Source of the DNA: a virus
Taxonomy: Duplodnaviria; Caudoviricetes
Direction: 5' to 3' (one strand)
Virus record (IMG/VR): IMGVR_UViG_3300008120_000119
Location: 1-56,468 of that record
Length of the DNA: 56,468 bases
Shown: positions 1 to 56,468 of the stretch, one piece after another
Layout of the letters: each line of letters opens with the position of its first letter
Position numbering within the stretch: position 1 is the first letter of the stretch
The notes under the pieces: generated by a model
Databases searched by the model: none
What the model saw: only the letters and a program-made list of their open reading frames with translations
What the model was told of the DNA's origin: nothing
Position numbers and translations under genes: made by a program

Positions 1-876
1 CCACCACCGCCGCCACCTCCACCCCCAGAAGAAACCGAGGCAGAGAAGGCAGCAAAGGCAGCGGCTGCACGACGGGCTTCGGAACAGCGGCAACGTCGTC
101 AAGCTGCTCTTGGGGGCGGCCTGAGTGCGTTTTTGGCCCCTCGTCCGTCTTCCTCGGCAGAAGATACGTATGGACCATTCAACCCATTAGTAACCGGCGG
201 TCAAACTGCCAAATTTGAGGGCCCCCTACAGGATTTCCTGGAAAAAGTCGAGACCCAGTCATATACTGACGACACACCTTTCATGGCGCCAGAGGGGCAG
301 CAATCCACACCTGAAACGACAGATATGAATGCTCAACCTGCTCCAAGCTACTTTAATTACGGGAAATCCTCGGAAATCGACGACACGTTGAACGTGGCGC
401 GTGGGATCGACTCGCAGATCTCATCGATGTTTAATCCGTTCAGAGCCCCAGGCGTCGGCACGCCGATGTTTACTTTCAAGGAGGGCGGGCTGTCTACTCC
501 CATGTTTAATGAGGGTGGCACCACTCGATACGGCCGGTATGCTGGGGGCGGGCTAAATGTGGTGCATCATTCTGGCAAGCCCCGTATTGATTTCCGCGAA
601 GGCGACGCGGTGACCGGACCTGGAGACGGGCAGTCGGACGATATTCCTGCCATGCTAGCCGACGGTGAATTTGTATTCCCCGCTGACGTGGTGGCCGCTC
701 TTGGGAACGGGTCTACCAAAGCAGGCAGCGACAAGCTTTACGACATGATGCATTCGATCCGCGCACAGGCTAGATCGGCGCATCCCAAGGACTTGCCCCC
801 GCCGGCAAAGTCACCACTGGATTACTTGAAAGACAGCCCCAAGAAGGGTTCTAAAGACAGAAAGGCTAGGAGATAA
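1..876 (+). CDS. C-terminal part of a large internal virion/ejection protein (continues from the ORF at 52902); ends in a GPGxGxSDxIPAMLxDGEFV domain
   Basis: Frame 1 is open from base 1 (PPPPPPPPPEETEAEK...) to TAA at 874-876. It carries FKEGG, FNEGG and YAGGG, then GPGDGQSDDIPAMLADGEFVFPADVV, resembling the C-terminus of many tape-measure proteins. Confidence 0.75.
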   Translation, partial: PPPPPPPPPEETEAEKAAKAAAARRASEQRQRRQAALGGGLSAFLAPRPSSSAEDTYGPFNPLVTGGQTAKFEGPLQDFLEKVETQSYTDDTPFMAPEGQQSTPETTDMNAQPAPSYFNYGKSSEIDDTLNVARGIDSQISSMFNPFRAPGVGTPMFTFKEGGLSTPMFNEGGTTRYGRYAGGGLNVVHHSGKPRIDFREGDAVTGPGDGQSDDIPAMLADGEFVFPADVVAALGNGSTKAGSDKLYDMMHSIRAQARSAHPKDLPPPAKSPLDYLKDSPKKGSKDRKARR

Positions 877-878
877 CC

Positions 879-1883
879 ATGTCCATAATGCAAGGGGCGC
901 CGTTACCAGATATCACGACGACCAGAACCACCGCGGTTGCTGGTCCAGACTACTACACCGATTACCTGACCGATCTCTCCCAGGCTGGTCAGACTGCCAT
1001 GGGCCGGTCTCCGTCCGAGATGGTGGCCGGTTATGACCCCCTGCAAGATCTTGGGTACGGTCAAGTCGAGGGTGCTGCTGGCGCTTACAAGCCGGGACTG
1101 ACTGCTGCCGGCCAGACGGCCGCGACGGCTGCGGGTGGTATCACGCCTGAGCGCATTACGTCTTTTATGAACCCCTACACGCAGAACGTCGTCGATGAAA
1201 TGGCGCGTCTCTCGCAGCAGAACGTGCAGCGCAATGTGCTGCCAATGCTGAAGGCTGGGTTCGTTGGTGGCGGTGGCCTGGGCAGCCGGCGGTACGCTGG
1301 AGCCCTTGGGCAGTCCATGGCAGACATTCAGGCGGGCCTGACGGGTCAGCAGTACGGCGCCCTCTCAAAAGGTTATAGCGAGGCTCTGAAGGCCGCCATT
1401 GACGAGGGTAGCCTGCTGAATCAAGCAGCTCGCACGCAGGCTGATATCGCCGGTAAAGAGCAAGAGCTCGGGCTGACCGGATCTGGTGCGCTTACTAAGG
1501 CCGGAGCAGAGCGGCAAGCTTACGAGCAGAGCATCCTCGACGCGCCCCTTAAAACGGCCACCACGGCCAACGCTCTGCTGCGTGGGTTCACCATACCGAC
1601 CACGCAAACGGAGACGACGGTGGGTCCGAGAGGCCGTGATTATTACCAGCAATCCGACCTACAAAATGTTCTCGGAATTATTTCTCTGCTTGGTGCGGCT
1701 CGTGGCGGTACGTCTGGCGAGGGTGGAACTGCTCTTGGTACGGGGTTAAAGAGCGTATACGACTGGGTTAAAGATTCGTTTGGTGGAGCGATTCCTGGCG
1801 GCATGAGTGAAGATGCTTTTGACGAAATACTTCGTAACGAAGGTTTCAACCCGGTTGACGACGATTACTACAGTCCTTTCTAA
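879..1883 (+). CDS. Putative ejection (DNA pilot-like) virion protein
   Basis: 334 aa, Gln/Ala/Gly-rich, with an FMNPYTQNVVD motif common in podovirus internal proteins; position after the tail genes. Confidence 0.6.
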   Translation: MSIMQGAPLPDITTTRTTAVAGPDYYTDYLTDLSQAGQTAMGRSPSEMVAGYDPLQDLGYGQVEGAAGAYKPGLTAAGQTAATAAGGITPERITSFMNPYTQNVVDEMARLSQQNVQRNVLPMLKAGFVGGGGLGSRRYAGALGQSMADIQAGLTGQQYGALSKGYSEALKAAIDEGSLLNQAARTQADIAGKEQELGLTGSGALTKAGAERQAYEQSILDAPLKTATTANALLRGFTIPTTQTETTVGPRGRDYYQQSDLQNVLGIISLLGAARGGTSGEGGTALGTGLKSVYDWVKDSFGGAIPGGMSEDAFDEILRNEGFNPVDDDYYSPF

Positions 1884-1894
1884 ACGGTTAAATC

Positions 1895-3760
1895 ATGGCT
1901 ACGCAACAATCTAAAGGCGCTTTAGCGGGGTTCTTGCCGGAGGTGTCGCCGGAGGCGGCGGAAGCCAACCGACGCTACATAGAGGCTCAGCGCAAGCTCG
2001 CAGAGACGCTCGACGTCCGCAAGAACAGAACCTTCGATCCAATGTGGCTGGCGGCCGCTAAGGGCTTTCTGGCACCCACTGGAAGCGGTAGCGCTTTTGA
2101 GGCCTTCGGTCGTGTCGCAGAGAACCTTGGTGCCGCTCAAGAGAAAGAGCAGGAGCTAGCCAAGACCATTGCTAGTCAAGAGCTTGAGCTTGCTGGTGCA
2201 GAGCTAGGCAGGGAAAGAATGCGTCAGCTAGATCGTGTTTACGAACAAATGCGTAAGCGCGGTGATGGGGGGCAAACGACTCTTGCTACCGGACCGGCCG
2301 GGGCGCTTCCCGTCGCAGCGGATTCTAAACCTGCTCTGCCGCCGTCTGTCGTTCGCAAGCCTACTGCACCGACTTCTGGTGGTGCGCTCCCCGCTGTTCA
2401 AGCGCAGGCTCAAGGCGCGTTGCCTGACGCCACTAAACACATGTTTGGACCAACAGTTCCTATGGGGCCACCCAACCCCACTTTTGTGACGGGTGATGAA
2501 TACATGATGATTGCCCAGCAACAGGGAAGAGACCCGCTTGAGGCAGTGCAGAAAGCTAATGAACTAGATCGTCAGCGTTTTGAGGTTAAAGATGACGGTG
2601 TTTTTGATAGGCAATTAAATACTTGGTCTCCCTTCTTTAAAGGTCAAGAAAAACATCAATTTGCCTATTCAGGCAGAAGCCTAGACATACCGTCGCAAGA
2701 CGCGTTTGAACTTAATCGCGCTCTGTCAAGGAATGATTGGCCGACGTACTGGCAAATTGCTAAAAAGTACGGCATCAACCCTCCAGAAGGCGCACCTCGC
2801 ACTATTGGAGCTACTGCTGGCGCTCCTGCCGGAGGCGGAGCCGCTGAACCTGCTGGTGCACCCGGTGCTCGTGCATCAACATCAGGCACTCCCGCACAAC
2901 CAGCTTTCCGCACAGAAACTGAGATGGAGGCGGACAGAGCGGCGCTTATTGAATATTCTAAAAACGTTGGAAAGAATGCCGCAGATGCGGAAGCAGCCCT
3001 TCCAAAAGATCGCGACAATGCTGCATTAATGCGGCAGGTTACAAAACGAGCACAAAGATTAATAGATAGGGCTGGCGATGCTATAGGTATTTTTTCCAAT
3101 CCTACATTTGGTGATGCTATAGGCACATTAGTCGCCGAAGGAATTTCACTTGGCCCAACCGCTAGAATTTCAGTTCCTGCGGTTCGCGAAGCAGTCATTA
3201 GGATGGACCGAAATGTAACTCAAGAGCAGCTTAATGCTCGTGTTGCTTTAATGACAGAGCTTGCCAATATTGAATTGCTCTTCCGTCGCGTTTATCTATC
3301 AGGTCAGGGTGCTGTGTCTAACATGGAAGGCGAAGTTGTTGCTCGTCTTGGTGGAACTGTAGAAATGAACGCAGATGTTTTGCGTGACAAGATGAAATTT
3401 GTTCAGGCACGTTCAGATTTTGACTTAGAAAAAATAGAAGCGTGGCGTCAAGTAAAAAACAGAGATCCCAAAGCTAGATATACCGACTGGTTAAATTCTG
3501 ATCAATACAAAGAGATTGCAGATAGGTATGATCAAAAACTTGAAAGGATTGTTGACGAGTCGCCACTTTATGGTAATTCGCCTTCTTCTGCGCCTCAGCC
3601 GCCAGCAACTAAGCCGCCTGTAACTAAGCCCGCTGCCACTCCTACAGCCCCTGCCGGCGCTGCTACTCCGGCCGCTCCCCGCTCCGCTCCTTCTAGCGGA
3701 AGCTTGGCTAACGATATTCAAAAGAAGGCCAATGAGCTTCGCAAAGGGGTGCCGCAATGA
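1895..3760 (+). CDS. Putative ejection/internal virion protein
   Basis: 621 aa, helical segments with Pro/Ala linkers, GQGAVSNMEG motif; lies in the ejection-protein cluster. Confidence 0.55.
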   Translation: MATQQSKGALAGFLPEVSPEAAEANRRYIEAQRKLAETLDVRKNRTFDPMWLAAAKGFLAPTGSGSAFEAFGRVAENLGAAQEKEQELAKTIASQELELAGAELGRERMRQLDRVYEQMRKRGDGGQTTLATGPAGALPVAADSKPALPPSVVRKPTAPTSGGALPAVQAQAQGALPDATKHMFGPTVPMGPPNPTFVTGDEYMMIAQQQGRDPLEAVQKANELDRQRFEVKDDGVFDRQLNTWSPFFKGQEKHQFAYSGRSLDIPSQDAFELNRALSRNDWPTYWQIAKKYGINPPEGAPRTIGATAGAPAGGGAAEPAGAPGARASTSGTPAQPAFRTETEMEADRAALIEYSKNVGKNAADAEAALPKDRDNAALMRQVTKRAQRLIDRAGDAIGIFSNPTFGDAIGTLVAEGISLGPTARISVPAVREAVIRMDRNVTQEQLNARVALMTELANIELLFRRVYLSGQGAVSNMEGEVVARLGGTVEMNADVLRDKMKFVQARSDFDLEKIEAWRQVKNRDPKARYTDWLNSDQYKEIADRYDQKLERIVDESPLYGNSPSSAPQPPATKPPVTKPAATPTAPAGAATPAAPRSAPSSGSLANDIQKKANELRKGVPQ

Positions 3761-4947
3761 ATATTAACGAGATGACGCCAGAGCAAATTTTTCTGGCAGA
3801 AAATATTATCAAAGAGGCAAGAGCGGCTGGCGTCAATCCGGACTTTGCTTTGAGGCTTCTTTTTCAAGAAAGCCAGTTCTCTCCTGCCGCCATAGGCGAC
3901 AACCCAGAAGAGGTGTTAGAGAATATTCGCGCCTCGATGGGGATGATCAATAATTTGCGTGAATCCCTTGGCAATGATCCCGCGGCAATTGCCGCTGGGT
4001 TCTTTGCTGGTGAAGCTGGTGAACGTTTTACGGAAACGAAAGACATAAACGATTTGCCGCCTGAAGCAATTCTTATAACCTCAGATCTGCTTTCGAGCTT
4101 TGGCGGTAATGTTCCATCGGTCTTTGAATTGCCAGCAGAACTAGCTGACAACCCATTTATGTCGGAATTGCCCGAAGATTTCGGCGATCAGACAATTAGT
4201 CAACCACAGCCGACCATCAAACAAATTCAAGACCAGAAACAAATAGAGAGCGAAACGGACGCTGGCCGAGCTTATGGGGCTGGTGCTGGTGCAATGTTCT
4301 CAGCAGGCAAGGGAGCACTTGATCTTGGTTCTGCTGTTGTCAATAGGCTGAGTGGAGCTGCGAGAGCTCCTACGGGCGGTGGTGCCCTCCCAGGCCCAGG
4401 GCAAGCTCTTACTCCTGGCCAAAAATGGGCGCAGGCTGTTACGGGCGTTGTAAAACCCGGCGCTCAAACCGTTGTTGATGCTGCCTCAGACTATCGTCGA
4501 ATAATGCCCAGCGGGAAAGTCAGCAAACCTTTGGCGCAGAAGTACGGGATTAATGCTCCGTTGGATATTGCTCGCATCGCGGCTCAGAATGCTCCGCAGG
4601 GTGGGTTGCAGTCTGTTACCAACATGTTCCAGCGTATGGCTCAGACGCCGCTAGGTCAGGCGGCTGCCACAGCGGGGCGCGCTACCGCTCGATATGGGAT
4701 ACCTCCCTTAACTGTTGCCGCAGGCGGTGGAGAGCTTTTAGGTGGGATACAGGAAATGAGAAAAGACAATCCTGACCCCGTAGAGTTAGCGCTGCGTGGA
4801 CTAGGAGTTTTGGGCGCGGGAATGTCTTTATTCCCACCAACAATGGCTGTTGGGGTTCCATTGGCGCTTGGCGCTCCGTTATTGCGTGAAAACAGAAAAA
4901 AGGGGCCCGTTTTAGAGCCCCAATCCTTGGGTTTAATGGCGCCTTAA
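3757..4947 (+). CDS. Ejection protein with degenerate SLT-like N-terminal domain and hydrophobic C-terminus
   Basis: AxxxGVNPDFALRLLFQES matches SLT motif I; GLMQ is absent; AGFFAG replaces AAYNAG; ATGA overlap with the upstream gene. Confidence 0.55.
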   Translation: MNINEMTPEQIFLAENIIKEARAAGVNPDFALRLLFQESQFSPAAIGDNPEEVLENIRASMGMINNLRESLGNDPAAIAAGFFAGEAGERFTETKDINDLPPEAILITSDLLSSFGGNVPSVFELPAELADNPFMSELPEDFGDQTISQPQPTIKQIQDQKQIESETDAGRAYGAGAGAMFSAGKGALDLGSAVVNRLSGAARAPTGGGALPGPGQALTPGQKWAQAVTGVVKPGAQTVVDAASDYRRIMPSGKVSKPLAQKYGINAPLDIARIAAQNAPQGGLQSVTNMFQRMAQTPLGQAAATAGRATARYGIPPLTVAAGGGELLGGIQEMRKDNPDPVELALRGLGVLGAGMSLFPPTMAVGVPLALGAPLLRENRKKGPVLEPQSLGLMAP

Positions 4948-4964
4948 CTTCTCCACCGTTGATG

Positions 4965-5135
4965 TCACCAACGGGTTTGCCCCCCTTCGTTGGGGGGGTT
5001 TTTTTCCATGGTCGCTAAAACGAAGGCTTCGATCTTCCGGGCGAACTCCAGCACGTCCACCTCGGCGTAAAGGCCTTTCTCATCGTTATTCTCGCAGTAC
5101 ATAAAGAGCTGCTTGATATCGTCATCACTTAACAT
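4965..5135 (-). CDS. Hypothetical protein
   Basis: MLSDDDIKQLF..., 56 aa; last gene of the leftward block. Confidence 0.55.
   Translation of the reverse strand: MLSDDDIKQLFMYCENNDEKGLYAEVDVLEFARKIEAFVLATMEKNPPNEGGQTRW
4979..5005 (+). terminator. Rho-independent terminator ending the rightward late operon
   Basis: CCCCCC-TTCGTT-GGGGGGG followed by T7 at the convergence of the + and - gene blocks. Confidence 0.7.
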
Positions 5136-5331
5136 TTTTTGCTCTCCAATTTTCCCAATGCGCGATTGCCTGCCGAGCGACCGCACGCTGAGCTGCGCCC
5201 TGGTACTTAAACTCGTCTAGGCACTTCTCAATAATTAGGTGCTGGTCGAGAAAGGACTCGTGATAAGCGGCCTCCTCTTCGTCCGTGAAGACCTTCCCGT
5301 CCCTCGTTTCGTATGCAGTGATCTGTTTCAT
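5125..5331 (-). CDS. Hypothetical protein
   Basis: 68 aa with an AYETRDGKVF motif frequent in small phage proteins; overlaps both neighbours. Confidence 0.65.
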   Translation of the reverse strand: MKQITAYETRDGKVFTDEEEAAYHESFLDQHLIIEKCLDEFKYQGAAQRAVARQAIAHWENWRAKNVK

Positions 5332-6089
5332 TGGTGATTGTTCTTTGCTTGCCAGAAATTTAACAGATGGTAAAACATCTGCCAGCCCCTACGCAGATCC
5401 TCTGAGCTCCACTCCTTAACGACCACGAGCCCCTGGACCGATCGAGACACAAAGACGTTGGCGCATCGAGCGTTCTGCATCCCCAGGCCAACCCGGTACG
5501 CAGCCAACTGCATCAGGTGCTCGTCGTAGACGTCGACCTTGTCTGGGTCGGCAAACTCTTTGGTCTTGATATCCACCACGACGCTGTCGCAGTGCATGTC
5601 GACCTTGCCACCGAACCCCATCTCATGGGCGAATGACTGCTCACACTTCCAGACCTGGGGGCCGAAAGCCTGATCCACCGCGGAGCGGAATGCCTCGATG
5701 CTCTTGGTATGGTCCGGCCACTTAACCGCGCCACCTTCGTAGTAGTTCTGAATGGCGGCATGGATATCGGTACCGGCGTCCGCGGCCATACGGGACTGCT
5801 CTTTGCTGTCGTTGATGATCCGCTCGAAATACTGCTCTTCCGTCTCGGATGCGATCTTCGGCAGAGTAAGCGCAGCCAGGAGTACCTGCTTCTGCATCCA
5901 CTGCAACAGGGCCGGTTTTGCGGCCGCGTTGATGATGGTGGTCACGCTAGGTACTAGGTTGTGCTTGCGGGCATCGCGGAGCGTGGTGGGCCTATAACCG
6001 CCCTTGGCGGCCTCTATGGTGTACATGGGCTCACCCTCTCGGGTGTACCAGTGCCCCGCTTCAGTAGCGCGGATGGTGATCTCAGCCAT
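5328..6089 (-). CDS. PD-(D/E)xK exonuclease (Cas4/lambda-exo-like phage recombination nuclease)
   Basis: PSVTTI, GTDIH, GGKVD...VDIKTK and QLAAY motifs. Confidence 0.85.
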   Translation of the reverse strand: MAEITIRATEAGHWYTREGEPMYTIEAAKGGYRPTTLRDARKHNLVPSVTTIINAAAKPALLQWMQKQVLLAALTLPKIASETEEQYFERIINDSKEQSRMAADAGTDIHAAIQNYYEGGAVKWPDHTKSIEAFRSAVDQAFGPQVWKCEQSFAHEMGFGGKVDMHCDSVVVDIKTKEFADPDKVDVYDEHLMQLAAYRVGLGMQNARCANVFVSRSVQGLVVVKEWSSEDLRRGWQMFYHLLNFWQAKNNHQ

Positions 6090-6456
6090 TGTTTACCTCG
6101 ATAAGCTTGTCCAGGAAGTGACGGGCCTTCTGAAGGTCTTGCACGCCCTCCTTATCCTTCCACCGGGTCACGTACTTGATGACGTTACCCTCCAGGAACC
6201 CCAGATTATTCTGGACGATGTAGTCCCATGGCTGGATGGCCAAGGTCTTGTAGTGGCTCCCGCCCTCCTGCCGGGTGTTGGCTGCCTGAGCGGTTTCAGG
6301 CCACTTTTCCGCGGGTATGGCATATTGCGCTCGTGCTTTATACACAAGCGCCACGCTCACCTTCAGTTTTTTAGCGACGTCTCCCGCCTTTTCAGTAGTG
6401 CCGTGCTTATCAAAATAGTTTGTGATCTTTGCGATCTTTGAAATTGGTTTTCTCAT
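6082..6456 (-). CDS. DUF3310 (SaV-like) protein with N-terminal HTH-like extension
   Basis: QEGGSHY...QPWDYI...GNVIKYVTRW..KEGVQDLQKARHFLDKLIE. Confidence 0.85.
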   Translation of the reverse strand: MRKPISKIAKITNYFDKHGTTEKAGDVAKKLKVSVALVYKARAQYAIPAEKWPETAQAANTRQEGGSHYKTLAIQPWDYIVQNNLGFLEGNVIKYVTRWKDKEGVQDLQKARHFLDKLIEVNNG

Positions 6457-6463
6457 TGTTCCC

Positions 6464-6694
6464 TCACTGTTTATTGGCCCATAGTTCCATGCATGTAGCC
6501 TCAAGATCCAGGCTGGGCGGATTGGTCTTGAGTGAATCTTTCAGTCCCATGCGATAAGCCTCTACAACATTGCGCGGCATCTCTACTGCACTCGGGTCCG
6601 GCCGTGACATCAGCCGGTCATAAGCAAGCACGGTCAACAGCATCATGAGTGAGCCGAACAGCGTGCCCATCCAAAATGGTTCTTTATGCTCCAT
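6464..6694 (-). CDS. Hypothetical membrane-anchored protein
   Basis: GGAGG RBS; N-terminal hydrophobic segment FWMGTLFGSLMMLLTVLAY. Confidence 0.6.
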   Translation of the reverse strand: MEHKEPFWMGTLFGSLMMLLTVLAYDRLMSRPDPSAVEMPRNVVEAYRMGLKDSLKTNPPSLDLEATCMELWANKQ

Positions 6695-6708
6695 GAGTGC
6701 CTCCATGA

Positions 6709-7032
6709 TTAAGTGCCTTTCTTCTTGTGGGCGCATGGCCACGCCTGAGCAAAGGCAATAGTCAGTAAAGAGTCAGCAGAAAAATCTCGGATTTCGGGAT
6801 TCCGCTCCAAGTATTTTTTTGCCACGTCAAATACCTGCCCCATCGTTACACCTTGATTGATGCAATGTAGCGCTTTGTTCCCTGTATCCGCAACACCAGC
6901 AACATAGCCCATCGCATAAAGCCGTTTGTAATCTTCCGTGGCGGTTATGCTTGAGTAGAGCTCATTGCCGCTCAGAAACTGGGCCTTTGCGCTTGACGTA
7001 GCTAGCAATAACACAATCAATAATTTTTTCAT
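6709..7032 (-). CDS. Rap1a/Tai-family immunity-like periplasmic protein
   Basis: Signal peptide MKKLLIVLLLATSSAKA, then GNELY...GYVAGVAD...C...Q..DV.KKYLERNPE.R..SA..L...A...AWPC. Confidence 0.8.
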   Translation of the reverse strand: MKKLLIVLLLATSSAKAQFLSGNELYSSITATEDYKRLYAMGYVAGVADTGNKALHCINQGVTMGQVFDVAKKYLERNPEIRDFSADSLLTIAFAQAWPCAHKKKGT

Positions 7033-7231
7033 GATCCCCTCGCATGCACTTGTTGAATGGGTCGTGCCACCGTTCTTTATGGGACGACATAGTTTTATAA
7101 ACAATCGGACGCTTCCCAGGAATGCGTACAATTTTTCGTTCTAGCTCCATGTTCTTAATTCGCCACCGTGCCGCCTTATCAGATATCCGCAGCTCTTCAG
7201 CGAAGTCTTTGATGGTGAAAATCTTCGTCAT
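6962..7231 (-). CDS. Hypothetical HTH-like protein
   Basis: FTIKDFAEELRISDKAARWRI resembles a helix-turn-helix. Confidence 0.55.
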   Translation of the reverse strand: MTKIFTIKDFAEELRISDKAARWRIKNMELERKIVRIPGKRPIVYKTMSSHKERWHDPFNKCMRGDHEKIIDCVIASYVKRKGPVSERQ

Positions 7232-7539
7232 GGACCGTATACCCTGATCAGTCGGCCATGAGCCTGGGGGCGTCTCGTGTTCTGATACCCAACCACGCGC
7301 AGGCCAATGTTTTTGAACACAGCACCCATCAACGCCGGATTGGCCTCCGGAGGCAGAGGCAGGGCCTCGTGGATATCATCGCTGGATACCTCCCCGCTTT
7401 CGCGTGCGATCTTTACTGCTACAGCCCGGGCACGGGCTAACCAGTCTTGATGCTGACTGGAGACCCGCTTGATGCCCTGAGCTTGTAGATCAAGACCGAG
7501 CTGATACCCCTCAGAATGGGATGTCGTCGTCGAGGTCAC
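7228..7539 (-). CDS. Hypothetical (winged-helix-like) protein
   Basis: W...A...A......V.SDD......P..MGAVF...R..AHGR.I.V pattern common in phages. Confidence 0.6.
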   Translation of the reverse strand: MTSTTTSHSEGYQLGLDLQAQGIKRVSSQHQDWLARARAVAVKIARESGEVSSDDIHEALPLPPEANPALMGAVFKNIGLRVVGYQNTRRPQAHGRLIRVYGP

Positions 7540-8173
7540 TTAGCGCTCCCTTGCCGCTAGCTTTCGCATAGTCGGTCGCTTTCGTCTCTGTCTTGGTACC
7601 GTGGTACATCTGCCATTCTGGTGAAGACTTGATGGTCTCTTGCAGTTTCTCAGACAGGGAATTAAAAACTTCCATGTCCGGATCATCAATGTCGAATTTC
7701 ACCAGCGGGTTGATACCGTCCGGAAGGCCTCGCTCTTTGATGATCTTGGGCACCGGATTGATGTTGGCGATGTTGGTGAACTCCTTGCCATCCTTCCCCA
7801 CATTCTTAGAGACAGTGATCATTGCCCAGTGACCAAGAATGTTTTTTAGGGAGAAGCCTTGCTTTTCTTGCGGAGTGAAATCACGACCACGCCAAGATGC
7901 TAGGTCAGCTCGAAGAGTCGACTTGTCACCAATCGATAGGGTGTATCTCTTGCTGATACTCATCGGCTCTCCCTCAGATGTTTTCAAAGGGTTGCCGTTG
8001 TCGTCCTCACCATGTACCTCGAACTGCACGAGGATTTTGGGTAGGCTCTTGATCTGGCCCTGCCACTCGGTCTTCTGAGTGCCAAGATCAATGATGCGGT
8101 AGCACCGCGCCAAATGCATTCCCGGCGGGATCGGGGTAAAACTTTTGCCGCTATCAGACGCTATAAGACCCAT
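7511..8173 (-). CDS. Phage single-stranded DNA-binding protein
   Basis: GMHLARCYRIIDLGTQ motif; acidic SSB-type tail DLDDDIPF. Confidence 0.75.
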   Translation of the reverse strand: MGLIASDSGKSFTPIPPGMHLARCYRIIDLGTQKTEWQGQIKSLPKILVQFEVHGEDDNGNPLKTSEGEPMSISKRYTLSIGDKSTLRADLASWRGRDFTPQEKQGFSLKNILGHWAMITVSKNVGKDGKEFTNIANINPVPKIIKERGLPDGINPLVKFDIDDPDMEVFNSLSEKLQETIKSSPEWQMYHGTKTETKATDYAKASGKGALSDLDDDIPF

Positions 8174-8339
8174 GTTCAATTTCCTTTCGCATTGGTAGTA
8201 AAGGCCGGCGCTTAGCCAAGCCACATTCGGACCAGATGATGTTCCAGTCCTCTTGCGTCGCGATGCCCTTCTCAGCCCGTATAAGCGCTTCCTCGGTCAT
8301 CTGTTGACGCTCCTCCATCAACTGCTGCCATTCACCCAT
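8154..8339 (-). CDS. Hypothetical protein, first gene of the leftward operon
   Basis: AGGAGG RBS before ATG at 8339; MGEWQQLMEERQQM... Confidence 0.6.
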   Translation of the reverse strand: MGEWQQLMEERQQMTEEALIRAEKGIATQEDWNIIWSECGLAKRRPLLPMRKEIEHGSYSV

Positions 8340-8370
8340 GTAGACCTCCTGTCGTGGTTGAGTGCAAGGA

Positions 8371-8400
8371 GATAGTACCCCACCTATCAAAAAAGTACAA
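8371..8400 (-). promoter_or_regulatory. Leftward sigma70-type promoter with overlapping inverted repeat (candidate Cro operator)
   Basis: Minus strand reads TTGTAC-17 nt-TACTAT; GATAG-N8-CTATC (8371-8388) overlaps the -10 box. Confidence 0.55.
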
Positions 8401-8453
8401 CTTTCATTTAATTTCGTGTAACATTGTTTCACCTTAACTTAAAGGAGGGGTGT

Positions 8454-8660
8454 ATGACGTTGCAGGAGTTTTTTGCGAAGCAGCCGCGGGGTACCAAGGC
8501 GCGGATCGCTAGGGAGTGCGAGATCAGCAAGACATGGCTGAGCCTGATCCTGAGTGGGCGAAAGCCTGCTGGGGCTTGCCTAGCGATCAACCTGGAGGCG
8601 GCGACTAAAGGTGCAGTGACTAAGGCAGAAATTCGACCAGACATATGGGGAAAAGAATGA
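8454..8660 (+). CDS. Cro/YdaS-like HTH regulator
   Basis: AAGGAGG RBS; KARIARECEISKTWLSLILSGRKP...AINLEAATKGAVT..EIRPDIW. Confidence 0.8.
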   Translation: MTLQEFFAKQPRGTKARIARECEISKTWLSLILSGRKPAGACLAINLEAATKGAVTKAEIRPDIWGKE

Positions 8661-8890
8661 AACGTAACTATGGAACCTTGCAGTACGACGACAACGCGGA
8701 AGTTGGCGAGATCAAGATGAAGGTGGAGCTGCCGGCAACGGTGGTCAGCATGGACATCTTGTCTGACTGGATTCAGACCTTGCACGACGAATACTGGCGC
8801 ATCAGCGAAGAGGTCTTCCCAAAGGGCGACCAGAAGGCTTCAGAAGCGTTCAACAAATTAAATTTAAAAGTATGGACGGACCTATCATGA
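8657..8890 (+). CDS. Hypothetical protein
   Basis: ATGA-coupled ORF, 77 aa. Confidence 0.55.
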   Translation: MKRNYGTLQYDDNAEVGEIKMKVELPATVVSMDILSDWIQTLHDEYWRISEEVFPKGDQKASEAFNKLNLKVWTDLS

Positions 8891-9054
8891 ACGGATTCTT
8901 AGGGGGAGCGTTTGTGTTCTGGATGTTGGGCTCGTGGCTGACTCACGTCATCACCTGCATCAACCAGAGCGAGTGGTTTTTTCTGATTGCGGGAGCGCTG
9001 TTCTTTCCAATTGCAATCATTCACGGAACCGGTGTCTGGTTCGGGGTGTGGTGA
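8887..9054 (+). CDS. Small membrane protein
   Basis: Two hydrophobic stretches; WLTHVITC...FLIAGALFFPIAIIHG. Confidence 0.65.
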   Translation: MNGFLGGAFVFWMLGSWLTHVITCINQSEWFFLIAGALFFPIAIIHGTGVWFGVW

Positions 9055-9344
9055 TGACTCCTATCCAGACATGGCAATTTTTAGTCACGACTAAGCTTGA
9101 TCTTAAGGCGTGGATGGTCTTGGAGTTGCTGTCGAAGTGCCAAGAAAAAACCATGATGACGGATCTTGTGAATGAGGCCAGTCGTACGCGACTATCGTCA
9201 CCGGCCACCACGTATAAGTGCATTGCAGCGCTAAGGAAGAGAGGGTTAGCCGCTCAAAAGAAGTACGCCAATCAAGATGAGCGCATCACATACATCAACA
9301 TCACAGAGAAAGGTAGGACTCTTTTAGAGGAGTGGGGGAAATGA
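9054..9344 (+). CDS. MarR-like winged-helix protein
   Basis: SPATTYKCIAALRKRGL...DERITYINITEKG. Confidence 0.7.
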   Translation: MTPIQTWQFLVTTKLDLKAWMVLELLSKCQEKTMMTDLVNEASRTRLSSPATTYKCIAALRKRGLAAQKKYANQDERITYINITEKGRTLLEEWGK

Positions 9345-9787
9345 GTGACGATCTACAAAAAAAATGGGACAGGTTTTTGGTGGAAGGTTTTTATTTGTTC
9401 CCGCATCACAACTTGATGTATTCAAGTCGTGTTTTTATGCTGAAAAATTCTGTTACGTATGATCAGTTAAAAAGTCTTAAAAGGGTTCCTAAGACTATTC
9501 ATCATGAGCGCGTGACGATCTCTAGATTTGTATGCGCCTTCCTCCCTACGATCGCTAAGGTGCTATGGGAACATACCGCTGATGAGATTGATAAGTTGTC
9601 AGAGGCCGTATCAAAACTCAAGAGCGATGCTAGAGAGACTCCTGTGGACAATGACAAGCGCAGACAAGAAAGAAACGAGATTACTCAATATCAAAATCAA
9701 GATCTTCGAGCCAAACAAAAGAAAATGGCCATGAGCAATTTATATGCAAAACATCGTCGAAGTAATCAATGGGGGGTTACGAAATGA
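9341..9787 (+). CDS. Hypothetical protein
   Basis: 148-aa ORF, translationally coupled, AT-richer than its flanks. Confidence 0.55.
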   Translation: MSDDLQKKWDRFLVEGFYLFPHHNLMYSSRVFMLKNSVTYDQLKSLKRVPKTIHHERVTISRFVCAFLPTIAKVLWEHTADEIDKLSEAVSKLKSDARETPVDNDKRRQERNEITQYQNQDLRAKQKKMAMSNLYAKHRRSNQWGVTK

Positions 9788-10041
9788 AAGATCTACGCAA
9801 CGCAGCAAAAAAGGCTTTAAACGTTTTAGAAACAACTTGGGGATGCGGAGACGAGGGGACGATTGAGCTTTGGAGTGAAACTAAAAAACAATTACGCCAA
9901 GCGTTGGCCAAACCTCGATGGACCGGGCTCACGATAGAAGAGTACGACGTAATCGCAAATGACAATGAAGTGTTCGATAACGATACGCTGTTGTGTCTTG
10001 TCCGCGACATAGAAAAAATATTGCGGGAGAAAAATAGTTGA
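9784..10041 (+). CDS. Hypothetical protein
   Basis: WTGLT.EE...IEKILREKN pattern common in betaproteobacterial phages. Confidence 0.6.
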   Translation: MKDLRNAAKKALNVLETTWGCGDEGTIELWSETKKQLRQALAKPRWTGLTIEEYDVIANDNEVFDNDTLLCLVRDIEKILREKNS

Positions 10042-10214
10042 TCTGTCCTGCGTGCGAATCGAGAACGCAACGATGCCTGGAGACTCGGACCTTCGTAGAC
10101 CCCAACAAGGGCTTTTACTACACCGAGCGCAGGCGTCGCTGCGTTGATTGCGAAACCATTTACAAGACCATAGAAGTCCCACTTGAAACCTGGATGGAGC
10201 AACAACAAAAATGA
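10038..10214 (+). CDS. Stand-alone NrdR-like zinc-ribbon protein (58 aa, not in ORF track)
   Basis: TTG start; CPAC...LETR...RRRRCVDC.TIYKTIE. Confidence 0.7.
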   Translation: MICPACESRTQRCLETRTFVDPNKGFYYTERRRRCVDCETIYKTIEVPLETWMEQQQK

Positions 10215-10537
10215 CTGACTGGTACAAGTTCAATCACGAGGAATATCGGCATGAAATACGTGGACTGGCTGATGCGGAGGATCTCGCCTACCGCAGACTC
10301 ATCGATCTTTATTACTCCAACGAAGGCCCTTTGCCTGCGGATAAGGCGGTCCTGGAGCGCATTGTTGCGTTGGAGTACGACTGCATTCACCCGGTCCTCA
10401 TCGCCTACTTCCAGCGCACAGAAGCAGGATGGGCGCATGGACGCCTGGATCAAGATCTTGCGAGACGCCAAGCAAAGGCCGCCCAGGCCAGAGCCGCGGG
10501 TAAGCGAGGTGGACGACCGAAATCAGTAGTGGTATAA
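10211..10537 (+). CDS. Short DUF1376 (YdaU-like) protein
   Basis: WYKFNHEEY...L...EDLAYRRLIDLYYSNEGPLP...GKRGGRPK. Confidence 0.75.
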   Translation: MTDWYKFNHEEYRHEIRGLADAEDLAYRRLIDLYYSNEGPLPADKAVLERIVALEYDCIHPVLIAYFQRTEAGWAHGRLDQDLARRQAKAAQARAAGKRGGRPKSVVV

Positions 10538-10539
10538 AA

Positions 10540-10680
10540 GACTTCGCGCCGTGAGAAGCGCATTGGAAGTCAGATGGCAGTCTTCATTGGGCTGGTCTAT
10601 CTGACCGTTTTGAACCCGTAAGGGTGCTGGCTTCCCGGAATTCTCACCGGATAGATCAGCACCAATGGAGATTGTCATGC
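10540..10680 (+). promoter_or_regulatory. Structured 5' leader sequestering the RBS and start codon of the replication initiator
   Basis: Stems 10574-10590/10662-10678 and 10591-10603/10648-10660; GTAA tetraloop hairpin 10614-10625; upstream hairpin 10540-10571. Confidence 0.7.
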
Positions 10681-11423
10681 ACTTTTATCAGTTCAACATA
10701 GGCGACTACAGACGAGACGCCTCCCACCTGACCCTGCTGGAGCATGGGGTCTACCGGCAACTGCTCGACACGTACTACCTCGACGAGAAGCCCCTCACCC
10801 AAGACTTGACCGCTCTTATGCGAACGCATTGCATACGCAGTGCGGAAGAACAGCAGGCGCTCAAAAACGTATTGAAAGACTTCTTCGACGACACCCCAGA
10901 GGGGTTTATCCACAGGGGTTGTGACCGCGTAATTGAGGCTTATCGCAAGAAATCCAGGATGGCCAGTGAGTCTGCGAAGGCCAGATGGAGCCAGTCTCAT
11001 GCGAACGCATTGCCAACGGAGAGCGAAAGCAATGCGGACGGCATGCTAACCAATAACCATAAACCAATAACCAATAACCAAGAACCAATAAAAAAACCTA
11101 TGCAACGCGGAACGCGTTTGCCAGCAGACAGCCCTCTCTCCGAGGATTGGATTTTGTTTTGCAGGCAGGAGAGGCCAGATCTGGTCCCTAGCGACGTCTA
11201 TGCGGAGTTCCGTGACTACTGGGTAGCCCAACCCGGTCAGAAGGGCGTGAAGACCGATTGGCCGGCTACCTGGAGGAACTGGGTACGCAGGCAGAAGGCA
11301 AAGCCGCAGCAGAGCGCTTGGCAGCAGAAGGAATCCCGTAAGCAGGACCACTACAACCAAATCTTCGGTGAAAGGAGCGATGATGGACGCACAATTGACG
11401 CCACTCCCCTTAGACTGGGTTAA
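10677..11423 (+). CDS. DUF1376 (YdaU-like) replication initiator
   Basis: MHFYQFNIGDY..DASHLTLLEHGVYRQLLD.YY; C-terminal FRDYW...K.DWPATWRNWVR domain. Confidence 0.85.
   Translation: MHFYQFNIGDYRRDASHLTLLEHGVYRQLLDTYYLDEKPLTQDLTALMRTHCIRSAEEQQALKNVLKDFFDDTPEGFIHRGCDRVIEAYRKKSRMASESAKARWSQSHANALPTESESNADGMLTNNHKPITNNQEPIKKPMQRGTRLPADSPLSEDWILFCRQERPDLVPSDVYAEFRDYWVAQPGQKGVKTDWPATWRNWVRRQKAKPQQSAWQQKESRKQDHYNQIFGERSDDGRTIDATPLRLG
11047..11088. repeat. Six tandem 7-bp (T/A/G)AACCA(A/T) units, candidate origin iterons
   Basis: TAACCAA TAACCAT AAACCAA TAACCAA TAACCAA GAACCAA followed by an A-run, inside the initiator gene. Confidence 0.6.
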
Positions 11424-11940
11424 GGCTATCTACCGCAGGCTGACCATGCTCTGGGGCGACCAGTTTGTCCGCAAGTGGGATGGCATACCGTTCGATGAGC
11501 TGATGGTCGCGTGGTCCGAGGAGCTGGCTGGGTACACCCCCGAAGAGCTCAAGTGCGGTCTGGCTGGCTGTAAGACCAAGACCTTCCCCGTGAGCTTCTC
11601 TGAGTTCATGGCGCTCTGCCGGCCACCATTGAACCCTGAAGACGGTTTCGCAGAGGCTATGGCTCAGTCGCAGCTCAGACCCATGGGCCGGGATAAGTGG
11701 AGCCACCCAGCGATCTTCTGGACCTACTACGCGCTGTCCTGGGAGTTTAAGAACCTGACGACCAGGGAGCTTGAGAAGCGCTGGGCGCCGGAGTTCAAGC
11801 GCATCATGGCCCAGGGTCAGTGGGAGCCGATACCCGAAGTGAAAACCGAGCTGGTTTCTTACACGCCCGAGCCAGAGGTCCGCAGCACTATCGGCCGTAA
11901 GGGGTTCGACGAGCTGATGAAGCGCTGGAGTGCGACTTGA
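11380..11940 (+). CDS. Putative helicase loader (lambda P-like position)
   Basis: Follows the initiator; W.EELAG....ELK.GL.......PVSFSEF.ALC and WSHPAIFW motifs. Confidence 0.55.
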   Translation: MMDAQLTPLPLDWVKAIYRRLTMLWGDQFVRKWDGIPFDELMVAWSEELAGYTPEELKCGLAGCKTKTFPVSFSEFMALCRPPLNPEDGFAEAMAQSQLRPMGRDKWSHPAIFWTYYALSWEFKNLTTRELEKRWAPEFKRIMAQGQWEPIPEVKTELVSYTPEPEVRSTIGRKGFDELMKRWSAT

Positions 11941-12311
11941 ACCACGTTGAGGTCAACCAGCAGGGCTGTAACGTCTTTGGCTGCCCGCTCATGGGTTCTT
12001 TGAGCCCCTGGGTAGGCAGCGGTCCTTACTACTGCCGGCACCACTATGGGCGCGACGCCTCGAAGAACCAGATCATCGTGGAGAAGCTCAAGCATTTTGG
12101 GGATCTGCTCGCCTACCTGGAGCTGACCAAGTCGTGTACCCAAGAATCGATGGCCGCCTATGATCGCGTGGCCAGGGCGATGAACCGTTCGGACCTTGCA
12201 CCCGGCACCGTGACAAACCGCGGCGGTAAGCAGATCAATGAGTGGGTGCAGCCAAGCTACCTGTACTGGCGCGTGCAGTCTGCGATCGGGAGGGAGATCC
12301 GTGAAGCTTAA
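11937..12311 (+). CDS. Hypothetical protein with Cys/His motif
   Basis: CNVFGCP...YYCRHH; coupled TTG start. Confidence 0.5.
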   Translation: MNHVEVNQQGCNVFGCPLMGSLSPWVGSGPYYCRHHYGRDASKNQIIVEKLKHFGDLLAYLELTKSCTQESMAAYDRVARAMNRSDLAPGTVTNRGGKQINEWVQPSYLYWRVQSAIGREIREA

Positions 12312-12936
12312 TCTAACCTTACCCTGGCCACCGAGCGTCAATCACTACTGGCGGAATTGGCAGGGTCGCACAGTGATCTCCCCAGAGGGTAGAAGGTACC
12401 GTAAGGCAGTCGAAGAAGAGGTGATGATTCTCAGAATGAACAAGAAACTAAACAAGCAACTCAAGGTGACGATCACGGCGTACCGGCCAGACAACCGGCG
12501 GCGAGATCTGGATAACCTACTGAAGGCGGTACTCGATGCCCTTACGCACGCCGGGGTGTATGAGGATGACCATCTGATCTGTGACCTGCGGATCTGCTGG
12601 GGGGCGGGCAACCTTAAAAAACTAGACATCAATATCGAGGAGGTTGAAAGTGACAACGACGGAAGAGAACCGCGACCCGCATCAGGCGATCGACTACATC
12701 ATCAAGCACGCACGCCACTTCGCAAAGGCGAAAGCGCAGAGGGTTTACATCGAGGAGTTCCGGAAGAGCCTGAAGGCGATACTCATGAAGAAGAGCGGCC
12801 AGGACACGGTGGGAGCCCAGGAACGGGAAGCGTACGCCGCGGAGGAGTACAAGGAGCTGCTGGTGGGATTGCGGGAGGCAACCGAAATCGAGGAAAAGCT
12901 CCGCTGGGACTTAATCGCCGCGCAGGCAAGGGTTGA
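12301..12936 (+). CDS. rusA: RusA Holliday junction resolvase with long C-terminal extension
   Basis: LPWPPSVNHYWR, PDNRRRDLDNLLKAVLDAL and EDD motifs; GTG start at 12301 after GGGAG. Confidence 0.9.
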   Translation: MKLNLTLPWPPSVNHYWRNWQGRTVISPEGRRYRKAVEEEVMILRMNKKLNKQLKVTITAYRPDNRRRDLDNLLKAVLDALTHAGVYEDDHLICDLRICWGAGNLKKLDINIEEVESDNDGREPRPASGDRLHHQARTPLRKGESAEGLHRGVPEEPEGDTHEEERPGHGGSPGTGSVRRGGVQGAAGGIAGGNRNRGKAPLGLNRRAGKG

Positions 12937-12991
12937 AGTCTGGCGCACTGAGCAGGCAAACTATAGGGCAGAGGGTAAAGCAACGATTTGA
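12650..12991 (+). CDS. Conserved hypothetical phage protein (helical)
   Basis: GAGGAGG RBS; AKAQRVYIEEFRKSLKAILM...QEREAYA...VEVWRT. Confidence 0.7.
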   Translation: MTTTEENRDPHQAIDYIIKHARHFAKAKAQRVYIEEFRKSLKAILMKKSGQDTVGAQEREAYAAEEYKELLVGLREATEIEEKLRWDLIAAQARVEVWRTEQANYRAEGKATI

Positions 12992-13066
12992 CGCGGGGTA
13001 GAGCAGTGGTAGCTCGTCGGGTTCATAGTCCGAAGGTCGTGGGTTCGACTCCCACCCCCGCCACCA
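12992..13066 (+). tRNA. tRNA-fMet (initiator, anticodon CAT) with encoded CCA
   Basis: Cloverleaf: CGCGGGG/CCCCGCC with 1:72 mismatch; D stem GAGC/GCTC (A11:U24); anticodon stem TCGGG/TCCGA; T arm GTGGG-TTCGACT-CCCAC; ACCA end. Confidence 0.92.
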
Positions 13067-13202
13067 ACACCGTCCAGCCGGAGGTGACGGGGCCTAGACA
13101 TCCGAACAACACCGGCAGCAGGGGCCACCATCCGGCCAAAGGGGGTCGGTTTACTCCAGGTGGTGACCCTGCACCCGTGTACCAATTCGGCGATTTAGTA
13201 CA

Positions 13203-13508
13203 TTGACCAACGAAGAGAAGAAGCACCTATCCCGCGTGGCCGACTTAGGCTGCGCTGTCTGCCGGCGGATGGGCTACCCAGGCACCCCAGCAGAGATCCA
13301 CCACAAAAGGGCAGGAACGGGGGCTGGGAGGCGCTCCAGCCACTGGGAGGCTATCCCACTATGCCCAGAGCACCATAGAGGCAACACGGGGCTCCACGGC
13401 CTCGGAACGAAGGGGTTCCCTAAGCACTGGGGGTTCGATGAAGACGACCTCCTAACAGATACCAGGGCATTGTTAAGCGATCTTTATCCTGGCCAACGCA
13501 TCAGTTAA
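13203..13508 (+). CDS. Ref-like RecA-dependent HNH nuclease (recombination enhancement)
   Basis: GCAVC...PAEIHH...IPLCPEHHRG..GLH. Confidence 0.8.
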   Translation: MTNEEKKHLSRVADLGCAVCRRMGYPGTPAEIHHKRAGTGAGRRSSHWEAIPLCPEHHRGNTGLHGLGTKGFPKHWGFDEDDLLTDTRALLSDLYPGQRIS

Positions 13509-13548
13509 AAAAGTCTGATGAAAAAAGTGGTCTTTTTTGCAAAAAAAC

Positions 13549-13612
13549 AGGGCTACCCCCTTGCATATCGTTTAACTAAGACTTACACTTTCATCACGGT
13601 CAATTAAGACCG
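13549..13612 (+). promoter_or_regulatory. Sigma70-type early promoter 1 with leader hairpin
   Basis: TTGCAT(13561)-17 nt-TACACT(13584); A/T-rich upstream region; CGGTC/GACCG hairpin. Confidence 0.75.
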
Positions 13613-13638
13613 GAACCAATCAAAGCGAGGGAAACGCA

Positions 13639-13941
13639 ATGAAAACTGAAACCGCAAACCTGATCACCGCCGCCCGTATCGACGAACTGGGTGCCCTGCT
13701 CAAGCAGATCAAAGAGCTCACCGACAAGGCCGACGCCATCAAGGATGACATCAAGGACTACGCCAATCTGTCCGGTGATCGCCGCTTCGAGGGCGACGCC
13801 TACGAGGCGCTCTACATTGAGTCCAACGTCTCGACGGTCAACTGGAAGAAGATCGCTGAGGAGCTCAAGATCCCGGCCGAGATCATCGCCAAGCACACCA
13901 AGACCGCGGCTCGTTTTAGCCTGAACGTCGACGCCAAGTAA
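13639..13941 (+). CDS. Hypothetical early protein
   Basis: 100 aa, strongly biased codons; IDELGALLKQIKEL...VNWKKIA. Confidence 0.75.
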   Translation: MKTETANLITAARIDELGALLKQIKELTDKADAIKDDIKDYANLSGDRRFEGDAYEALYIESNVSTVNWKKIAEELKIPAEIIAKHTKTAARFSLNVDAK

Positions 13942-13947
13942 ACCATA

Positions 13948-13980
13948 CGGGAGCCTCCGGGCTCCCTATTTAGGGAGAAA
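13948..13980 (+). repeat. Intergenic hairpin+RBS element, copy 1
   Basis: 13958-13980 is identical to 14291-14313 (CGGGCTCCCTATTTAGGGAGAAA). Confidence 0.85.
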
Positions 13981-13983
13981 AGA

Positions 13984-14274
13984 ATGTCTTTCCAACAAGC
14001 ACTCAAAGATTTCTCAGCAGTCGAATACCTGACCTACTTCGACCCGCCGGAGCACACAACGATCGGCGACCTCTGCTATCTCTGCCTGCACGAGCTGGAC
14101 CTGCACGCCGAGGGCGAGTATTGGCACCCGCTGAAGGAGCGCAGGGCGCTGCTGAAGTTCTGCCAGAAGTGGGGCCCGAAGACCGCGGACGGCATGGATT
14201 ACGCCAAGGAGGCCCAGATTCAGTTCGACCTGGGCAAAGACAAGAAGAAGGATGAGGCGTACACCCACGGCTAA
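13984..14274 (+). CDS. Hypothetical early protein
   Basis: 96 aa, AGGGAG RBS. Confidence 0.7.
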   Translation: MSFQQALKDFSAVEYLTYFDPPEHTTIGDLCYLCLHELDLHAEGEYWHPLKERRALLKFCQKWGPKTADGMDYAKEAQIQFDLGKDKKKDEAYTHG

Positions 14275-14276
14275 CA

Positions 14277-14313
14277 CGGGAGGGGGCCTTCGGGCTCCCT
14301 ATTTAGGGAGAAA
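14277..14313 (+). repeat. Intergenic hairpin+RBS element, copy 2
   Basis: GGGGGCC-TTCG-GGCTCCC hairpin and the 23-bp sequence identical to copy 1. Confidence 0.85.
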
Positions 14314-14315
14314 TC

Positions 14316-14519
14316 ATGATTCAAGATATGACTGCATTGAAAGGGACTGCGCCATGTGCGAAATGTGGCGCCACGCTTTGGAACGACCATGGTTGGGTGC
14401 TAGACGATGGGTCAATCGTTTGCCGGCGCGAAGACAAGTGTTTTAGTCGCGTGGTGGCCACAAAACTCGCCAAAGAAAAAGCGGCTGGGATTCTTCCGCC
14501 CTGGCGGAAAGCGGTTTAG
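14316..14519 (+). CDS. Small Cys-containing (zinc-finger-like) protein
   Basis: CAKC...C....C; RBS supplied by the repeat. Confidence 0.6.
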   Translation: MIQDMTALKGTAPCAKCGATLWNDHGWVLDDGSIVCRREDKCFSRVVATKLAKEKAAGILPPWRKAV

Positions 14520-14594
14520 GGTTTCCCCTAGTGCCCTGAGTTGCACAATCGTTTAATTCGGAGTTACACTATCGTCACAGTCAAATTCAGACTG
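14517..14594 (+). promoter_or_regulatory. Sigma70-type early promoter 2 with upstream inverted repeat and leader hairpin
   Basis: TAGGG-TTTC-CCCTA; TTGCAC(14541)-18 nt-TACACT(14565); CAGTC/GACTG hairpin. Confidence 0.7.
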
Positions 14595-14618
14595 CAACGC
14601 ACGAGGGAGATTTAAACC

Positions 14619-14906
14619 ATGAACATCATCGAAAACCTGATTGCCCGCATCGAGGACTACCGCACTACCAACAAGAACCCCTGCAAGAACTACGGCACGC
14701 AAGCCGCCGCCGAGAAGGCCACCGCCGCCGCCGCCGCTAAGGCTGGCACCTACTTTGACCGCAGTGGCGCACCAGCCCGCTACGTGGTGTTTTTCGACCA
14801 AGCCTGGGGCCGCTGGGTTGGCGCCCTGGACTACACCGAGCTCTTGGGTCGCAAGACCTCCCAGGGCGGTTACCTGGGCGCCGTGATTGGCTTTTACACC
14901 TACTAA
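14619..14906 (+). CDS. Hypothetical early protein
   Basis: 95 aa, GAGGGAG RBS, biased codons. Confidence 0.7.
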   Translation: MNIIENLIARIEDYRTTNKNPCKNYGTQAAAEKATAAAAAKAGTYFDRSGAPARYVVFFDQAWGRWVGALDYTELLGRKTSQGGYLGAVIGFYTY

Positions 14907-14948
14907 CTAACGGGGGGCTCCGGCCCCCACTAACGAGGGAGAACTACC

Positions 14949-15146
14949 ATGAATTTCAAAGACAAAGCAGCAGTACAGCAGCACGTGCAGGAAATGATCG
15001 GTCGCAGCGTTGACCCCGATGTTGTCGAATGGGTCTGCTCGTTTGCAACCTACGCGTACAGCCAGGGAGACGCCGACGGGTACCGTCAGTGCTGGGAAGG
15101 AGTCCAGAAGACGTTTGACGCCCTCTCCAATAAGGAGGCAGCATGA
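14949..15146 (+). CDS. Hypothetical protein
   Basis: 65 aa, preceded by a hairpin and GAGGGAG RBS. Confidence 0.65.
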   Translation: MNFKDKAAVQQHVQEMIGRSVDPDVVEWVCSFATYAYSQGDADGYRQCWEGVQKTFDALSNKEAA

Positions 15147-15409
15147 CACACACTCCAGGCCCCTGGATGCACATCCCTGCCGGCCGCTCCGGGTACGCAA
15201 TCTGTGCTCCGGCTACCGGTTCGGTCGTCACCACCGCGGATGAAGACGGTCGTTATGGGGTCATCGACTCCGAGCAGGACGCCCTTCTTATCGCCGCGGC
15301 GCCCGAGATGCTGGAGGCCCTCAAGGCCGCCCTGCCGTGGATAGACTCCGTCGTGGTTGCCGGTAAGGTTCGGGACGCCATCGCAAACGCCACCGGGAGG
15401 GGACAATGA
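15143..15409 (+). CDS. Hypothetical protein (HTPGPW...LIAAAPE family)
   Basis: MTHTPGPW and DALLIAAAPEMLEAL motifs. Confidence 0.8.
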   Translation: MTHTPGPWMHIPAGRSGYAICAPATGSVVTTADEDGRYGVIDSEQDALLIAAAPEMLEALKAALPWIDSVVVAGKVRDAIANATGRGQ

Positions 15410-15609
15410 GCGGAACCCCCCAGGAGCTGGTTGAGATCACCAACAAAGTGGGGGAGGTTATCGATGGCCACAACAGCGGCCTGATTGCCGTCTCCCTTTG
15501 CACAGTGCTGACCATGGTCGTCAAAGAATCCGGTATACCGCCCGGACACGTAATCGAGATGCTGGCCATAATGATAGGAGAGGGAGAGGATGAGACGACG
15601 CAGCACTAA
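15406..15609 (+). CDS. Hypothetical protein
   Basis: ATGA-coupled, 67 aa. Confidence 0.55.
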   Translation: MSGTPQELVEITNKVGEVIDGHNSGLIAVSLCTVLTMVVKESGIPPGHVIEMLAIMIGEGEDETTQH

Positions 15610-15790
15610 GGTATCGCTCTCTGACACTGACATTCACGTCATATCCAGAGCGATCTGGCACTACTACCGCGATCTTGAATCAGCGAACATGCCAGTGGCT
15701 GCGGGGCAGGTCTTAGAGGCCGGAGATCGATTCTTAAACGAGGTCTACGTGAAGGAGGGAAAGAATGAGACCGTACATCAAGGCAGGTGA
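15590..15790 (+). CDS. Hypothetical protein
   Basis: 66 aa with purine-rich RBS. Confidence 0.5.
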   Translation: MRRRSTKVSLSDTDIHVISRAIWHYYRDLESANMPVAAGQVLEAGDRFLNEVYVKEGKNETVHQGR

Positions 15791-15920
15791 CCTAATCACC
15801 AGAGAAGAGTGGATACAGATGCGACTTCGCGGTAAAATGAGGCGTGACGAGCCACCTGCATTAGTGGTGGCCGCGCTGGTAGCGGGGATCGTGTTTGTCG
15901 TGGGAATGATGTCGCTGTAA
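15765..15920 (+). CDS. Small membrane protein (51 aa, not in ORF track)
   Basis: AAGGAGG RBS; MRPYIKAG...ALVVAALVAGIVFVVGMMSL. Confidence 0.6.
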   Translation: MRPYIKAGDLITREEWIQMRLRGKMRRDEPPALVVAALVAGIVFVVGMMSL

Positions 15921-15965
15921 AAACCGTTTCGATATTCGACACGGTTAATTCAAATGGGAGAAACC

Positions 15966-16118
15966 ATGATCAAGAAAGCCTTGGCCCTAATTGGCGGACT
16001 GGCCGTCGCCACCAGCGTGTACGCAGCCTGTAGCACCTCGACCGTGACCTACAACGGCCGGATGGTAACGTGCACCACCTGCTGCTACGGCGGCAACTGC
16101 ACGACCAACTGCTTCTAA
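15966..16118 (+). CDS. Secreted six-cysteine peptide (50 aa, not in ORF track)
   Basis: GGGAG RBS; MIKKALALIGGLAVATSVYA/ACSTSTVTYNGRMVTCTTCCYGGNCTTNCF. Confidence 0.8.
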   Translation: MIKKALALIGGLAVATSVYAACSTSTVTYNGRMVTCTTCCYGGNCTTNCF

Positions 16119-16124
16119 AGACTT

Positions 16125-16254
16125 CCCCCGGGCCCGGTGAGAGCCGGTTGTTTCGATGACAATGCCCCGGGGGGCCATCAGCCTAGACATTGAGCCAACT
16201 CCCATGCCGGTCGACCTCCCTCGCTGCCGGCGGTTCAGTGTCTAGCCTAATGGC
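16125..16254. ncRNA. Putative structured RNA/DNA element upstream of terS
   Basis: Three-way junction closed by 16125-16132/16166-16173; 14-bp stem 16183-16196/16232-16245 with G-U pairs on the + strand. Confidence 0.45.
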
Positions 16255-16305
16255 GCACAAGCAGTTAAACTCAGGCCACCTCAACTTTTCGGATTGATTA
16301 AGGCC

Positions 16306-16824
16306 ATGCCTGAAAAACGAAAGAAGCCCGCGCCCGCAGTGATGGGCCGGCCAACAGACTACTCCCAAGACCTAGCAGACGAGATATGCGATCGCATTGC
16401 GTCCGGACAGCCATTGGTCCGCATATGCAAAGACGAGCACATGCCACATGTCACGACCGTTTACCGTTGGTTAAACAAGAGAGCAGACTTTTGCGACATG
16501 TACGCGAAGGCCAAAGACTCGGCAGCCGATACCCTGGCAGAAGAGATTCAGGACATCGCCGACTCGATTCCGATGGAGACCACCGATAAGGAAGGGAACA
16601 CGCGCTTCGACCCGGCTTACATCAACTGGATGCGCCTCCGGGTGGACGCCCGCAAGTGGACGGCAGCCAAGTTGAAGCCGCGGAAGTACGGTGACCGCCT
16701 GACCCACGCAGGAGACGCTGAGAACCCGATTAAGAGTGAGACGACCATCCAGGCGTCTGAGCTGTTCGCCAGCATCCTGCAAAACATGGAATTGAAGAAG
16801 CAGCAATCAGCAAACGAAAGGTGA
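16306..16824 (+). CDS. terS: Terminase small subunit (Sf6-like)
   Basis: GRPTDYS..LADEIC.RIA.G..L..IC...MP...TVYRW; RVDARKW.AAKLKPRKYGD. Confidence 0.9.
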   Translation: MPEKRKKPAPAVMGRPTDYSQDLADEICDRIASGQPLVRICKDEHMPHVTTVYRWLNKRADFCDMYAKAKDSAADTLAEEIQDIADSIPMETTDKEGNTRFDPAYINWMRLRVDARKWTAAKLKPRKYGDRLTHAGDAENPIKSETTIQASELFASILQNMELKKQQSANER

Positions 16825-16831
16825 GGGAGAC

Positions 16832-17128
16832 ATGGATAGATTCACGCAGATCCGCGCATGGGCGGAGGCCCGCAATTTGGTCGACGGGTCAAACCCGCAG
16901 GCGCAGTTTGTGAAGCTCGCAGAAGAGATTGGGGAGCTCGCCGCGGCAATCGCCAGGAAGAACCACGACGGGGTCGTAGACTCGATTGGAGACGCTGTGG
17001 TAGTCCTGACCATCCTGGCAGCTCAGCATCGGGTGCCGATCGAATCCTGCATAAATGTGGCCTGGGAGCAGATCAAGAACCGCAAGGGCCGCATGGTCGA
17101 CGGCGTCTTCGTTAAAGATGCAGAGTAA
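16832..17128 (+). CDS. MazG-like nucleotide pyrophosphohydrolase
   Basis: KLAEEIGEL...DSIGD...IKNRKGRMVDGVFVK. Confidence 0.88.
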   Translation: MDRFTQIRAWAEARNLVDGSNPQAQFVKLAEEIGELAAAIARKNHDGVVDSIGDAVVVLTILAAQHRVPIESCINVAWEQIKNRKGRMVDGVFVKDAE

Positions 17129-18549
17129 TGGCCGATGAGGTCGCAGCACTCCTCGCTGACCCTGACGTTCAGGCACAGTTCTCCCTTCTCAAGCCGGAGG
17201 AGCAAGTCGCGTGGGCTTGGCGAGCTCAATGGCTGGCAAAGGCTCATGCTCACCAAGTGGTCCCTATTGGGGACTGGTGGTCGATCTGGCTCATGCTGGC
17301 GGGCCGCGGCGCCGGTAAGACACGAACGGCAGCCGAGCAGGTTGGCTGGTGGGCCTGGACTGAGCCCGGTACCCGCTGGCTTGTCGGGGCACCGACGTCG
17401 TCTGATGTTCGCGCTACCTGCTTCGAGGGCGACTCGGGTCTTCTGTCTGTTATTCCTACCGCACTGATCGCCGACTACAACCGGGCCTTCCACGAGCTTA
17501 AGCTCACCAACGGCTCGATGATTAAGGGTATTCCCGCATCCGAGCCTGAGCGCTTCCGGGGGCCGCAGTTCCATGGGGCATGGCTCGACGAGCTGGCCGC
17601 CTGGGACTATCTGCAAGAGGCCTGGGACCAGATCATGTTCGGCGTCCGCCTGGGCAAGAAGACCCGTATCGTGGCCACCACGACCCCCAAGCCCAAAGAT
17701 TTGATCATCGAGCTCGTGGGCCGGGACGGTGACGACGTGGTCGTGACGACGGCCAGCACCTACGCCAACATCGACAACCTAGCCCCAAGCTTCCAGAAGC
17801 AGATCCTCCAGTACGAGGGGACCAAGCTCGGGCGCCAGGAGATCTACGCCGAGATCATCGATCCTGAAGAGGGCGGCATTGTGCAGCGCGACATGTTCAA
17901 GCTCTGGCCGGACGGGAAGGAGTTCCCCAAGTTCGAGTACATCGTCCAGAGCTACGACTGCGCGTACACCGAGAAGACCATGAACGACCCGACCGCCTGC
18001 ACGGTCTGGGGGGTCTTCAAGCCCTTAGACGGGCCTATGAGCGTCATGCTGATAGACGCATGGCAGGACCGCCTACAGTACCCCGACCTGCGGCCCAAGG
18101 TGATTGAGGAGTACGAGACGGTCTTCGGCGAGGGCAAGGGCAAAAAGCGGGTGGACCTGATCCTGGTAGAGGACAAGAGCGCAGGTATCAGCCTGATACA
18201 GGACTTGCAGCGGGCCCACCTGCCGGTCAGAGCGTACAACCCCGGGCGGGCAGACAAGGTGCAGCGCTTAAACATCGTGGCCAACATCATCGCCCGCGGC
18301 CGTGTCTGGATACCGGAGAGCAGCAAGCGCAAGGGCTACGTGCGTGACTGGGCCGAGGGGTTTGTGAGTCAGATCTGTTCGTTTCCTGAGACGACCCACG
18401 ACGACTATGTAGACGCCTGCACCCAGGCGCTGCGGTTCCTGCGGGACTCGGGCTGGCTGGAGATTGACCCGCCGCCCCAAGATGACTGGGACGAGGAGGA
18501 CTTCGTTGACAGCGGTCAGCCTAGACGGACAAACCCTTACGCCGTATGA
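17128..18549 (+). CDS. terL: Terminase large subunit
   Basis: Walker A GRGAGKT, Walker B WLDE, TTTP coupling motif, C-terminal RNase H-like HDDYVDA. Confidence 0.95.
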   Translation: MADEVAALLADPDVQAQFSLLKPEEQVAWAWRAQWLAKAHAHQVVPIGDWWSIWLMLAGRGAGKTRTAAEQVGWWAWTEPGTRWLVGAPTSSDVRATCFEGDSGLLSVIPTALIADYNRAFHELKLTNGSMIKGIPASEPERFRGPQFHGAWLDELAAWDYLQEAWDQIMFGVRLGKKTRIVATTTPKPKDLIIELVGRDGDDVVVTTASTYANIDNLAPSFQKQILQYEGTKLGRQEIYAEIIDPEEGGIVQRDMFKLWPDGKEFPKFEYIVQSYDCAYTEKTMNDPTACTVWGVFKPLDGPMSVMLIDAWQDRLQYPDLRPKVIEEYETVFGEGKGKKRVDLILVEDKSAGISLIQDLQRAHLPVRAYNPGRADKVQRLNIVANIIARGRVWIPESSKRKGYVRDWAEGFVSQICSFPETTHDDYVDACTQALRFLRDSGWLEIDPPPQDDWDEEDFVDSGQPRRTNPYAV

Positions 18550-18579
18550 TGGGCGCATTCAATTTCTGGCGGACGCGCT

Positions 18580-21500
18580 ATGACTGAAGATGATATCCGG
18601 CTGGCCATGGAGCTGTTCGGCGGTAAAGGCTATAAAGACCCGCTCAACAAATACAACAGATCGCGGGAAATTCCGCCCGCACCGACCGGGAGGCGGTCAG
18701 CACTTGATGCCGCTAGGTTCCCAAAGGTGGGCAGGGGCACAGAAGTCTACGGGATTGAGGACGAGCTTCAAGAGTCGGAGCGCAAGAGCCGCGAAGCCAC
18801 CATCGCAGGCCTTGACCCGTTAGAACAATTGCAGGCAATCGGCGAAGGCGGTAGGGCCGTTGGACAGGGGCTCGTAGCAGGAGTCTTGCAGCCGTTCGCT
18901 CAGGTCATGGGCGTCCCCGCCGATAAATTCTTTAACGCGGCTATTGACTTTCCAGAAACCGAAGGTGGCAAAGCGTACGCACGCAAGGGCGCAGACGCAG
19001 CGCTAGGCTTCTTCGATGCAATGTCAGAGAGCCCGCTGGGCCCGGTGCTCAGCAAGATCCCCATGAGCCCATACAGCCCCGCCTCAGCTCAGGCAATCGA
19101 TACGGGACTCATGGCCGCCGGCAAGGGGCTGAAGCTCGCAGGTCAGCAGGCTAAGCAGGCTGGCAGGCAGACCCTGGAGGCCGGCAAGGATCTGGCTCAG
19201 GCAGCTCGGGCAGAGTTCGCTACCCCGCCGACGGGCGCGGTGCAGCTCCAGACCCAGCAGGCCACACGCAACCCGCTAGGCATGTACTCCCAGGCCGAGC
19301 AGGTAGCGCTCAATCTTGCTCAGGAGAAGGGCACGGGCAATCAGTTCCTGGCCCAGATCAGCAAGGCGCCAGGAGTCAAGCCCGCGGAGCTGGAGTGGAC
19401 GGGCCTCGCAGACTTCTTGAAGAGTAAGGGCGACAAGCCGGTCACTAAGGCAGAGATCCAGCAGCACCTTGACGCCAACCGCGTGCAGGTGCAAGAGGTG
19501 CAGTTAAGCGGCACGGTTCCGTACAACAGGGTCAGAACAGTCGAAGATCAAATCCCCGAGGGGTTTCATTACGAAGAGGTGCTCGATCGTGACGGTGAGC
19601 CGACCGGCATGATGAGAATCTACGACTCGGACGGTGATCTTGTTTCTGAATCCAGCGACCCAGAGCAACTGATGCGTCGCGCTGGGTTGAAGTATGAAGA
19701 AACCGAACCCGACGCAAAGTACGGTGAGTGGCAACTACCCGGCGGTTATAACTATCGAGAGGTGTTGCTGACGTTGCCGCAAAAAGTAGAAAAAGGTTTT
19801 ACGACACCGAATGGTGCGTTTTTTTCAGAGGCAGATTTAGAAAATCCAGTAGTACGGTCAACGGCGGAAAAAATAGGCTTGTCACCGGCCTTTAGAAATG
19901 TTGGCACTGTTTATGAATCTCCCCACTTCGATCAGCCCAACGTTCTGGCCCATATGCGCCTGAACGACCGCCTTGATGCTGATGGCAATAGGGTTCTATT
20001 TGTTGAAGAGATTCAGTCCGACTGGGGGCAGCAGGGTAGGGAGAAGGGGTTTGCAATTAAAGAAACGCCTTGGGATGACCCCGAATATAAAGCCGCTAGA
20101 GCAAGGTCCACTGAGTTACTTAATGAGTACAACAGGAACAACGATGACCTCATTCGTCAAAATGAAATAAGACCGCTTTTGGATGAGGCTAGAAGGCTTG
20201 AACACTCTTTTTTGGGTAAACGCGGCGCACCTCCCGCCCCCTTCGTACAGAACACAGAAGACTGGGTCAACCTATCTCTAAAGCGCCTGATCACCGACGC
20301 AGTCAATAACGGTTATAAGAAGGTCGCATTCATCAATGGTGATCAGTCTGCTGCACGGTATGACTTGAGTAAACATGTTGATGAGCTCTATTACATGCCC
20401 AAGTCCAACACCCTTGTTGCTACAAAGAATGGCCAGGAGGCGTTTAATCAAAGAGTGCCAGCCGACAAATTGGCTGACTACATTGGCAAAGATGCGGCCG
20501 AGAAATTATTGGTTGCTCCAGGTCCAGGCCCCCAGAATCTTTCTGGCTCTTCCATTCGGAAACTGTCCGGCGTAGACCTCAAGGTCGGCGGCGAGGGCAT
20601 GAAGAAGTTCTACGACCAGATCGTGCCGGCCACCGCAAATAAACTCCTGAAGAAACTGGGCGGCGGGAAACTGGAGCCCCTAAAGATCGGCGACAACGAG
20701 CAACTAGGATTCACCATCACGCCGGAGATGGTCGAGCTGGTGAAGAAGCAAGGCCTGCCGATGTTCGCTGGTGGTGGCGCAATCACTATGGCCAAGGGCG
20801 GAGAGGCTGAGCTAGATAACTACGCTTTGGCCGAGGCGGAGATGCAACAAGAGATAGAAGATGCTTTGGCCTACGAAAAACTTAACAGACTCCTGCGGGA
20901 GACCGAAGCTAAGTTGCGAGAGGGCTTGATCACCCCAGAAGAAGCGGTGCCCTTGATGGGTGGATTAAACGCTTATGAGATCGCTCGATTGTATGGGCTG
21001 CCAACAGATGATTATGTTCGGCCACAATTATCTTCAGACAATCCCGAGCAACATTACGATCTCATGCTCAGCCCAGAAAAATTGTCTCACATGGCTAGGC
21101 GTCATCGGGATTACGATCGCCGGATGAAGCAACATGAATACGGCCCCGATTCAGAAGAGGTGGAGGTTAACCTTGCCATTGGGGGCGGCGCGTTCAAGGG
21201 AATGAAGCAAGGCCTTCAGAGGGCGGCAAAAGGCCCCGGAAAGACAGAAGACCCAGCTAAGAAAGCATCGAAGGCGCAGCGCCGTGAAGTGCGCGTGCAG
21301 AAGAACCTGGAAGCGTACATGGGCTCAAAAGAGAAGCCCAAGACCTATTACCACGCCACCCAGGCCCCGGAAGACTTCGAGGCGTTCGACCTTGAGAAGC
21401 GCCCGACTAAGAGGTCAGCCGCGGCCGTGTTTGTCACGCCCAGCACCAACTGGGCAAACGACTGGGCCGTAGATGAGCTGGCCGACATGGACCTGCTGGA

Positions 21501-24500
21501 GAAGGTGGATACGCCCAAGCCGCGGATCATGCCTGTCATTACACGGGCGAAGAACACGTTCGATTACGACGATCTTGGCCATGTCACGCAGGTGATGAAT
21601 CAAGCAGATCTGCCGCCGGGGCTTGACCGCCAACACATTGCAGACCAGATCTCTATCGGCAACTGGAATTTCATCGAAGACCGCAACATTCAGAAGGCCA
21701 TCAAAGATCTGGGCTTTGACAGCTTCTTCGTCAAAGAGAAGGGCGTGAAGAACATGGGTATCTTCAACCCGGGAGACGTGAAGGCGCTGTTTAATCGCGG
21801 GTCATACGATCCCACGACCGCAGACATCTCGAAGGCAGACGGCGGGAGGATCAGCGCCGACGATATCCGACAAAAATTAAAGAACGCCTTTAACTTTGCA
21901 GGCGGTGGCGGTGTGGGGCTCCGGGGCGCTATGCGTGGTCTTGAGGCCGTGCAGTCTGGGGCGGACAAGGCCAAGCCCGCGGTCAGCCGCATCGATATGA
22001 GCTACAAGGACGTCACCAAGCGCGTTCCTGAGCTCACAGAGGCCGCCAAGAAGGTCGAGGCTGGTGAGATGAACGCCGAGGAGTACGCGGGCCTTGTGGG
22101 CGAGGTAAAGCCCGTGGAGCCCTATGCATTCGTTCCGCAGCCGGCCAGCGCAGAAGACGCCATGCGTGCGCTGACTGAGAACAAGCGCCCGATGTTTGGT
22201 AAGACCGGAGAGCTCAAGCCTGGGGAGCGCGCAGACCTGCGCCTCGATATCCCTGCCTATAAAGACCATGGGGTCTGGATCAACTCGATCCACCGTGCGA
22301 GTGGCCCGACAGTCTATGGTTCGGTCTCTTCGGTGAAGAATGCCACCATGATTGGTGCGCCTGAAAAGGCTCTGAAGGTCGCGACCGGCCAGACGCCGAA
22401 GTCTCCATTTGCGGTGATCCGCGGCGAGTGGAACCCGGTCAGCGAAGAGGAGGCGGTGGCCAAGGCGCAGCTCTACATGCAGAGCCCCGAGTGGGTGCAG
22501 GTGGGTTACGACCCCGAGCGCGCTGGATACTTCTACGATCGCAAGACACGCAAGCCCGTGACCGCGGCCGAGGAGGTGCTACAGATCGGCCCGCTCGTAC
22601 TGGCCAAGAAGCCGAAGTTCTCGGACGTGAAAGATCAGAAGTTCGCAGAAGGTGGCGCCACGTCGAACACCCTCCTGGAGCGCCTGCGGAGGTACAAAGT
22701 CGGCGGGGCAGTCTCGGGGGCCCAGAAAGGTCTGAAAGCCGTCTCGAAGTCAACGAAATCCGCTAAGCCCGCCAAGGCAACAGAGCCAGCCAAGACTGAG
22801 TCCGTCATTGAGGACTGGCAGTGGCGACCCAACGAGCAGGTCACCGCCGAGGTGGGGCTCAAAGAGGTGCCCGACTACATCCAGGGCGGATATGGCGAGT
22901 TCATGAAGGGCCAGCAGAAGCGAGCCCAGGCAGGCCAGATGGGCGTGCGCGACCTCATCAAGGCCTACACCATCACCCGGTCTAGCGTGAACCGCTCCGG
23001 TTTGCCACGAGACACGGCCACTAAGACGGGAATGAAGATCCCTCAGACAGATGGTCTTGTCCGCCCCGAGGGCGCCTTTGCCGAGTGGCTGGGGTCCAAG
23101 CAGGGGCAGAACTATCTGAAGGCAGCAGACCGCGGCGAGATCGACGAGAAGGCGATTGCCGACTTGCAGACGAAGTTTGCCCCCTTCGGTATGGCATCGG
23201 TCCTGGCAGACGACATGCGCTGGGCGGTGAAGAATGCGCCCACTCTAGCGTCGAACCTGTCGCAGACCATCATCGGTGACCCGCAGACATATCGGTCGGT
23301 CTCCCAGCAGCTCCAGGGCATCGGTCCGGCTAAATCAGGGTTCCTCGGGTCACTCGTTGGCCGCGGCGACTTCCCCACGCTCGATGCCCGTCAGCTTCGG
23401 TTGCACACGGGGGCAGGCGGTGCAGAGGCCTCGAAGTTCATGCGGCGCCGCGGTGGCTTGGGCGGTGAGCAGGCAGTCGGCCGGCTGGCTGGTCGCCAGG
23501 AAGAGATGGGCCTGGATATCGACCCGTCACTCAATCCCTTCTATCAGCACCTGACGCACCACGCCGTGTGGGACAAGGTGGCCGACGAGCAGACCACGCA
23601 CGACGATCTTGTGCGGGCCATGATGGGTTACAAGGACGGCGGTGAGGTAAAGCTCTCCAGAGGGGGCGGAGACCTCTTGGGGCGCATGGAAAAGGGCCTA
23701 AGAGCGGCGCAAAAGGGCACCGAGAAGAAAGCTAAGAAGGATAAGCCGCCACCGAAATTTGAACCGGCCCCGGCTATTCCCAAAGAGCAGATTCGGAGCA
23801 TGGCTGAGCGTATCGCGCAGCAGACAACCGGCGAGTTTGTCCGCCAGAACCCGAAGACCACTCAGAACCCGGAAGGGCTCTCAAAGGTTCAGTTCGAGCG
23901 GACGAAGGCCGTCAAGCCGAACATCAAGTACAACGTCCCCCAAAAGGATGCGCCGGTCGTTGATATCGAAAAGTACAAGGATTACCTGCTTGTAGGTGTT
24001 CCTGGAGACATCACACCTGGAGGCGTCATTCGTACTGACCCCGTTGATTTAAAGCCACGCGCCACGCAAGAGTTACTTGGCATCGATGACGTAGAGTTTG
24101 AGACGCCGGTAGGAATGTATGGTGGCAGCCGTTACGGGCAAGAAAGTGTGTTCCCCGAAGGGCTCGAAGCTTTCTGGGCCTCTGGTTTGAGTCCTGCACG
24201 TGCGCTGCAAAACTCAATAACCAGATTTTCTGAAGCGGAGGGCGGCCGTCCGGTTCTGGGCATGTTCTCTAAGATGAGTCGGCCGGCTTCTTCATTCTCT
24301 GGTCACTTAATGGAGGGTTTGCTGGAGTACCAGCACCCAGAGAGACTGCCTAAAGCGAAGATACGAGAGCTTAATGAAATTGTGCGACGTGGCACGCCAA
24401 GCAAACAATTCCCAAACTTTGTAGGGTTTGAAGATCCGGAAAAGATGCGGGTGCAAGCAATGCAGGACGGTAAGTTGAGGACGCACATAAACAACGTATT

Positions 24501-24954
24501 GACAATGTCTACGTTGAATAAGCAGCTAGGCCTGGACCCCAAAAAAGGATTGCGATCTGGGCTAGATGTCTCGGCGGCAATGACAATCCCTGAGCTTTCA
24601 GGGCTTGAGGTGGGGGCTAGTGGATATTCGTTAGGTCGCATGGTTCCTGGCGCTGATTTAAGGTTAAGCGCTCACCCAACGTACTCGCAAGACATTTCCG
24701 GTGAATTTCTGGGACGTACGCCTTATCACATTCCGTATGAGCTAGCGTACCCCCGGACTGCACATTTTGTGCGCGAAAACATTCCCCGTGGAGAGCTGTT
24801 TAACACCATGAAGGGCACGGGCATGAAAGAGCAGATCGACCAGCAATATATTGATCAGATCAAGCTCTACCAGCAGTACATGAAAGAATTGACGGGTCGC
24901 AAGAAGGGTGGGCTCGCCACAATCAAAAAAGCGAAGGTGAAAAATGGCAACTGA
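18580..24954 (+). CDS. Large polyvalent protein (2124 aa): EEIQSD domain, ART-like domain, HhH-glycosylase-like domain and two unassigned domains separated by xxGG motifs
   Basis: YHAT...VFVT...GFDS...IFNPGDVKALFNRGSYD (polyvalent-protein ART pattern); LQGIGPAKSGF...PTLD (HhH-GPD pattern); LFVEEIQSDW. Confidence 0.75.
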   Translation: MTEDDIRLAMELFGGKGYKDPLNKYNRSREIPPAPTGRRSALDAARFPKVGRGTEVYGIEDELQESERKSREATIAGLDPLEQLQAIGEGGRAVGQGLVAGVLQPFAQVMGVPADKFFNAAIDFPETEGGKAYARKGADAALGFFDAMSESPLGPVLSKIPMSPYSPASAQAIDTGLMAAGKGLKLAGQQAKQAGRQTLEAGKDLAQAARAEFATPPTGAVQLQTQQATRNPLGMYSQAEQVALNLAQEKGTGNQFLAQISKAPGVKPAELEWTGLADFLKSKGDKPVTKAEIQQHLDANRVQVQEVQLSGTVPYNRVRTVEDQIPEGFHYEEVLDRDGEPTGMMRIYDSDGDLVSESSDPEQLMRRAGLKYEETEPDAKYGEWQLPGGYNYREVLLTLPQKVEKGFTTPNGAFFSEADLENPVVRSTAEKIGLSPAFRNVGTVYESPHFDQPNVLAHMRLNDRLDADGNRVLFVEEIQSDWGQQGREKGFAIKETPWDDPEYKAARARSTELLNEYNRNNDDLIRQNEIRPLLDEARRLEHSFLGKRGAPPAPFVQNTEDWVNLSLKRLITDAVNNGYKKVAFINGDQSAARYDLSKHVDELYYMPKSNTLVATKNGQEAFNQRVPADKLADYIGKDAAEKLLVAPGPGPQNLSGSSIRKLSGVDLKVGGEGMKKFYDQIVPATANKLLKKLGGGKLEPLKIGDNEQLGFTITPEMVELVKKQGLPMFAGGGAITMAKGGEAELDNYALAEAEMQQEIEDALAYEKLNRLLRETEAKLREGLITPEEAVPLMGGLNAYEIARLYGLPTDDYVRPQLSSDNPEQHYDLMLSPEKLSHMARRHRDYDRRMKQHEYGPDSEEVEVNLAIGGGAFKGMKQGLQRAAKGPGKTEDPAKKASKAQRREVRVQKNLEAYMGSKEKPKTYYHATQAPEDFEAFDLEKRPTKRSAAAVFVTPSTNWANDWAVDELADMDLLEKVDTPKPRIMPVITRAKNTFDYDDLGHVTQVMNQADLPPGLDRQHIADQISIGNWNFIEDRNIQKAIKDLGFDSFFVKEKGVKNMGIFNPGDVKALFNRGSYDPTTADISKADGGRISADDIRQKLKNAFNFAGGGGVGLRGAMRGLEAVQSGADKAKPAVSRIDMSYKDVTKRVPELTEAAKKVEAGEMNAEEYAGLVGEVKPVEPYAFVPQPASAEDAMRALTENKRPMFGKTGELKPGERADLRLDIPAYKDHGVWINSIHRASGPTVYGSVSSVKNATMIGAPEKALKVATGQTPKSPFAVIRGEWNPVSEEEAVAKAQLYMQSPEWVQVGYDPERAGYFYDRKTRKPVTAAEEVLQIGPLVLAKKPKFSDVKDQKFAEGGATSNTLLERLRRYKVGGAVSGAQKGLKAVSKSTKSAKPAKATEPAKTESVIEDWQWRPNEQVTAEVGLKEVPDYIQGGYGEFMKGQQKRAQAGQMGVRDLIKAYTITRSSVNRSGLPRDTATKTGMKIPQTDGLVRPEGAFAEWLGSKQGQNYLKAADRGEIDEKAIADLQTKFAPFGMASVLADDMRWAVKNAPTLASNLSQTIIGDPQTYRSVSQQLQGIGPAKSGFLGSLVGRGDFPTLDARQLRLHTGAGGAEASKFMRRRGGLGGEQAVGRLAGRQEEMGLDIDPSLNPFYQHLTHHAVWDKVADEQTTHDDLVRAMMGYKDGGEVKLSRGGGDLLGRMEKGLRAAQKGTEKKAKKDKPPPKFEPAPAIPKEQIRSMAERIAQQTTGEFVRQNPKTTQNPEGLSKVQFERTKAVKPNIKYNVPQKDAPVVDIEKYKDYLLVGVPGDITPGGVIRTDPVDLKPRATQELLGIDDVEFETPVGMYGGSRYGQESVFPEGLEAFWASGLSPARALQNSITRFSEAEGGRPVLGMFSKMSRPASSFSGHLMEGLLEYQHPERLPKAKIRELNEIVRRGTPSKQFPNFVGFEDPEKMRVQAMQDGKLRTHINNVLTMSTLNKQLGLDPKKGLRSGLDVSAAMTIPELSGLEVGASGYSLGRMVPGADLRLSAHPTYSQDISGEFLGRTPYHIPYELAYPRTAHFVRENIPRGELFNTMKGTGMKEQIDQQYIDQIKLYQQYMKELTGRKKGGLATIKKAKVKNGN

Positions 24955-27496
24955 ATTCCCGATTGATCAAGAAGCCGACCGCTTCATTCCTGGAATCCCT
25001 GGGCAGCAGCCCGAAGAGGAGGAAGAGGGCGCCGAGCTTGAGCTAGTTCTCGACGATTCCGAGCTCGAAGAGCTGCCAGACGGCTCTGTGGTGGTCAAAA
25101 TGGACACCCAGGGGCCCATGGAGAACGAAGATTTCTACCAAAACCTCGCAGATTCTGACGTTCTGGACTCCTACGACCTGTCCGTGATGGCCATGAAGTA
25201 CATCGAGCTGGCCGAAAAGGACAAAAAAGCCCGTGAGCAGCGCGATAAGCAGTACGAAGAGGGCATCCGCCGCACCGGACTGGGCAACGACGCACCTGGG
25301 GGCGCGAATTTCAACGGCGCCAGCAAGGTCGTACACCCCGTAATGGCCGAAGCCTGCGTCGATTTCGCTGCCCGCGCCATTAAAGAGCTGTTTCCGCCCG
25401 ATGGTCCGACCAAAACGAAGATCCTGGGCGACGTCACAGAAGACAAAGTGCAGATCGCCGAGCGCAAACGCGACTGGTTTAACTGGCAGATCACCGAGCA
25501 GATCGAAGAATTTCGCGATGAAGAGGAGCAGATGCTCACGCAACTGCCTCTTGGGGGCTCCCAGTTCCTGAAGTTCTGGTACGACGAGCAGAAGCGCCGG
25601 CCGTGTATGCAATTCCTGCCGATCGACAACATTTTGCTGCCCTATTCCAGCGGAAACTTCTACACCTCGCCCCGCGTGACTGAGGTCGACGACATTTCCG
25701 AGTACGAATACAAGCGTCGGATCTCTTCTGGCCTGTATCGGGACATCTCTTACATCCGCGCCAGCATGGACCCGGAGCAGACCGGTCCTCAAAAGGCCAC
25801 CGACAAGGTCGAAGGCAAGTCTCAGAACGATAACGAAGACGGCACGCGCCGCATGTACCACATCTATACGTGGCTAGAGCTCGAAGATGACAAGTACAGC
25901 AAGGGTGAGCTCGCTCCCTACATTTTGATGATCGATGAGATGGAGAACGAGATCGTCGGTCTGTACCGGAACTGGGAAGAGGGCGACCAAACGATGACCA
26001 AGCTCGACTGGATCGTCGAGTACAAGTTCATTCCCTGGCGTGGCGCTTACGCTGTTGGCCTGCCGCACCTGATTGGCGGGCTGTCTGCTGCACTGACGGG
26101 TGCGCTGCGGGCGCTTCTGGACTCCGCGCACATCAATAACGCAGCCACCATGCTGAAACTTAAGGGGGCGAAGGTCTCCGGCCAGTCCCAGCAGGTTGAA
26201 GTCACCCAGGTGGCGGAGATTGAGGCGGCCCCAGGCGTGGATGACATCCGCAAAGTGGCGATGCCCATGCCATTTAACCCGCCCAGCCCGGTGCTTTTTC
26301 AGCTCTTAGGCTGGCTCACGACGTCCGCTAAGGGGGTAGTGACCACCGCGGAAGAAAAGATCGCTGACGTCAATTCTCAGACCCCTGTGGGCACGACTCA
26401 GGCCCTCATTGAGCAGGGCGCAGCAGTTTTCTCGTCCATTCACGCCCGATTGCACGAGTCGCAGGCCCGCGTACTGAAGATTCTGTCGCGAATCAACCGC
26501 TGGTACCTCGATGACATGCGTCGCACCGAGGTGGTGGAGGACCTGGAGGTTAAGCGTGAGGATTTCGCCCGGGTAACGGACGTGATTCCGGTCTCAGACC
26601 CGCATATCTTCTCGGAAACGCAGCGGATGGCCCAAACCCAGGCGGTTATGGCCATGATGAAAGAGAATCCGGACCTATTCAACCGCAAGGCGGTGGTCAC
26701 GCGGTTCTTAAAGCAGATCAAGGTGCCGAACATCAACGAATTGATGCCGGATACGCCCGCCCCCACCAAGATGGACGCTGCCAACGAGAACGTGGCCATG
26801 GCGATCGGGCAGGCTGCCTATGCTTACCCCGAGCAGGACCATCTGGCACACATTCAGGCGCACCTGGACTTCGCTAAGAGCCCGATCTTCGGTGGCAACC
26901 CCATCATTGCGCCTGCATACCTGCCCAAGGCGGCCGAGCACATCAAGCAGCACATGGTCCTGTGGTATCTGAACCGCATGACTGGGTACGCCCAGAAAGC
27001 TTTAGACGCAAAGCTTGGCGATTACGACCTGTTAAGCGACCCCAAAGACGTGGACAAGATCTTCGCCCTGGCCTCGCAGCACGTCGAGATCGACGCCGAC
27101 GAGACTCTGAAGGGCGTGATGCCTGTCGTCATGAAGATGGTCCAGCAGGCGCAGCAGTTCAAGCCGAAACCTCCAATGACTCCCGAGACGCAGGTTCTCT
27201 TGCAGACCTCGATGGCAGAGACGCAGCGCCGTCAGGCCCGCGACGAGGCAGAAATGCAGCTCAAGTCTCAAGAGATGGAGATGGACACGCAGCTGGCGTT
27301 GAAGAAGCAGGCCGACGACATGCAGCTCGCCATGGAAGAGTTGCAATTGAAGCTGGCCATTGCTACCGGCGACCAGGAAACAAAAGAACGCATCGAAACC
27401 GCACGTCTAACACGGGATGCGGCCCGTCTGTCTTTGGATAAGGAAAAGACCGTGTTGGACATCAACCTTAAAGGAGGCCCAAATGGCTACCAGTGA
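24944..27496 (+). CDS. Portal protein
   Basis: 850 aa; VVHPVMAEACVDFAARAIKELFP..GP, PLGGSQFLK, PVGTTQALIEQG; coiled-coil C-terminus; position before scaffold and MCP. Confidence 0.85.
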   Translation: MATEFPIDQEADRFIPGIPGQQPEEEEEGAELELVLDDSELEELPDGSVVVKMDTQGPMENEDFYQNLADSDVLDSYDLSVMAMKYIELAEKDKKAREQRDKQYEEGIRRTGLGNDAPGGANFNGASKVVHPVMAEACVDFAARAIKELFPPDGPTKTKILGDVTEDKVQIAERKRDWFNWQITEQIEEFRDEEEQMLTQLPLGGSQFLKFWYDEQKRRPCMQFLPIDNILLPYSSGNFYTSPRVTEVDDISEYEYKRRISSGLYRDISYIRASMDPEQTGPQKATDKVEGKSQNDNEDGTRRMYHIYTWLELEDDKYSKGELAPYILMIDEMENEIVGLYRNWEEGDQTMTKLDWIVEYKFIPWRGAYAVGLPHLIGGLSAALTGALRALLDSAHINNAATMLKLKGAKVSGQSQQVEVTQVAEIEAAPGVDDIRKVAMPMPFNPPSPVLFQLLGWLTTSAKGVVTTAEEKIADVNSQTPVGTTQALIEQGAAVFSSIHARLHESQARVLKILSRINRWYLDDMRRTEVVEDLEVKREDFARVTDVIPVSDPHIFSETQRMAQTQAVMAMMKENPDLFNRKAVVTRFLKQIKVPNINELMPDTPAPTKMDAANENVAMAIGQAAYAYPEQDHLAHIQAHLDFAKSPIFGGNPIIAPAYLPKAAEHIKQHMVLWYLNRMTGYAQKALDAKLGDYDLLSDPKDVDKIFALASQHVEIDADETLKGVMPVVMKMVQQAQQFKPKPPMTPETQVLLQTSMAETQRRQARDEAEMQLKSQEMEMDTQLALKKQADDMQLAMEELQLKLAIATGDQETKERIETARLTRDAARLSLDKEKTVLDINLKGGPNGYQ

Positions 27497-27638
27497 TCAA
27501 GAGCAAAAGAGCGTACTCGTCAACCAGCACAAGCGGATTGCGATGGGCGCACCTATCAACGGCCAGTCCATGCAGGGCAAGGGCGAGCCACAACAAAACA
27601 AGGGAGGAGCCTTATCGCAGGTAAAAACTAAAAAGTGA
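27483..27638 (+). CDS. Small basic hypothetical protein
   Basis: AAGGAGG RBS; QHKRIAMG motif. Confidence 0.6.
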   Translation: MATSDQEQKSVLVNQHKRIAMGAPINGQSMQGKGEPQQNKGGALSQVKTKK

Positions 27639-27826
27639 GAAGTAGAACCCTAGGTGACTTAATTGGCGCTTTGAAGGCCTCGCAGAGTGAAATAGCTCTG
27701 TCCCTGGCTCGTGGCAACGTGACGACCTGGGAGGCGTATCAAAGGCTGGTGGGGAAGCATGATGGGCTGGAAGAAGCCCTGACAATACTTAATAACCTTC
27801 TAAAGGAAGACAATGAAAATGAGTGA
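27635..27826 (+). CDS. Hypothetical protein (head region)
   Basis: LARG...WEAYQRLVG...GLEEAL pattern, often found upstream of phage groES. Confidence 0.7.
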   Translation: MRSRTLGDLIGALKASQSEIALSLARGNVTTWEAYQRLVGKHDGLEEALTILNNLLKEDNENE

Positions 27827-28250
27827 ACCGGTAGCTTCTAACGAAGCTGAGTTGGCTTGGGCATTTCCGAGCGTAGAACCCGGAGCAAAACCATTAGGTG
27901 GACGTATTCTGGTGCAATTGCGCCGGACGAAGAAGAAGACCACGAGTGCCGGGATTTTGTTGGTTGAAGAAACCAAAGAAACCGAGAAGTGGAACAACAT
28001 GGTCGCCAAAGTCATTGAGATCGGACCCCTGGCATTCCGCCATCGGGACACGATGCAGGCTTGGCCCGAAGGATCTTGGTGCGAGCCGGGTGATTACATC
28101 CGCGTGCCCAAGTGGGGCGGCGACCGCTGGGAAGTCAAAGTACCGGGTGATGATGACCTGGAAGACCCAGCACTGTTCATGATTCTCAACGATCACGAGG
28201 TCATCGCAAAGGTGACGGGTGATCCCCTGGCAATGAGGGCCTTCATATGA
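27819..28250 (+). CDS. groES: GroES-like co-chaperonin
   Basis: KPLGGRILV...TSAGILL...VIEIGP...GDYI...G...ILNDHEVIAKV. Confidence 0.85.
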   Translation: MSEPVASNEAELAWAFPSVEPGAKPLGGRILVQLRRTKKKTTSAGILLVEETKETEKWNNMVAKVIEIGPLAFRHRDTMQAWPEGSWCEPGDYIRVPKWGGDRWEVKVPGDDDLEDPALFMILNDHEVIAKVTGDPLAMRAFI

Positions 28251-29206
28251 GCGAAGAAAACAAAGACGAGAAGATCTCCGTTACCGAGGAGAAAGACGGT
28301 TCGGTCGTGGTCGAGCTGCCCGACAGCATTCCGTCGCCTGAAAACGACGACCAGGATGCTCCCGACGCAGACGATTCCAAAGCAGAGGCTGCACAGGACG
28401 ACGACGACGCCGACCAACCCGATGACACCGACGCGGTACGCGAAGCCCGCAGAGCTCGCCGCAAGGCCAAGAAAGAGCACATGAAGCGGGTGCGGGAGGA
28501 GAAGGACCAGAACTACCTTCTGCTTCAGCGGCAGAACCAAGAGCTCATGGAGCGCCTTGCGAACCTGGAGCGCAAGAACGTGTCCGCGGAGCTTGCACGG
28601 TTCGATGCGGCCATTTCCGAAGAAGAGCGCCGGGTTATGTTCGCCCAGCGCAAGATGCAAGAGGCAACCGACGCATCTGATGGCCAAGCTTTCATCAAGG
28701 CTCAAGAGGCTTGGTATGAGTCCCGCAAGCGCCTGGAATCCATGAAGGCGATCAAGCAGCGTGCAAATGAAAGCGCCGCCCAGCAAACCGGTGCGGTTAA
28801 TCCCAGGCTGCAAAAATATGCATCTGAATGGATGTCACGCAATACTTGGTACGACACAGATTTAAAAGATACCGACAGTCGTATTGCGAAGGTAATCGAT
28901 GAGCAATTAAGCGAAGAAGGTTGGAATCCCGAGACGAAAGATTATTGGGATGAATTTGACAAACGCTTGCAAAATCGGTTACCGCATCTATACAATGATT
29001 CCGATGACGAACAACCAAGGAGGCGTCCCCGTAGCGTAGTGACCGGTTCCGGTCGAGAAGCAACACCATCCCGCGGCGGAAACGTTTTCACCATCTCTCC
29101 GGAGCAGGTGAGGGCGATTAAAGAAGCCGGTATGTGGGATAACCCGGAACAAAGAAATCGCATGATTAAACGGTATGCACTCGAAGCTAAAAAATATAGG
29201 GGATAA
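28247..29206 (+). CDS. Putative capsid scaffolding protein
   Basis: Acidic N-terminus, coiled coil, W...N.W motif; upstream of the MCP. Confidence 0.65.
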   Translation: MSEENKDEKISVTEEKDGSVVVELPDSIPSPENDDQDAPDADDSKAEAAQDDDDADQPDDTDAVREARRARRKAKKEHMKRVREEKDQNYLLLQRQNQELMERLANLERKNVSAELARFDAAISEEERRVMFAQRKMQEATDASDGQAFIKAQEAWYESRKRLESMKAIKQRANESAAQQTGAVNPRLQKYASEWMSRNTWYDTDLKDTDSRIAKVIDEQLSEEGWNPETKDYWDEFDKRLQNRLPHLYNDSDDEQPRRRPRSVVTGSGREATPSRGGNVFTISPEQVRAIKEAGMWDNPEQRNRMIKRYALEAKKYRG

Positions 29207-29211
29207 AAACC

Positions 29212-29754
29212 ATGGATTCACGTCTTAAAAAATCACTTTCCGCCGGTGGACGCGAAACTCGTGCTAGCGAGGACGCTGAAAGAAAACCCCCGGAGGAAAA
29301 GTTCATGTCAGCGCAGGAACGTCGCAAGGCGTGGAGCGATGAGTGGACACAAAGCGCACTGCCAAAGACCCCCGAGATTCCCGGGTGGCACCTTTGCTGG
29401 TTATCGACCACCAACAGTTACGACAGCATCGACAAGAGGATGCGTCTCGGTTACGTGCCCGTGAAAGCGGATGAGTTAACTGGGTTCGACACCTATCGCG
29501 TCAAGTCTGGCGAGAACATCGGTTTTATTGCGTGTAATGAGATGGTTCTGTACAAGATTCCTATGGACCTTTACCAGGACGTCATGCTGCAAATGCATCA
29601 TGAAAAGCCCATGGAAGAGGCCGATAAGATCCGCGTGCAAGCAGAGAACCTTCAGGGTATGCGCGATAGCTCAGGCAAGTCCCTGGGGCAGGTTGAAGGC
29701 GAAGGCTTTGGCGATTTAGACCGAGATGTTAAAACTCCCGTATTTATCGGGTAA
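29212..29754 (+). CDS. Conserved hypothetical head-region protein
   Basis: P..PGWHLCW...RMRLGYVPVK...EMVLYKIP. Confidence 0.6.
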   Translation: MDSRLKKSLSAGGRETRASEDAERKPPEEKFMSAQERRKAWSDEWTQSALPKTPEIPGWHLCWLSTTNSYDSIDKRMRLGYVPVKADELTGFDTYRVKSGENIGFIACNEMVLYKIPMDLYQDVMLQMHHEKPMEEADKIRVQAENLQGMRDSSGKSLGQVEGEGFGDLDRDVKTPVFIG

Positions 29755-29775
29755 TTTAATTTAAGGAGAATTGCT

Positions 29776-30375
29776 ATGTCCGCGACTAGCGCTCCGTTCG
29801 GCCTGCGTCCCGCTTTCCACCCCTCCGGTTTGGATCGCGCTCAGGCGTTGGCTAACGGTATTCAAGCAGTATCAACGGTCGGCAACGTATCTGCCGGTTA
29901 TGCCACCACCATTCTCAAGGGTCAGCCCGTGAAGATGGATACTGGCGGCTATATTGTGGTTGCTGGTACAGGCGACCCGTTCCTTGGTGCCTTTGCAGGC
30001 GTCGAGTGGACCGATGCTACCGGCCGTCGCCGCGTGTCGAACTACTGGCCCGCAAACGAGTCGTTCCAGGTCGGTTCTGTAGTGGCTTACTTCTACAGCG
30101 ACCCCGCCATTGTGTATGAGATTCAGGCTGCTGGTTCCCTGGCTCAGACCTCGATCGGCGACGAGTTCGATATCACCAACTCAACCGCTGGCTCCACCAC
30201 GACTGGTTTGTCGCAGGCTACCCTTGGTACCTCGGCTGCCGGTGCTGGCAGCGCCAAGCAAATGCGTGTTGTAGATCTGGCGCCCTATCCCGACAACGCT
30301 TGGGGTGACAGCTTTACGATCGTCCGTGCAACCATTAGCGAACACCAGTACGCAGGTACTGTGAACGCAATCTAA
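29776..30375 (+). CDS. Putative capsid decoration/cement protein
   Basis: APFGLRP start, beta-rich, immediately upstream of the MCP. Confidence 0.6.
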   Translation: MSATSAPFGLRPAFHPSGLDRAQALANGIQAVSTVGNVSAGYATTILKGQPVKMDTGGYIVVAGTGDPFLGAFAGVEWTDATGRRRVSNYWPANESFQVGSVVAYFYSDPAIVYEIQAAGSLAQTSIGDEFDITNSTAGSTTTGLSQATLGTSAAGAGSAKQMRVVDLAPYPDNAWGDSFTIVRATISEHQYAGTVNAI

Positions 30376-30389
30376 GGAGGGCATAGAAC

Positions 30390-31304
30390 ATGGCCGCCCC
30401 GATGCGTAGTACCGACTTTCGGTCGATTGTTGAGCCAATCCTCAACGAGTGTTTTGACGGAGTCTATGATCAGCGTACCGATGAATGGTCACGGGTTTTC
30501 CGTGAGCAGCAAGGTATCCCCCGTAACTACCACGAAGAGCCCGTCCTGTATGGATTCGGCGCTGCGCCCCAACTGCCTGATGGTACCCCCGTGTCCTATC
30601 AGCAGGGTGGCGTACTCTTCCTGAAGCGCTATGTGTACAACGTGTATGGCCTTGCCTTCGCGCTGACCAAAGTGCTCGTGGAAGACGGCGACCACATCCG
30701 TATTGGTCAGGTTTATGCCCGTCACTTGGCTCAGTCCCTGATTGAGACCAAAGAGACCCTTTCGGCGAACGTTCTCAACCGTGCGTTTAACTCTGCCTAT
30801 CCTGGCGGTGACGGCGTGCAGTTGAACTCCAACGCTCACCCGATCGTGAACGGCACCTTCAGCAACCTGCTGACGACCGCCGCTGTGCTGTCGCAGACCT
30901 CACTTGAGCAGATGCTTATTCAGATCCGCCAAGCAGTGGACAACAACGGCAAGAAGATCCGTCTGGTTCCCCGCCAACTGGTGGTGGCCCCGGGCAACGT
31001 CTTCCAGGCTGAGGTTCTCCTGAAGTCTGTTCTGCGCTCCGGTACCGCCGACAACGACATCAACCCGATCAAGTCCATTGGACTGCTGTCGGAGGGTGCC
31101 GCTGTTCTGTCGCGTCTCACCAGTGCTACGGCATGGTGGGTGCAGACCGACGCGCCGGAAGGTATGAAGCTCATGATGCGTCGTGCTCTTGAGAAGACCA
31201 TGGAAGGTGATTTTGAGACCGATTCCATGCGTTACAAGGCCACGGAGCGTTATGACGTTGGCTTCACCGACCCGCGTGCGATGTACGGTACGCCTGGAGT
31301 CTAA
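30390..31304 (+). CDS. Major capsid protein (Mu gpT-like, HK97 fold)
   Basis: EEPVLYGFGAAP, KETLSANVLNRAF, TADNDINP, GDFETDSMRYKATERY..G.TDPR..YG.PG. Confidence 0.9.
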   Translation: MAAPMRSTDFRSIVEPILNECFDGVYDQRTDEWSRVFREQQGIPRNYHEEPVLYGFGAAPQLPDGTPVSYQQGGVLFLKRYVYNVYGLAFALTKVLVEDGDHIRIGQVYARHLAQSLIETKETLSANVLNRAFNSAYPGGDGVQLNSNAHPIVNGTFSNLLTTAAVLSQTSLEQMLIQIRQAVDNNGKKIRLVPRQLVVAPGNVFQAEVLLKSVLRSGTADNDINPIKSIGLLSEGAAVLSRLTSATAWWVQTDAPEGMKLMMRRALEKTMEGDFETDSMRYKATERYDVGFTDPRAMYGTPGV

Positions 31305-31312
31305 GCAATACC

Positions 31313-31342
31313 CCTCCCGCTGGGCGACTGGCGGGAGGTTTC
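31313..31342 (+). terminator. Hairpin after the MCP gene (weak terminator or mRNA stabiliser)
   Basis: CCTCCCGC...GCGGGAGG followed by TTTC. Confidence 0.5.
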
Positions 31343-31344
31343 AT

Positions 31345-31420
31345 CTGGGATCGTTTTAGCCCGTCAGACTGCCCCAGCAGACGATGCACAGACGGACGGG
31401 CGACACTTGTGCATAAGGAG
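31345..31420 (+). ncRNA. Putative double-pseudoknot cis-regulatory RNA
   Basis: Interleaved helices 31345-49/31373-77, 31359-65/31395-401 and 31384-90/31408-14; three AGAC junctions; ends at the AAGGAG RBS. Confidence 0.6.
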
Positions 31421-31426
31421 AGTTAA

Positions 31427-31864
31427 ATGGCTCGCACCACTTTCTCGGGTCCAGTTTATTCAAACAACGGATTCGGTACCCCGCTTCAATACATTACTGC
31501 CGCTAACACGTCCCCCATCGCTATCGATCCGGGCGCAACGGTAATCATTCTTTCTGCCGCTGATGGTGGCCCTGCTGCTCCGGTAGTGCTCCAGTTTCCG
31601 CAAGTGCAGACCATCGACGGACAACCCTTCAACATCCTGAACGCTGACCCCCGCTATGTGGGCATCCGCGGTGCCGTGCTGAACTACGGTGGCGTGGTGC
31701 ATACCCTTGCCGGGTTCGGTCCCAGCTCTGGTAACTACCAGCCTGTGAACCAGTCCAACACGGGCGTGGATATTGCCGCTGGCACCCTGGTGCAGTGGGC
31801 AGGCAACGGCAACCCCACTGCTGCTTGGGCTGCTGCTGAAGCAACGCTCTGCGCTGCCGCCTAA
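31427..31864 (+). CDS. Putative minor virion/decoration protein
   Basis: MARTTFSGPV.S.NGF start, typical of post-MCP genes in this phage type. Confidence 0.65.
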   Translation: MARTTFSGPVYSNNGFGTPLQYITAANTSPIAIDPGATVIILSAADGGPAAPVVLQFPQVQTIDGQPFNILNADPRYVGIRGAVLNYGGVVHTLAGFGPSSGNYQPVNQSNTGVDIAAGTLVQWAGNGNPTAAWAAAEATLCAAA

Positions 31865-31891
31865 CTCAACTAATTAAACAAGGAGTTCCAC

Positions 31892-33028
31892 ATGGGACAG
31901 TTTAAGCCGATGGTCAAGATGATGACCACAGAGCCCACCGTTGAGTTGAAGCTCAAAAAGGGCGGGAAAGTAGAGAAGAAGATGCAGATGGGTGGCGACC
32001 CAGCCATGGCTCCGGCCGCTGGTTCTATGCCTGCTCGTGGCGGCATGGCGCCCTCACGCGCACCGATGAAGCCTGGGCTCTTTGCCCGTCGTCGCGCTAT
32101 GCGTGGTATGGGCGCTGGTCCTGCGGGCCCCCTTGGCCGCGGTTCCGACATGATGGAAAACATGGAAGCTCGTCGCGCTATGGCCCCGGCTCCCGCCATG
32201 AAGAAGGGTGGCGAGACCAAGGCTGAGCACGCTGCCGAGATGAAGAAGATGGCTGAGACCTCGAAGAAGCTCAAGGAGCACGCCGACAAGCCCGCTAGCA
32301 AGGCTCACAAGGGCCTGAAGACTGGCGGAGTGGTGATGGGCCAAGGCGGCTATAAAGAGGGCGGCATCATCAAGACGATGACCAACAAGACGACCGACAT
32401 GCACACTGCTCATCGTGACACCGATCAGGGTCCGACGGGCGGCGTGAAGCTTGGTAATGGCGGCGGTTACAAGAAGGGTGGCGCAGCGAAGAAGGACTGC
32501 TACGCGACCGGTGGCGTCGTTATGGGCCAGGGTGGGTACAAAGAAGGCGGTGATGTAAAAAAGCAAAAAGCTACGGGAAAAAATGCTAGCGGCGCTCCCG
32601 TAGCTATGCCTCAAGGCCGCAAACCTGCCCCCAAGGCTGTTGCCATCAACGAGCTGTCCGGCACCTATAAAAAGGGTGGCCCGGTCATGACTCCCGCTCA
32701 GAAGCGCTTGGACAACATTTTCCAGAAGGAGAATGCTCCTGCGATGAAGGCGGCCAAGAAGATGAGCAACGAGAAGTACGGTCGCAAAATGGCAAAGGGC
32801 GGAGACGTAAAACGACGCTCATTGACTGACAAATTTCGCGAAGAATCAGGCTTTGGCGATGAAATGAAAGATCTTGTTCAACGCCTTACCCCGCAGCAAG
32901 CAAAACGCGAAAAAGAGTCTAGCGACAGGTACATGAGTGATGGAGCCGTCACTGAGACTGAAAGGTCCGTAACGGTGGTGCCAGGGAAGAAGCACGGCGG
33001 TAAAATGGCCCGAGGCGGCTCTTGCTAA
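31892..33028 (+). CDS. Lys/Gly/Met-rich protein with many xxGG repeats
   Basis: About 15 copies of [L/M/Y/K]xxGG; no recognisable globular domain. Confidence 0.75.
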   Translation: MGQFKPMVKMMTTEPTVELKLKKGGKVEKKMQMGGDPAMAPAAGSMPARGGMAPSRAPMKPGLFARRRAMRGMGAGPAGPLGRGSDMMENMEARRAMAPAPAMKKGGETKAEHAAEMKKMAETSKKLKEHADKPASKAHKGLKTGGVVMGQGGYKEGGIIKTMTNKTTDMHTAHRDTDQGPTGGVKLGNGGGYKKGGAAKKDCYATGGVVMGQGGYKEGGDVKKQKATGKNASGAPVAMPQGRKPAPKAVAINELSGTYKKGGPVMTPAQKRLDNIFQKENAPAMKAAKKMSNEKYGRKMAKGGDVKRRSLTDKFREESGFGDEMKDLVQRLTPQQAKREKESSDRYMSDGAVTETERSVTVVPGKKHGGKMARGGSC

Positions 33029-33033
33029 ATAAG

Positions 33034-33057
33034 GTGGGGGCTTAGGCCCCCGCTTTT
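33034..33057 (+). terminator. Rho-independent terminator
   Basis: GTGGGGGC-TTAG-GCCCCCGC-TTTT. Confidence 0.65.
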
Positions 33058-33069
33058 CTGGAGGACTTT

Positions 33070-33855
33070 ATGTCAACGACGATTTCTTCGATTACCCGGC
33101 AAGGCGCCTTTGAGCCGTTTGAGCTTCAGGTCTCTCGTGGGCAGATTCAAGGGCACAAGTCACTTTTTGTGTTCGGCAACAACGCTGATATCAATGGATC
33201 TGTAGAGACGATCTGGAGTCAGGGCGGGGTATACGCTTATCCAGCAGCCGCTATAGCCATGAAGGTGTCTAGTTCTAGCGCTGATGATGACGCGGCTGGC
33301 ACTGGCGCCCGCACGGTTGTAGTTAGTGGCTTGGATCAGAATTACAACGAGGCAAGCGAGACTGTAACGCTTGATGGCCAGACTGAAGTTCTGACCACCA
33401 CGACCTTTATTCGCATATTTGCTGTTTATGTGGCGACCGCGGGATCTGGTGGAACTGCGGCCGGAACTATTTATGTGGGCACCGGAACGGTGACTGCTGG
33501 TGTTCCTGCAACGATTTATGCCGTTATTCCTTTGGGCGAGAACCGCACTCAGTCTTGTATTTGGACAGTTCCAGCCGGCTATACCTTGTACGTTACGGGC
33601 GGCACATTCTCGGCGGCTTCAAACAATGCTGCTCAGTATGTGCTGGGCAAGTTTGTAATTCGCCCCTTTGGTGGTGTATTCCAAAACACAGCAGACATTA
33701 CGGTCAACTCTAATGTCTTCAGGTATGACTGGGAAGTGGCACTTCCGATTCCAGAAAAGACAGACATTGAGGCTCGTGGTATCGCGCTTTCCGGCTCCAA
33801 CTTCTATGTGACTGCCGCGTTTGAAGGCATCTACATTAAGAACAGCGGAGAGTAA
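33070..33855 (+). CDS. Putative virion structural protein
   Basis: FELQVSRGQI.GH, GTGARTV...GLD..Y and PEKTDIE motifs; beta-rich. Confidence 0.6.
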   Translation: MSTTISSITRQGAFEPFELQVSRGQIQGHKSLFVFGNNADINGSVETIWSQGGVYAYPAAAIAMKVSSSSADDDAAGTGARTVVVSGLDQNYNEASETVTLDGQTEVLTTTTFIRIFAVYVATAGSGGTAAGTIYVGTGTVTAGVPATIYAVIPLGENRTQSCIWTVPAGYTLYVTGGTFSAASNNAAQYVLGKFVIRPFGGVFQNTADITVNSNVFRYDWEVALPIPEKTDIEARGIALSGSNFYVTAAFEGIYIKNSGE

Positions 33856-33857
33856 CA

Positions 33858-34262
33858 ATGCCAGCCAAAAGCCAAGCTCAGTTTCGCCTGATGAAGGCAG
33901 CCGAAAACAATCCCAAGTTCGCTAAGAAGGTGGGTATTAAACCGGGCGTGGCTAAGGAGTACACTGAGGCTAATGTTGGCAAGAAGTCGTATGCAGAACT
34001 GCCGAAGAAAATGAAGGATGGTGGCCCCTCGCTTGCAATTGGACGCGGTGAAAAACTGCCGGCAGAGCGAGGCGCTGGACTAACGGCCAAGGGCCGGGAA
34101 AAGTACAACCGAGAGACAGGTTCCAATCTCAAGGCTCCACAACCCGAGGGGGGTAAGCGGCGCGATTCGTTCTGCGCCCGGATGGGTCCAGTCGCTGAAA
34201 AAAGCGAGAAAGGAAGTAGAGCGAGGGCTTCGATGAAGCGCTGGAACTGTCCGGGATGGTGA
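33858..34262 (+). CDS. Basic two-domain protein joined by MKDGG; C-terminal part DUF6321-like
   Basis: MPAKS.AQ.RLM...NPKFAKKVGI / MKDGG / GAGLTAKGR.KYNRETGSNLKAP...RRDSFCARM...RWNC. Confidence 0.65.
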   Translation: MPAKSQAQFRLMKAAENNPKFAKKVGIKPGVAKEYTEANVGKKSYAELPKKMKDGGPSLAIGRGEKLPAERGAGLTAKGREKYNRETGSNLKAPQPEGGKRRDSFCARMGPVAEKSEKGSRARASMKRWNCPGW

Positions 34263-34263
34263 T

Positions 34264-35325
34264 ATGGCCTACTCTGGAACCGTTGGAACGACCGTAATCG
34301 ATGTCCAAACGCTGATTGATCATGGCGCCCGCAGATCGGGGAAGCTTGCCGAGGAGCTGACCTCGGAGCAGGTGCTGTCTGCACGGCAGTCTTTGTTCTT
34401 CCTGCTGTCGAACCTGATCAACATCGGGATTCAATACTGGGCTATCAACAAGGTCGTGATTGGCCTTCAGCCGGACAAGGCGGTCTATGAGCTGCCTCTG
34501 GGGGCTAACGACGCCCTGAACGTCCTGTATCGCACCATGAACCGCCCCTCTGGCAGCTATGGCACGAGCGCAGGCGGCAATGTGGCCAACGCATTCGACA
34601 GCAACACCGACACGATCTGCACGCAGACCTCGCCAAACGGCAACCTGTCTGTCAACTTTGGTACCAATAACGCAGTCTACGTGGGCTCAATCGGCGTCCT
34701 GCCGGGTACTACGGGTAGTTTTAATGTCGTCTTCGAATATTCCAACGACAACATCACCTGGAGCCCGCTGTATGCGCCTGGACCCACTGCTTGGGTCGAT
34801 GATCAGTGGCTTTGGTACGATCTGAACACGAGCACGACAGCTCAGTTCTACCGGATGAGAGAAACCGGAGGGAATACTTTGTCCGTTCGGGAGCTGTACT
34901 TCGGGAATAACAGCAATGAAATCCCGATGGCGCGCCTAAACCGCGACGATTACACCAATCTCCCGAACAAAAACTTCACCGCGAACCAGCCATATCAATT
35001 TTGGTTTGATCGGACGATCCCCAGGCCTGCTTTGTACCTCTGGCCGGTGCCTTCTGACCCGTTTGTGCAGATGACCGTCTGGTATTCCCGGCAGATCATG
35101 GACGTCGGCCAGCTTTATGGCGAGCTTGAGATCCCTCAGCGCTGGTTTTTGGCCATTCAGTCGATGCTAGCTCACCAAATGAGCCTAGAGCTGCCTGGAG
35201 TGCCCCTTGATCGCGTGACTTACCTCGAAAGACAGGCCGATAAGTACCTCTTGCAGGCCGAAATGGAAGAGCGCGACCGCGGCCCAATCTACCTTGCACC
35301 TGGAATCCAGGTCTACACGAGGTAG
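34264..35325 (+). CDS. Head-tail adaptor-like protein with inserted discoidin/F5-8-like domain
   Basis: AR.SL..L....N.GI..W and R.DY.NLPNK....P.QFWFDR...LWPVP flank NAFD.N.DT...EYSND.ITW...FYR.R...VRELYF. Confidence 0.6.
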   Translation: MAYSGTVGTTVIDVQTLIDHGARRSGKLAEELTSEQVLSARQSLFFLLSNLINIGIQYWAINKVVIGLQPDKAVYELPLGANDALNVLYRTMNRPSGSYGTSAGGNVANAFDSNTDTICTQTSPNGNLSVNFGTNNAVYVGSIGVLPGTTGSFNVVFEYSNDNITWSPLYAPGPTAWVDDQWLWYDLNTSTTAQFYRMRETGGNTLSVRELYFGNNSNEIPMARLNRDDYTNLPNKNFTANQPYQFWFDRTIPRPALYLWPVPSDPFVQMTVWYSRQIMDVGQLYGELEIPQRWFLAIQSMLAHQMSLELPGVPLDRVTYLERQADKYLLQAEMEERDRGPIYLAPGIQVYTR

Positions 35326-35327
35326 AA

Positions 35328-35663
35328 ATGGCTCTTTTTCTCGACACCCGCGGCTATTCCGACATTGCGATCGCTATATGCGACCGCTGCCGGATGAAGC
35401 GACCGCACGCGGTGATGAGATCAGACCCCAATTTCCCCGGTTTGCAGGTTTGCGACCAGGGCTGCGCGGATCAATTTGACCCGTACCGCCTGCCAGCCAG
35501 GAAAACCGAGAAGATTACGATCAGATTCCCCCGTCCGGACGCTGACATCGCGGTAGACGACAACAACCTGATCACCACTGGAGACAATGAGTTTGTGATC
35601 TCCACCCAGCAAAATGATGATGATCCCAGCAACAACGGGAACTTAACCGGCATAGAGGTGTAG
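35328..35663 (+). CDS. Cys4 hypothetical virion-region protein
   Basis: AICDRC...GLQVCDQGCAD.FDP...RFPRPD. Confidence 0.65.
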   Translation: MALFLDTRGYSDIAIAICDRCRMKRPHAVMRSDPNFPGLQVCDQGCADQFDPYRLPARKTEKITIRFPRPDADIAVDDNNLITTGDNEFVISTQQNDDDPSNNGNLTGIEV

Positions 35664-35664
35664 C

Positions 35665-38600
35665 GTGGCCAATGTAACGATTACCCAACTACCTGCGGCA
35701 GGTCCGATCACCGGTACAGAGTCGGTGCCCATAGTCCAGAACGGGCAGACGGTACAGACGACCACGGGGGCCATTGCAGCCTCACCTAGTCAAAACCAGA
35801 CCTTCTTGACGCTCAATAACGAGCCCAGCCTACCCAATAGCCGGTATCTGTCGACCGGTACGGGCCTGGGGCTTAATGACGGTGGCGCGCAGTCTGACCT
35901 TGAAATTATCCTCAATGGCGCCTCCGGCAGCCTCGAAGCGGCCGGCAATGGCGTGATTGTGAAGACCGGTAGCACTACGGTGGCCGCCAGAACCATCAGC
36001 ACGTCCGGGGCGGGCCTCACGGTCTCCAACGGTAATGGCGTATCAGGCAACCCCACGATCGCCTTAGACGGCCTCCCAGCAAGCTTAGCGAACATCTCTG
36101 GCACGGGCATTCTGGGCGTGGTCGGCGGGTCTTCCATCACGTCGATGGTGATCACTGGAACATCCAATCAGATCACGGTCGCGAACGGTGCTGGCCCCGG
36201 CAATCCGACGATTTCCATCACGACGGACCCGATCATTCCTGGCACGGGTGCTATGACGGTGCCGAAGGGCACAACAGCTCAGCGGCCGGGTGGCGTAGAT
36301 GGGATGCTGCGTTTTAACACAGATACAGACGCCTTTGAGATCTACGACAGTGGCGGCTGGAGTGCACTGCCTGCTGGAGCGATTACGCTCATCAATACCG
36401 GCACCGGCCTGACTGGTGGCCCGATCACCACGAGCGGCACGATCTCGATGGCCAACACGACCGTGGCGGCAAACAGCTACGGTGCGGCCGATTCTGTCTC
36501 AACCTTCACGGTGAACGCCCAGGGTCAATTGACTGCGGCGGCCACTGTGCCCATCGCTATCAATGCGAACCAGATCACCACGGGTACGGTCATAACCTCG
36601 CAGGGCGGCACTGGACTGACGACCTATACCGCAGGCGACTTGGTCTACTACGCAACCGGCACAGCCCTTTCTAAGCTGGGCATCGGTGGCTCGACCTTCA
36701 TGCTCACCTCCAGCGGCACGGCGCCGCAGTGGACAGATCCCGCGCTGATTACGGTAGGAAATGCGACTACCGCAACGACTGCCACTACAGCAGTCACCGC
36801 GACAAACATTGCCGGGGGTGGGGCAGGTCAGCTTCCATACAACACTAATGTCGGAGTCACTGCATTCTTGCCGCGTGACGTTCAGGGCTACATTCTTGTT
36901 GAAGGGCTCGTCAACCCGCAGTGGGAAAACCCAGCCAACATCACGGTCGGAAACGCTACGAACGCCGCTTCTGCGACCACAGCAACTAATATTGCTGGTG
37001 GTGCTGCTGGTCAACTCGTCTACAACGCTGGTGCGTCCAATACGACGTTCCTGCCACTAGGAACTTCTACGTTCCTGCTTCGTGCTGGAGCCTCCGCCCC
37101 CGAGTACGTCGATCCTTCTTCGGTAACGGTTGGTACGGCAACCCTGGCAACTTCTGCGACCAATGTTGCGGGCGGAGCGCTTGGTCAGCTCGTATACAAC
37201 ACCGGGGCGTCTACCAGTACGTTTTTGCCACTCGGCGCCCTTGGTCACTTCTTGTTGGCTGGAGCATCCGCGCCGGAATATGTTGACCCGTCCACGCTGT
37301 CCGTTGGTAACGCGACTACGGCAACCTCCGCTGTTTCATCTGCTAACCTGGATGGTGGCGCAGCAGGTTCTATTCCCTACCAGACTGCGCTGGGCGTTAC
37401 GGCGATGCTTGCGACTGGATCGGGGGTGCTTGTGGGAGGCACGACGCCTTCTTACAGCACCGCCCCCACACTGACCGGCACGAATTTCTCAAGCATCCCG
37501 AATGCGGCTCTTGATAACAGCTCGTTGACCATTGGAACGACTGCTATATCGCTTGGGAACTCTTCGCTCACTCTTGGCGGCCTTACCTCCGTTGCGGTTA
37601 CTCAAGACCCGACGTCGAACCTGGAATTGGCCACTAAGCAATACGTCGATGGACTCGTCGTCTCGGCAATTCACTTTCACCAACCGGTGCGGGTAGAGTC
37701 CCCGGTCCCGCTGACTGCCACCTACAACAACGGCGTCTCTGGTGTTGGTGCAACGCTTACCAATGCCGGAGCGCAAGCGGCTCTGGTTATTGATGGTGTC
37801 ACACTTAGCGTCAATGACCGGGTGCTGATTTACACGCAGACAAATGCCACAGAAAACGGCATTTATGTAGTGAGCAATATCGGTTCGGGCTCGACCAACT
37901 GGGTTCTGACACGCTCGTCGGATGCTGATACCTACGGTCTAGCAAGCGCTCAGACACTTGGCCTGGGGTCCACTGTCTTTGTTCAACAGGGCGCAACAGG
38001 GGCGGGCGAGACCTACACCTGCACGACCTCTGGAACGATCACGTTCGGCACTACAAACATCGTATTCGCGCAGATTTCCTCTGCTCAGGTCTACAGCGCT
38101 GGTACAGGGCTAACGCTTATCGGTACGCAGTTCAGCCTGACTTCCCCCGTAGTTACCAGCCTGGGTGGAACGGGTCTAACCTCCTATACGACAGGAGATC
38201 TGCTTTATTACGCGACTGGTTCGTCATTCAGTACGCTCCCGATCGGCACCTCGACCTACCTGCTTACCTCTTCCGGTACCGCTCCTCAGTGGTCCGACCC
38301 ATCAGGAGTGACGGTAGGAACGGCTACCAACGCGACCAACGCCAACACGGCGACAAACGTTGCGAATGGCTCTGCTGGTGGGATCGTTTACAACACCGCG
38401 AATAGCGTCACTACATTCCTGGCGCTCGGCTCGACAAACCACATTCTCACGGCGGGGGCAACCGCTCCTCAGTACACGGACCCGGCAACTATCACTGTTG
38501 GAAACGCTACGACCGCAGGCTCTGCTACGACAGCAGGATCAGCTACCACGGCCACCAACGTAGCAGGCGGCGCTGCAAACCAGATCGTTTACAACACCGC

Positions 38601-39687
38601 GTCGTCGACCACGAGCTTTATCTCCGCGCCTTCCGCTCCTGGTGAATACCTCGGCTGGAACGGCTCCACGTTTGTGTGGAGTTCGGTCTCTGCGACCTCT
38701 GCGACGAACTTGTCAGGCGGCACTGCGGGTGCTCTTCCGTACCAGACGGGTGTCGGTGCGACAGGGTTCCTGAACCTTGGAACGACCACTTTCTTGCTGC
38801 GGGCTGGTGCGTCTGCGCCAGAATATGTTGATCCTTCTTCTGTAACGGTTGGCAGCGCGACAAATGCGACAAACGCATCAAACGCTACCAACATTACTGT
38901 CACTGATAACACGCTATCTGCGTCGACTTATTACCCGGTCGTTTCGTTAAACACCACCGGAAGTAACGCGCCAACAACGTCGTCTACAAAACTATCGTTT
39001 GTTCCGAGTACGGGGGTTCTGTCAGCCACAGGGTTCTCTGGTGCGCTAAACGGTACGGTAGGTGCAACGACACCTGCTGATGGTACGTTTACTACGCTGA
39101 CTGCTACTGGAGTAACAGAGTTAGGCGGTGATTCTACGAATCCTTCTTTAAAAGTAAACGATGTTGCAGGGGTTACCAGATGGTTAGAAGTAGAAGGTTC
39201 GGTATTAGGCAACCCTAGAATTTTTTCATGGAGTACAGGAAGTGCGACTGGAATGGTATTTACTACCAGGGGTGCTTCAAATTTTAGTTTTACAACAAAT
39301 ACATCATCAACAAACGAACAATTCCGCGTAGCCCACACCGCCTCTGCGGTGAACTTTGTACAGGTGACGGGGGCGGCTACTGGTGTTCAGCCAATTATAT
39401 CTTCCCAAGGTAGTGATGCAAATATTGGAATGACGATTCGCTCAAAAGGAACTTTTGCTTGTGAATTTCAAAGTTCTGCCGGAACGGTTTTATTTCAGGC
39501 ATTACCAGTAGCATCTTCTGTAAATTTTTGTCGTGTTGCTCCTGCGGTGGCTGGATCTGCTCCTGTTTTATCTTCACAAGGCTCCGACACCAACATAGAC
39601 CTAGCACTAACACCCAAAGGAACAGGAAGGGTCACCACAGCCGCCGCAATAGTTGCTACTGGTGGTATTTCTGGTGGTACGTTTTAA
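35665..39687 (+). CDS. Long tail fibre-like protein (1340 aa)
   Basis: Gly/Thr/Ala-rich; ITQLP start, PKGTTAQRP, ATKQYVD, DRVLI..QT..TENGIY; internal ~50-aa repeats; ends GGISGGTF. Confidence 0.8.
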   Translation: MANVTITQLPAAGPITGTESVPIVQNGQTVQTTTGAIAASPSQNQTFLTLNNEPSLPNSRYLSTGTGLGLNDGGAQSDLEIILNGASGSLEAAGNGVIVKTGSTTVAARTISTSGAGLTVSNGNGVSGNPTIALDGLPASLANISGTGILGVVGGSSITSMVITGTSNQITVANGAGPGNPTISITTDPIIPGTGAMTVPKGTTAQRPGGVDGMLRFNTDTDAFEIYDSGGWSALPAGAITLINTGTGLTGGPITTSGTISMANTTVAANSYGAADSVSTFTVNAQGQLTAAATVPIAINANQITTGTVITSQGGTGLTTYTAGDLVYYATGTALSKLGIGGSTFMLTSSGTAPQWTDPALITVGNATTATTATTAVTATNIAGGGAGQLPYNTNVGVTAFLPRDVQGYILVEGLVNPQWENPANITVGNATNAASATTATNIAGGAAGQLVYNAGASNTTFLPLGTSTFLLRAGASAPEYVDPSSVTVGTATLATSATNVAGGALGQLVYNTGASTSTFLPLGALGHFLLAGASAPEYVDPSTLSVGNATTATSAVSSANLDGGAAGSIPYQTALGVTAMLATGSGVLVGGTTPSYSTAPTLTGTNFSSIPNAALDNSSLTIGTTAISLGNSSLTLGGLTSVAVTQDPTSNLELATKQYVDGLVVSAIHFHQPVRVESPVPLTATYNNGVSGVGATLTNAGAQAALVIDGVTLSVNDRVLIYTQTNATENGIYVVSNIGSGSTNWVLTRSSDADTYGLASAQTLGLGSTVFVQQGATGAGETYTCTTSGTITFGTTNIVFAQISSAQVYSAGTGLTLIGTQFSLTSPVVTSLGGTGLTSYTTGDLLYYATGSSFSTLPIGTSTYLLTSSGTAPQWSDPSGVTVGTATNATNANTATNVANGSAGGIVYNTANSVTTFLALGSTNHILTAGATAPQYTDPATITVGNATTAGSATTAGSATTATNVAGGAANQIVYNTASSTTSFISAPSAPGEYLGWNGSTFVWSSVSATSATNLSGGTAGALPYQTGVGATGFLNLGTTTFLLRAGASAPEYVDPSSVTVGSATNATNASNATNITVTDNTLSASTYYPVVSLNTTGSNAPTTSSTKLSFVPSTGVLSATGFSGALNGTVGATTPADGTFTTLTATGVTELGGDSTNPSLKVNDVAGVTRWLEVEGSVLGNPRIFSWSTGSATGMVFTTRGASNFSFTTNTSSTNEQFRVAHTASAVNFVQVTGAATGVQPIISSQGSDANIGMTIRSKGTFACEFQSSAGTVLFQALPVASSVNFCRVAPAVAGSAPVLSSQGSDTNIDLALTPKGTGRVTTAAAIVATGGISGGTF

Positions 39688-39702
39688 CTAAAGGAAATTT
39701 TC

Positions 39703-39972
39703 ATGGCACTCTCAAAATCAATCGACACCGACTTTGGACTTCCTGCTACCTACTGGAACATTGGAGCGGTCGCTGAAGACTTCAAAGGCAAAGGCACAGA
39801 AGTGACCTTTTATGGCTACGCCTCCAAAGAGGCACGAGACGCTGGTAAACAGCCTCTGTCTGCTGGTAAGGTTCAGATTGCGGGTGATGATTACGTGGCC
39901 GGTGCAGATCGCGCACAACTGTATGCCATCATTAAGCGGCGTCCGGAGTTCGAGGGTGCCGGAGATTGCTGA
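39703..39972 (+). CDS. Small tail-fibre-associated protein
   Basis: MALSKSIDTDFGLPATYW...LYAIIK..PEFEGA.D pattern; follows the fibre gene. Confidence 0.6.
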   Translation: MALSKSIDTDFGLPATYWNIGAVAEDFKGKGTEVTFYGYASKEARDAGKQPLSAGKVQIAGDDYVAGADRAQLYAIIKRRPEFEGAGDC

Positions 39973-40027
39973 ACATGACCTCAACACTTTTCAGTATCCA
40001 ATTTAGCATTTTCGGAGGTACCTTCTA

Positions 40028-41106
40028 ATGGCACAGACCGGCTTCACCCCAATCATTACCTATCACTCCACGACGCCCTCGGCCGTCCCGCTGGCGGGCG
40101 ATTTGGCCCCAGGTGAGCTGGCTCCGGCGTAGTCACGCTTCTAGCGCAGGCTGGGTCTGGTACCGGTACGGTGACCTCGGTCAGCGGCACTGGGACGGTC
40201 AACGGACTGACCCTGACGGGCACCGTGACGACCTCTGGCAGCTTGACCCTGGGGGGCACGCTCTCGAACGTGAGCCTCACCACAGCGGTTACAGGCACCT
40301 TACCGGTCGCAAACGGTGGTACGGGCGGGGCTACGCAGGCGGCCGCTCGAACAGGTCTGGGCGCAACCACGATCGGCTCAAACCTATTCACCCTGGCAAA
40401 CCCAGGCGCAATCACCTTCCCGCGGTTCAACGCTGATAACACCGTCTCCTCACTTGATGCAGCGTCCTTCCGCACGGCAATTGGTGCGGGCACAGGTGGA
40501 GGCACGGTCACCTCTGTGGGCGGTACTGGCACGGTCAACGGCCTCACCCTTACCGGCACGGTTACGTCGTCTGGGAACCTCACGCTTGGCGGCACGCTGT
40601 CTGGAGTGAGTCTCACGACCGCCGTAACAGGCATTCTGCCGGCGGCCAACGGCGGTACCAACAACGCCTTCTTCCAGGTCAGTGGTCCGACAAGTTCCGT
40701 CAAAACTTACACATTCGCTGATGCGAACATGACGATCGTCGGTACGACCGACACGCAGACCCTGACCAACAAGCGATTCACCCCCAGGATTCAGACGGTC
40801 TCCAGCTCGGCCACAATCACCCCTACGGGCGACACAGCGGATCAATATACTGTTACCGCCCTGGCAACTGCCGCGACGATTGCAGCCCCTTCTGGAACCC
40901 CTACGGACGGTCAGAAGCTTGTGATTCGGATCAAGGATAACGGTACGGCTCGGGCGCTGACCTGGACCACAACCTCTGGCGCATATCGAGCTGTTGGCGT
41001 TACGCTTCCCACGACTACAGTCATATCAAAAGTGGTCTATATCGGGTGTATTTACAACTCTCAGGACACGTTCTGGGACGTAATTGCAGTCGCACAACAA
41101 CCATAA
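40028..41106 (+). pseudogene. Tail fibre gene interrupted by a frameshift near 40117-40132
   Basis: GGAGG RBS and MAQTGFTPIITYHSTTPSAVPLAGDLAPGELA, stop TAG at 40130; the body (SGVVTLLAQAGSGTGTVTSV...) continues in the -1 frame to 41106. Confidence 0.7.
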
Positions 41107-41116
41107 GGAGAAGAAG

Positions 41117-41365
41117 ATGGAAGGCATGGTTCAGATCCCCTTTACCTACACTGACGGGCAGTTTAATTATTCAGACGCGCTATGGTTGCCTGCGGATCAC
41201 TCTTTCACGGAAGAGCAGATTGAGGCGATGAAGAAGGAGCGCTTTGATAACTGGGTGGCAATCATTACCAATCCGCCCCCCGGTCCATCTAATGAAGAGC
41301 TTGAAGCCAGTGGTGTTCATATACCAACTCAGCAAGAGTTAGTGGTGCCGCCTGCTGAAGAATAA
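41117..41365 (+). CDS. Small fibre-associated protein
   Basis: AAGGAG RBS; YSDAL.LP.DH.FTEEQIEAMKKERFDNW. Confidence 0.7.
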   Translation: MEGMVQIPFTYTDGQFNYSDALWLPADHSFTEEQIEAMKKERFDNWVAIITNPPPGPSNEELEASGVHIPTQQELVVPPAEE

Positions 41366-41379
41366 AAAAGGATTGAGTC

Positions 41380-44300
41380 ATGGCCGATAGATATTGGGTC
41401 GGTGGTACCGGCACTTGGAACACCACAAACACCACTAACTGGTCCGCTACAAACGGCGGAGGCGGTGGCGCATCTGTTCCCACGGCCGCGGATAACGTTT
41501 TTTTTACGTCGTCTTCTGGTGGCGGTACTTGCACAAACAGTGGAACAAACAACTGCTTGTCACTCAACATGACCGGCTATACCGGCACTTTTGCTGGCTC
41601 CGGAATAATCAATATCAGTGGAAATTTGACCCTTTCTGCAAGCGGATCGCTTACTTATATTGGTTCGTTTGATATGGCCGGATCTGCGGTTACCAGCACT
41701 GTAAATACAAACGGCAAAACCATCCCTGGAAACCTTAGAAGCAATAAAACAAACAACGTAGTCCGAATGGATTCGGCCGCTACGGTTAGCGGTCAGGTAT
41801 CTATCAATTCCGCTGGATTCAATCTTAATGGCTTTACCGTGACAACCCCTTACTTTAATTATCAAGGTAATAGTCTTACATGGGGTTCACCAGCTGGGAA
41901 AGTAGTTTGCTCAAGATCTACAACAGGGTTAACACTTGGTGTTGGCGGCACGAATATTGCCGCTGGCGGAAGACTTGAGGTTCTTAGCCCGCCCGCAGGA
42001 ATCACTGCTCAAGTTGGCGGCCAAGCACCAACGAACGTAAATATTGGAGATCACGCCGACCTTTATTTAATTAATTCTGGAACGGGCACCATAGATGTCA
42101 CAAATGCATTTAACATTTTAGAAGTAGGGGCTGGATCATACTCAGTAACAAATGCTCCATATATTCGCAGATCAATGACAGTTGATCCAGGGTATACCGG
42201 AACATTTTCGGCCAGTATTATTTTGGAGGCGATTGATACCCTTGGAACGGACCTCAATCCAAATGGGAAAACATTTGGTGGTGATTTTACTGTTCTTACA
42301 AGACCAATTACATCGCTTGGGTTAGCGCCCATTCGGGTCAATCAAAGCGCAACATTTACTGGAACGTCACAAGGATTCAGGTATTTTGGTGGGACTTTTT
42401 CCATCACAAACAACTCAACGCTTACTGTTAATAATTTTTCTGTAGATCCACGGCCAACAGCAAACAACAGTAGCATCAATTTTCCGGGTACGTCAAAAAT
42501 AAGATGCACTGGAACAACCGGAAACGTTGTTAATGTTGTGTTTGCTTATTATGTTCGCTGCACTGCTATTCTTAACAATAATCCAATAGAAGTGGTCGCG
42601 CCACCATCTGGCAACACAATTAACGTACGTGTTAATCAGGGTGAAGATGGGACCACCGGAAGAACAAAGTGCTTTGGCATAAGAATAGTGGCCGGAGGTA
42701 CAGGGACAGTGTCATTTTCACATCCTGAAATTTCAAGCGGCCCAATCAATTTAAAAGATTTAATTGCAGAAAACGGCGCATATACATTAACTCTCTCTGG
42801 TGTTTCTGAATTTTATATTTCTAGAAATTTGACGTATGGTGGCACGCTTATAGCTAACCTTGTTACTTCATATTGGTTCAATTCTAATAATGCAACAGTT
42901 CAGGAAGTAAATCTTAATGGTGCAGGCGGTTTTACCATGTATTTGGTGAACAATGTCAACGGACCAGTGCGATTAACAAGTAATGCCGGTAGCGCCGGAC
43001 AAGGAACTCATTTACCAAATCAAATAGGTCAGTTATATTTTGGCAACCCCAATATAGGTGCAGGCGCTGGGTGGATAGAGCTGCAATCATTTAGTTTGAT
43101 GGTTCGTACCGGATTGCAGTCTGTTGCCGGTGCAAATGACACAAATATCAATTTCGGAACTGGAAAAATTATTTGTTATTCCGAAAGTACTAATGCTGTT
43201 TCATTTGGTTGGTATAATGACGCTACTTCTGGAACAATATCTGGATCAAGAAATGTAGAGTTGCTGCCGTTTGGAAATTTGGCAGACAACTACACTAGAA
43301 ATCTTGTTATAAATAGTGTTCCTGTAGCGGGTAAAGAGATAAATGTTCGTTGCGTCAATACTGGAAGCACTGGGCGTGTTCTTGTTTCCTTGATTCAGGG
43401 TACTCTAACCCTTGAAAGTGGTGTGTACACCTATGGTATAGGTAGCAGCTCAACAGAAATGTATGGGAATATTAACCTGTTGGGTTCCATACTTTTTGAT
43501 GCGTCTTTCTTTTTTAACGCTCCCTCTGCCGCATTTACTAGCACTATTACATCCAACGGTAATACTTTTAATACTACGTTTTCGTTAAATGGCTCTGGCC
43601 ACACGACCGTGCTGGCAGACGCCATGATCTGCCGGACTATTAACCATATTCAGGGAACATTAAACTTAAATAACAGAAGTCTTACGATTACTACCAGTTT
43701 TAGTACATCGGGTACATCAGCTCGTACTTTAGCGTTTGGTACAGGATCAATAACCATAAATCAAAATGCTTCATTTACCAATGCTACTAGTACAAACCTG
43801 ACAATGACTGGTACCTCCCGACAAATATTTGCTACGGTCGGGGCTTCTGGATGCACAATCACAACTGATTCAAGTCTTGCATCAACTAATGCAATAGACA
43901 TCACAACTTTGGTTGTTGGTTCGGGAGGTACGGTCACCACCGGGGGAGTTGTCAGAAATTTAACGCTTAACGGCGGAACATATACATTTACTCGTGACGC
44001 GGACTACTACATTTATGGCGATTTGACTATGAATGGAGCGGTTACCACGTTCTCTGGCGGCACATCATCTCTTCGTTTTCAAGCGGCATCTGGTACCCAA
44101 ATAATTAGTACCAACGGCAATACTTTTGGTGGCACCGGTACGGTTGTGATGAATACGTCCGGTGTAACCTATCAATTAAACAGTAATAGCACCTTTGCAT
44201 CTGGCTTGTCATTTAGCAATGGCACGTTAAACCTCAATAATTTTAGACTTCAGGTTTCGTCGTTTGACGCACCGTCCGGAACAGTAAATTTCCAATCGTC

Positions 44301-45945
44301 TGGAGCTATCCGCTTAACTGGTAGTGGAGTGGTTTGGAACACTAGCAGTGGAGGTGGGGTAATTGCATCGGGAACGAACAGATTTGTTGAGCCAAATTTA
44401 AATAGCAATCAAACATTGACGTTTGGAACATTGATAGAAGCCAATACCTTTGACGTCAACGTTCCGACAACCGCATCTAACAATACTTTGACCATTTCTA
44501 CCGGCAATAGTGTTAGAAGTTTGACGTTTGCCAATGTGGCTTATACGGTAGCAAACACCGCTCTGAATATTTACGGCAATTTGACGGTCCTGGGAACAAC
44601 GCCCGTATTTACGGCTGGTTCAAATACGTGGACATTTTTAGCAAGCTCCGGCACGCAGACAATTACATCCGGCGGAGAGACTTTTGACTTCCCAATGACA
44701 TGTAATGTCACCGGTACGCTTGCCCTGGGAGACAACGTTACGATTGGCTCTTCCCGCTCGTTTACGCATACCGCCGGGACCGTTAGCCTCGGGACTAGAA
44801 CGTTGTCTACGGGTTTTTATACAACCAGCAACAGCAATGCGAGAACTATTAGCTTCGGAACGGGTGGACAGATTTCTTTGACTGGTACGGGAACCGTTTG
44901 GAACTCTACAACCAGTACGAACCTGACTTCTACCGGCACAACCAAAACGATTGCCCCGCAGCTTCCAGCGGCACAGACATTAAACTTTGGTGCTCTTTCT
45001 GAGGCGAATGCTTTTGATATCAGCGTGCCGGCTACTGCGGGTAACTTCACGCTCTCAACAACTACGAACGACGGTGTCCGTAATCTCACGTTTGCAAACG
45101 CTACTTATACCGTCAGCTTTAGCCCAATTACAGTGTATGGAAGCTTCACTGTTGCTGGAACGTCTCCGACTTTTACAAGTACGGCCAGCACAGTAACGTT
45201 TGCCGCTACATCTGGATCGCACTCAATTACTACTAATGGAGAAGTGCTCGATTTCCCGATAACAATTGCGGCCCCTGGAGCTACCTACACGGCCGGTAGT
45301 GCGTTGACCATGGGGAGTACCCGAAATTTTCAACTCAGCTCCGGAACGTTTAACACGGGAAACTTCAGCATATCTACCGGCACCTTTTCCTCGCCCCCGT
45401 CTGCTACCAGAGTTTTGACTCTTGGAAGCTCAACGTGGACCATTCTGGGAGCGGGAGCAAATGCGTGGGACGTTACTACCGCGACTGGTCTGACGTTGAA
45501 TCGCGGAACGTCAAAAATTTCCATGAGTTCCGCATCCAGCAAAACATTTATTGGCGGCGGTCTAACATATGGAATTCTTGAACAAGCTGGAGCTGGAACG
45601 CTAGTGATTACCGGCAGCAATACGTTTGCGGATCTTCAGCGTTCTGTTGCAAGCATCAATACTATTTCAATGCCGGGTGGCGTCACAACTTTTTTTGAAA
45701 ACTTTACATTGACTGGAGTTTCTGCTGCCGCTAGAACAACATTAAATACTGTTTCCGGCATCAGTACCATTTCCAGATCTAGCGGCACGGTCAGCGTTGA
45801 TTTTTTACAAATTTCAAACTCGACTGCAACTGGCGGTGCTGCGTGGTACGCGGGAACGGGATCTCAGAACGTCGCAAATAATACGGGCTGGATTTTCACC
45901 GCTCCCCCGCAGGCAAGCGGCAACATGCTGATGGTGTTCATGTAA
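41380..45945 (+). CDS. Large beta-helix/adhesin-like virion protein (1521 aa)
   Basis: MADRYWVGGTGTW...WS...GASVPTAADNVFF start; repeated T.TSNG.TF modules; ends NNTGWIF...GNMLMVFM. Confidence 0.75.
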   Translation: MADRYWVGGTGTWNTTNTTNWSATNGGGGGASVPTAADNVFFTSSSGGGTCTNSGTNNCLSLNMTGYTGTFAGSGIINISGNLTLSASGSLTYIGSFDMAGSAVTSTVNTNGKTIPGNLRSNKTNNVVRMDSAATVSGQVSINSAGFNLNGFTVTTPYFNYQGNSLTWGSPAGKVVCSRSTTGLTLGVGGTNIAAGGRLEVLSPPAGITAQVGGQAPTNVNIGDHADLYLINSGTGTIDVTNAFNILEVGAGSYSVTNAPYIRRSMTVDPGYTGTFSASIILEAIDTLGTDLNPNGKTFGGDFTVLTRPITSLGLAPIRVNQSATFTGTSQGFRYFGGTFSITNNSTLTVNNFSVDPRPTANNSSINFPGTSKIRCTGTTGNVVNVVFAYYVRCTAILNNNPIEVVAPPSGNTINVRVNQGEDGTTGRTKCFGIRIVAGGTGTVSFSHPEISSGPINLKDLIAENGAYTLTLSGVSEFYISRNLTYGGTLIANLVTSYWFNSNNATVQEVNLNGAGGFTMYLVNNVNGPVRLTSNAGSAGQGTHLPNQIGQLYFGNPNIGAGAGWIELQSFSLMVRTGLQSVAGANDTNINFGTGKIICYSESTNAVSFGWYNDATSGTISGSRNVELLPFGNLADNYTRNLVINSVPVAGKEINVRCVNTGSTGRVLVSLIQGTLTLESGVYTYGIGSSSTEMYGNINLLGSILFDASFFFNAPSAAFTSTITSNGNTFNTTFSLNGSGHTTVLADAMICRTINHIQGTLNLNNRSLTITTSFSTSGTSARTLAFGTGSITINQNASFTNATSTNLTMTGTSRQIFATVGASGCTITTDSSLASTNAIDITTLVVGSGGTVTTGGVVRNLTLNGGTYTFTRDADYYIYGDLTMNGAVTTFSGGTSSLRFQAASGTQIISTNGNTFGGTGTVVMNTSGVTYQLNSNSTFASGLSFSNGTLNLNNFRLQVSSFDAPSGTVNFQSSGAIRLTGSGVVWNTSSGGGVIASGTNRFVEPNLNSNQTLTFGTLIEANTFDVNVPTTASNNTLTISTGNSVRSLTFANVAYTVANTALNIYGNLTVLGTTPVFTAGSNTWTFLASSGTQTITSGGETFDFPMTCNVTGTLALGDNVTIGSSRSFTHTAGTVSLGTRTLSTGFYTTSNSNARTISFGTGGQISLTGTGTVWNSTTSTNLTSTGTTKTIAPQLPAAQTLNFGALSEANAFDISVPATAGNFTLSTTTNDGVRNLTFANATYTVSFSPITVYGSFTVAGTSPTFTSTASTVTFAATSGSHSITTNGEVLDFPITIAAPGATYTAGSALTMGSTRNFQLSSGTFNTGNFSISTGTFSSPPSATRVLTLGSSTWTILGAGANAWDVTTATGLTLNRGTSKISMSSASSKTFIGGGLTYGILEQAGAGTLVITGSNTFADLQRSVASINTISMPGGVTTFFENFTLTGVSAAARTTLNTVSGISTISRSSGTVSVDFLQISNSTATGGAAWYAGTGSQNVANNTGWIFTAPPQASGNMLMVFM

Positions 45946-45947
45946 GT

Positions 45948-46415
45948 ATGCTTCTTGAGCTCGCCGCTGCTAATGCGGCCTTTGCAGTTATTAAAGAGGC
46001 CATCAATAACAGCGGGGAGATCATCCAGGCTGGCAAGGCGGTATTTGAGTATTTTGATAACAAGGCAAAGATTCAAGAGAAGGTAATAGCAACACCGGAT
46101 CACAAGCGCAACGACCTAGAAGAATTCTTTGCGCTGGAGCAGTTAAAGAAGCAAGAGCAGGAACTGCGAGAGATGTTTATTTACCAGGGTAGACCTGGGC
46201 TGTGGGATGACTGGCAGTCGTTTCAGGTGAAGGCAAGACAGCGCAGGGAAGCAGAGGCCAGGGAACAATTGAAGCGTGAGCATGAAAAGAAGGCTCGTCG
46301 TGCAAGGCTGATGGAACAGATCCTCTTGGGGTTCTGGCTTTTTGTATCTGGTTCGATATTTGTGGGGTTGATGATTGGTGCGCTCTGGCTATACATGCTA
46401 AAGGACCGAGGATGA
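45948..46415 (+). CDS. Coiled-coil protein with C-terminal transmembrane helix
   Basis: ELAAANAAFAVIK...GRPGLW.DW..FQ; hydrophobic C-terminus. Confidence 0.65.
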   Translation: MLLELAAANAAFAVIKEAINNSGEIIQAGKAVFEYFDNKAKIQEKVIATPDHKRNDLEEFFALEQLKKQEQELREMFIYQGRPGLWDDWQSFQVKARQRREAEAREQLKREHEKKARRARLMEQILLGFWLFVSGSIFVGLMIGALWLYMLKDRG

Positions 46416-46645
46416 AATACACCGCAGAAGAAATTCAAACGATGGTCTGGGCCGCTGTAGTTATCGGCGTGCTGTCGTTGCTGGTTATCTCTACTCTTGG
46501 CATCATCTTGAGTGTTTTGTTTGTCGATCATGACCTGACGCAGATGGCCCCCATAGACCAGAAGTTTCTTGAGATTCTGAAAGAGATCATGCTCGTGGCG
46601 ATCGGTGTAATTTCTGGCGTTGCCAGTACGAAGATAGGAAAGTAA
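46412..46645 (+). CDS. Two-TM membrane protein (lysis cassette)
   Basis: Two hydrophobic helices, 77 aa. Confidence 0.6.
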   Translation: MKYTAEEIQTMVWAAVVIGVLSLLVISTLGIILSVLFVDHDLTQMAPIDQKFLEILKEIMLVAIGVISGVASTKIGK

Positions 46646-47047
46646 ATGCCACATCCCCTTGCTGCTTTGCTGTCGATCGGTGAGAAAGTCATCGACAGAG
46701 TATTGCCAAGCCCGGAGGCTAAGGCTCAGGCAATGCTTGAGCTGAAGAAGCTTGAGAAAGACGGCAGGCTCGACGAGCTCCAGGCCGATATGAATGAGCA
46801 GGACAACCTCACGGAGCGGGCTAAGGCTGACATGGCCTCCGACTCCTGGCTGTCGAAGAACATCCGCCCCATGACCCTGATCTTCATTCTCGTGGTCTAC
46901 ACCGTGTTTGCCATGATGTCTGCCTACGGGTACAACGCCAACGAGTCCTACGTCACCCTGCTGGGCCAGTGGGGCATGTTGATCATGAGTTTCTACTTTG
47001 GCGGCCGGACTCTTGAGAAGATCCTGGCCATGAAGGGGCAGAAATGA
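46646..47047 (+). CDS. Holin (GTA 3TM-holin-like)
   Basis: DSWLSKNIRP...FYFGGRTLEK. Confidence 0.8.
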   Translation: MPHPLAALLSIGEKVIDRVLPSPEAKAQAMLELKKLEKDGRLDELQADMNEQDNLTERAKADMASDSWLSKNIRPMTLIFILVVYTVFAMMSAYGYNANESYVTLLGQWGMLIMSFYFGGRTLEKILAMKGQK

Positions 47048-47511
47048 CTCAACTAACCAAGAACTTCAGTCTGGCCGAGATGGTGAAGTCGGAGACGGCT
47101 TTGCGTAGAGGCATGGACAACACCCCTGGGGAGACCGAGATTGGCAACCTTAGAGTTCTATGTGAAAGAGTGCTCCAGCCCGTCCGGGACCATTTTGCTA
47201 AGGGCGTTAAGGTCAACTCCGGATACCGGGCACCCGAGGTCAATGCCGCAGTGGGAGGGTCAAAGACCAGTGATCACTGTCGGGGGCAGGCTGCCGACAT
47301 TGAAATTCCAGGCGTGGCTAATGCAGAACTAGCGCAATGGATCGCGGACAACCTGGAATATACCCAGCTCATTCTTGAGTTTTATACCCCAGGCGTGCCT
47401 GATAGCGGCTGGGTGCATGTATCGTATGACCCCAAAGATTTGAAGAAGCAAAATCTGACAGCAACACGCAAAGACGGCAAGACCGTATACCTCCCAGGAC
47501 TCGTAGCGTAA
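47044..47511 (+). CDS. Endolysin, peptidase M15A-like
   Basis: LTKNFSL.E, NSGYR...N.AVGG..TSDH..G.AAD, WVHVSY. Confidence 0.9.
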   Translation: MTQLTKNFSLAEMVKSETALRRGMDNTPGETEIGNLRVLCERVLQPVRDHFAKGVKVNSGYRAPEVNAAVGGSKTSDHCRGQAADIEIPGVANAELAQWIADNLEYTQLILEFYTPGVPDSGWVHVSYDPKDLKKQNLTATRKDGKTVYLPGLVA

Positions 47512-47522
47512 AGGAGCGCAAA

Positions 47523-47744
47523 GTGGATTCCCAGGTTCTCATCAACGTTGGATTTGGTCTTGCAGGCGTCTTTGGCGGCTGGATTCTTAATTCCATTTCC
47601 AGATCAATCATCAAAATTGAGGATCGGTTATCTGAACTGCCCCTTATGTACGTCACGCGTGATGATTACCGCAGCGACATTACCGAGATCAAACAGATGC
47701 TCGGCAAGATATTTGACAAGCTGGACACCAAGGTTGACAAATGA
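47523..47744 (+). CDS. Small membrane-anchored protein
   Basis: N-terminal TM helix; YVTRDDY...IFDKLD.KVDK. Confidence 0.7.
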   Translation: MDSQVLINVGFGLAGVFGGWILNSISRSIIKIEDRLSELPLMYVTRDDYRSDITEIKQMLGKIFDKLDTKVDK

Positions 47745-48133
47745 GCTCCGCCACCAAGACCCAGCCCGAGAAATGGGAGCGCATTAAGGCGCAGGTGAAA
47801 GCTTCTGGGAAAGGCGGTTCACCGGGTCAATGGTCTGCCAGGAAGGCTCAGCTTGCCACCCAGAAGTACAAAGCCTCTGGCGGGGGTTACAAAGGCCCCA
47901 AAAAGGCGGATAATTCGCTCTCAAAGTGGACGAAGGAGGACTGGGGAACCAAGTCTGGAAAACCGTCCACGCAGGGCCCTAAAGCGACTGGCGAACGTTA
48001 TTTGCCAAAAGCGGCACGAGAGAAGCTCACCCCTTCTGAATACGCGGCAACCACCCGAGCCAAGCGTGAAGGAACAAAGGCCGGGAAGCAATTCGTACCC
48101 CAGCCCGAATCGATCAAGAAAAAGGTGTGGTGA
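47741..48133 (+). CDS. DUF5872-like basic protein
   Basis: GQWSARKAQL...YK..GGGY.G, LSKWTKEDW.TKSGKPS, GERYLP. Confidence 0.7.
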   Translation: MSSATKTQPEKWERIKAQVKASGKGGSPGQWSARKAQLATQKYKASGGGYKGPKKADNSLSKWTKEDWGTKSGKPSTQGPKATGERYLPKAAREKLTPSEYAATTRAKREGTKAGKQFVPQPESIKKKVW

Positions 48134-48771
48134 TGACCGTTGCCGCCGTAATGACCTATGACAGCTTGGTAGACGATCTTTCTACCTACCTGGAGCGGAC
48201 CGATCAGGCCACGCTCGATAAGATTCCCACCTTCATTATGCTGGCTGAGCAGGTCATCGCGACCGAGCTCAAGTTTCTTGGCAACCTGACGGTGGCCACC
48301 TCTCAGATGGTCCCCGGCCAAGCAACGATCGACAAGCCCGCTCGGTGGCGCAAAACCGTTTCGCTTAATGTGACGGTGGCCGGTAGCCGGCAGCCCGTGC
48401 TGTTGCGGAAGTACGAGTACCTTCGGGAGTTCTGGCCAAATCCGACAGAAACCGACACGCCGAAGTTTTATTGCGACTACGACTACACGCACTGGCTCGT
48501 GGCGCCTACGCCTGATATCGCTTACAACTACGAGGTTCTGTACTACGAGCGGGCACAGCCCCTGGACTCGTCGAATCAGAGCAACTGGTTTACCCAGTAC
48601 GCGCCCCAGGCAATGCTGTACGGATCTCTTTTGCAGGCCATGCCGTTCTTGAAGAACGACGAGCGCATTCCCATGTGGCAGGCCCAATATCAACAGGTCA
48701 TCACCACCTTGCAGGCCGAAGACATCACTCGGGTGGCTGACCGTCAGAGCATAGTAAGGGATGCATCATGA
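48133..48771 (+). CDS. Tail adaptor/tubular-like protein
   Basis: TYDSL...YLER.D...IPTFIMLAE, APTPD, NWFT.YAP..LYGSL..A.PFLKND.R. Confidence 0.7.
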   Translation: MTVAAVMTYDSLVDDLSTYLERTDQATLDKIPTFIMLAEQVIATELKFLGNLTVATSQMVPGQATIDKPARWRKTVSLNVTVAGSRQPVLLRKYEYLREFWPNPTETDTPKFYCDYDYTHWLVAPTPDIAYNYEVLYYERAQPLDSSNQSNWFTQYAPQAMLYGSLLQAMPFLKNDERIPMWQAQYQQVITTLQAEDITRVADRQSIVRDAS

Positions 48772-50009
48772 GCTTTATCAGCCCATTCACCGGCAACGTC
48801 ATTCAACCGACCGACGTCAGCTACCGCACCGTCACTCTAGCGGCCAATACCACCCTGGAGTGGCCGATCAATGGCAACGCCACGGATAACGTCGCGGCCA
48901 GGATCATGAACGTCACCGCCTCGTCTGGCGGCCTGACCCTGCGGGTACCGCCTGCGAACCAAGCTTCGGTTGGCGAAGATCTTCTTATCCGTAACGTGGG
49001 TGCTAACACCTTCACCCTGGCGGACTACGACGGCAATACGCTCGTCTCTATGACCGCGGGGCTGGCTCGGTACATCTACATCACAGCAAACACCACCACG
49101 GCCGGCACATGGTCCGTATTAGCCTTTGGTGCCGGGGCTTCTGCGATTGATTCCTCAAGCCTCGCAGGCAACGGTCTGAAGGCCATCGGCGCCACGCTGA
49201 ACTCAGCAATTAATGTGACTACCTTCGCGTCGAACTACACCGCGCTAGATACTGACCGAGCTGAGAACTACGTCTGGACCGGCGGGGCGGGAACCCTGAC
49301 GCTTTCTTCCTCTGCCACGCTGGGCAATGACTGGTTCATTGTGGTCCGAAATGGCGGTACCGGCACGCTCACGATTGCAACCACTGGCGGCGATCTAATC
49401 AACGGATCGTCGACTGTTGCTTTGCAACCGGCAGATAGCTGCTTCGTTACATGTTCGGGAGCTGCCTTCTACACGGTAGGCTTGGGCAAGTCGACGCAGT
49501 TCAACTTCACGCAATTAACCAAGGCGGTTACGACCGGGTCATACATTCTGACCGCGTCTGAGGCCTCCAACGTCATTCAGAAGTACACCGGCACGCTGTC
49601 GGGAAACGTAACTATTCAGCTCCCCCCGACGATTCAGGTCTACTACATTACCAATCAGACTGACGGCACGGGCTCTGGGTACACGATTACCTTTACCACG
49701 GGCATCGCAGGCACCAACACTGCCGTCGTGCCCCCCGGTGAGCAGGTTATCCTGCTGTGCGATTCCGCCAACCTATTCAATGCCTCGACGATTGCCGCGG
49801 GCGCTGTGACCCTTTCCCTGCCTAACGGTACGGTTTCCTCTCCCCCCTTAAACTTTGCGGCCGAAACCACCACCGGCATGTACCGACCAGGAAGCGGCCA
49901 GATTGGCTGGACTGTCTTGGGGAGCCTACGGATGCTGCTCAATGCTTCCGGTCTAGGTATCACCGGATCTGGCACCTTCTCGGGTGGCATTAGCGGCGGG
50001 ACGTTCTAA
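48768..50009 (+). CDS. Tail/baseplate-associated beta-rich protein
   Basis: 413 aa, Thr/Gly-rich; P.LNF..ETTTGMYRPG; ends GGISGGTF. Confidence 0.6.
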   Translation: MSFISPFTGNVIQPTDVSYRTVTLAANTTLEWPINGNATDNVAARIMNVTASSGGLTLRVPPANQASVGEDLLIRNVGANTFTLADYDGNTLVSMTAGLARYIYITANTTTAGTWSVLAFGAGASAIDSSSLAGNGLKAIGATLNSAINVTTFASNYTALDTDRAENYVWTGGAGTLTLSSSATLGNDWFIVVRNGGTGTLTIATTGGDLINGSSTVALQPADSCFVTCSGAAFYTVGLGKSTQFNFTQLTKAVTTGSYILTASEASNVIQKYTGTLSGNVTIQLPPTIQVYYITNQTDGTGSGYTITFTTGIAGTNTAVVPPGEQVILLCDSANLFNASTIAAGAVTLSLPNGTVSSPPLNFAAETTTGMYRPGSGQIGWTVLGSLRMLLNASGLGITGSGTFSGGISGGTF

Positions 50010-52234
50010 TGACCGAAAAGGTCTTTTCGATCGACACCCTACCTGGGGTGCAGCGGGACGGTACGGTCCTAGATCGTCAGTATTACACCGACGGTCGGTG
50101 GGTTCGTTTCCAACGCGGCCGCCCCCGCAAAATTGGCGGATTCCGGGTCATCTCTGACCAGATGCAGGGTCCGTCCCGCGGGATATGGGTCAACCCCTCA
50201 GACAACTTCAACTCGGTCTTTAGTGGGTACAACAATGGCCTGCAAGTCTTAACGATTGACGATAACGGGGTCGGATCGGGCATCACAGACTTCACCCTGT
50301 CTGATTTCACCCCCTCGGACCTCAACTTGTGGCAATTCGACGGGTTTTATGACGTTGCCGGGTCTGGGGTCCAGAGCCTGATTGCTCACCCAGGCCAAAA
50401 TCTGGCGGCCATCGACGCCACCGCCGACACTCCGGTATTGATTGGCAGCATCACTGGCAACACAATGAGCCAGATTGGGGTTTTTACCGATACGATCACA
50501 GCCACCGGCACCGCTACGGTCACTGTCGCAGTGGTTAATCCACTAATCGGAGTAGGCCAGACGGTCACAGGTTCGGGTATACCCGCAGGAACCGAGGTCA
50601 TTTCGGTCAATGGCACCTCGATTGGGCTGAATAACGCGGTCCCAGCCGGCACGATCTCCGCCACCTTTGACAATAACGTGCAGGTTTCTGGCGGCGTAGT
50701 CGTTCTGCACCCCTACATCTTTGTTTATGGCAACAACGGCCTGATTCGGAACTGCTCTGCCGGTAATGCTCAAGACTGGGTCTCGGCAGACGCCAACGAA
50801 AACAACGTGGCGAGCGGCAAGATCGTCAAGGGCCTGCCGGTTCGAGGTGGCTCTAACAGCCCTTCAGGCCTCTTCTGGAGCCTTGATAGCCTGATCCGTG
50901 TGTCCTACGCTCCGCAGTCCCTGGGAATCGCAGGAACGGCCGATTACGCAGCTCCAACCTTCTGGCGGTACGACATCATCTCCAGCCAGAGCTCGATCAT
51001 GTCGTCGCAGTCGGTCATCGAGTACGACGGTATCTACTACTGGTGCGGTGTAGACCGGTTCCTGCTCTATAACGGAACGGTCAAAGAGATTCCGAACTCG
51101 ATGAACCAGAACTACTTCTTTGACAACCTGAACTACACCCAGCGGCAGAAGGTCTGGGCTACAAAAGTTCCCCGGTTTGGCGAGATCTGGTGGTTCTACC
51201 CCCGCGGCGACTCCACCGAGTGCAATGACGCGATCATTTACAACGTCCGAGAGAATGTCTGGTACGACGCTGGGCTGGCCGCAGGCTCTCGCAGGACCGC
51301 CGGTTACTTTTCCCAGGTCTTTGCCTACCCAGTCGAGGCTGCATGGCCAGGAACCGTATCTGAGGTCATCGACAGCGGCACATACAGCCTGACCTCTGGT
51401 TCTCCGTTCCTGTATTCGGACACGTACAACGACTTGGTAGCCGTCAATCAGCTCGTAGTGGCCTCGGCTCTGCCTGCTAATACCCTGATTCAGGACATCA
51501 CGTCGAGCAACATTAAGACGCTGACGAACCTCGTTGGTGGGTCTCTGTACGTCGACAACACCTACAACAACGTGCCCCTTACCGGAGGGTCTGGATTCGG
51601 TGCGAAGGCCACCATCACCGTTACTGGTGGCGCTGTGGTCAGTGTGGTCGTGACTGACGTCGGAGCTGGTTATCAGATCGGTGACGTGCTGAGCGCATCT
51701 AACACCAACCTTGGCGGTGCAGGCTCCGGATTCTCAATTGACGTGAGCGCGATCTACGCCCAGACCATTCAATTGACCCAGAATGCCCTAGCCACAATTA
51801 CCGAGACCGTCACCTTCAGAACACGCCCGAATCTGATCAAGGTCTACCAGCACGAGATTGGTACGGATGAGATCGATGGCCAGAACGTGAACGCCATTCA
51901 GTCCTACTTCGAGACCAGCGATCTTGGTCTGGTGACCGGTGGGCCGTCGCAGCCTTCTATGGAAGGTCTGAATCGATGGCTGCGCCTGGAGCGGGTGGAA
52001 CCTGACTTCATCATGACCGGCAACATGAACCTATACGTTACAGGCCGCCCGTATGCTCAGGTCGAAGACAAGACTTCAGATCCTTATGTCTTCGCGCCGA
52101 ACACCAACAAGATCGACATGAAAGAGCAGCGGCGAGAGCTTCGGCTGAAGTTTGAGTCGAACGAGGCCGGTGGCAATTATCAAATGGGCCGCGTGCTGTT
52201 GAGCGCAACCTACGGTGACGTCAGGGGCTACTAA
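50009..52234 (+). CDS. Tail nozzle/stabilisation-like protein
   Basis: PGVQRDGT...DGRWVRFQRGRPRKIGG; FGEIWWFYP...IIYN..ENVWY; beta-propeller-like composition. Confidence 0.7.
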   Translation: MTEKVFSIDTLPGVQRDGTVLDRQYYTDGRWVRFQRGRPRKIGGFRVISDQMQGPSRGIWVNPSDNFNSVFSGYNNGLQVLTIDDNGVGSGITDFTLSDFTPSDLNLWQFDGFYDVAGSGVQSLIAHPGQNLAAIDATADTPVLIGSITGNTMSQIGVFTDTITATGTATVTVAVVNPLIGVGQTVTGSGIPAGTEVISVNGTSIGLNNAVPAGTISATFDNNVQVSGGVVVLHPYIFVYGNNGLIRNCSAGNAQDWVSADANENNVASGKIVKGLPVRGGSNSPSGLFWSLDSLIRVSYAPQSLGIAGTADYAAPTFWRYDIISSQSSIMSSQSVIEYDGIYYWCGVDRFLLYNGTVKEIPNSMNQNYFFDNLNYTQRQKVWATKVPRFGEIWWFYPRGDSTECNDAIIYNVRENVWYDAGLAAGSRRTAGYFSQVFAYPVEAAWPGTVSEVIDSGTYSLTSGSPFLYSDTYNDLVAVNQLVVASALPANTLIQDITSSNIKTLTNLVGGSLYVDNTYNNVPLTGGSGFGAKATITVTGGAVVSVVVTDVGAGYQIGDVLSASNTNLGGAGSGFSIDVSAIYAQTIQLTQNALATITETVTFRTRPNLIKVYQHEIGTDEIDGQNVNAIQSYFETSDLGLVTGGPSQPSMEGLNRWLRLERVEPDFIMTGNMNLYVTGRPYAQVEDKTSDPYVFAPNTNKIDMKEQRRELRLKFESNEAGGNYQMGRVLLSATYGDVRGY

Positions 52235-52500
52235 TGTCTACCGTATCGCCTCCACTCGTATACGATCCAAGATTCCATACGTTCGAGTCTTGGGCTTCGC
52301 TTATGTGCGAGCAGTACGCTTCTAACCAGCTTGCTATTCCTACGCCCCAGACGGACTGGAAAGAGTGGGGAGACGGACTAAAAGCAATCGACGTCTTCGT
52401 CAACGAAGCAATACCGAACACAGAAAATTTTGATAACTGGTTTGACTGGGCATCAGCCCTTCTGGCCGCGATCAACCCGACGGTGATACCAAATGGCTGA
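52234..52500 (+). CDS. Hypothetical Trp-rich virion protein
   Basis: DPR..TF..WA...W..W...F..W.DWA. Confidence 0.6.
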   Translation: MSTVSPPLVYDPRFHTFESWASLMCEQYASNQLAIPTPQTDWKEWGDGLKAIDVFVNEAIPNTENFDNWFDWASALLAAINPTVIPNG

Positions 52501-52900
52501 AGTCTCTGAAAACGAGTTGCAAGAAGTTCTGGATATCGTAACGGCGTTCTATAAAAAGCACGTCAAAAGCGACGAAGAGGTCAACGTTCTCTTGCAAAAG
52601 CTTAGCTCTATGGTGCAAGACCAGGGGACGAAGCTCGTGCATTTTGGGGGAACCGTGTTCTTGACCATGGTGCGTGACAAGGGCTTGATTGAGTTTCACC
52701 CCATGTATGCCGAATACGATCAAGATTCTCTCGCAAGAGAACTAGATCAATTTGTTGACTACGCAAAAAGCATAGGCGTCAAAACAATCTTCACTTATAC
52801 CAAGCCCAAAGACGAGTACGAAGACGTCATACAGGCTGCATCTCCCATGTTCGATATGTTTGAAAAAGATGGCAAGCGCATCTTTATAGTGGGGGTGTGA
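52493..52900 (+). CDS. Hypothetical protein, possibly degenerate GNAT-like
   Basis: AKSIGVKTIFTYT; sits before the ejection proteins, where podoviruses often carry a GNAT-like gene. Confidence 0.45.
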   Translation: MAEVSENELQEVLDIVTAFYKKHVKSDEEVNVLLQKLSSMVQDQGTKLVHFGGTVFLTMVRDKGLIEFHPMYAEYDQDSLARELDQFVDYAKSIGVKTIFTYTKPKDEYEDVIQAASPMFDMFEKDGKRIFIVGV

Positions 52901-52901
52901 C

Positions 52902-55900
52902 ATGGGTTGGAACCCGAAACGAGATCTACAAAAAGCCTGGAGAGGCGTAGAAAAGACAGTCTCCAAGGCTGTACCCAAAGAGATCAAAGAAAACCCAGCC
53001 ATTCTTTTGGTGGCTGCGGCAGTTTTTGCTCCCCACCTGATCCCACAAATTGGTCAATACACAGCATCTGCTGTTGGTCTTGGTGCTGTAAGCCCTGCTG
53101 TTGCTGCCGGTATTGGAGCTGGGGTCGTATCAGGAACGATGACCGCCATTCAAGGTGGTGACGTTGGTGATGTTCTTAGAAGCGCGGTTATTAGCGGCGT
53201 CGCTGCTGGTGCTGGAACTGCCGCTGGCAGTTATGTCGGCACTGAAGTTGGATTTGCTGTTGATGCCTCTATGCCTGGGTTCGGAGTCACGGCAGGTAAT
53301 ATAGCCGAACGAGTAGTAAGCGGCGCTGTACGCAGTTCTCTTCAGACTGGCCTGCAAACCGGAGATTGGGCTCAGGGGTTGAAGACTGGCGCAATCATGG
53401 GTGCTGCCGCGTCTTTGCCGGACATTTTTAATCAATCTGCCGCGTTTCGAGATCTTCCAAACTTTGCCAAAAACATAGTCGCGCAATCGACGATTGCATC
53501 TGTAACAGGCGGAGACCCTGCGGAAGCAGCAATCACAGCGACAATGCAGGGTGCGCTGAAACAAGGCGCAGAGGTTTTCTCTCGCATGTTCAAGGCAGAC
53601 CCGAACGGCGATATTGCAAAGTTTGCCAAAGAGAATCCAGAGGCTGCGTCATTAATGATGACGAGCATGGGCTCTGCCATAAGCGCAACGCTAACGGGCA
53701 AAGATGTCAGTGACGCGGTGATGGATAACGCGGTCAAATTTGCTACTGACAAGATGCGCCAGGGAATACGCACCGGCGTAATCCAGAACAGCATTCAAAA
53801 AGCTCAGCAGAACTACGCCGAAGTAGAAGACCTGACCGCGGAAATAAGCTCAAGGAATGCAAAGCTTGAAGAGCGTGTGAAGGACTTTAATAAAAGCATT
53901 CCCTACTATGACAGGGTTTTTGACAGAGAGGCTAAGTCTGTTCAGCAAGCTTTAGATGTTGTTAAACAAGACTATCAAGCTTATAAGTCGGCCGAGCAGG
54001 CATACTTGAATGGTGGGTCTCCTTGGACATACGATGAATTTGGTAATTTAGTTAGTACCGGCGTTTCTCTTGAGCAGGTCAATGCTGCTGCAAATAAAGT
54101 AAATGAAAGCTATAAAGTTTTTCAAAACAGGCAGGACAATTTTGACGTTGTCAATAGAAGCATTTCTGAACAGGTAGCCAGTCTAGAACAAGAAAAAGCC
54201 GACATCGCTAAGCTGTACGACGGCGCTCAAGCAAAAATTGACAATGTCTCAATAAACTCTTTTCTCTTTACCAAGTATTCTGATGAGCTAAAAGACGACA
54301 TTCTTGCAAACGCTGAGGCGCTGACAGATCCCAACAAGTACGCGCTTTATCAAGAGAAGCAAAGCAAGCTTGGTCTTGCATACGATGAGTACCTTAAGAG
54401 CTTGCCGCCTGATAGCGTAAGCAACAAGGTCTATCCGAACACGGTCACGCCGAACTTTAAGATCGACAGTGACTACAACGTCATCGATCGCAAGAGCAAT
54501 CAGGTTATTGGTAGGCTGCCTGCTGATCAGCGAGCTATTGAAACCGCTCAGATAAGCAGAGACTCAAAAACCGGAAACATTCAAATTACATCCGGTGCGA
54601 AGGCTAGTAAAGACGATGACTATGCTTATGTAGACCCGGTTACTGGAAAGCCAAAAATAAGAGTGACTACGTCTGCTCCAAGCGATGCGGGCACACTCAT
54701 ATTGAAGCAATCGTCCTTGAATGGCGTTGATTTTGTTTTGGAACCAATTGTTGTGACTGCCACCAGAGAAGGTGCAGAAACGCTTAGCGCATTGCAAACT
54801 GAAGACCCAATGGCTTGGTACTACGCTGTTGCCAACATGCCAGAAAAGCAGCGCGACAGGTTTATACCTCCAGAGGTAAGCAGAACAGTATCAGATACCT
54901 GGAAAAATATTAAAGAAGGCGTTCCTCAATCTGTTAAAAACGCTATCGTTAATGTTGTCAGTGCTGCCAAGCCAGAAGCAACAACGCTAGAAGCGCTTTC
55001 CGCGATGGCGTATGTCGGCAAAAACTTTGCGGATGTTTTTGGCGCAAACAATGTTATCTCCCAGAATTTTGACAAGGCTAATGTTTACATTCAGGGCATG
55101 CTTAGTGCAGCAGCTAAAAATGACAAAGACGAAGCAAATCGCATCATGGACGCGGCGAAGAACGCTGGCGTGCTTGATCAGACCATTGCTGCTTTTGAGG
55201 CGTTAAGAGCTTATCCCGCTGCAATATTCCAGGGTGTCGGTAGCATCATGGGGTCAGCAATTTTATTGGCGCCAGCGTTAGCGTTGAGTACAACAGCTGC
55301 GCAAGCTCAAATTGCGACGTATGGCCTTGGTGGCATCCAGGGCGCGGGTATTGCCAAGGGCACTCTATACGACGAGACAAAAAAAGCTCTCACAGCGGCG
55401 AATGAAAAGTACAAACTAGGTTTAAGTTCCGGAGAAATTGAGCTGCGCGCTCAAGAGGCTCAGGCATATAACGGAAAAAATTTAGATCTGATCTTTGCAA
55501 ACATGGCTGCCGGTTCTTTGGCTGGCGGTAAGGGCGCGGAGCAGATCTTCACTAAACAGATTGCAGCAGACATTGCACAGGGAGTAGCTCAAAAATCAGC
55601 CGCTAATCAATTTGTAGCTGGTGGCCTTGATATGGCTCGGGCGGGGATTAATGAGGGCATCTGGGAATACGCGCAGGGTGCAACTGAGCGTGGTACGGCC
55701 AACATCAATCTACAGCGGCAAGGTTTTGACATTCCGACCATGCAAGGTGTGCATGGGGCTGGTACTTATGAGGCTTTGATAGGCGTTCCGAGTGCTATTG
55801 GCATAGGTGGAGTAGGTATAGGGTCATCGCCACCACCGCCACCTGGAAGCGGAGGCATTACAGGAATAGGGCCATTTCCGCCATCGGGATCTGGCAGCTC

Positions 55901-56468
55901 AACTCTTGATGGCGCACCGTCATCACGGCCACCAACGTTGGCTCCATACCTTTTGGCTCCTACAGAAAGAGCCACGCTCGACGTGCAGGCTAATCAGGTG
56001 GCCGCTCTTAATGATGCATATCGGCAGACGGTTGCACCGCTAGAAAACAAGTCATCTGACATCGTCAAGCAATATGAAGCAGCAGAACAGTCAGGAAACA
56101 CCGCCGCGCTTGGCGACCTTTCGATGGAGTGGGCCCGAGCACAAAGAGCGATTAATAGCGCTCAGGCTCAGGCAGAACAGCAGGTGCAGAACATTCTTGC
56201 GCCTGCCCCAGCTACTGCTCCGCAGGTAGACCCGTTTGCTGTGGAGTACGACAAGCTTTCATTTGATCAGCAATTCCGCGCAGAACAGGGACTTGCTAGC
56301 CTGGGCATTGCCGATCCGACTAAAGGAGAGGTGGCGCAGTTCGCATTAGAGGGCCCGACCGCCTTTATTGGTCAGCCCCGTCGCACTACTGCAACGGCTG
56401 CTCCGGCTCCGGCCCCAGCTCCGGCTCCCGCACCTGCACCAGCTCCTGCACCTGCGCCAACTCCCGCA
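52902..56468 (+). CDS. Large internal virion/ejection protein, N-terminal 1189 codons (open at window end; not in ORF track)
   Basis: ATG GGT TGG AAC CCG...; Gly/Ala-rich hydrophobic N-terminus, coiled coil, then (AP)n at the end in the same frame. I read both ends; the track's omission is consistent with no stop in this frame. Confidence 0.8.
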   Translation, partial: MGWNPKRDLQKAWRGVEKTVSKAVPKEIKENPAILLVAAAVFAPHLIPQIGQYTASAVGLGAVSPAVAAGIGAGVVSGTMTAIQGGDVGDVLRSAVISGVAAGAGTAAGSYVGTEVGFAVDASMPGFGVTAGNIAERVVSGAVRSSLQTGLQTGDWAQGLKTGAIMGAAASLPDIFNQSAAFRDLPNFAKNIVAQSTIASVTGGDPAEAAITATMQGALKQGAEVFSRMFKADPNGDIAKFAKENPEAASLMMTSMGSAISATLTGKDVSDAVMDNAVKFATDKMRQGIRTGVIQNSIQKAQQNYAEVEDLTAEISSRNAKLEERVKDFNKSIPYYDRVFDREAKSVQQALDVVKQDYQAYKSAEQAYLNGGSPWTYDEFGNLVSTGVSLEQVNAAANKVNESYKVFQNRQDNFDVVNRSISEQVASLEQEKADIAKLYDGAQAKIDNVSINSFLFTKYSDELKDDILANAEALTDPNKYALYQEKQSKLGLAYDEYLKSLPPDSVSNKVYPNTVTPNFKIDSDYNVIDRKSNQVIGRLPADQRAIETAQISRDSKTGNIQITSGAKASKDDDYAYVDPVTGKPKIRVTTSAPSDAGTLILKQSSLNGVDFVLEPIVVTATREGAETLSALQTEDPMAWYYAVANMPEKQRDRFIPPEVSRTVSDTWKNIKEGVPQSVKNAIVNVVSAAKPEATTLEALSAMAYVGKNFADVFGANNVISQNFDKANVYIQGMLSAAAKNDKDEANRIMDAAKNAGVLDQTIAAFEALRAYPAAIFQGVGSIMGSAILLAPALALSTTAAQAQIATYGLGGIQGAGIAKGTLYDETKKALTAANEKYKLGLSSGEIELRAQEAQAYNGKNLDLIFANMAAGSLAGGKGAEQIFTKQIAADIAQGVAQKSAANQFVAGGLDMARAGINEGIWEYAQGATERGTANINLQRQGFDIPTMQGVHGAGTYEALIGVPSAIGIGGVGIGSSPPPPPGSGGITGIGPFPPSGSGSSTLDGAPSSRPPTLAPYLLAPTERATLDVQANQVAALNDAYRQTVAPLENKSSDIVKQYEAAEQSGNTAALGDLSMEWARAQRAINSAQAQAEQQVQNILAPAPATAPQVDPFAVEYDKLSFDQQFRAEQGLASLGIADPTKGEVAQFALEGPTAFIGQPRRTTATAAPAPAPAPAPAPAPAPAPAPTPA
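56400..56468 (+). repeat. Ala-Pro codon repeat at the contig end
   Basis: GCN-CCN x10 then ACT CCC GCA; the window start is CCN x9. Confidence 0.9.

What the first reader, a model, noticed from the sequence alone, without database searches (positions are those of the whole stretch)
475..790. GPGxGxSDxIPAMLxDGEFV domain: candidate reader or protease of the xxGG tag
Seen: three tags (FKEGG 475, FNEGG 505, YAGGG 538) directly precede GPGDGQSDDIPAMLADGEFVFPADVV at the end of the giant ejection protein. Established: siphovirus tape-measure proteins often end in FAxGG...GEFV, and lambda gpH is C-terminally processed. Seen: no prohead protease is recognisable elsewhere in this genome. Inference: this small acidic (S-D-D/E) domain binds or cleaves xxGG motifs in cis and in trans.
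Basis: partly seen in the sequence, partly recalled or inferred. Interest (0 to 1): 0.7.

Follow-up and report, generated by a model that had tools for sequence, protein, structure and literature searches.

The report
Tape-measure end module on podophage ejection protein
The flagged stretch is the strongly conserved last ~135 residues of an otherwise hypervariable giant virion protein of a short-tailed phage, and it carries a glycine-tagged module also found near the far end of the tail tape-measure proteins of long-tailed phages; nothing suggests it is a protease.

Summary
FKEGG (475), FNEGG (505) and YAGGG (538) precede GPGDGQSDDIPAMLADGEFVFPADVV (616-693) at the end of an ORF that runs off both ends of the record in one frame (1480 aa if the record is circular).

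The core motif plus a following helix-GxG-helix is a huge family with no Pfam or NCBIfam model (13131 representative proteins at E<=1e-3). In 80 of 80 best viral-contig loci it lies 1-26 residues from the C-terminus. It belongs to the first gene after a podophage nozzle, at the head of an ejection-protein cassette. The same core occurs inside annotated tape measure proteins (TMPs) of cultured siphophages, including JBD30 gp46 and Douge gp16, with a reduced form in lambda gpH.

An h-A-x-G-G tag lies within 40 residues upstream of the core in 74 of 74 proteins. AlphaFold2 folds only the helices. No peptidase family matches. The Ser/Asp residues are missing in lambda gpH, which is nevertheless cleaved.

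Best reading (0.5): a non-enzymatic docking or leading-end module, possibly released by a cut at the tag as in T5 pb2. The protease/reader idea is not supported. The scan found this before on other DNA.

The parts
52902..56468 (+). N-terminal 1189 codons of the giant virion protein. The ORF is open at the 3' end of the record. It has Gly/Ala-rich hydrophobic stretches, coiled-coil-like regions and an Ala-Pro linker at the end.
   Evidence: No PHROG family; only sub-threshold Pfam hits. No BLASTP similarity to 15 of 17 full-length relatives.
1..876 (+). C-terminal 291 codons plus stop of the same protein. It is in frame with 52902..56468 across the record ends.
475..552 (+). Three Gly-Gly tags at a period of about 10 residues: FKEGG 475-489, FNEGG 505-519, YAGGG 538-552. 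This is the start of the most strongly conserved block; G29, G30, P34, A48 and G50 of alignment A2 are nearly invariant.
616..693 (+). Core motif GPGDGQSDDIPAMLADGEFVFPADVV. Invariant or nearly invariant residues are G-x-G, S-D, I-P-A, L, D-G-E and V.
   Evidence: AlphaFold2 pLDDT is about 50.
682..774 (+). Helix, G-N-G-S turn, helix (ADVVAAL / TKAGSDKLYDMMHSIRAQARS). This is the only part AlphaFold2 predicts confidently.
   Evidence: block pLDDT 84-95; G81, G83 and G88 are invariant in A3.
790..873 (+). Long-form C-terminal extension: DLPPPAKSPLDYL followed by a basic tail. It is present in the window's subfamily and absent from the short-form subfamily, which ends after helix 2.
879..1883 (+). 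Next gene of the cassette (334 aa). Homologues lie directly downstream of the domain gene in relatives. In some more distant loci the gene at this position is a phrog_4287 'DNA ejection protein'.
   Evidence: tblastn hits in 35 of 80 loci; phrog_4287 in 4 of 12 loci scanned. The window ORF itself has no family hit.
1895..4947 (+). Two further cassette genes (621 aa and 396 aa). They have no family hit. The last gene of the cassette in MW202545.1 is annotated 'transglycosylase slt domain' as deposited; whether it is homologous to the window's 396-aa ORF was not tested.
48127..52900 (+). Podophage tail genes upstream: SU10-type adaptor (48127-48771), a 413-aa ORF, the nozzle (50009-52234), and two small ORFs (88 and 135 aa).
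   Evidence: PF24175 at E 8e-26; phrog_3287; nozzle gp16 of phage VP1, PDB 8zkk, E 2.8e-8; SU10 adaptor 7z47, E 0.002.

Best explanation
The last ~135 residues of the giant protein are the constant functional end of a protein whose body is free to vary. The layout is: one or more h-A-x-G-G tags, a short hairpin, an extended acidic Gly-rich loop (GPGxGxSDxIPAxL), a strand (DGEFV) and a helix-GxG-helix.

This end is homologous to a module found in the distal third of siphophage tape measure proteins. Here it sits on the first gene of a podophage ejection-protein cassette.

Shown:
- The homology to the TMP module.
- The gene position.
- The extreme contrast in conservation between the end and the body.
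- The coupling of tag and core.
- The lack of any enzyme signature.

Inferred:
- The module has no fold of its own and becomes ordered only inside an assembly.
- It holds the protein's C-terminal end in the tail or portal channel during assembly.
- It is the leading or anchoring part when the protein is expelled, as the C-terminal parts of T5 pb2 and lambda gpH are.
- It may be separated from the body by a cut just in front of a tag.
For: (1) Homology. The region hits TMP PHROGs 6090, 25241, 3547, 17300 and 5448 at E 9e-6 to 1e-3. A five-sequence profile hits two solved-structure TMP sequences: Douge gp16 at 965-1003 and 1413-1449 of 1699 (E 6e-15), and JBD30 gp46 at 1019-1056 of 1158 (E 3e-6). 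A short-form query hits 356 cultured-phage records; of the 60 rows shown, most are annotated tape measure proteins.

(2) Literature on the JBD30 region. The JBD30 paper (PMC11445458, passages read) predicts residues 1022-1066 as a 'hook' of two helices and a hairpin. It likens this to the T5 pb2* end that docks between hub subunits after ejection (PMC10038345, passages read).

(3) Position. In 80 of 80 best IMG/VR loci the module ends 1-26 residues from the stop. The gene order nozzle, small ORF, domain gene, then 3-4 further genes was seen in all 15 loci laid out. Of 12 loci scanned, phrog_3287 lay upstream in 10 and phrog_4287 'DNA ejection protein' downstream in 4.

(4) Conservation contrast. 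The C-terminal 125 aa are 56-83% identical in 17 of 17 full-length relatives. The other 1355 aa give no BLASTP hit in 15 of 17. Carrier proteins among the best 150 representatives range from 97 to 3022 aa.

(5) Structure prediction. Two AlphaFold2 runs (63-row and 84-row alignments) give the core pLDDT of about 50 and the two helices 84-95. This fits a segment that orders on binding.

(6) Tandem copies. In 120 of 368 domain proteins the HMM finds more than one copy (119 with two, one with four). In the three that I read (L001, L048, L082) a full strand-helix-turn-helix unit is followed by a second that lacks the Gly-rich loop. This suggests that units pack on each other.
Against: No partner is identified. 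No solved structure resolves this module; only the last 33-42 residues of JBD30 and Douge TMPs are built (PMC11445458 and PMC13033339, passages).

In several TMPs the module is internal rather than terminal: RadFad at about 900 of 1313, Douge at 965 and 1413 of 1699. That fits an 'end-docking' role poorly.

The module is nearly identical in phages with unrelated tail tips and hosts: Actinobacteria, Alpha- and Gammaproteobacteria and Cyanobacteria. A specific tail protein therefore cannot be the common partner.

P22 gp14, gp7, gp20 and gp16 lack the module.

That the giant protein is packaged and ejected rests on gene position alone.
Confidence: 0.5

Rival explanations
1. Release joint. The h-A-x-G-G tag plus core marks where the protein is cut during maturation, by a host peptidase or an unidentified phage one. 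The cut frees a ~90-140-residue C-terminal fragment that stays as a plug, like lambda gpHC and T5 pb2C. This overlaps with the best explanation and differs in making cleavage the point of the module.
For: T5 pb2 is cut after R1127 (PMC10038345, passages), and the sequence there reads FVPR|AEGGMMYPG.

[quoted passage not shown] Both the site and the catalyst are unknown (PMC12617516, passages). FATGG...GEFV...YATGG lies at 733-782.

The P22 record notes that the first 20 residues of ejection protein gp7 are removed by host OpdA. The sequence reads ...YPE|KGGKGG if exactly 20 are removed.

The window's most strongly conserved block starts at the first tag, about 133 residues from the end. That is the size class of gpHC and pb2C.
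Against: There are only two or three mapped cuts, and none is in a protein with the full core. The HMM finds no similarity in T5 pb2 and only 3.6-4.7 bits in lambda gpH.

The JBD30 authors place their hypothetical cut after the module, at 1066, not before it. No cleavage data exist for any podophage carrier.
Confidence: 0.25
2. One reading: the acidic core is itself a small protease or a reader that binds or cleaves xxGG tags, in cis and on other tagged proteins.
For: Tag and core always occur together.

h-[AK]-x-GG tags are strongly enriched in two other window proteins: 8 observed against 0.93 expected in the 2124-aa ORF, and 10 against 0.44 in the 378-aa ORF, with 0 of 1000 shuffles reaching either count.

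The tagged 378-aa protein is kept in 4 of 4 related genomes, with 8-9 tags each.

The catalyst of TMP cleavage is unknown (PMC12617516).
Against: No peptidase family matches in Pfam, PHROGs or NCBIfam. AlphaFold2 predicts no fold for the core.

S58, D59 and D67 are replaced in lambda gpH (GKYEPAGIVHRGEFV) and T5 pb2, both of which are cleaved.

Within 8 kb of the domain gene, only 1 of 501 other ORFs and 4 of 78 domain proteins are tag-enriched.

Confidence: 0.05
3. Metal-dependent folding latch. The Gly/Asp-rich loop (GxGDGxSDD...DGE) binds Ca2+ or Mg2+ once outside the virion. Folding then pulls or locks the expelled chain, in the manner of RTX repeats.
For: D59 and E69 are invariant, and S58, D67 and G68 nearly so. 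The segment is disordered in metal-free prediction. Some carrier proteins also hold RTX repeats (PF00353 in P0243 and P0259).
Against: By eye the loop fits neither the EF-hand nor the RTX nonapeptide spacing, and Pfam reports no calcium-binding family. Lambda's reduced form lacks the acidic loop.
Confidence: 0.1

Closest known systems
Distal part of siphophage tape measure proteins: JBD30 gp46 residues 1019-1066 (the predicted 'hook') and mycobacteriophage Douge gp16 (965-1003 and 1413-1449)
   Same: The same core, FAxGG...GPGTGxSDSIPxxxSxxEF..., matched by profile at E 3e-6 and 6e-15. It sits in a long protein that fills a tail channel and is expelled first.
   Different: The window protein is not a TMP. 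It has no TMP N-terminal family, and the genome has no tail tube, chaperone or distal tail genes but an adaptor and a nozzle instead. In the TMPs another 100-700 residues follow the module. The module is unresolved in both structures.
Lambda gpH residues about 733-782, inside the unresolved N-terminal part of fragment gpHC. This stretch is covered by TIGR01541 (472-813) but not by PF09718 (627-701).
   Same: FATGG, GEFVFTKEA..IGVG..LYRLM and YATGG appear in the same order and spacing as in the short-form subfamily. The region belongs to a piece that is cut off and kept at the tail tip (PMC12617516).
   Different: Lambda lacks the GPGxGxSDxIPA loop. The HMM score is only 3.6-4.7 bits, so homology is plausible but not proven.
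T5 pb2 cleavage site (R1127|AEGG) and fragment pb2C
   Same: A Gly-Gly tag lies directly after the one precisely mapped TMP cut. Downstream, GTEVVT resembles GEFVFT (PMC10038345).
   Different: There is no statistically detectable similarity. pb2C carries a carboxypeptidase-like signature that the window lacks.
Podophage ejection / internal virion proteins (P22 gp7, gp20, gp16; T7 gp14, gp15, gp16)
   Same: The gene sits right after adaptor, nozzle and small ORFs, at the head of a run of 3-4 large genes. P22 gp7 is trimmed by a host peptidase next to KGG.
   Different: No sequence similarity to P22 gp14, gp7, gp20 or gp16. T7 was not compared. The window protein is far larger, and only its end is conserved.

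Membership tests
Unnamed GG / GE[FY]V module of tape measure proteins (seen in PHROGs 6090, 25241, 3547, 17300, 5448, 23013) | Core G-x-G-x-G-x-S-D-x-I-P-A-x-L-x-x-G-E-[FY]-V | tested here: met
   all invariant positions are present at 616-693.
Unnamed GG / GE[FY]V module of tape measure proteins | An h-A-x-G-G tag within about 40 residues upstream of the core | tested here: met
   74 of 74 family members. The window has three tags at 475-552.
Unnamed GG / GE[FY]V module of tape measure proteins | Core followed by helix, G-x-G turn, helix | tested here: met
   helices with block pLDDT 84-95; G81, G83, G88 invariant.
Tape measure protein (whole protein) | A TMP family domain (PF10145, PF06791, PF24164, TIGR01760 or similar) | tested here: not met
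   none in the 1189-aa or the 291-aa part. The positive controls lambda gpH, T5 pb2 and RadFad gp19 do hit them.
Tape measure protein (whole protein) | Gene lies between tail assembly chaperones and a distal tail protein in a long-tail module | tested here: not met
   the neighbours are an SU10-type adaptor and a podophage nozzle. No tail tube, sheath or chaperone family was found.
Peptidase (prohead protease S78/U35/S49, or any other) | Match to a peptidase family profile | tested here: not met
   no Pfam, PHROG or NCBIfam peptidase hit on the module.
Peptidase (prohead protease S78/U35/S49, or any other) | Candidate catalytic residues kept wherever cleavage is documented | tested here: not met
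   the S-D and the Asp of D-G-E are absent in lambda gpH and T5 pb2; only the Glu is kept.
Peptidase (prohead protease S78/U35/S49, or any other) | A compact fold with an active-site cleft | tested here: inconclusive
   the core has pLDDT of about 50, and a low-confidence model proves nothing; best Z 3.0.
Podophage ejection proteins | Gene position after adaptor and nozzle, at the head of a run of large genes | tested here: met
Podophage ejection proteins | Present in the virion and released on infection | not testable with these tools
   Needs proteomics or an infection assay on a cultured relative.

The most novel reading that the evidence does not exclude
The h-A-x-G-G tag with the GE[FY]V core is a common 'release joint' of DNA-delivery proteins in long-tailed and short-tailed phages. 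A cut in front of the tag would free a C-terminal plug; a host oligopeptidase of the OpdA type or the assembled channel itself could make that cut. The same tags on the 2124-aa and 378-aa proteins of this genome would mark them for the same loading or processing. This would explain the 50-year-old unexplained cleavage of lambda gpH and T5 pb2.
Probability: 0.15. Interest if true: 0.8.

Novelty: new variant of a known kind. Interest (0 to 1): 0.5.

Why it matters
One short, very widespread module links the tape measure proteins of long-tailed phages to the ejection proteins of short-tailed phages. These two protein classes do the same job but are usually treated as unrelated. The module has no family model in Pfam or NCBIfam.

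The module lies where lambda gpH and T5 pb2 are cut, by a still unknown catalyst. That gives a concrete handle for mutagenesis in lambda, T5 or JBD30: the tag, the S-D loop and GEFV.

For annotation, it flags the first ejection protein in thousands of uncultured podophage genomes whose protein bodies are otherwise unrecognisable.

Tried and rejected
- Homotrimer prediction of the 137-residue end (complex prediction, alignment A3, 3 copies): verdict 'no answer', score 0.01 against a mark of 0.42. This is evidence neither way.
- Fold searches with the second AlphaFold2 model. Against 48161 PDB representatives the best Z was 3.0, from unrelated helical hairpins. Against BFVD only sequence relatives turned up, all uncharacterised.
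- ESM Atlas: only unnamed viral clusters. The nearest named one was a crAss cargo family at 0.82, below the lead threshold.
- phmmer of the 291-aa end against PDB sequences: nothing below E 0.1.
- Megablast of 1-6000 against cultured phages: no match.
- tblastn of the 378-aa tagged protein against cultured phages: no match. Its BLASTP comparison with HTVC104P gp81 gave no similarity (E 0.92).
- Literature search for six motif strings: 2 papers, both unrelated. A search combining 'tape measure protein' with autoproteolysis terms returned only unrelated papers among the 15 listed. 'Not described in print' therefore rests on these two searches and on the absence of a Pfam or NCBIfam model.
- Considered and dropped by eye: EF-hand and RTX loops (spacing does not fit); S74 intramolecular chaperone (no Lys, no Pfam hit); LysM and PG_binding_1 (no Pfam hit); a ribbon-helix-helix DNA binder (the strand is acidic and hydrophobic).
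- An earlier scan note names RcGTA g11 and F-type pyocin TMPs as further carriers. I did not test that.

Full report
WHAT IS THERE

The window is a 56468-base virus record. Frame 1 of the + strand is open from base 1 to the stop at 874-876 (291 codons). The ORF starting at 52902 runs off the 3' end after exactly 1189 codons. The two pieces are in the same frame, and an Ala-Pro / Pro run continues across the junction. If the record is a circle or a permuted genome, the protein has 1480 residues. The junction lies in a low-complexity repeat, so the exact length is not certain.

- FKEGG at 475-489
- FNEGG at 505-519
- YAGGG at 538-552
- GPGDGQSDDIPAMLADGEFVFPADVV at 616-693

WHAT KIND OF PHAGE AND GENE

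The genome encodes the following, all:
- a large terminase, a portal and an HK97-type capsid protein;
- an SU10-type adaptor (PF24175, E 8e-26, at 48127-48771);
- a 741-aa protein of phrog_3287.

The 741-aa protein matches the nozzle gp16 of Vibrio podophage VP1 (PDB 8zkk, E 2.8e-8, residues 326-428 only). No tail tube, sheath, tail chaperone or distal tail protein family was found.

The gene order is adaptor, 413 aa, nozzle, 88 aa, 135 aa, giant protein, 334 aa, 621 aa, 396 aa. This parallels P22 (adaptor gp4, gp10, needle gp26, gp14, then ejection proteins gp7, gp20, gp16). 'Ejection protein' is therefore a reasonable reading by position. It is not shown: P22 gp14, gp7, gp20 and gp16 share no detectable similarity with the module.

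THE MODULE IS REAL, HUGE AND UNNAMED

Size of the family:
- phmmer with residues 150-265 against 1.84 billion representatives gave 13131 proteins at E<=1e-3, 1398 at E<=1e-10 and 136 at E<=1e-30.
- Among the best 150, the match ends roughly 15-50 residues before the C-terminus in proteins of 97-3022 aa. Over the 368 domain proteins, the 5th-95th percentile of that distance is 14-23 residues.
- A profile of five diverse copies (A1) found 7928 proteins among the 8000 candidates scored.

Naming:
- No Pfam or NCBIfam model covers it.
- The ESM Atlas returns only unnamed viral clusters.
- PHROGs match only through TMP families.

Position in uncultured phages:
- In IMG/VR, 532 stretches encode a relative. 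In all 80 loci kept, the module ends 1-26 residues before the stop.
- The carrier gene is 217-1812 aa long in the 15 loci laid out.
- In those 15 loci it always follows a ~610-930-aa gene and one or two small ORFs, and precedes 3-4 larger genes.
- Of 12 loci scanned with PHROGs, the upstream gene is phrog_3287 in 10, and a downstream gene is phrog_4287 'DNA ejection protein' in 4.
- tblastn finds the window's nozzle in 71 of 80 loci, its 334-aa downstream gene in 35 of 80, and its 88-aa ORF in 25 of 80. The flanks are limited to 8 kb.

ONLY THE END IS CONSERVED

Against 17 full-length relatives, the last 125 residues align at 56-83% identity in 17 of 17. The first 1355 residues give no BLASTP hit at E<=1e-3 in 15 of 17.

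The most strongly conserved block begins at the first Gly-Gly tag. Weaker conservation (Y..YG....ID) appears some 25 residues earlier.

Two sub-architectures exist. A long form, like the window, continues with R.HKRSA....IPP.AKSPL.YLK and a basic tail. A short form stops after the second helix.

THE LINK TO TAPE MEASURE PROTEINS

- tblastn of the window's end hits 61 cultured-phage records: 42 Arthrobacter phages (annotated tape measure proteins in the rows shown), the Caulobacter phage GB2A group, and Pelagibacter podophages.
- A short-form query hits 356 records: Gordonia 167, Arthrobacter 42, Burkholderia 37, Vibrio 32, Mycobacterium 29 and others. Most of the 60 rows shown are annotated tape measure proteins.
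- In RadFad gp19 the module lies at about residue 900 of 1313.
- In Pelagibacter phage HTVC104P it ends gp81, a gene between the portal and the capsid gene whose product also carries five ATGG-type tags.
- The A1 profile hits two solved-structure TMP sequences: Douge gp16 (two copies) and JBD30 gp46 at 1019-1056.
- Neither structure resolves the module. Only Douge residues 1658-1699 and the last 33 residues of JBD30 are built (PMC13033339 and PMC11445458, passages read).
- The JBD30 authors predicted 1022-1066 as a 'hook' of two helices and a hairpin. They compared it with the T5 pb2* end that inserts between hub subunits after ejection (PMC11445458 and PMC10038345, passages read).

THE TAGS

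Coupling of tag and core:
- A GG lies within 40 residues upstream of the core in 74 of 74 carriers with enough upstream sequence.
- The control is 42% of other 40-residue windows in the same Gly-rich proteins.
- The context is [M/A/Y/L/F]-A-x-G-G.

Tags elsewhere in this genome:
- h-[AK]-x-GG is enriched in just two other proteins: the 2124-aa ORF between terminase and portal (8 against 0.93 expected), and the basic 378-aa ORF after the capsid gene (10 against 0.44). In both, 0 of 1000 shuffles reach the observed count.
- The 378-aa protein has homologues with 8-9 tags in 4 of 4 related genomes searched.
- Within 8 kb of the domain gene in the 80 loci, only 1 of 501 other ORFs and 4 of 78 domain proteins are enriched.
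- Whether tag-rich genes and the core co-occur genome-wide beyond this clade is untested.

CLEAVAGE PRECEDENTS

- T5 pb2 is cut after R1127 (PMC10038345). In the sequence that I translated, the site reads FVPR|AEGGMMYPGVSYQMGEHGTEVVT. The HMM sees no similarity there, so this is a resemblance and not homology.
- Lambda gpH has FATGG 733-737, GEFVFTKEATSRIGVGNLYRLM from 754, and YATGG 778-782. HMM matches are weak but correctly placed: 4.7 and 3.6 bits, single-sequence E 0.002 and 0.005.
- Pfam PF09718 ends at 701; TIGR01541 spans 472-813.
- The Ur-lambda paper (PMC12617516, passages read) says a ~14 kDa piece is cut from the glycine-rich region. [quoted passage not shown]
- The P22 record notes that the first 20 residues of gp7 are removed by host OpdA. 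The sequence reads YPE|KGGKGG if exactly 20 are removed.
- These are two mapped cuts, plus one whose position I derived from a record note, next to a Gly-Gly tag. This is suggestive only.

IS IT A PROTEASE OR READER?

Nothing supports that:
- No peptidase profile matches.
- AlphaFold2 with 63-row and 84-row alignments gives the core pLDDT of about 50 and only the two helices 84-95.
- Fold searches find nothing.
- S58, D59 and D67 are invariant or nearly so in the family. They are replaced in lambda gpH and T5 pb2, the two TMPs that are known to be cut.
- The absence of a prohead protease is real in my scans but needs no explanation. The 319-aa ORF after the portal resembles scaffolding proteins (ESM score 0.88, a lead only). 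P22-type assembly has no head protease (recalled).

MOST LIKELY MECHANISM

The end is a non-enzymatic module that orders only inside an assembly. It fixes the C-terminal end of a variable, channel-filling or head-packed protein in the tail or portal channel, and it leads or anchors the chain at ejection. The module may be detached by a cut before a tag.

The homology, the position and the conservation pattern are shown. Docking, ejection and cleavage are inferred.

Points against:
- No partner is known.
- The module is internal in several TMPs.
- It is near-identical across phages with unrelated tail tips, so its partner must be generic: itself, the channel wall, or a host envelope component.

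Tandem copies hint at self-packing. The HMM finds more than one copy in 120 of 368 domain proteins. In the three that I read (L001, L048, L082), a full unit is followed by a second that lacks the Gly-rich loop.

EARLIER NOTES OF THIS SCAN

One search shows that follow-up agents reached the same reading on other genomes. Those notes pointed me to lambda gpH, which I then checked myself. The T5 site I had already read independently.

SUPPLEMENTS

I read no supplementary files. Appendix Fig. S8 of the JBD30 paper (the predicted hook) and fig. S5G of the T5 paper (the cleavage map) may bear on the comparison.

Noticed in passing
window 31892-33028 (+): A basic, low-complexity 378-aa ORF after the capsid gene carries ten h-[AK]-x-GG tags (LKKGG, YKEGG, YATGG, MAKGG and others) against 0.44 expected. 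Homologues with 8-9 tags exist in 4 of 4 related genomes, all ending ...TEKSVTV.P..KRGG..C. It has no family hit and no match in cultured phages.
   Followed up: partly
window 18580-24954 (+): A 2124-aa ORF lies between the large terminase and the portal. It has eight h-[AK]-x-GG tags (0.93 expected) and ends in RKKGGLATIKK.... Its only family hit is phrog_7348 ('endolysin', residues 222-635). It may be a packaged multidomain protein with tags between modules.
   Followed up: partly
window 27813-28250 (+): A 145-aa ORF just after the portal gene matches Cpn10/GroES (PF00166, E 3e-6, above the gathering score). This could be a phage co-chaperonin within the head module.
   Followed up: no
L042:2335-2784 and L060:7086-7532: In two distant relatives an acetyltransferase gene (phrog_1249) is inserted directly after the domain gene, inside the ejection-protein cassette.
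   Followed up: no
L001:7791-8171; L048; L082: Some carriers have the module in tandem: a full copy followed by a second copy that lacks the GPGxGxSD loop. The HMM finds more than one copy in 120 of 368 domain proteins (119 with two, one with four).
   Followed up: partly
L091:9369-10058 (P22 gene 7): The GenBank note says the first 20 residues of ejection protein gp7 are removed by host OpdA. The sequence around that point is YPE|KGGKGG, so a Gly-Gly tag lies directly after the cut, as in T5 pb2 (R1127|AEGG).
   Followed up: partly
window 56400-56468 and 1-27: The record's ends fall inside an (Ala-Pro)n / Pro9 linker of the giant ORF. This repeat could have broken or collapsed the assembly, so the protein's true length may differ from 1480 aa.
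   Followed up: no

Follow-up and report, generated by a model that had tools for sequence, protein, structure and literature searches.

Adenovirus core and capsid precursors and the polyproteins of ASFV undergo maturation cleavage at GG-X sites inside the particle by a dedicated, virus-encoded cysteine protease, and the capsid-targeting sequence of phage T4 is a short address on internal cargo proteins that is removed by the prohead protease. In phage lambda, a piece of ~14 kDa is cut from the glycine-rich region of gpH to give gpH* and gpHC, with both the site and the catalyst stated to be unknown (PMC12617516), and T5 pb2 is split into pb2* and pb2C, the C-terminal piece being given as 92 residues (PMC12617516; bioRxiv 10.1101/2022.09.20.507954, on tape-measure cleavage). 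A glycine-rich junction in Tal of TP901-1 and Tuc2009 is described as a proteolytic site at which Gly-to-Arg changes block cleavage (PMC11409707). The phage polyvalent proteins described by Iyer, Burroughs, Anand, de Souza and Aravind (2017; PMC5512222) are proposed to deliver several effectors in one polypeptide that must then be processed into units, a step assigned there to a zincin-like peptidase domain in cis.

We analysed a window (the whole stretch of DNA, 56,468 nt) in which an ORF at 18580–24954 (plus strand, as are all features below) is open end to end and translates to 2124 aa. The gene lies between those for the large terminase (small terminase, a MazG-like ORF and large terminase, 16294–18549) and the portal (portal, GroES-like, scaffold-like, two unknown ORFs and major capsid protein, 24944–31304), with its stop overlapping the start of the portal gene; in 17 of 24 related loci it occupies the same place, the other 7 containing only TerL before the contig ends. 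Judged from sequence, the gene product belongs to the phage polyvalent proteins and would be a large virion cargo assembled from independent cassettes. Like members of that class, it is giant, multi-module and highly mosaic and is encoded among the virion genes of a portal–terminase phage, and its homologues carry ART-PolyVal, LPD23, LPD38, PcfJ and DUF7178 (PF18760, PF18838, PF18857, PF14284 and PF23802). From the gene position we infer that the protein is packaged and injected. The sequence-only reading had proposed that a single ORF supplies effectors as an exchangeable set; the concept and the proposed processing were already published (Iyer et al. 2017, PMC5512222), and what is apparently new is a conserved junction motif (hereafter the tag), together with the arrays that it forms in a separate family of proteins. 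Because a word search of the main text of that paper on glycine, linker and boundary terms gave 0 occurrences, the motif appears to be undescribed there.

Pfam searches of the 2124-aa protein and of its six separate modules gave nothing above threshold. The N region (aa 1–221, 18580–19242) contains a disorder-like stretch (aa 173–226) and the string AGKGLKLAGQ (aa 180–189), and is followed by module M1 (aa 222–728, 19243–20763), which matches no known family and is common to ~54 of 119 homologues (per-bin BLAST cover). The tag pair FAGGG/MAKGG comes next (aa 729–741, 20764–20802), and the bin that holds it (aa 726–750) receives 49 of 227 BLAST segment ends. Module M2a (aa 742–864, 20803–21171) is an insert, missing from three homologues (P0003, P0004 and P0007), with MAKGG at one edge and the tag-like LAIGGG at the other (aa 865–870, 21172–21189; LAIGG at nt 21172). 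Module M2 (aa 871–1084, 21190–21831) starts with the leader GMKQGLQRAAK and is itself without a Pfam match; its C-terminal half aligns at 31–41% identity to stretches of P0011 and P0060 that Pfam assigns to ART-PolyVal. An array then runs from KADGG (aa 1085, nt 21832) to FAGGGG (aa 1106, nt 21895), covering aa 1085–1111 (21832–21912). Module M3 (aa 1112–1354, 21913–22641) opens with a KGL-type helix and shows ~60% identity in 18 related loci, and its family alignment closes with K-[FY]-A-x-G-G, the GG being invariant. The following pair, FAEGG (aa 1355, nt 22642) and LLERLRRYKVGG (YKVGG at aa 1372, nt 22693), spans aa 1355–1376 (22642–22707), and 64 of the 227 segments end in its bin (aa 1351–1375). 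Modules M4 (aa 1377–1683, 22708–23628) and M5 (aa 1698–2106, 23671–24897) are separated by the pair MMGYKDGGEV/LSRGGG (aa 1684–1697, 23629–23670; YKDGG at aa 1684, nt 23629; LSRGG at aa 1692, nt 23653). The protein finishes with a tag-like RKKGG (aa 2107, nt 24898) and a 13-aa tail (24898–24951 together), and the last bin (aa 2101–2124) collects 32 of the 227 segment ends. All five leader strings picked out by the sequence-only reading are present (aa 180–189, 875–885, 1116–1126, 1381–1391 and 1702–1712). The helix proposed for them found partial confirmation: of 13 occurrences of a pattern of the KGLxxx[AVS]x[KQS] type, 7 lie within 30 aa past a tag (0.6 expected), and a looser leader pattern does so in 30 of 257 (against 11.5).

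Each of the tag sites previously listed for this protein was recovered at its coordinate in the ORF translation. The loose pattern by which they had been defined, [FYMLKR]xxGG, showed only a modest excess over shuffled controls (14 versus 5.8; 4 of 2000 shuffles reach 14), and its count takes in intra-domain sites such as LKVGG at aa 667; GG runs number 24, about as predicted from 9.7% Gly. At position −3 of the tag, Tyr and Phe are enriched ~3×, whereas Leu (1.1×) is not. The sharper motif is seven residues long, [F/Y/M]-[A/K]-x-G-G-x-V, and the corresponding sharp pattern [FYM][AK]xGG occurs 6 times in the 2124-aa ORF (0.3 expected; 0 of 2000 shuffles reach 6) and 11 times in the other 55 ORFs (1.7 expected; 0 of 500 shuffles). 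All 11 copies fall in the three late genes in which the same tag had been noticed (8 in 31892–33028, 1 in 33858–34262 and 2 in 1–876); the pattern is absent from the remaining 52 ORFs and confined to 4 of 56.

Across the 119 homologues the sharp motif occurs 337 times, compared with 24.3 ± 4.7 in shuffles, Val stands at +2 of 195 of 298 tag GGs (65%) as against 161 of 1362 other GGs (12%), and codons vary from tag to tag. From this excess of copies, the bias towards Val and the differing codons, we conclude that selection acts on the motif as protein sequence. The tags also mark module boundaries, as had been claimed: similarity blocks in BLAST stop exactly at the GG. An all-against-all BLAST of the homologues gave 11169 internal segment ends, of which 5197 are no more than 12 aa from a tag GG (random positions give 474 ± 22), including 3064 that are 0–3 aa past the GG; segment starts are diffuse (1447 of 12159 versus 494). 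Between near-identical phage backbones, DNA similarity breaks at aa 741, 871 and 1107; similarity to the related locus L002 stops at aa 741, and that to L025 stops at aa 738, picks up again at aa 871 and ends at aa 1107. Insert comparison, DNA breakpoints and segment ends alike bear out the expectation that modules are gained, lost and reordered at tags, and at least six homology blocks occur in varied orders and combinations across the 119 homologues. A tag lies within 25 aa of the C terminus in 26 of 106 tag-bearing proteins, where it may be likened to a short removable tail. Tandem tags 8–9 aa apart make up 32 of 237 successive pairs; this spacing and the conserved Val past the GG are both unusual for cleavage sites.

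The tag-array protein (31892–33028) has 378 aa, is rich in Gly, Lys, Ala and Met and carries 8 sharp tags. Its family, which is large and unannotated, consists of basic virion-module proteins with 4–11 tags each (mean, 7.3; 876 versus 33 expected) and is conserved position by position over its whole length, between tags too, with a conserved Cys at the end; conservation between tags would be odd if the protein were diced into peptides of 8–50 aa. The small 134-aa protein (33858–34262) consists of a 45-aa N-terminal element, MKDGG (nt 34011–34025) and then DUF6321, which is the final module of the polyvalent protein in related phages. Given the Pro/Ala repeats at both ends of the record, a large protein with a Gly/Ala-rich hydrophobic N terminus (52902–56468) very likely runs on over these ends into the ORF at 1–876, and we read the joined product as an ejection or tape-measure-like protein. 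Its C-terminal part (1–876) carries FKEGG (nt 475–489), FNEGG and YAGGG (nt 538–552), followed by DDIPAMLADGEFV, an element common to tape-measure proteins, so that tags and a D-x-IP...GEFV element occur together as in tape-measure families. Four of the five PHROG matches of this ORF are to tape-measure families (aa 173–239, E 9e-6 to 7e-4), and it aligns weakly (E = 0.13) to 8rk3_A, the tape-measure chain of JBD30. Where a long locus has a tagged polyvalent gene and extends over the part behind the capsid gene, a tag-bearing protein is always encoded there or, in L001, before the GroES-like gene.

The same motif ends modules and marks other virion proteins that are likely injected, which suggests a signal for processing or loading that has not been described before. 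We tentatively favour a maturation cleavage site over an uncleaved docking motif. Each cassette consists of a globular module that is closed by one to four copies of the motif and is often preceded by a KGL-type helix, short and basic, with a linker rich in Lys, Ala and Pro; a trans-acting protease, from the host or an unrecognised one of the phage, would read the motif and split the polyprotein into separate effectors. The motif also marks presumed internal or ejected proteins (the basic tag-array protein, the small DUF6321 protein and the tape-measure-like ejection protein), and the same protease might trim these inside the particle or at cell entry. A conserved short site is found at each junction, as in a protease-processed polyprotein, and the fixed spacing of its seven residues, with an invariant GG, may be said to resemble viral protease sites. 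HExxH, HxxEH and Cys are all absent from the 2124-aa protein, in contrast to the in-cis processing proposed by Iyer et al., and no zincin-like peptidase, a frequent but not obligatory component of the class, was found in it; lacking HExxH and Cys, the protein would have to be cut by a source outside itself. Among the homologues, HExxH occurs in 9 of 14 tag-less ones versus 26 of 105 tagged ones, the samples not being independent. Pfam searches of 51 ORFs, many of them without any family, detected no protease family except an M15 peptidase adjoining the holin, which is the endolysin, and no protease was found among selected late ORFs searched with PHROGs and NCBIfam. The literature yielded neither proteomics on tagged relatives of this uncultured virus nor any experimental datum on tagged proteins. 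The polyvalent protein gp47 of phi24B, found in virions by proteomics, shows no copy of the sharp tag over the 2617 aa examined, and distant M1 homologues are also without the tag; tags are thus no general requirement of the polyvalent class, a point against this reading.

As in adenovirus and ASFV, a short Gly-Gly-ending motif occurs in several internal virion proteins, small basic DNA-associated ones included. The register differs, with the hydrophobic residue at P4 in those viruses and at P5 here; we know of no conserved P2′ residue at their sites, and the dedicated cysteine protease that they encode has no counterpart detectable here (Pfam, 51 ORFs). The T4 address is a single N-terminal copy, whereas the motif here is C-terminal to each module and repeated. 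Phage virion proteins offer precedents for such cleavage. Lambda gpH contains two sharp tags, FATGG (732–736) and RGYATGGYV (775–783), in its glycine-rich C-terminal region, and MMGYKDGGEV of the polyvalent protein resembles LMRGYATGGYV of gpH, although the strings are too short for statistics. T5 pb2 contains FVPRAEGG, and a 92-residue C-terminal piece would start at AEGG; if that figure is exact, the cut appears to fall just before AEGG, not after the GG, a point against the cleavage reading. Lambda gpH and T5 pb2 are likewise proteins that leave via the tail, but each undergoes a single cut in a tail protein, whereas the sites here are junctions of a multi-effector protein. In Tal of TP901-1 and Tuc2009, too, a Gly-rich motif is described exactly between the structural part and the catalytic module of a virion protein, but that motif (NGGGNSGGGD) lacks the aromatic/Met, Ala/Lys and Val positions and occurs at one site per protein.

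Possible, though on balance unlikely, is an uncleaved docking or 'sticker' motif, in which small Phe/Tyr/Met-Gly-Gly-Val hairpins would attach to a repeated partner, be it DNA, the inner face of the capsid, the portal or core, or other tags, such that cargo and tag-array protein co-assemble and are loaded or ejected together. Multivalency (the 4–11 tags of tag-array proteins and the short arrays in linkers), conservation on both flanks of the GG, retention of tags at last-module ends and near C termini, and the full-length conservation and terminal Cys of the tag-array family are what such a motif would predict, as is the position of a tag-bearing protein near the head genes in each long locus that covers this part and has a tagged polyvalent gene. 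Caulobacter phage RW shares the head gene set (24944–31304) that is conserved in the clade, and it has neither the polyvalent gene nor the tag-array gene nor the tags (0 tag matches in annotated CDSs of its 20-kb late region and 2, at chance level, in six-frame ORFs of the other 42.5 kb). The same phage, however, retains every candidate receptor among the head proteins. Docking is also a poorer fit than processing for the tape-measure motif, which lies in a part of the tail tip with known cleavage, and for blocks that end precisely at the GG, as in a polyprotein.

We consider it improbable that the motif is a passive hinge, with Gly-rich turns that insulate modules and tolerate recombination joints without partner or cleavage. 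Four of the five disorder-like segments in the polyvalent protein begin at a tag or leader, the tags forming the N-terminal edge of linkers, recombination breakpoints coincide with tags, and Gly-rich junctions like that of TP901-1 are described as common in phage proteins (PMC11409707). A hinge would, however, have no need for Phe/Tyr/Met at −3, Ala/Lys at −2 or Val at +2, and leaves unexplained the restriction to 4 of 56 ORFs, the arrays in a dedicated protein family and the tags at protein C termini. Highly improbable is a chaperonin handle, in which the tags, by imitating the mobile loop of GroES (x-A-G-G-I-V-L), would recruit host GroEL to each module with help from the phage GroES-like protein, which is encoded in the head module: the latter has the loop TTSAGILLV, tags and loop have GG in common as well as a branched hydrophobic residue at +2, and the title of a T5 study names host involvement in tail-protein cleavage (the host factor reportedly being GroE), but the register differs (A-x-GG in the tag, A-GG in the loop), the tags have no hydrophobic triplet after the GG, and RW keeps the GroES-like gene without tags.

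An extension of the maturation cleavage reading, which we regard as doubtful, is that the motif is a general 'cargo code' of tailed phages, in which one Gly-Gly-directed processing activity, possibly host-encoded, would read tape-measure, ejection, polyvalent effector and basic tag-array proteins. If so, the activity that makes lambda gpH* would also release each effector of the polyprotein, and swapping at tags would be the phage counterpart of cassette exchange between viral polyprotein protease sites.

The 2,124-aa ORF at 18580–24954 (+ strand) is open, and every [FYMLKR]xxGG site and 'leader' string that the sequence-only reading had listed is present where that reading placed it. The loose pattern itself was only mildly in excess of shuffled sequences (14 sites versus 5.8; 4 of 2,000 shuffles reached 14), and GG per se was not enriched (24 runs at 9.7% Gly). 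In 121 related proteins, position −3 relative to GG favours Tyr, Phe or Met (Leu is not enriched there), position −2 favours Ala or Lys, and Val is preferred two residues past GG. A sharper pattern, [FYM][AK]xGG, which does not include the Val position, occurs at 6 sites in the giant ORF (0.3 expected; reached in none of 2,000 shuffles) and at 337 sites in 119 homologues (24.3 ± 4.7 expected), with at least one site in 105 of them. Among these homologues, Val follows 195 of the 298 tag GGs versus 161 of 1,362 other GGs. The site counts and the Val preference indicate that the motif is real and better written [F/Y/M]-[A/K]-x-G-G-x-V (the tag). Its reported occurrence in three other late genes also held: all 11 sites found in the 55 other ORFs (1.7 expected) fall in those three genes, and the pattern is absent from the remaining 52.

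Comparison of the giant protein with its 119 homologues yielded 227 BLAST segments, whose ends, counted in 25-aa bins, cluster in bins that contain tags (49 ends at aa 726–750, 64 at 1351–1375, 22 at 1676–1700 and 32 at aa 2101 or beyond); 68 starts lie at aa 1076–1150. On the basis of these clusters, we defined blocks N, M1, M2a, M2, M3, M4 and M5, which appear in many orders and combinations among the homologues, each usually terminated by a tag even as the last module. In an all-against-all comparison, which takes in related sequences so that the events are not independent, 5,197 of 11,169 internal segment ends were no more than 12 aa away from the GG of a tag (474 ± 22 at random), 3,064 of them 0–3 aa past GG; segment starts were diffuse. 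A four-way alignment showed modules gained or lost at tags: MAKGG and LAIGGG exactly flank the M2a insert, and M3 together with FAEGG is inserted between FAGGG and LLERLRxYKxGG. Two viral contigs encode flanking terminase and portal proteins 98–99% identical to those of the window, and DNA similarity to these contigs stops at aa 741 or 738, restarts at 871 or 893 and stops at 1107. Given that the tag codons differ, it is the protein, not the DNA, in which the signal is read, and a DNA-level recombination signal was rejected as the main cause. Across the 19 sequences of the M3 family, a KGL-type helix opens the block, even where M3 is the first module of the protein, and K-[FY]-A-x-G-G, its GG invariant, closes it. 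Disorder-like stretches, judged by composition, begin directly after tags or leaders in four of five cases. PDB profile searches with alignments of M3 and M1 gave no significant match, and a protein-atlas look-up of M1 returned unnamed viral clusters only.

The 2,124-aa protein is a member of the polyvalent class of phage proteins (Iyer et al. 2017, PMC5512222). Its homologues contain ART-PolyVal, LPD23, LPD38, PcfJ, DUF7178 and DUF6321 domains, and the gene lies between terminase and portal wherever both flanks are visible (17 of 24 loci). The window's protein has no Pfam match above threshold, whole or module by module, and M2 is tied to ART-PolyVal solely through alignment with two homologues (P0011 and P0060). 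Excerpts of Iyer et al. 2017 (PMC5512222) propose that such proteins are packaged, injected and split into units by a metallopeptidase acting in cis. Both HExxH and Cys are absent from all 2,124 residues of the window's protein. The tag is not universal in the class: 14 of the 119 homologues have none, no tag occurs in the 2,617 aa of phi24B gp47 examined, and distant M1 homologues also lack it. HExxH is present in 9 of the 14 tag-less homologues versus 26 of the 105 tagged ones (P0003–P0121). These sequence distributions hint that tags and an in-cis peptidase could be alternative designs, an idea that is a lead only, given that the nine tag-less homologues with HExxH are probably one lineage.

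In related long loci, tags are nearly limited to the polyvalent ORF and the protein encoded after the capsid gene; the exceptions are two loci whose scaffold-like protein bears a single tag, and a pair of stray matches elsewhere in locus L023. The tagged scaffold-like proteins (L006, 15522–16538, EMAAGGE; L023, 16753–17781, EMADGGG) carry the tag at residue 67, and that of the window has none. The window's protein after the capsid gene (31892–33028; 378 aa), here called the tag-array protein, has 8 tags and is rich in Gly, Lys, Ala and Met. It is unannotated, with no match in Pfam, PHROG or NCBIfam. Its family comprises at least 4,625 clusters at 90% identity and 353 at 50% identity (E up to 0.001), and the 120 members examined have 4–11 tags apiece (876 in total versus 33 expected). 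It is conserved at the level of individual positions, with a nearly invariant N terminus (MGQFKPMVKMMTTEP) and a conserved Cys at the end (for example, ...GGSC or ...GGSVKC; P0124–P0243). A tblastn search of GenBank phages with the tag-array protein gave no match, probably owing to the low-complexity filter, so that absence is not implied. The head module is shared with Caulobacter phage RW, which lacks both a polyvalent and a tag-array gene and has tags at chance level only across its whole genome.

The other two tagged genes are ORFs 33858–34262 and 1–876. ORF 33858–34262 has one tag followed by a DUF6321 domain; in other phages, DUF6321 closes the polyvalent protein as its final module. The 45-aa N-terminal element of ORF 33858–34262 was rejected as a shared pre-tag leader, as in the one longer homologue found the element is internal and has no tag. 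ORF 1–876 has three tags followed by an element common to tape-measure families. It begins open in a Pro run, and ORF 52902–56468 leaves the record within an Ala-Pro repeat; very likely both belong to a single gene of some 1,480 codons split by the point at which the record was opened, in which case the genome would be circularly permuted or cut within the Pro-rich repeat.

Tags also occur in tape-measure proteins that are known to be cut. Lambda gpH contains FATGG (732–736) and RGYATGGYV (775–783), both within the glycine-rich region that loses a C-terminal piece of approximately 14 kDa; the excerpted text of a 2025 study (PMC12617516) calls the precise site and the catalyst unknown. Both tags are kept in five variants, from viral contigs whose gpH relatives are 88–100% identical and thus too close for a conservation test. 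In T5 pb2, 88 residues follow the GG of FVPRAEGG, and the C-terminal fragment is given as 92 residues in the same excerpts (PMC12617516), so the cut would fall just before AEGG. The JBD30 tape-measure protein contains FASGGHI and then a D-x-IP...EF element as in ORF 1–876; its authors, with reference to the T5 study, place a cut at residue 1066. The glycine-rich junction of TP901-1 Tal is described as a proven proteolytic site in an excerpt of PMC11409707. A gpH variant in a lambda-like viral contig (L126; match 301–792) departs from lambda directly after YAEGGYVG and is later similar again, which looks like a further mosaic junction at a tag, here in a tape-measure protein.

We tentatively favour the tag as a maturation cleavage site, a reading that ranks first while falling short of probable. 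The ORF has a polyprotein-like anatomy, the motif is like a protease site in size and shape and recurs in phage proteins for which cutting is established, and the class is expected to need processing, yet this 2,124-aa member lacks a peptidase. The main weaknesses are that no protease was detectable in the 51 ORFs scanned with Pfam apart from the M15 endolysin, that Val is conserved past GG, that tags occur in tandem and that the tag-array protein is conserved over its full length. These same four points count in favour of the second-ranked possibility, which we regard as somewhat less likely: the tag may escape cleavage and serve as a multivalent docking or sticker motif through which cargo co-assembles, a reading that the tag-array and polyvalent genes support by occurring together and by both being absent from RW. 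That the tag is a passive hinge is improbable, as this leaves the side-chain preferences and the restriction to four ORFs unexplained. A role as a GroEL handle, which draws on a weak likeness only, is very unlikely.

The suggestion that this is an undescribed system stood in part: the polyvalent class and the idea of multi-effector cargo were already published, and the junction motif was not found described. In the literature searched (excerpts of main texts, and listed search results), we found no description of the junction motif, of a separate large array family or of the occurrence in tape-measure proteins. Tag strings used as search words returned no phage paper among the matches listed and, judged by title and abstract opening, none of the listed papers on 'large polyvalent protein' deals with junction motifs. 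Polyvalent proteins are thought to be the phage's first weapons inside the cell, and a conserved, easily mutated 7-residue motif offers an experimental handle on how a protein of more than 2,000 residues is packed, passes the tail and is converted to working units. The motif also delimits hundreds of cargo domains that lack annotation, leads to a very common unannotated family that is essentially a motif array, and supplies two concrete candidate cut positions in lambda gpH. If the tag is only a hinge, the finding reduces to a useful annotation rule.

The window covers an entire virus record (56,468 bases), rated complete. Its late genes on the + strand include the small terminase (16294–16824), a 98-aa MazG-like pyrophosphohydrolase between the two terminase genes (16832–17128), the large terminase (17128–18549), the polyvalent ORF, the portal (24944–27496), a GroES-like protein (27813–28250), an acidic scaffold-like protein (28247–29206), two ORFs without assignment, the major capsid protein (30390–31304), a holin (46646–47047), an M15 endolysin (47044–47511) and an SU10-type adaptor (48127–48771), the last pointing to a short-tailed phage. 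By portal protein, the closest named relative is a Manatee Spring viral genome (61% identity), followed by Caulobacter phages RW, KcrB, RLK and GB2A (47%); roseophages CRP-901 and CRP-902 and pelagiphages HTVC023P and HTVC027P are also among the closest. PDB and NCBIfam searches with the whole 2,124-aa protein and neighbouring ORFs gave no matches, and a protein-atlas look-up of a 180-aa head-module ORF returned unnamed viral clusters only. The GroES-like gene, between the portal and scaffold-like genes, encodes a mobile loop (TTSAGILLV) and is conserved in every long related locus, that of Caulobacter phage RW among them. A single tRNA gene, tRNA-Met (anticodon CAT; 12992–13066), lies in the replication/recombination region. 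In the early leftward block, ORF 6709–7131 (− strand) matches Rap1a, a type VI secretion immunity protein family (E = 6e-17), near a PD-(D/E)XK nuclease and a DUF3310 ORF; a SarA/Rot-like regulator is encoded in the rightward block that follows. The GC content drops to 0.41 at 42001–44000, within a 1,521-aa ORF (41380–45945), versus 0.50–0.60 elsewhere, which suggests a recently acquired receptor-binding part.
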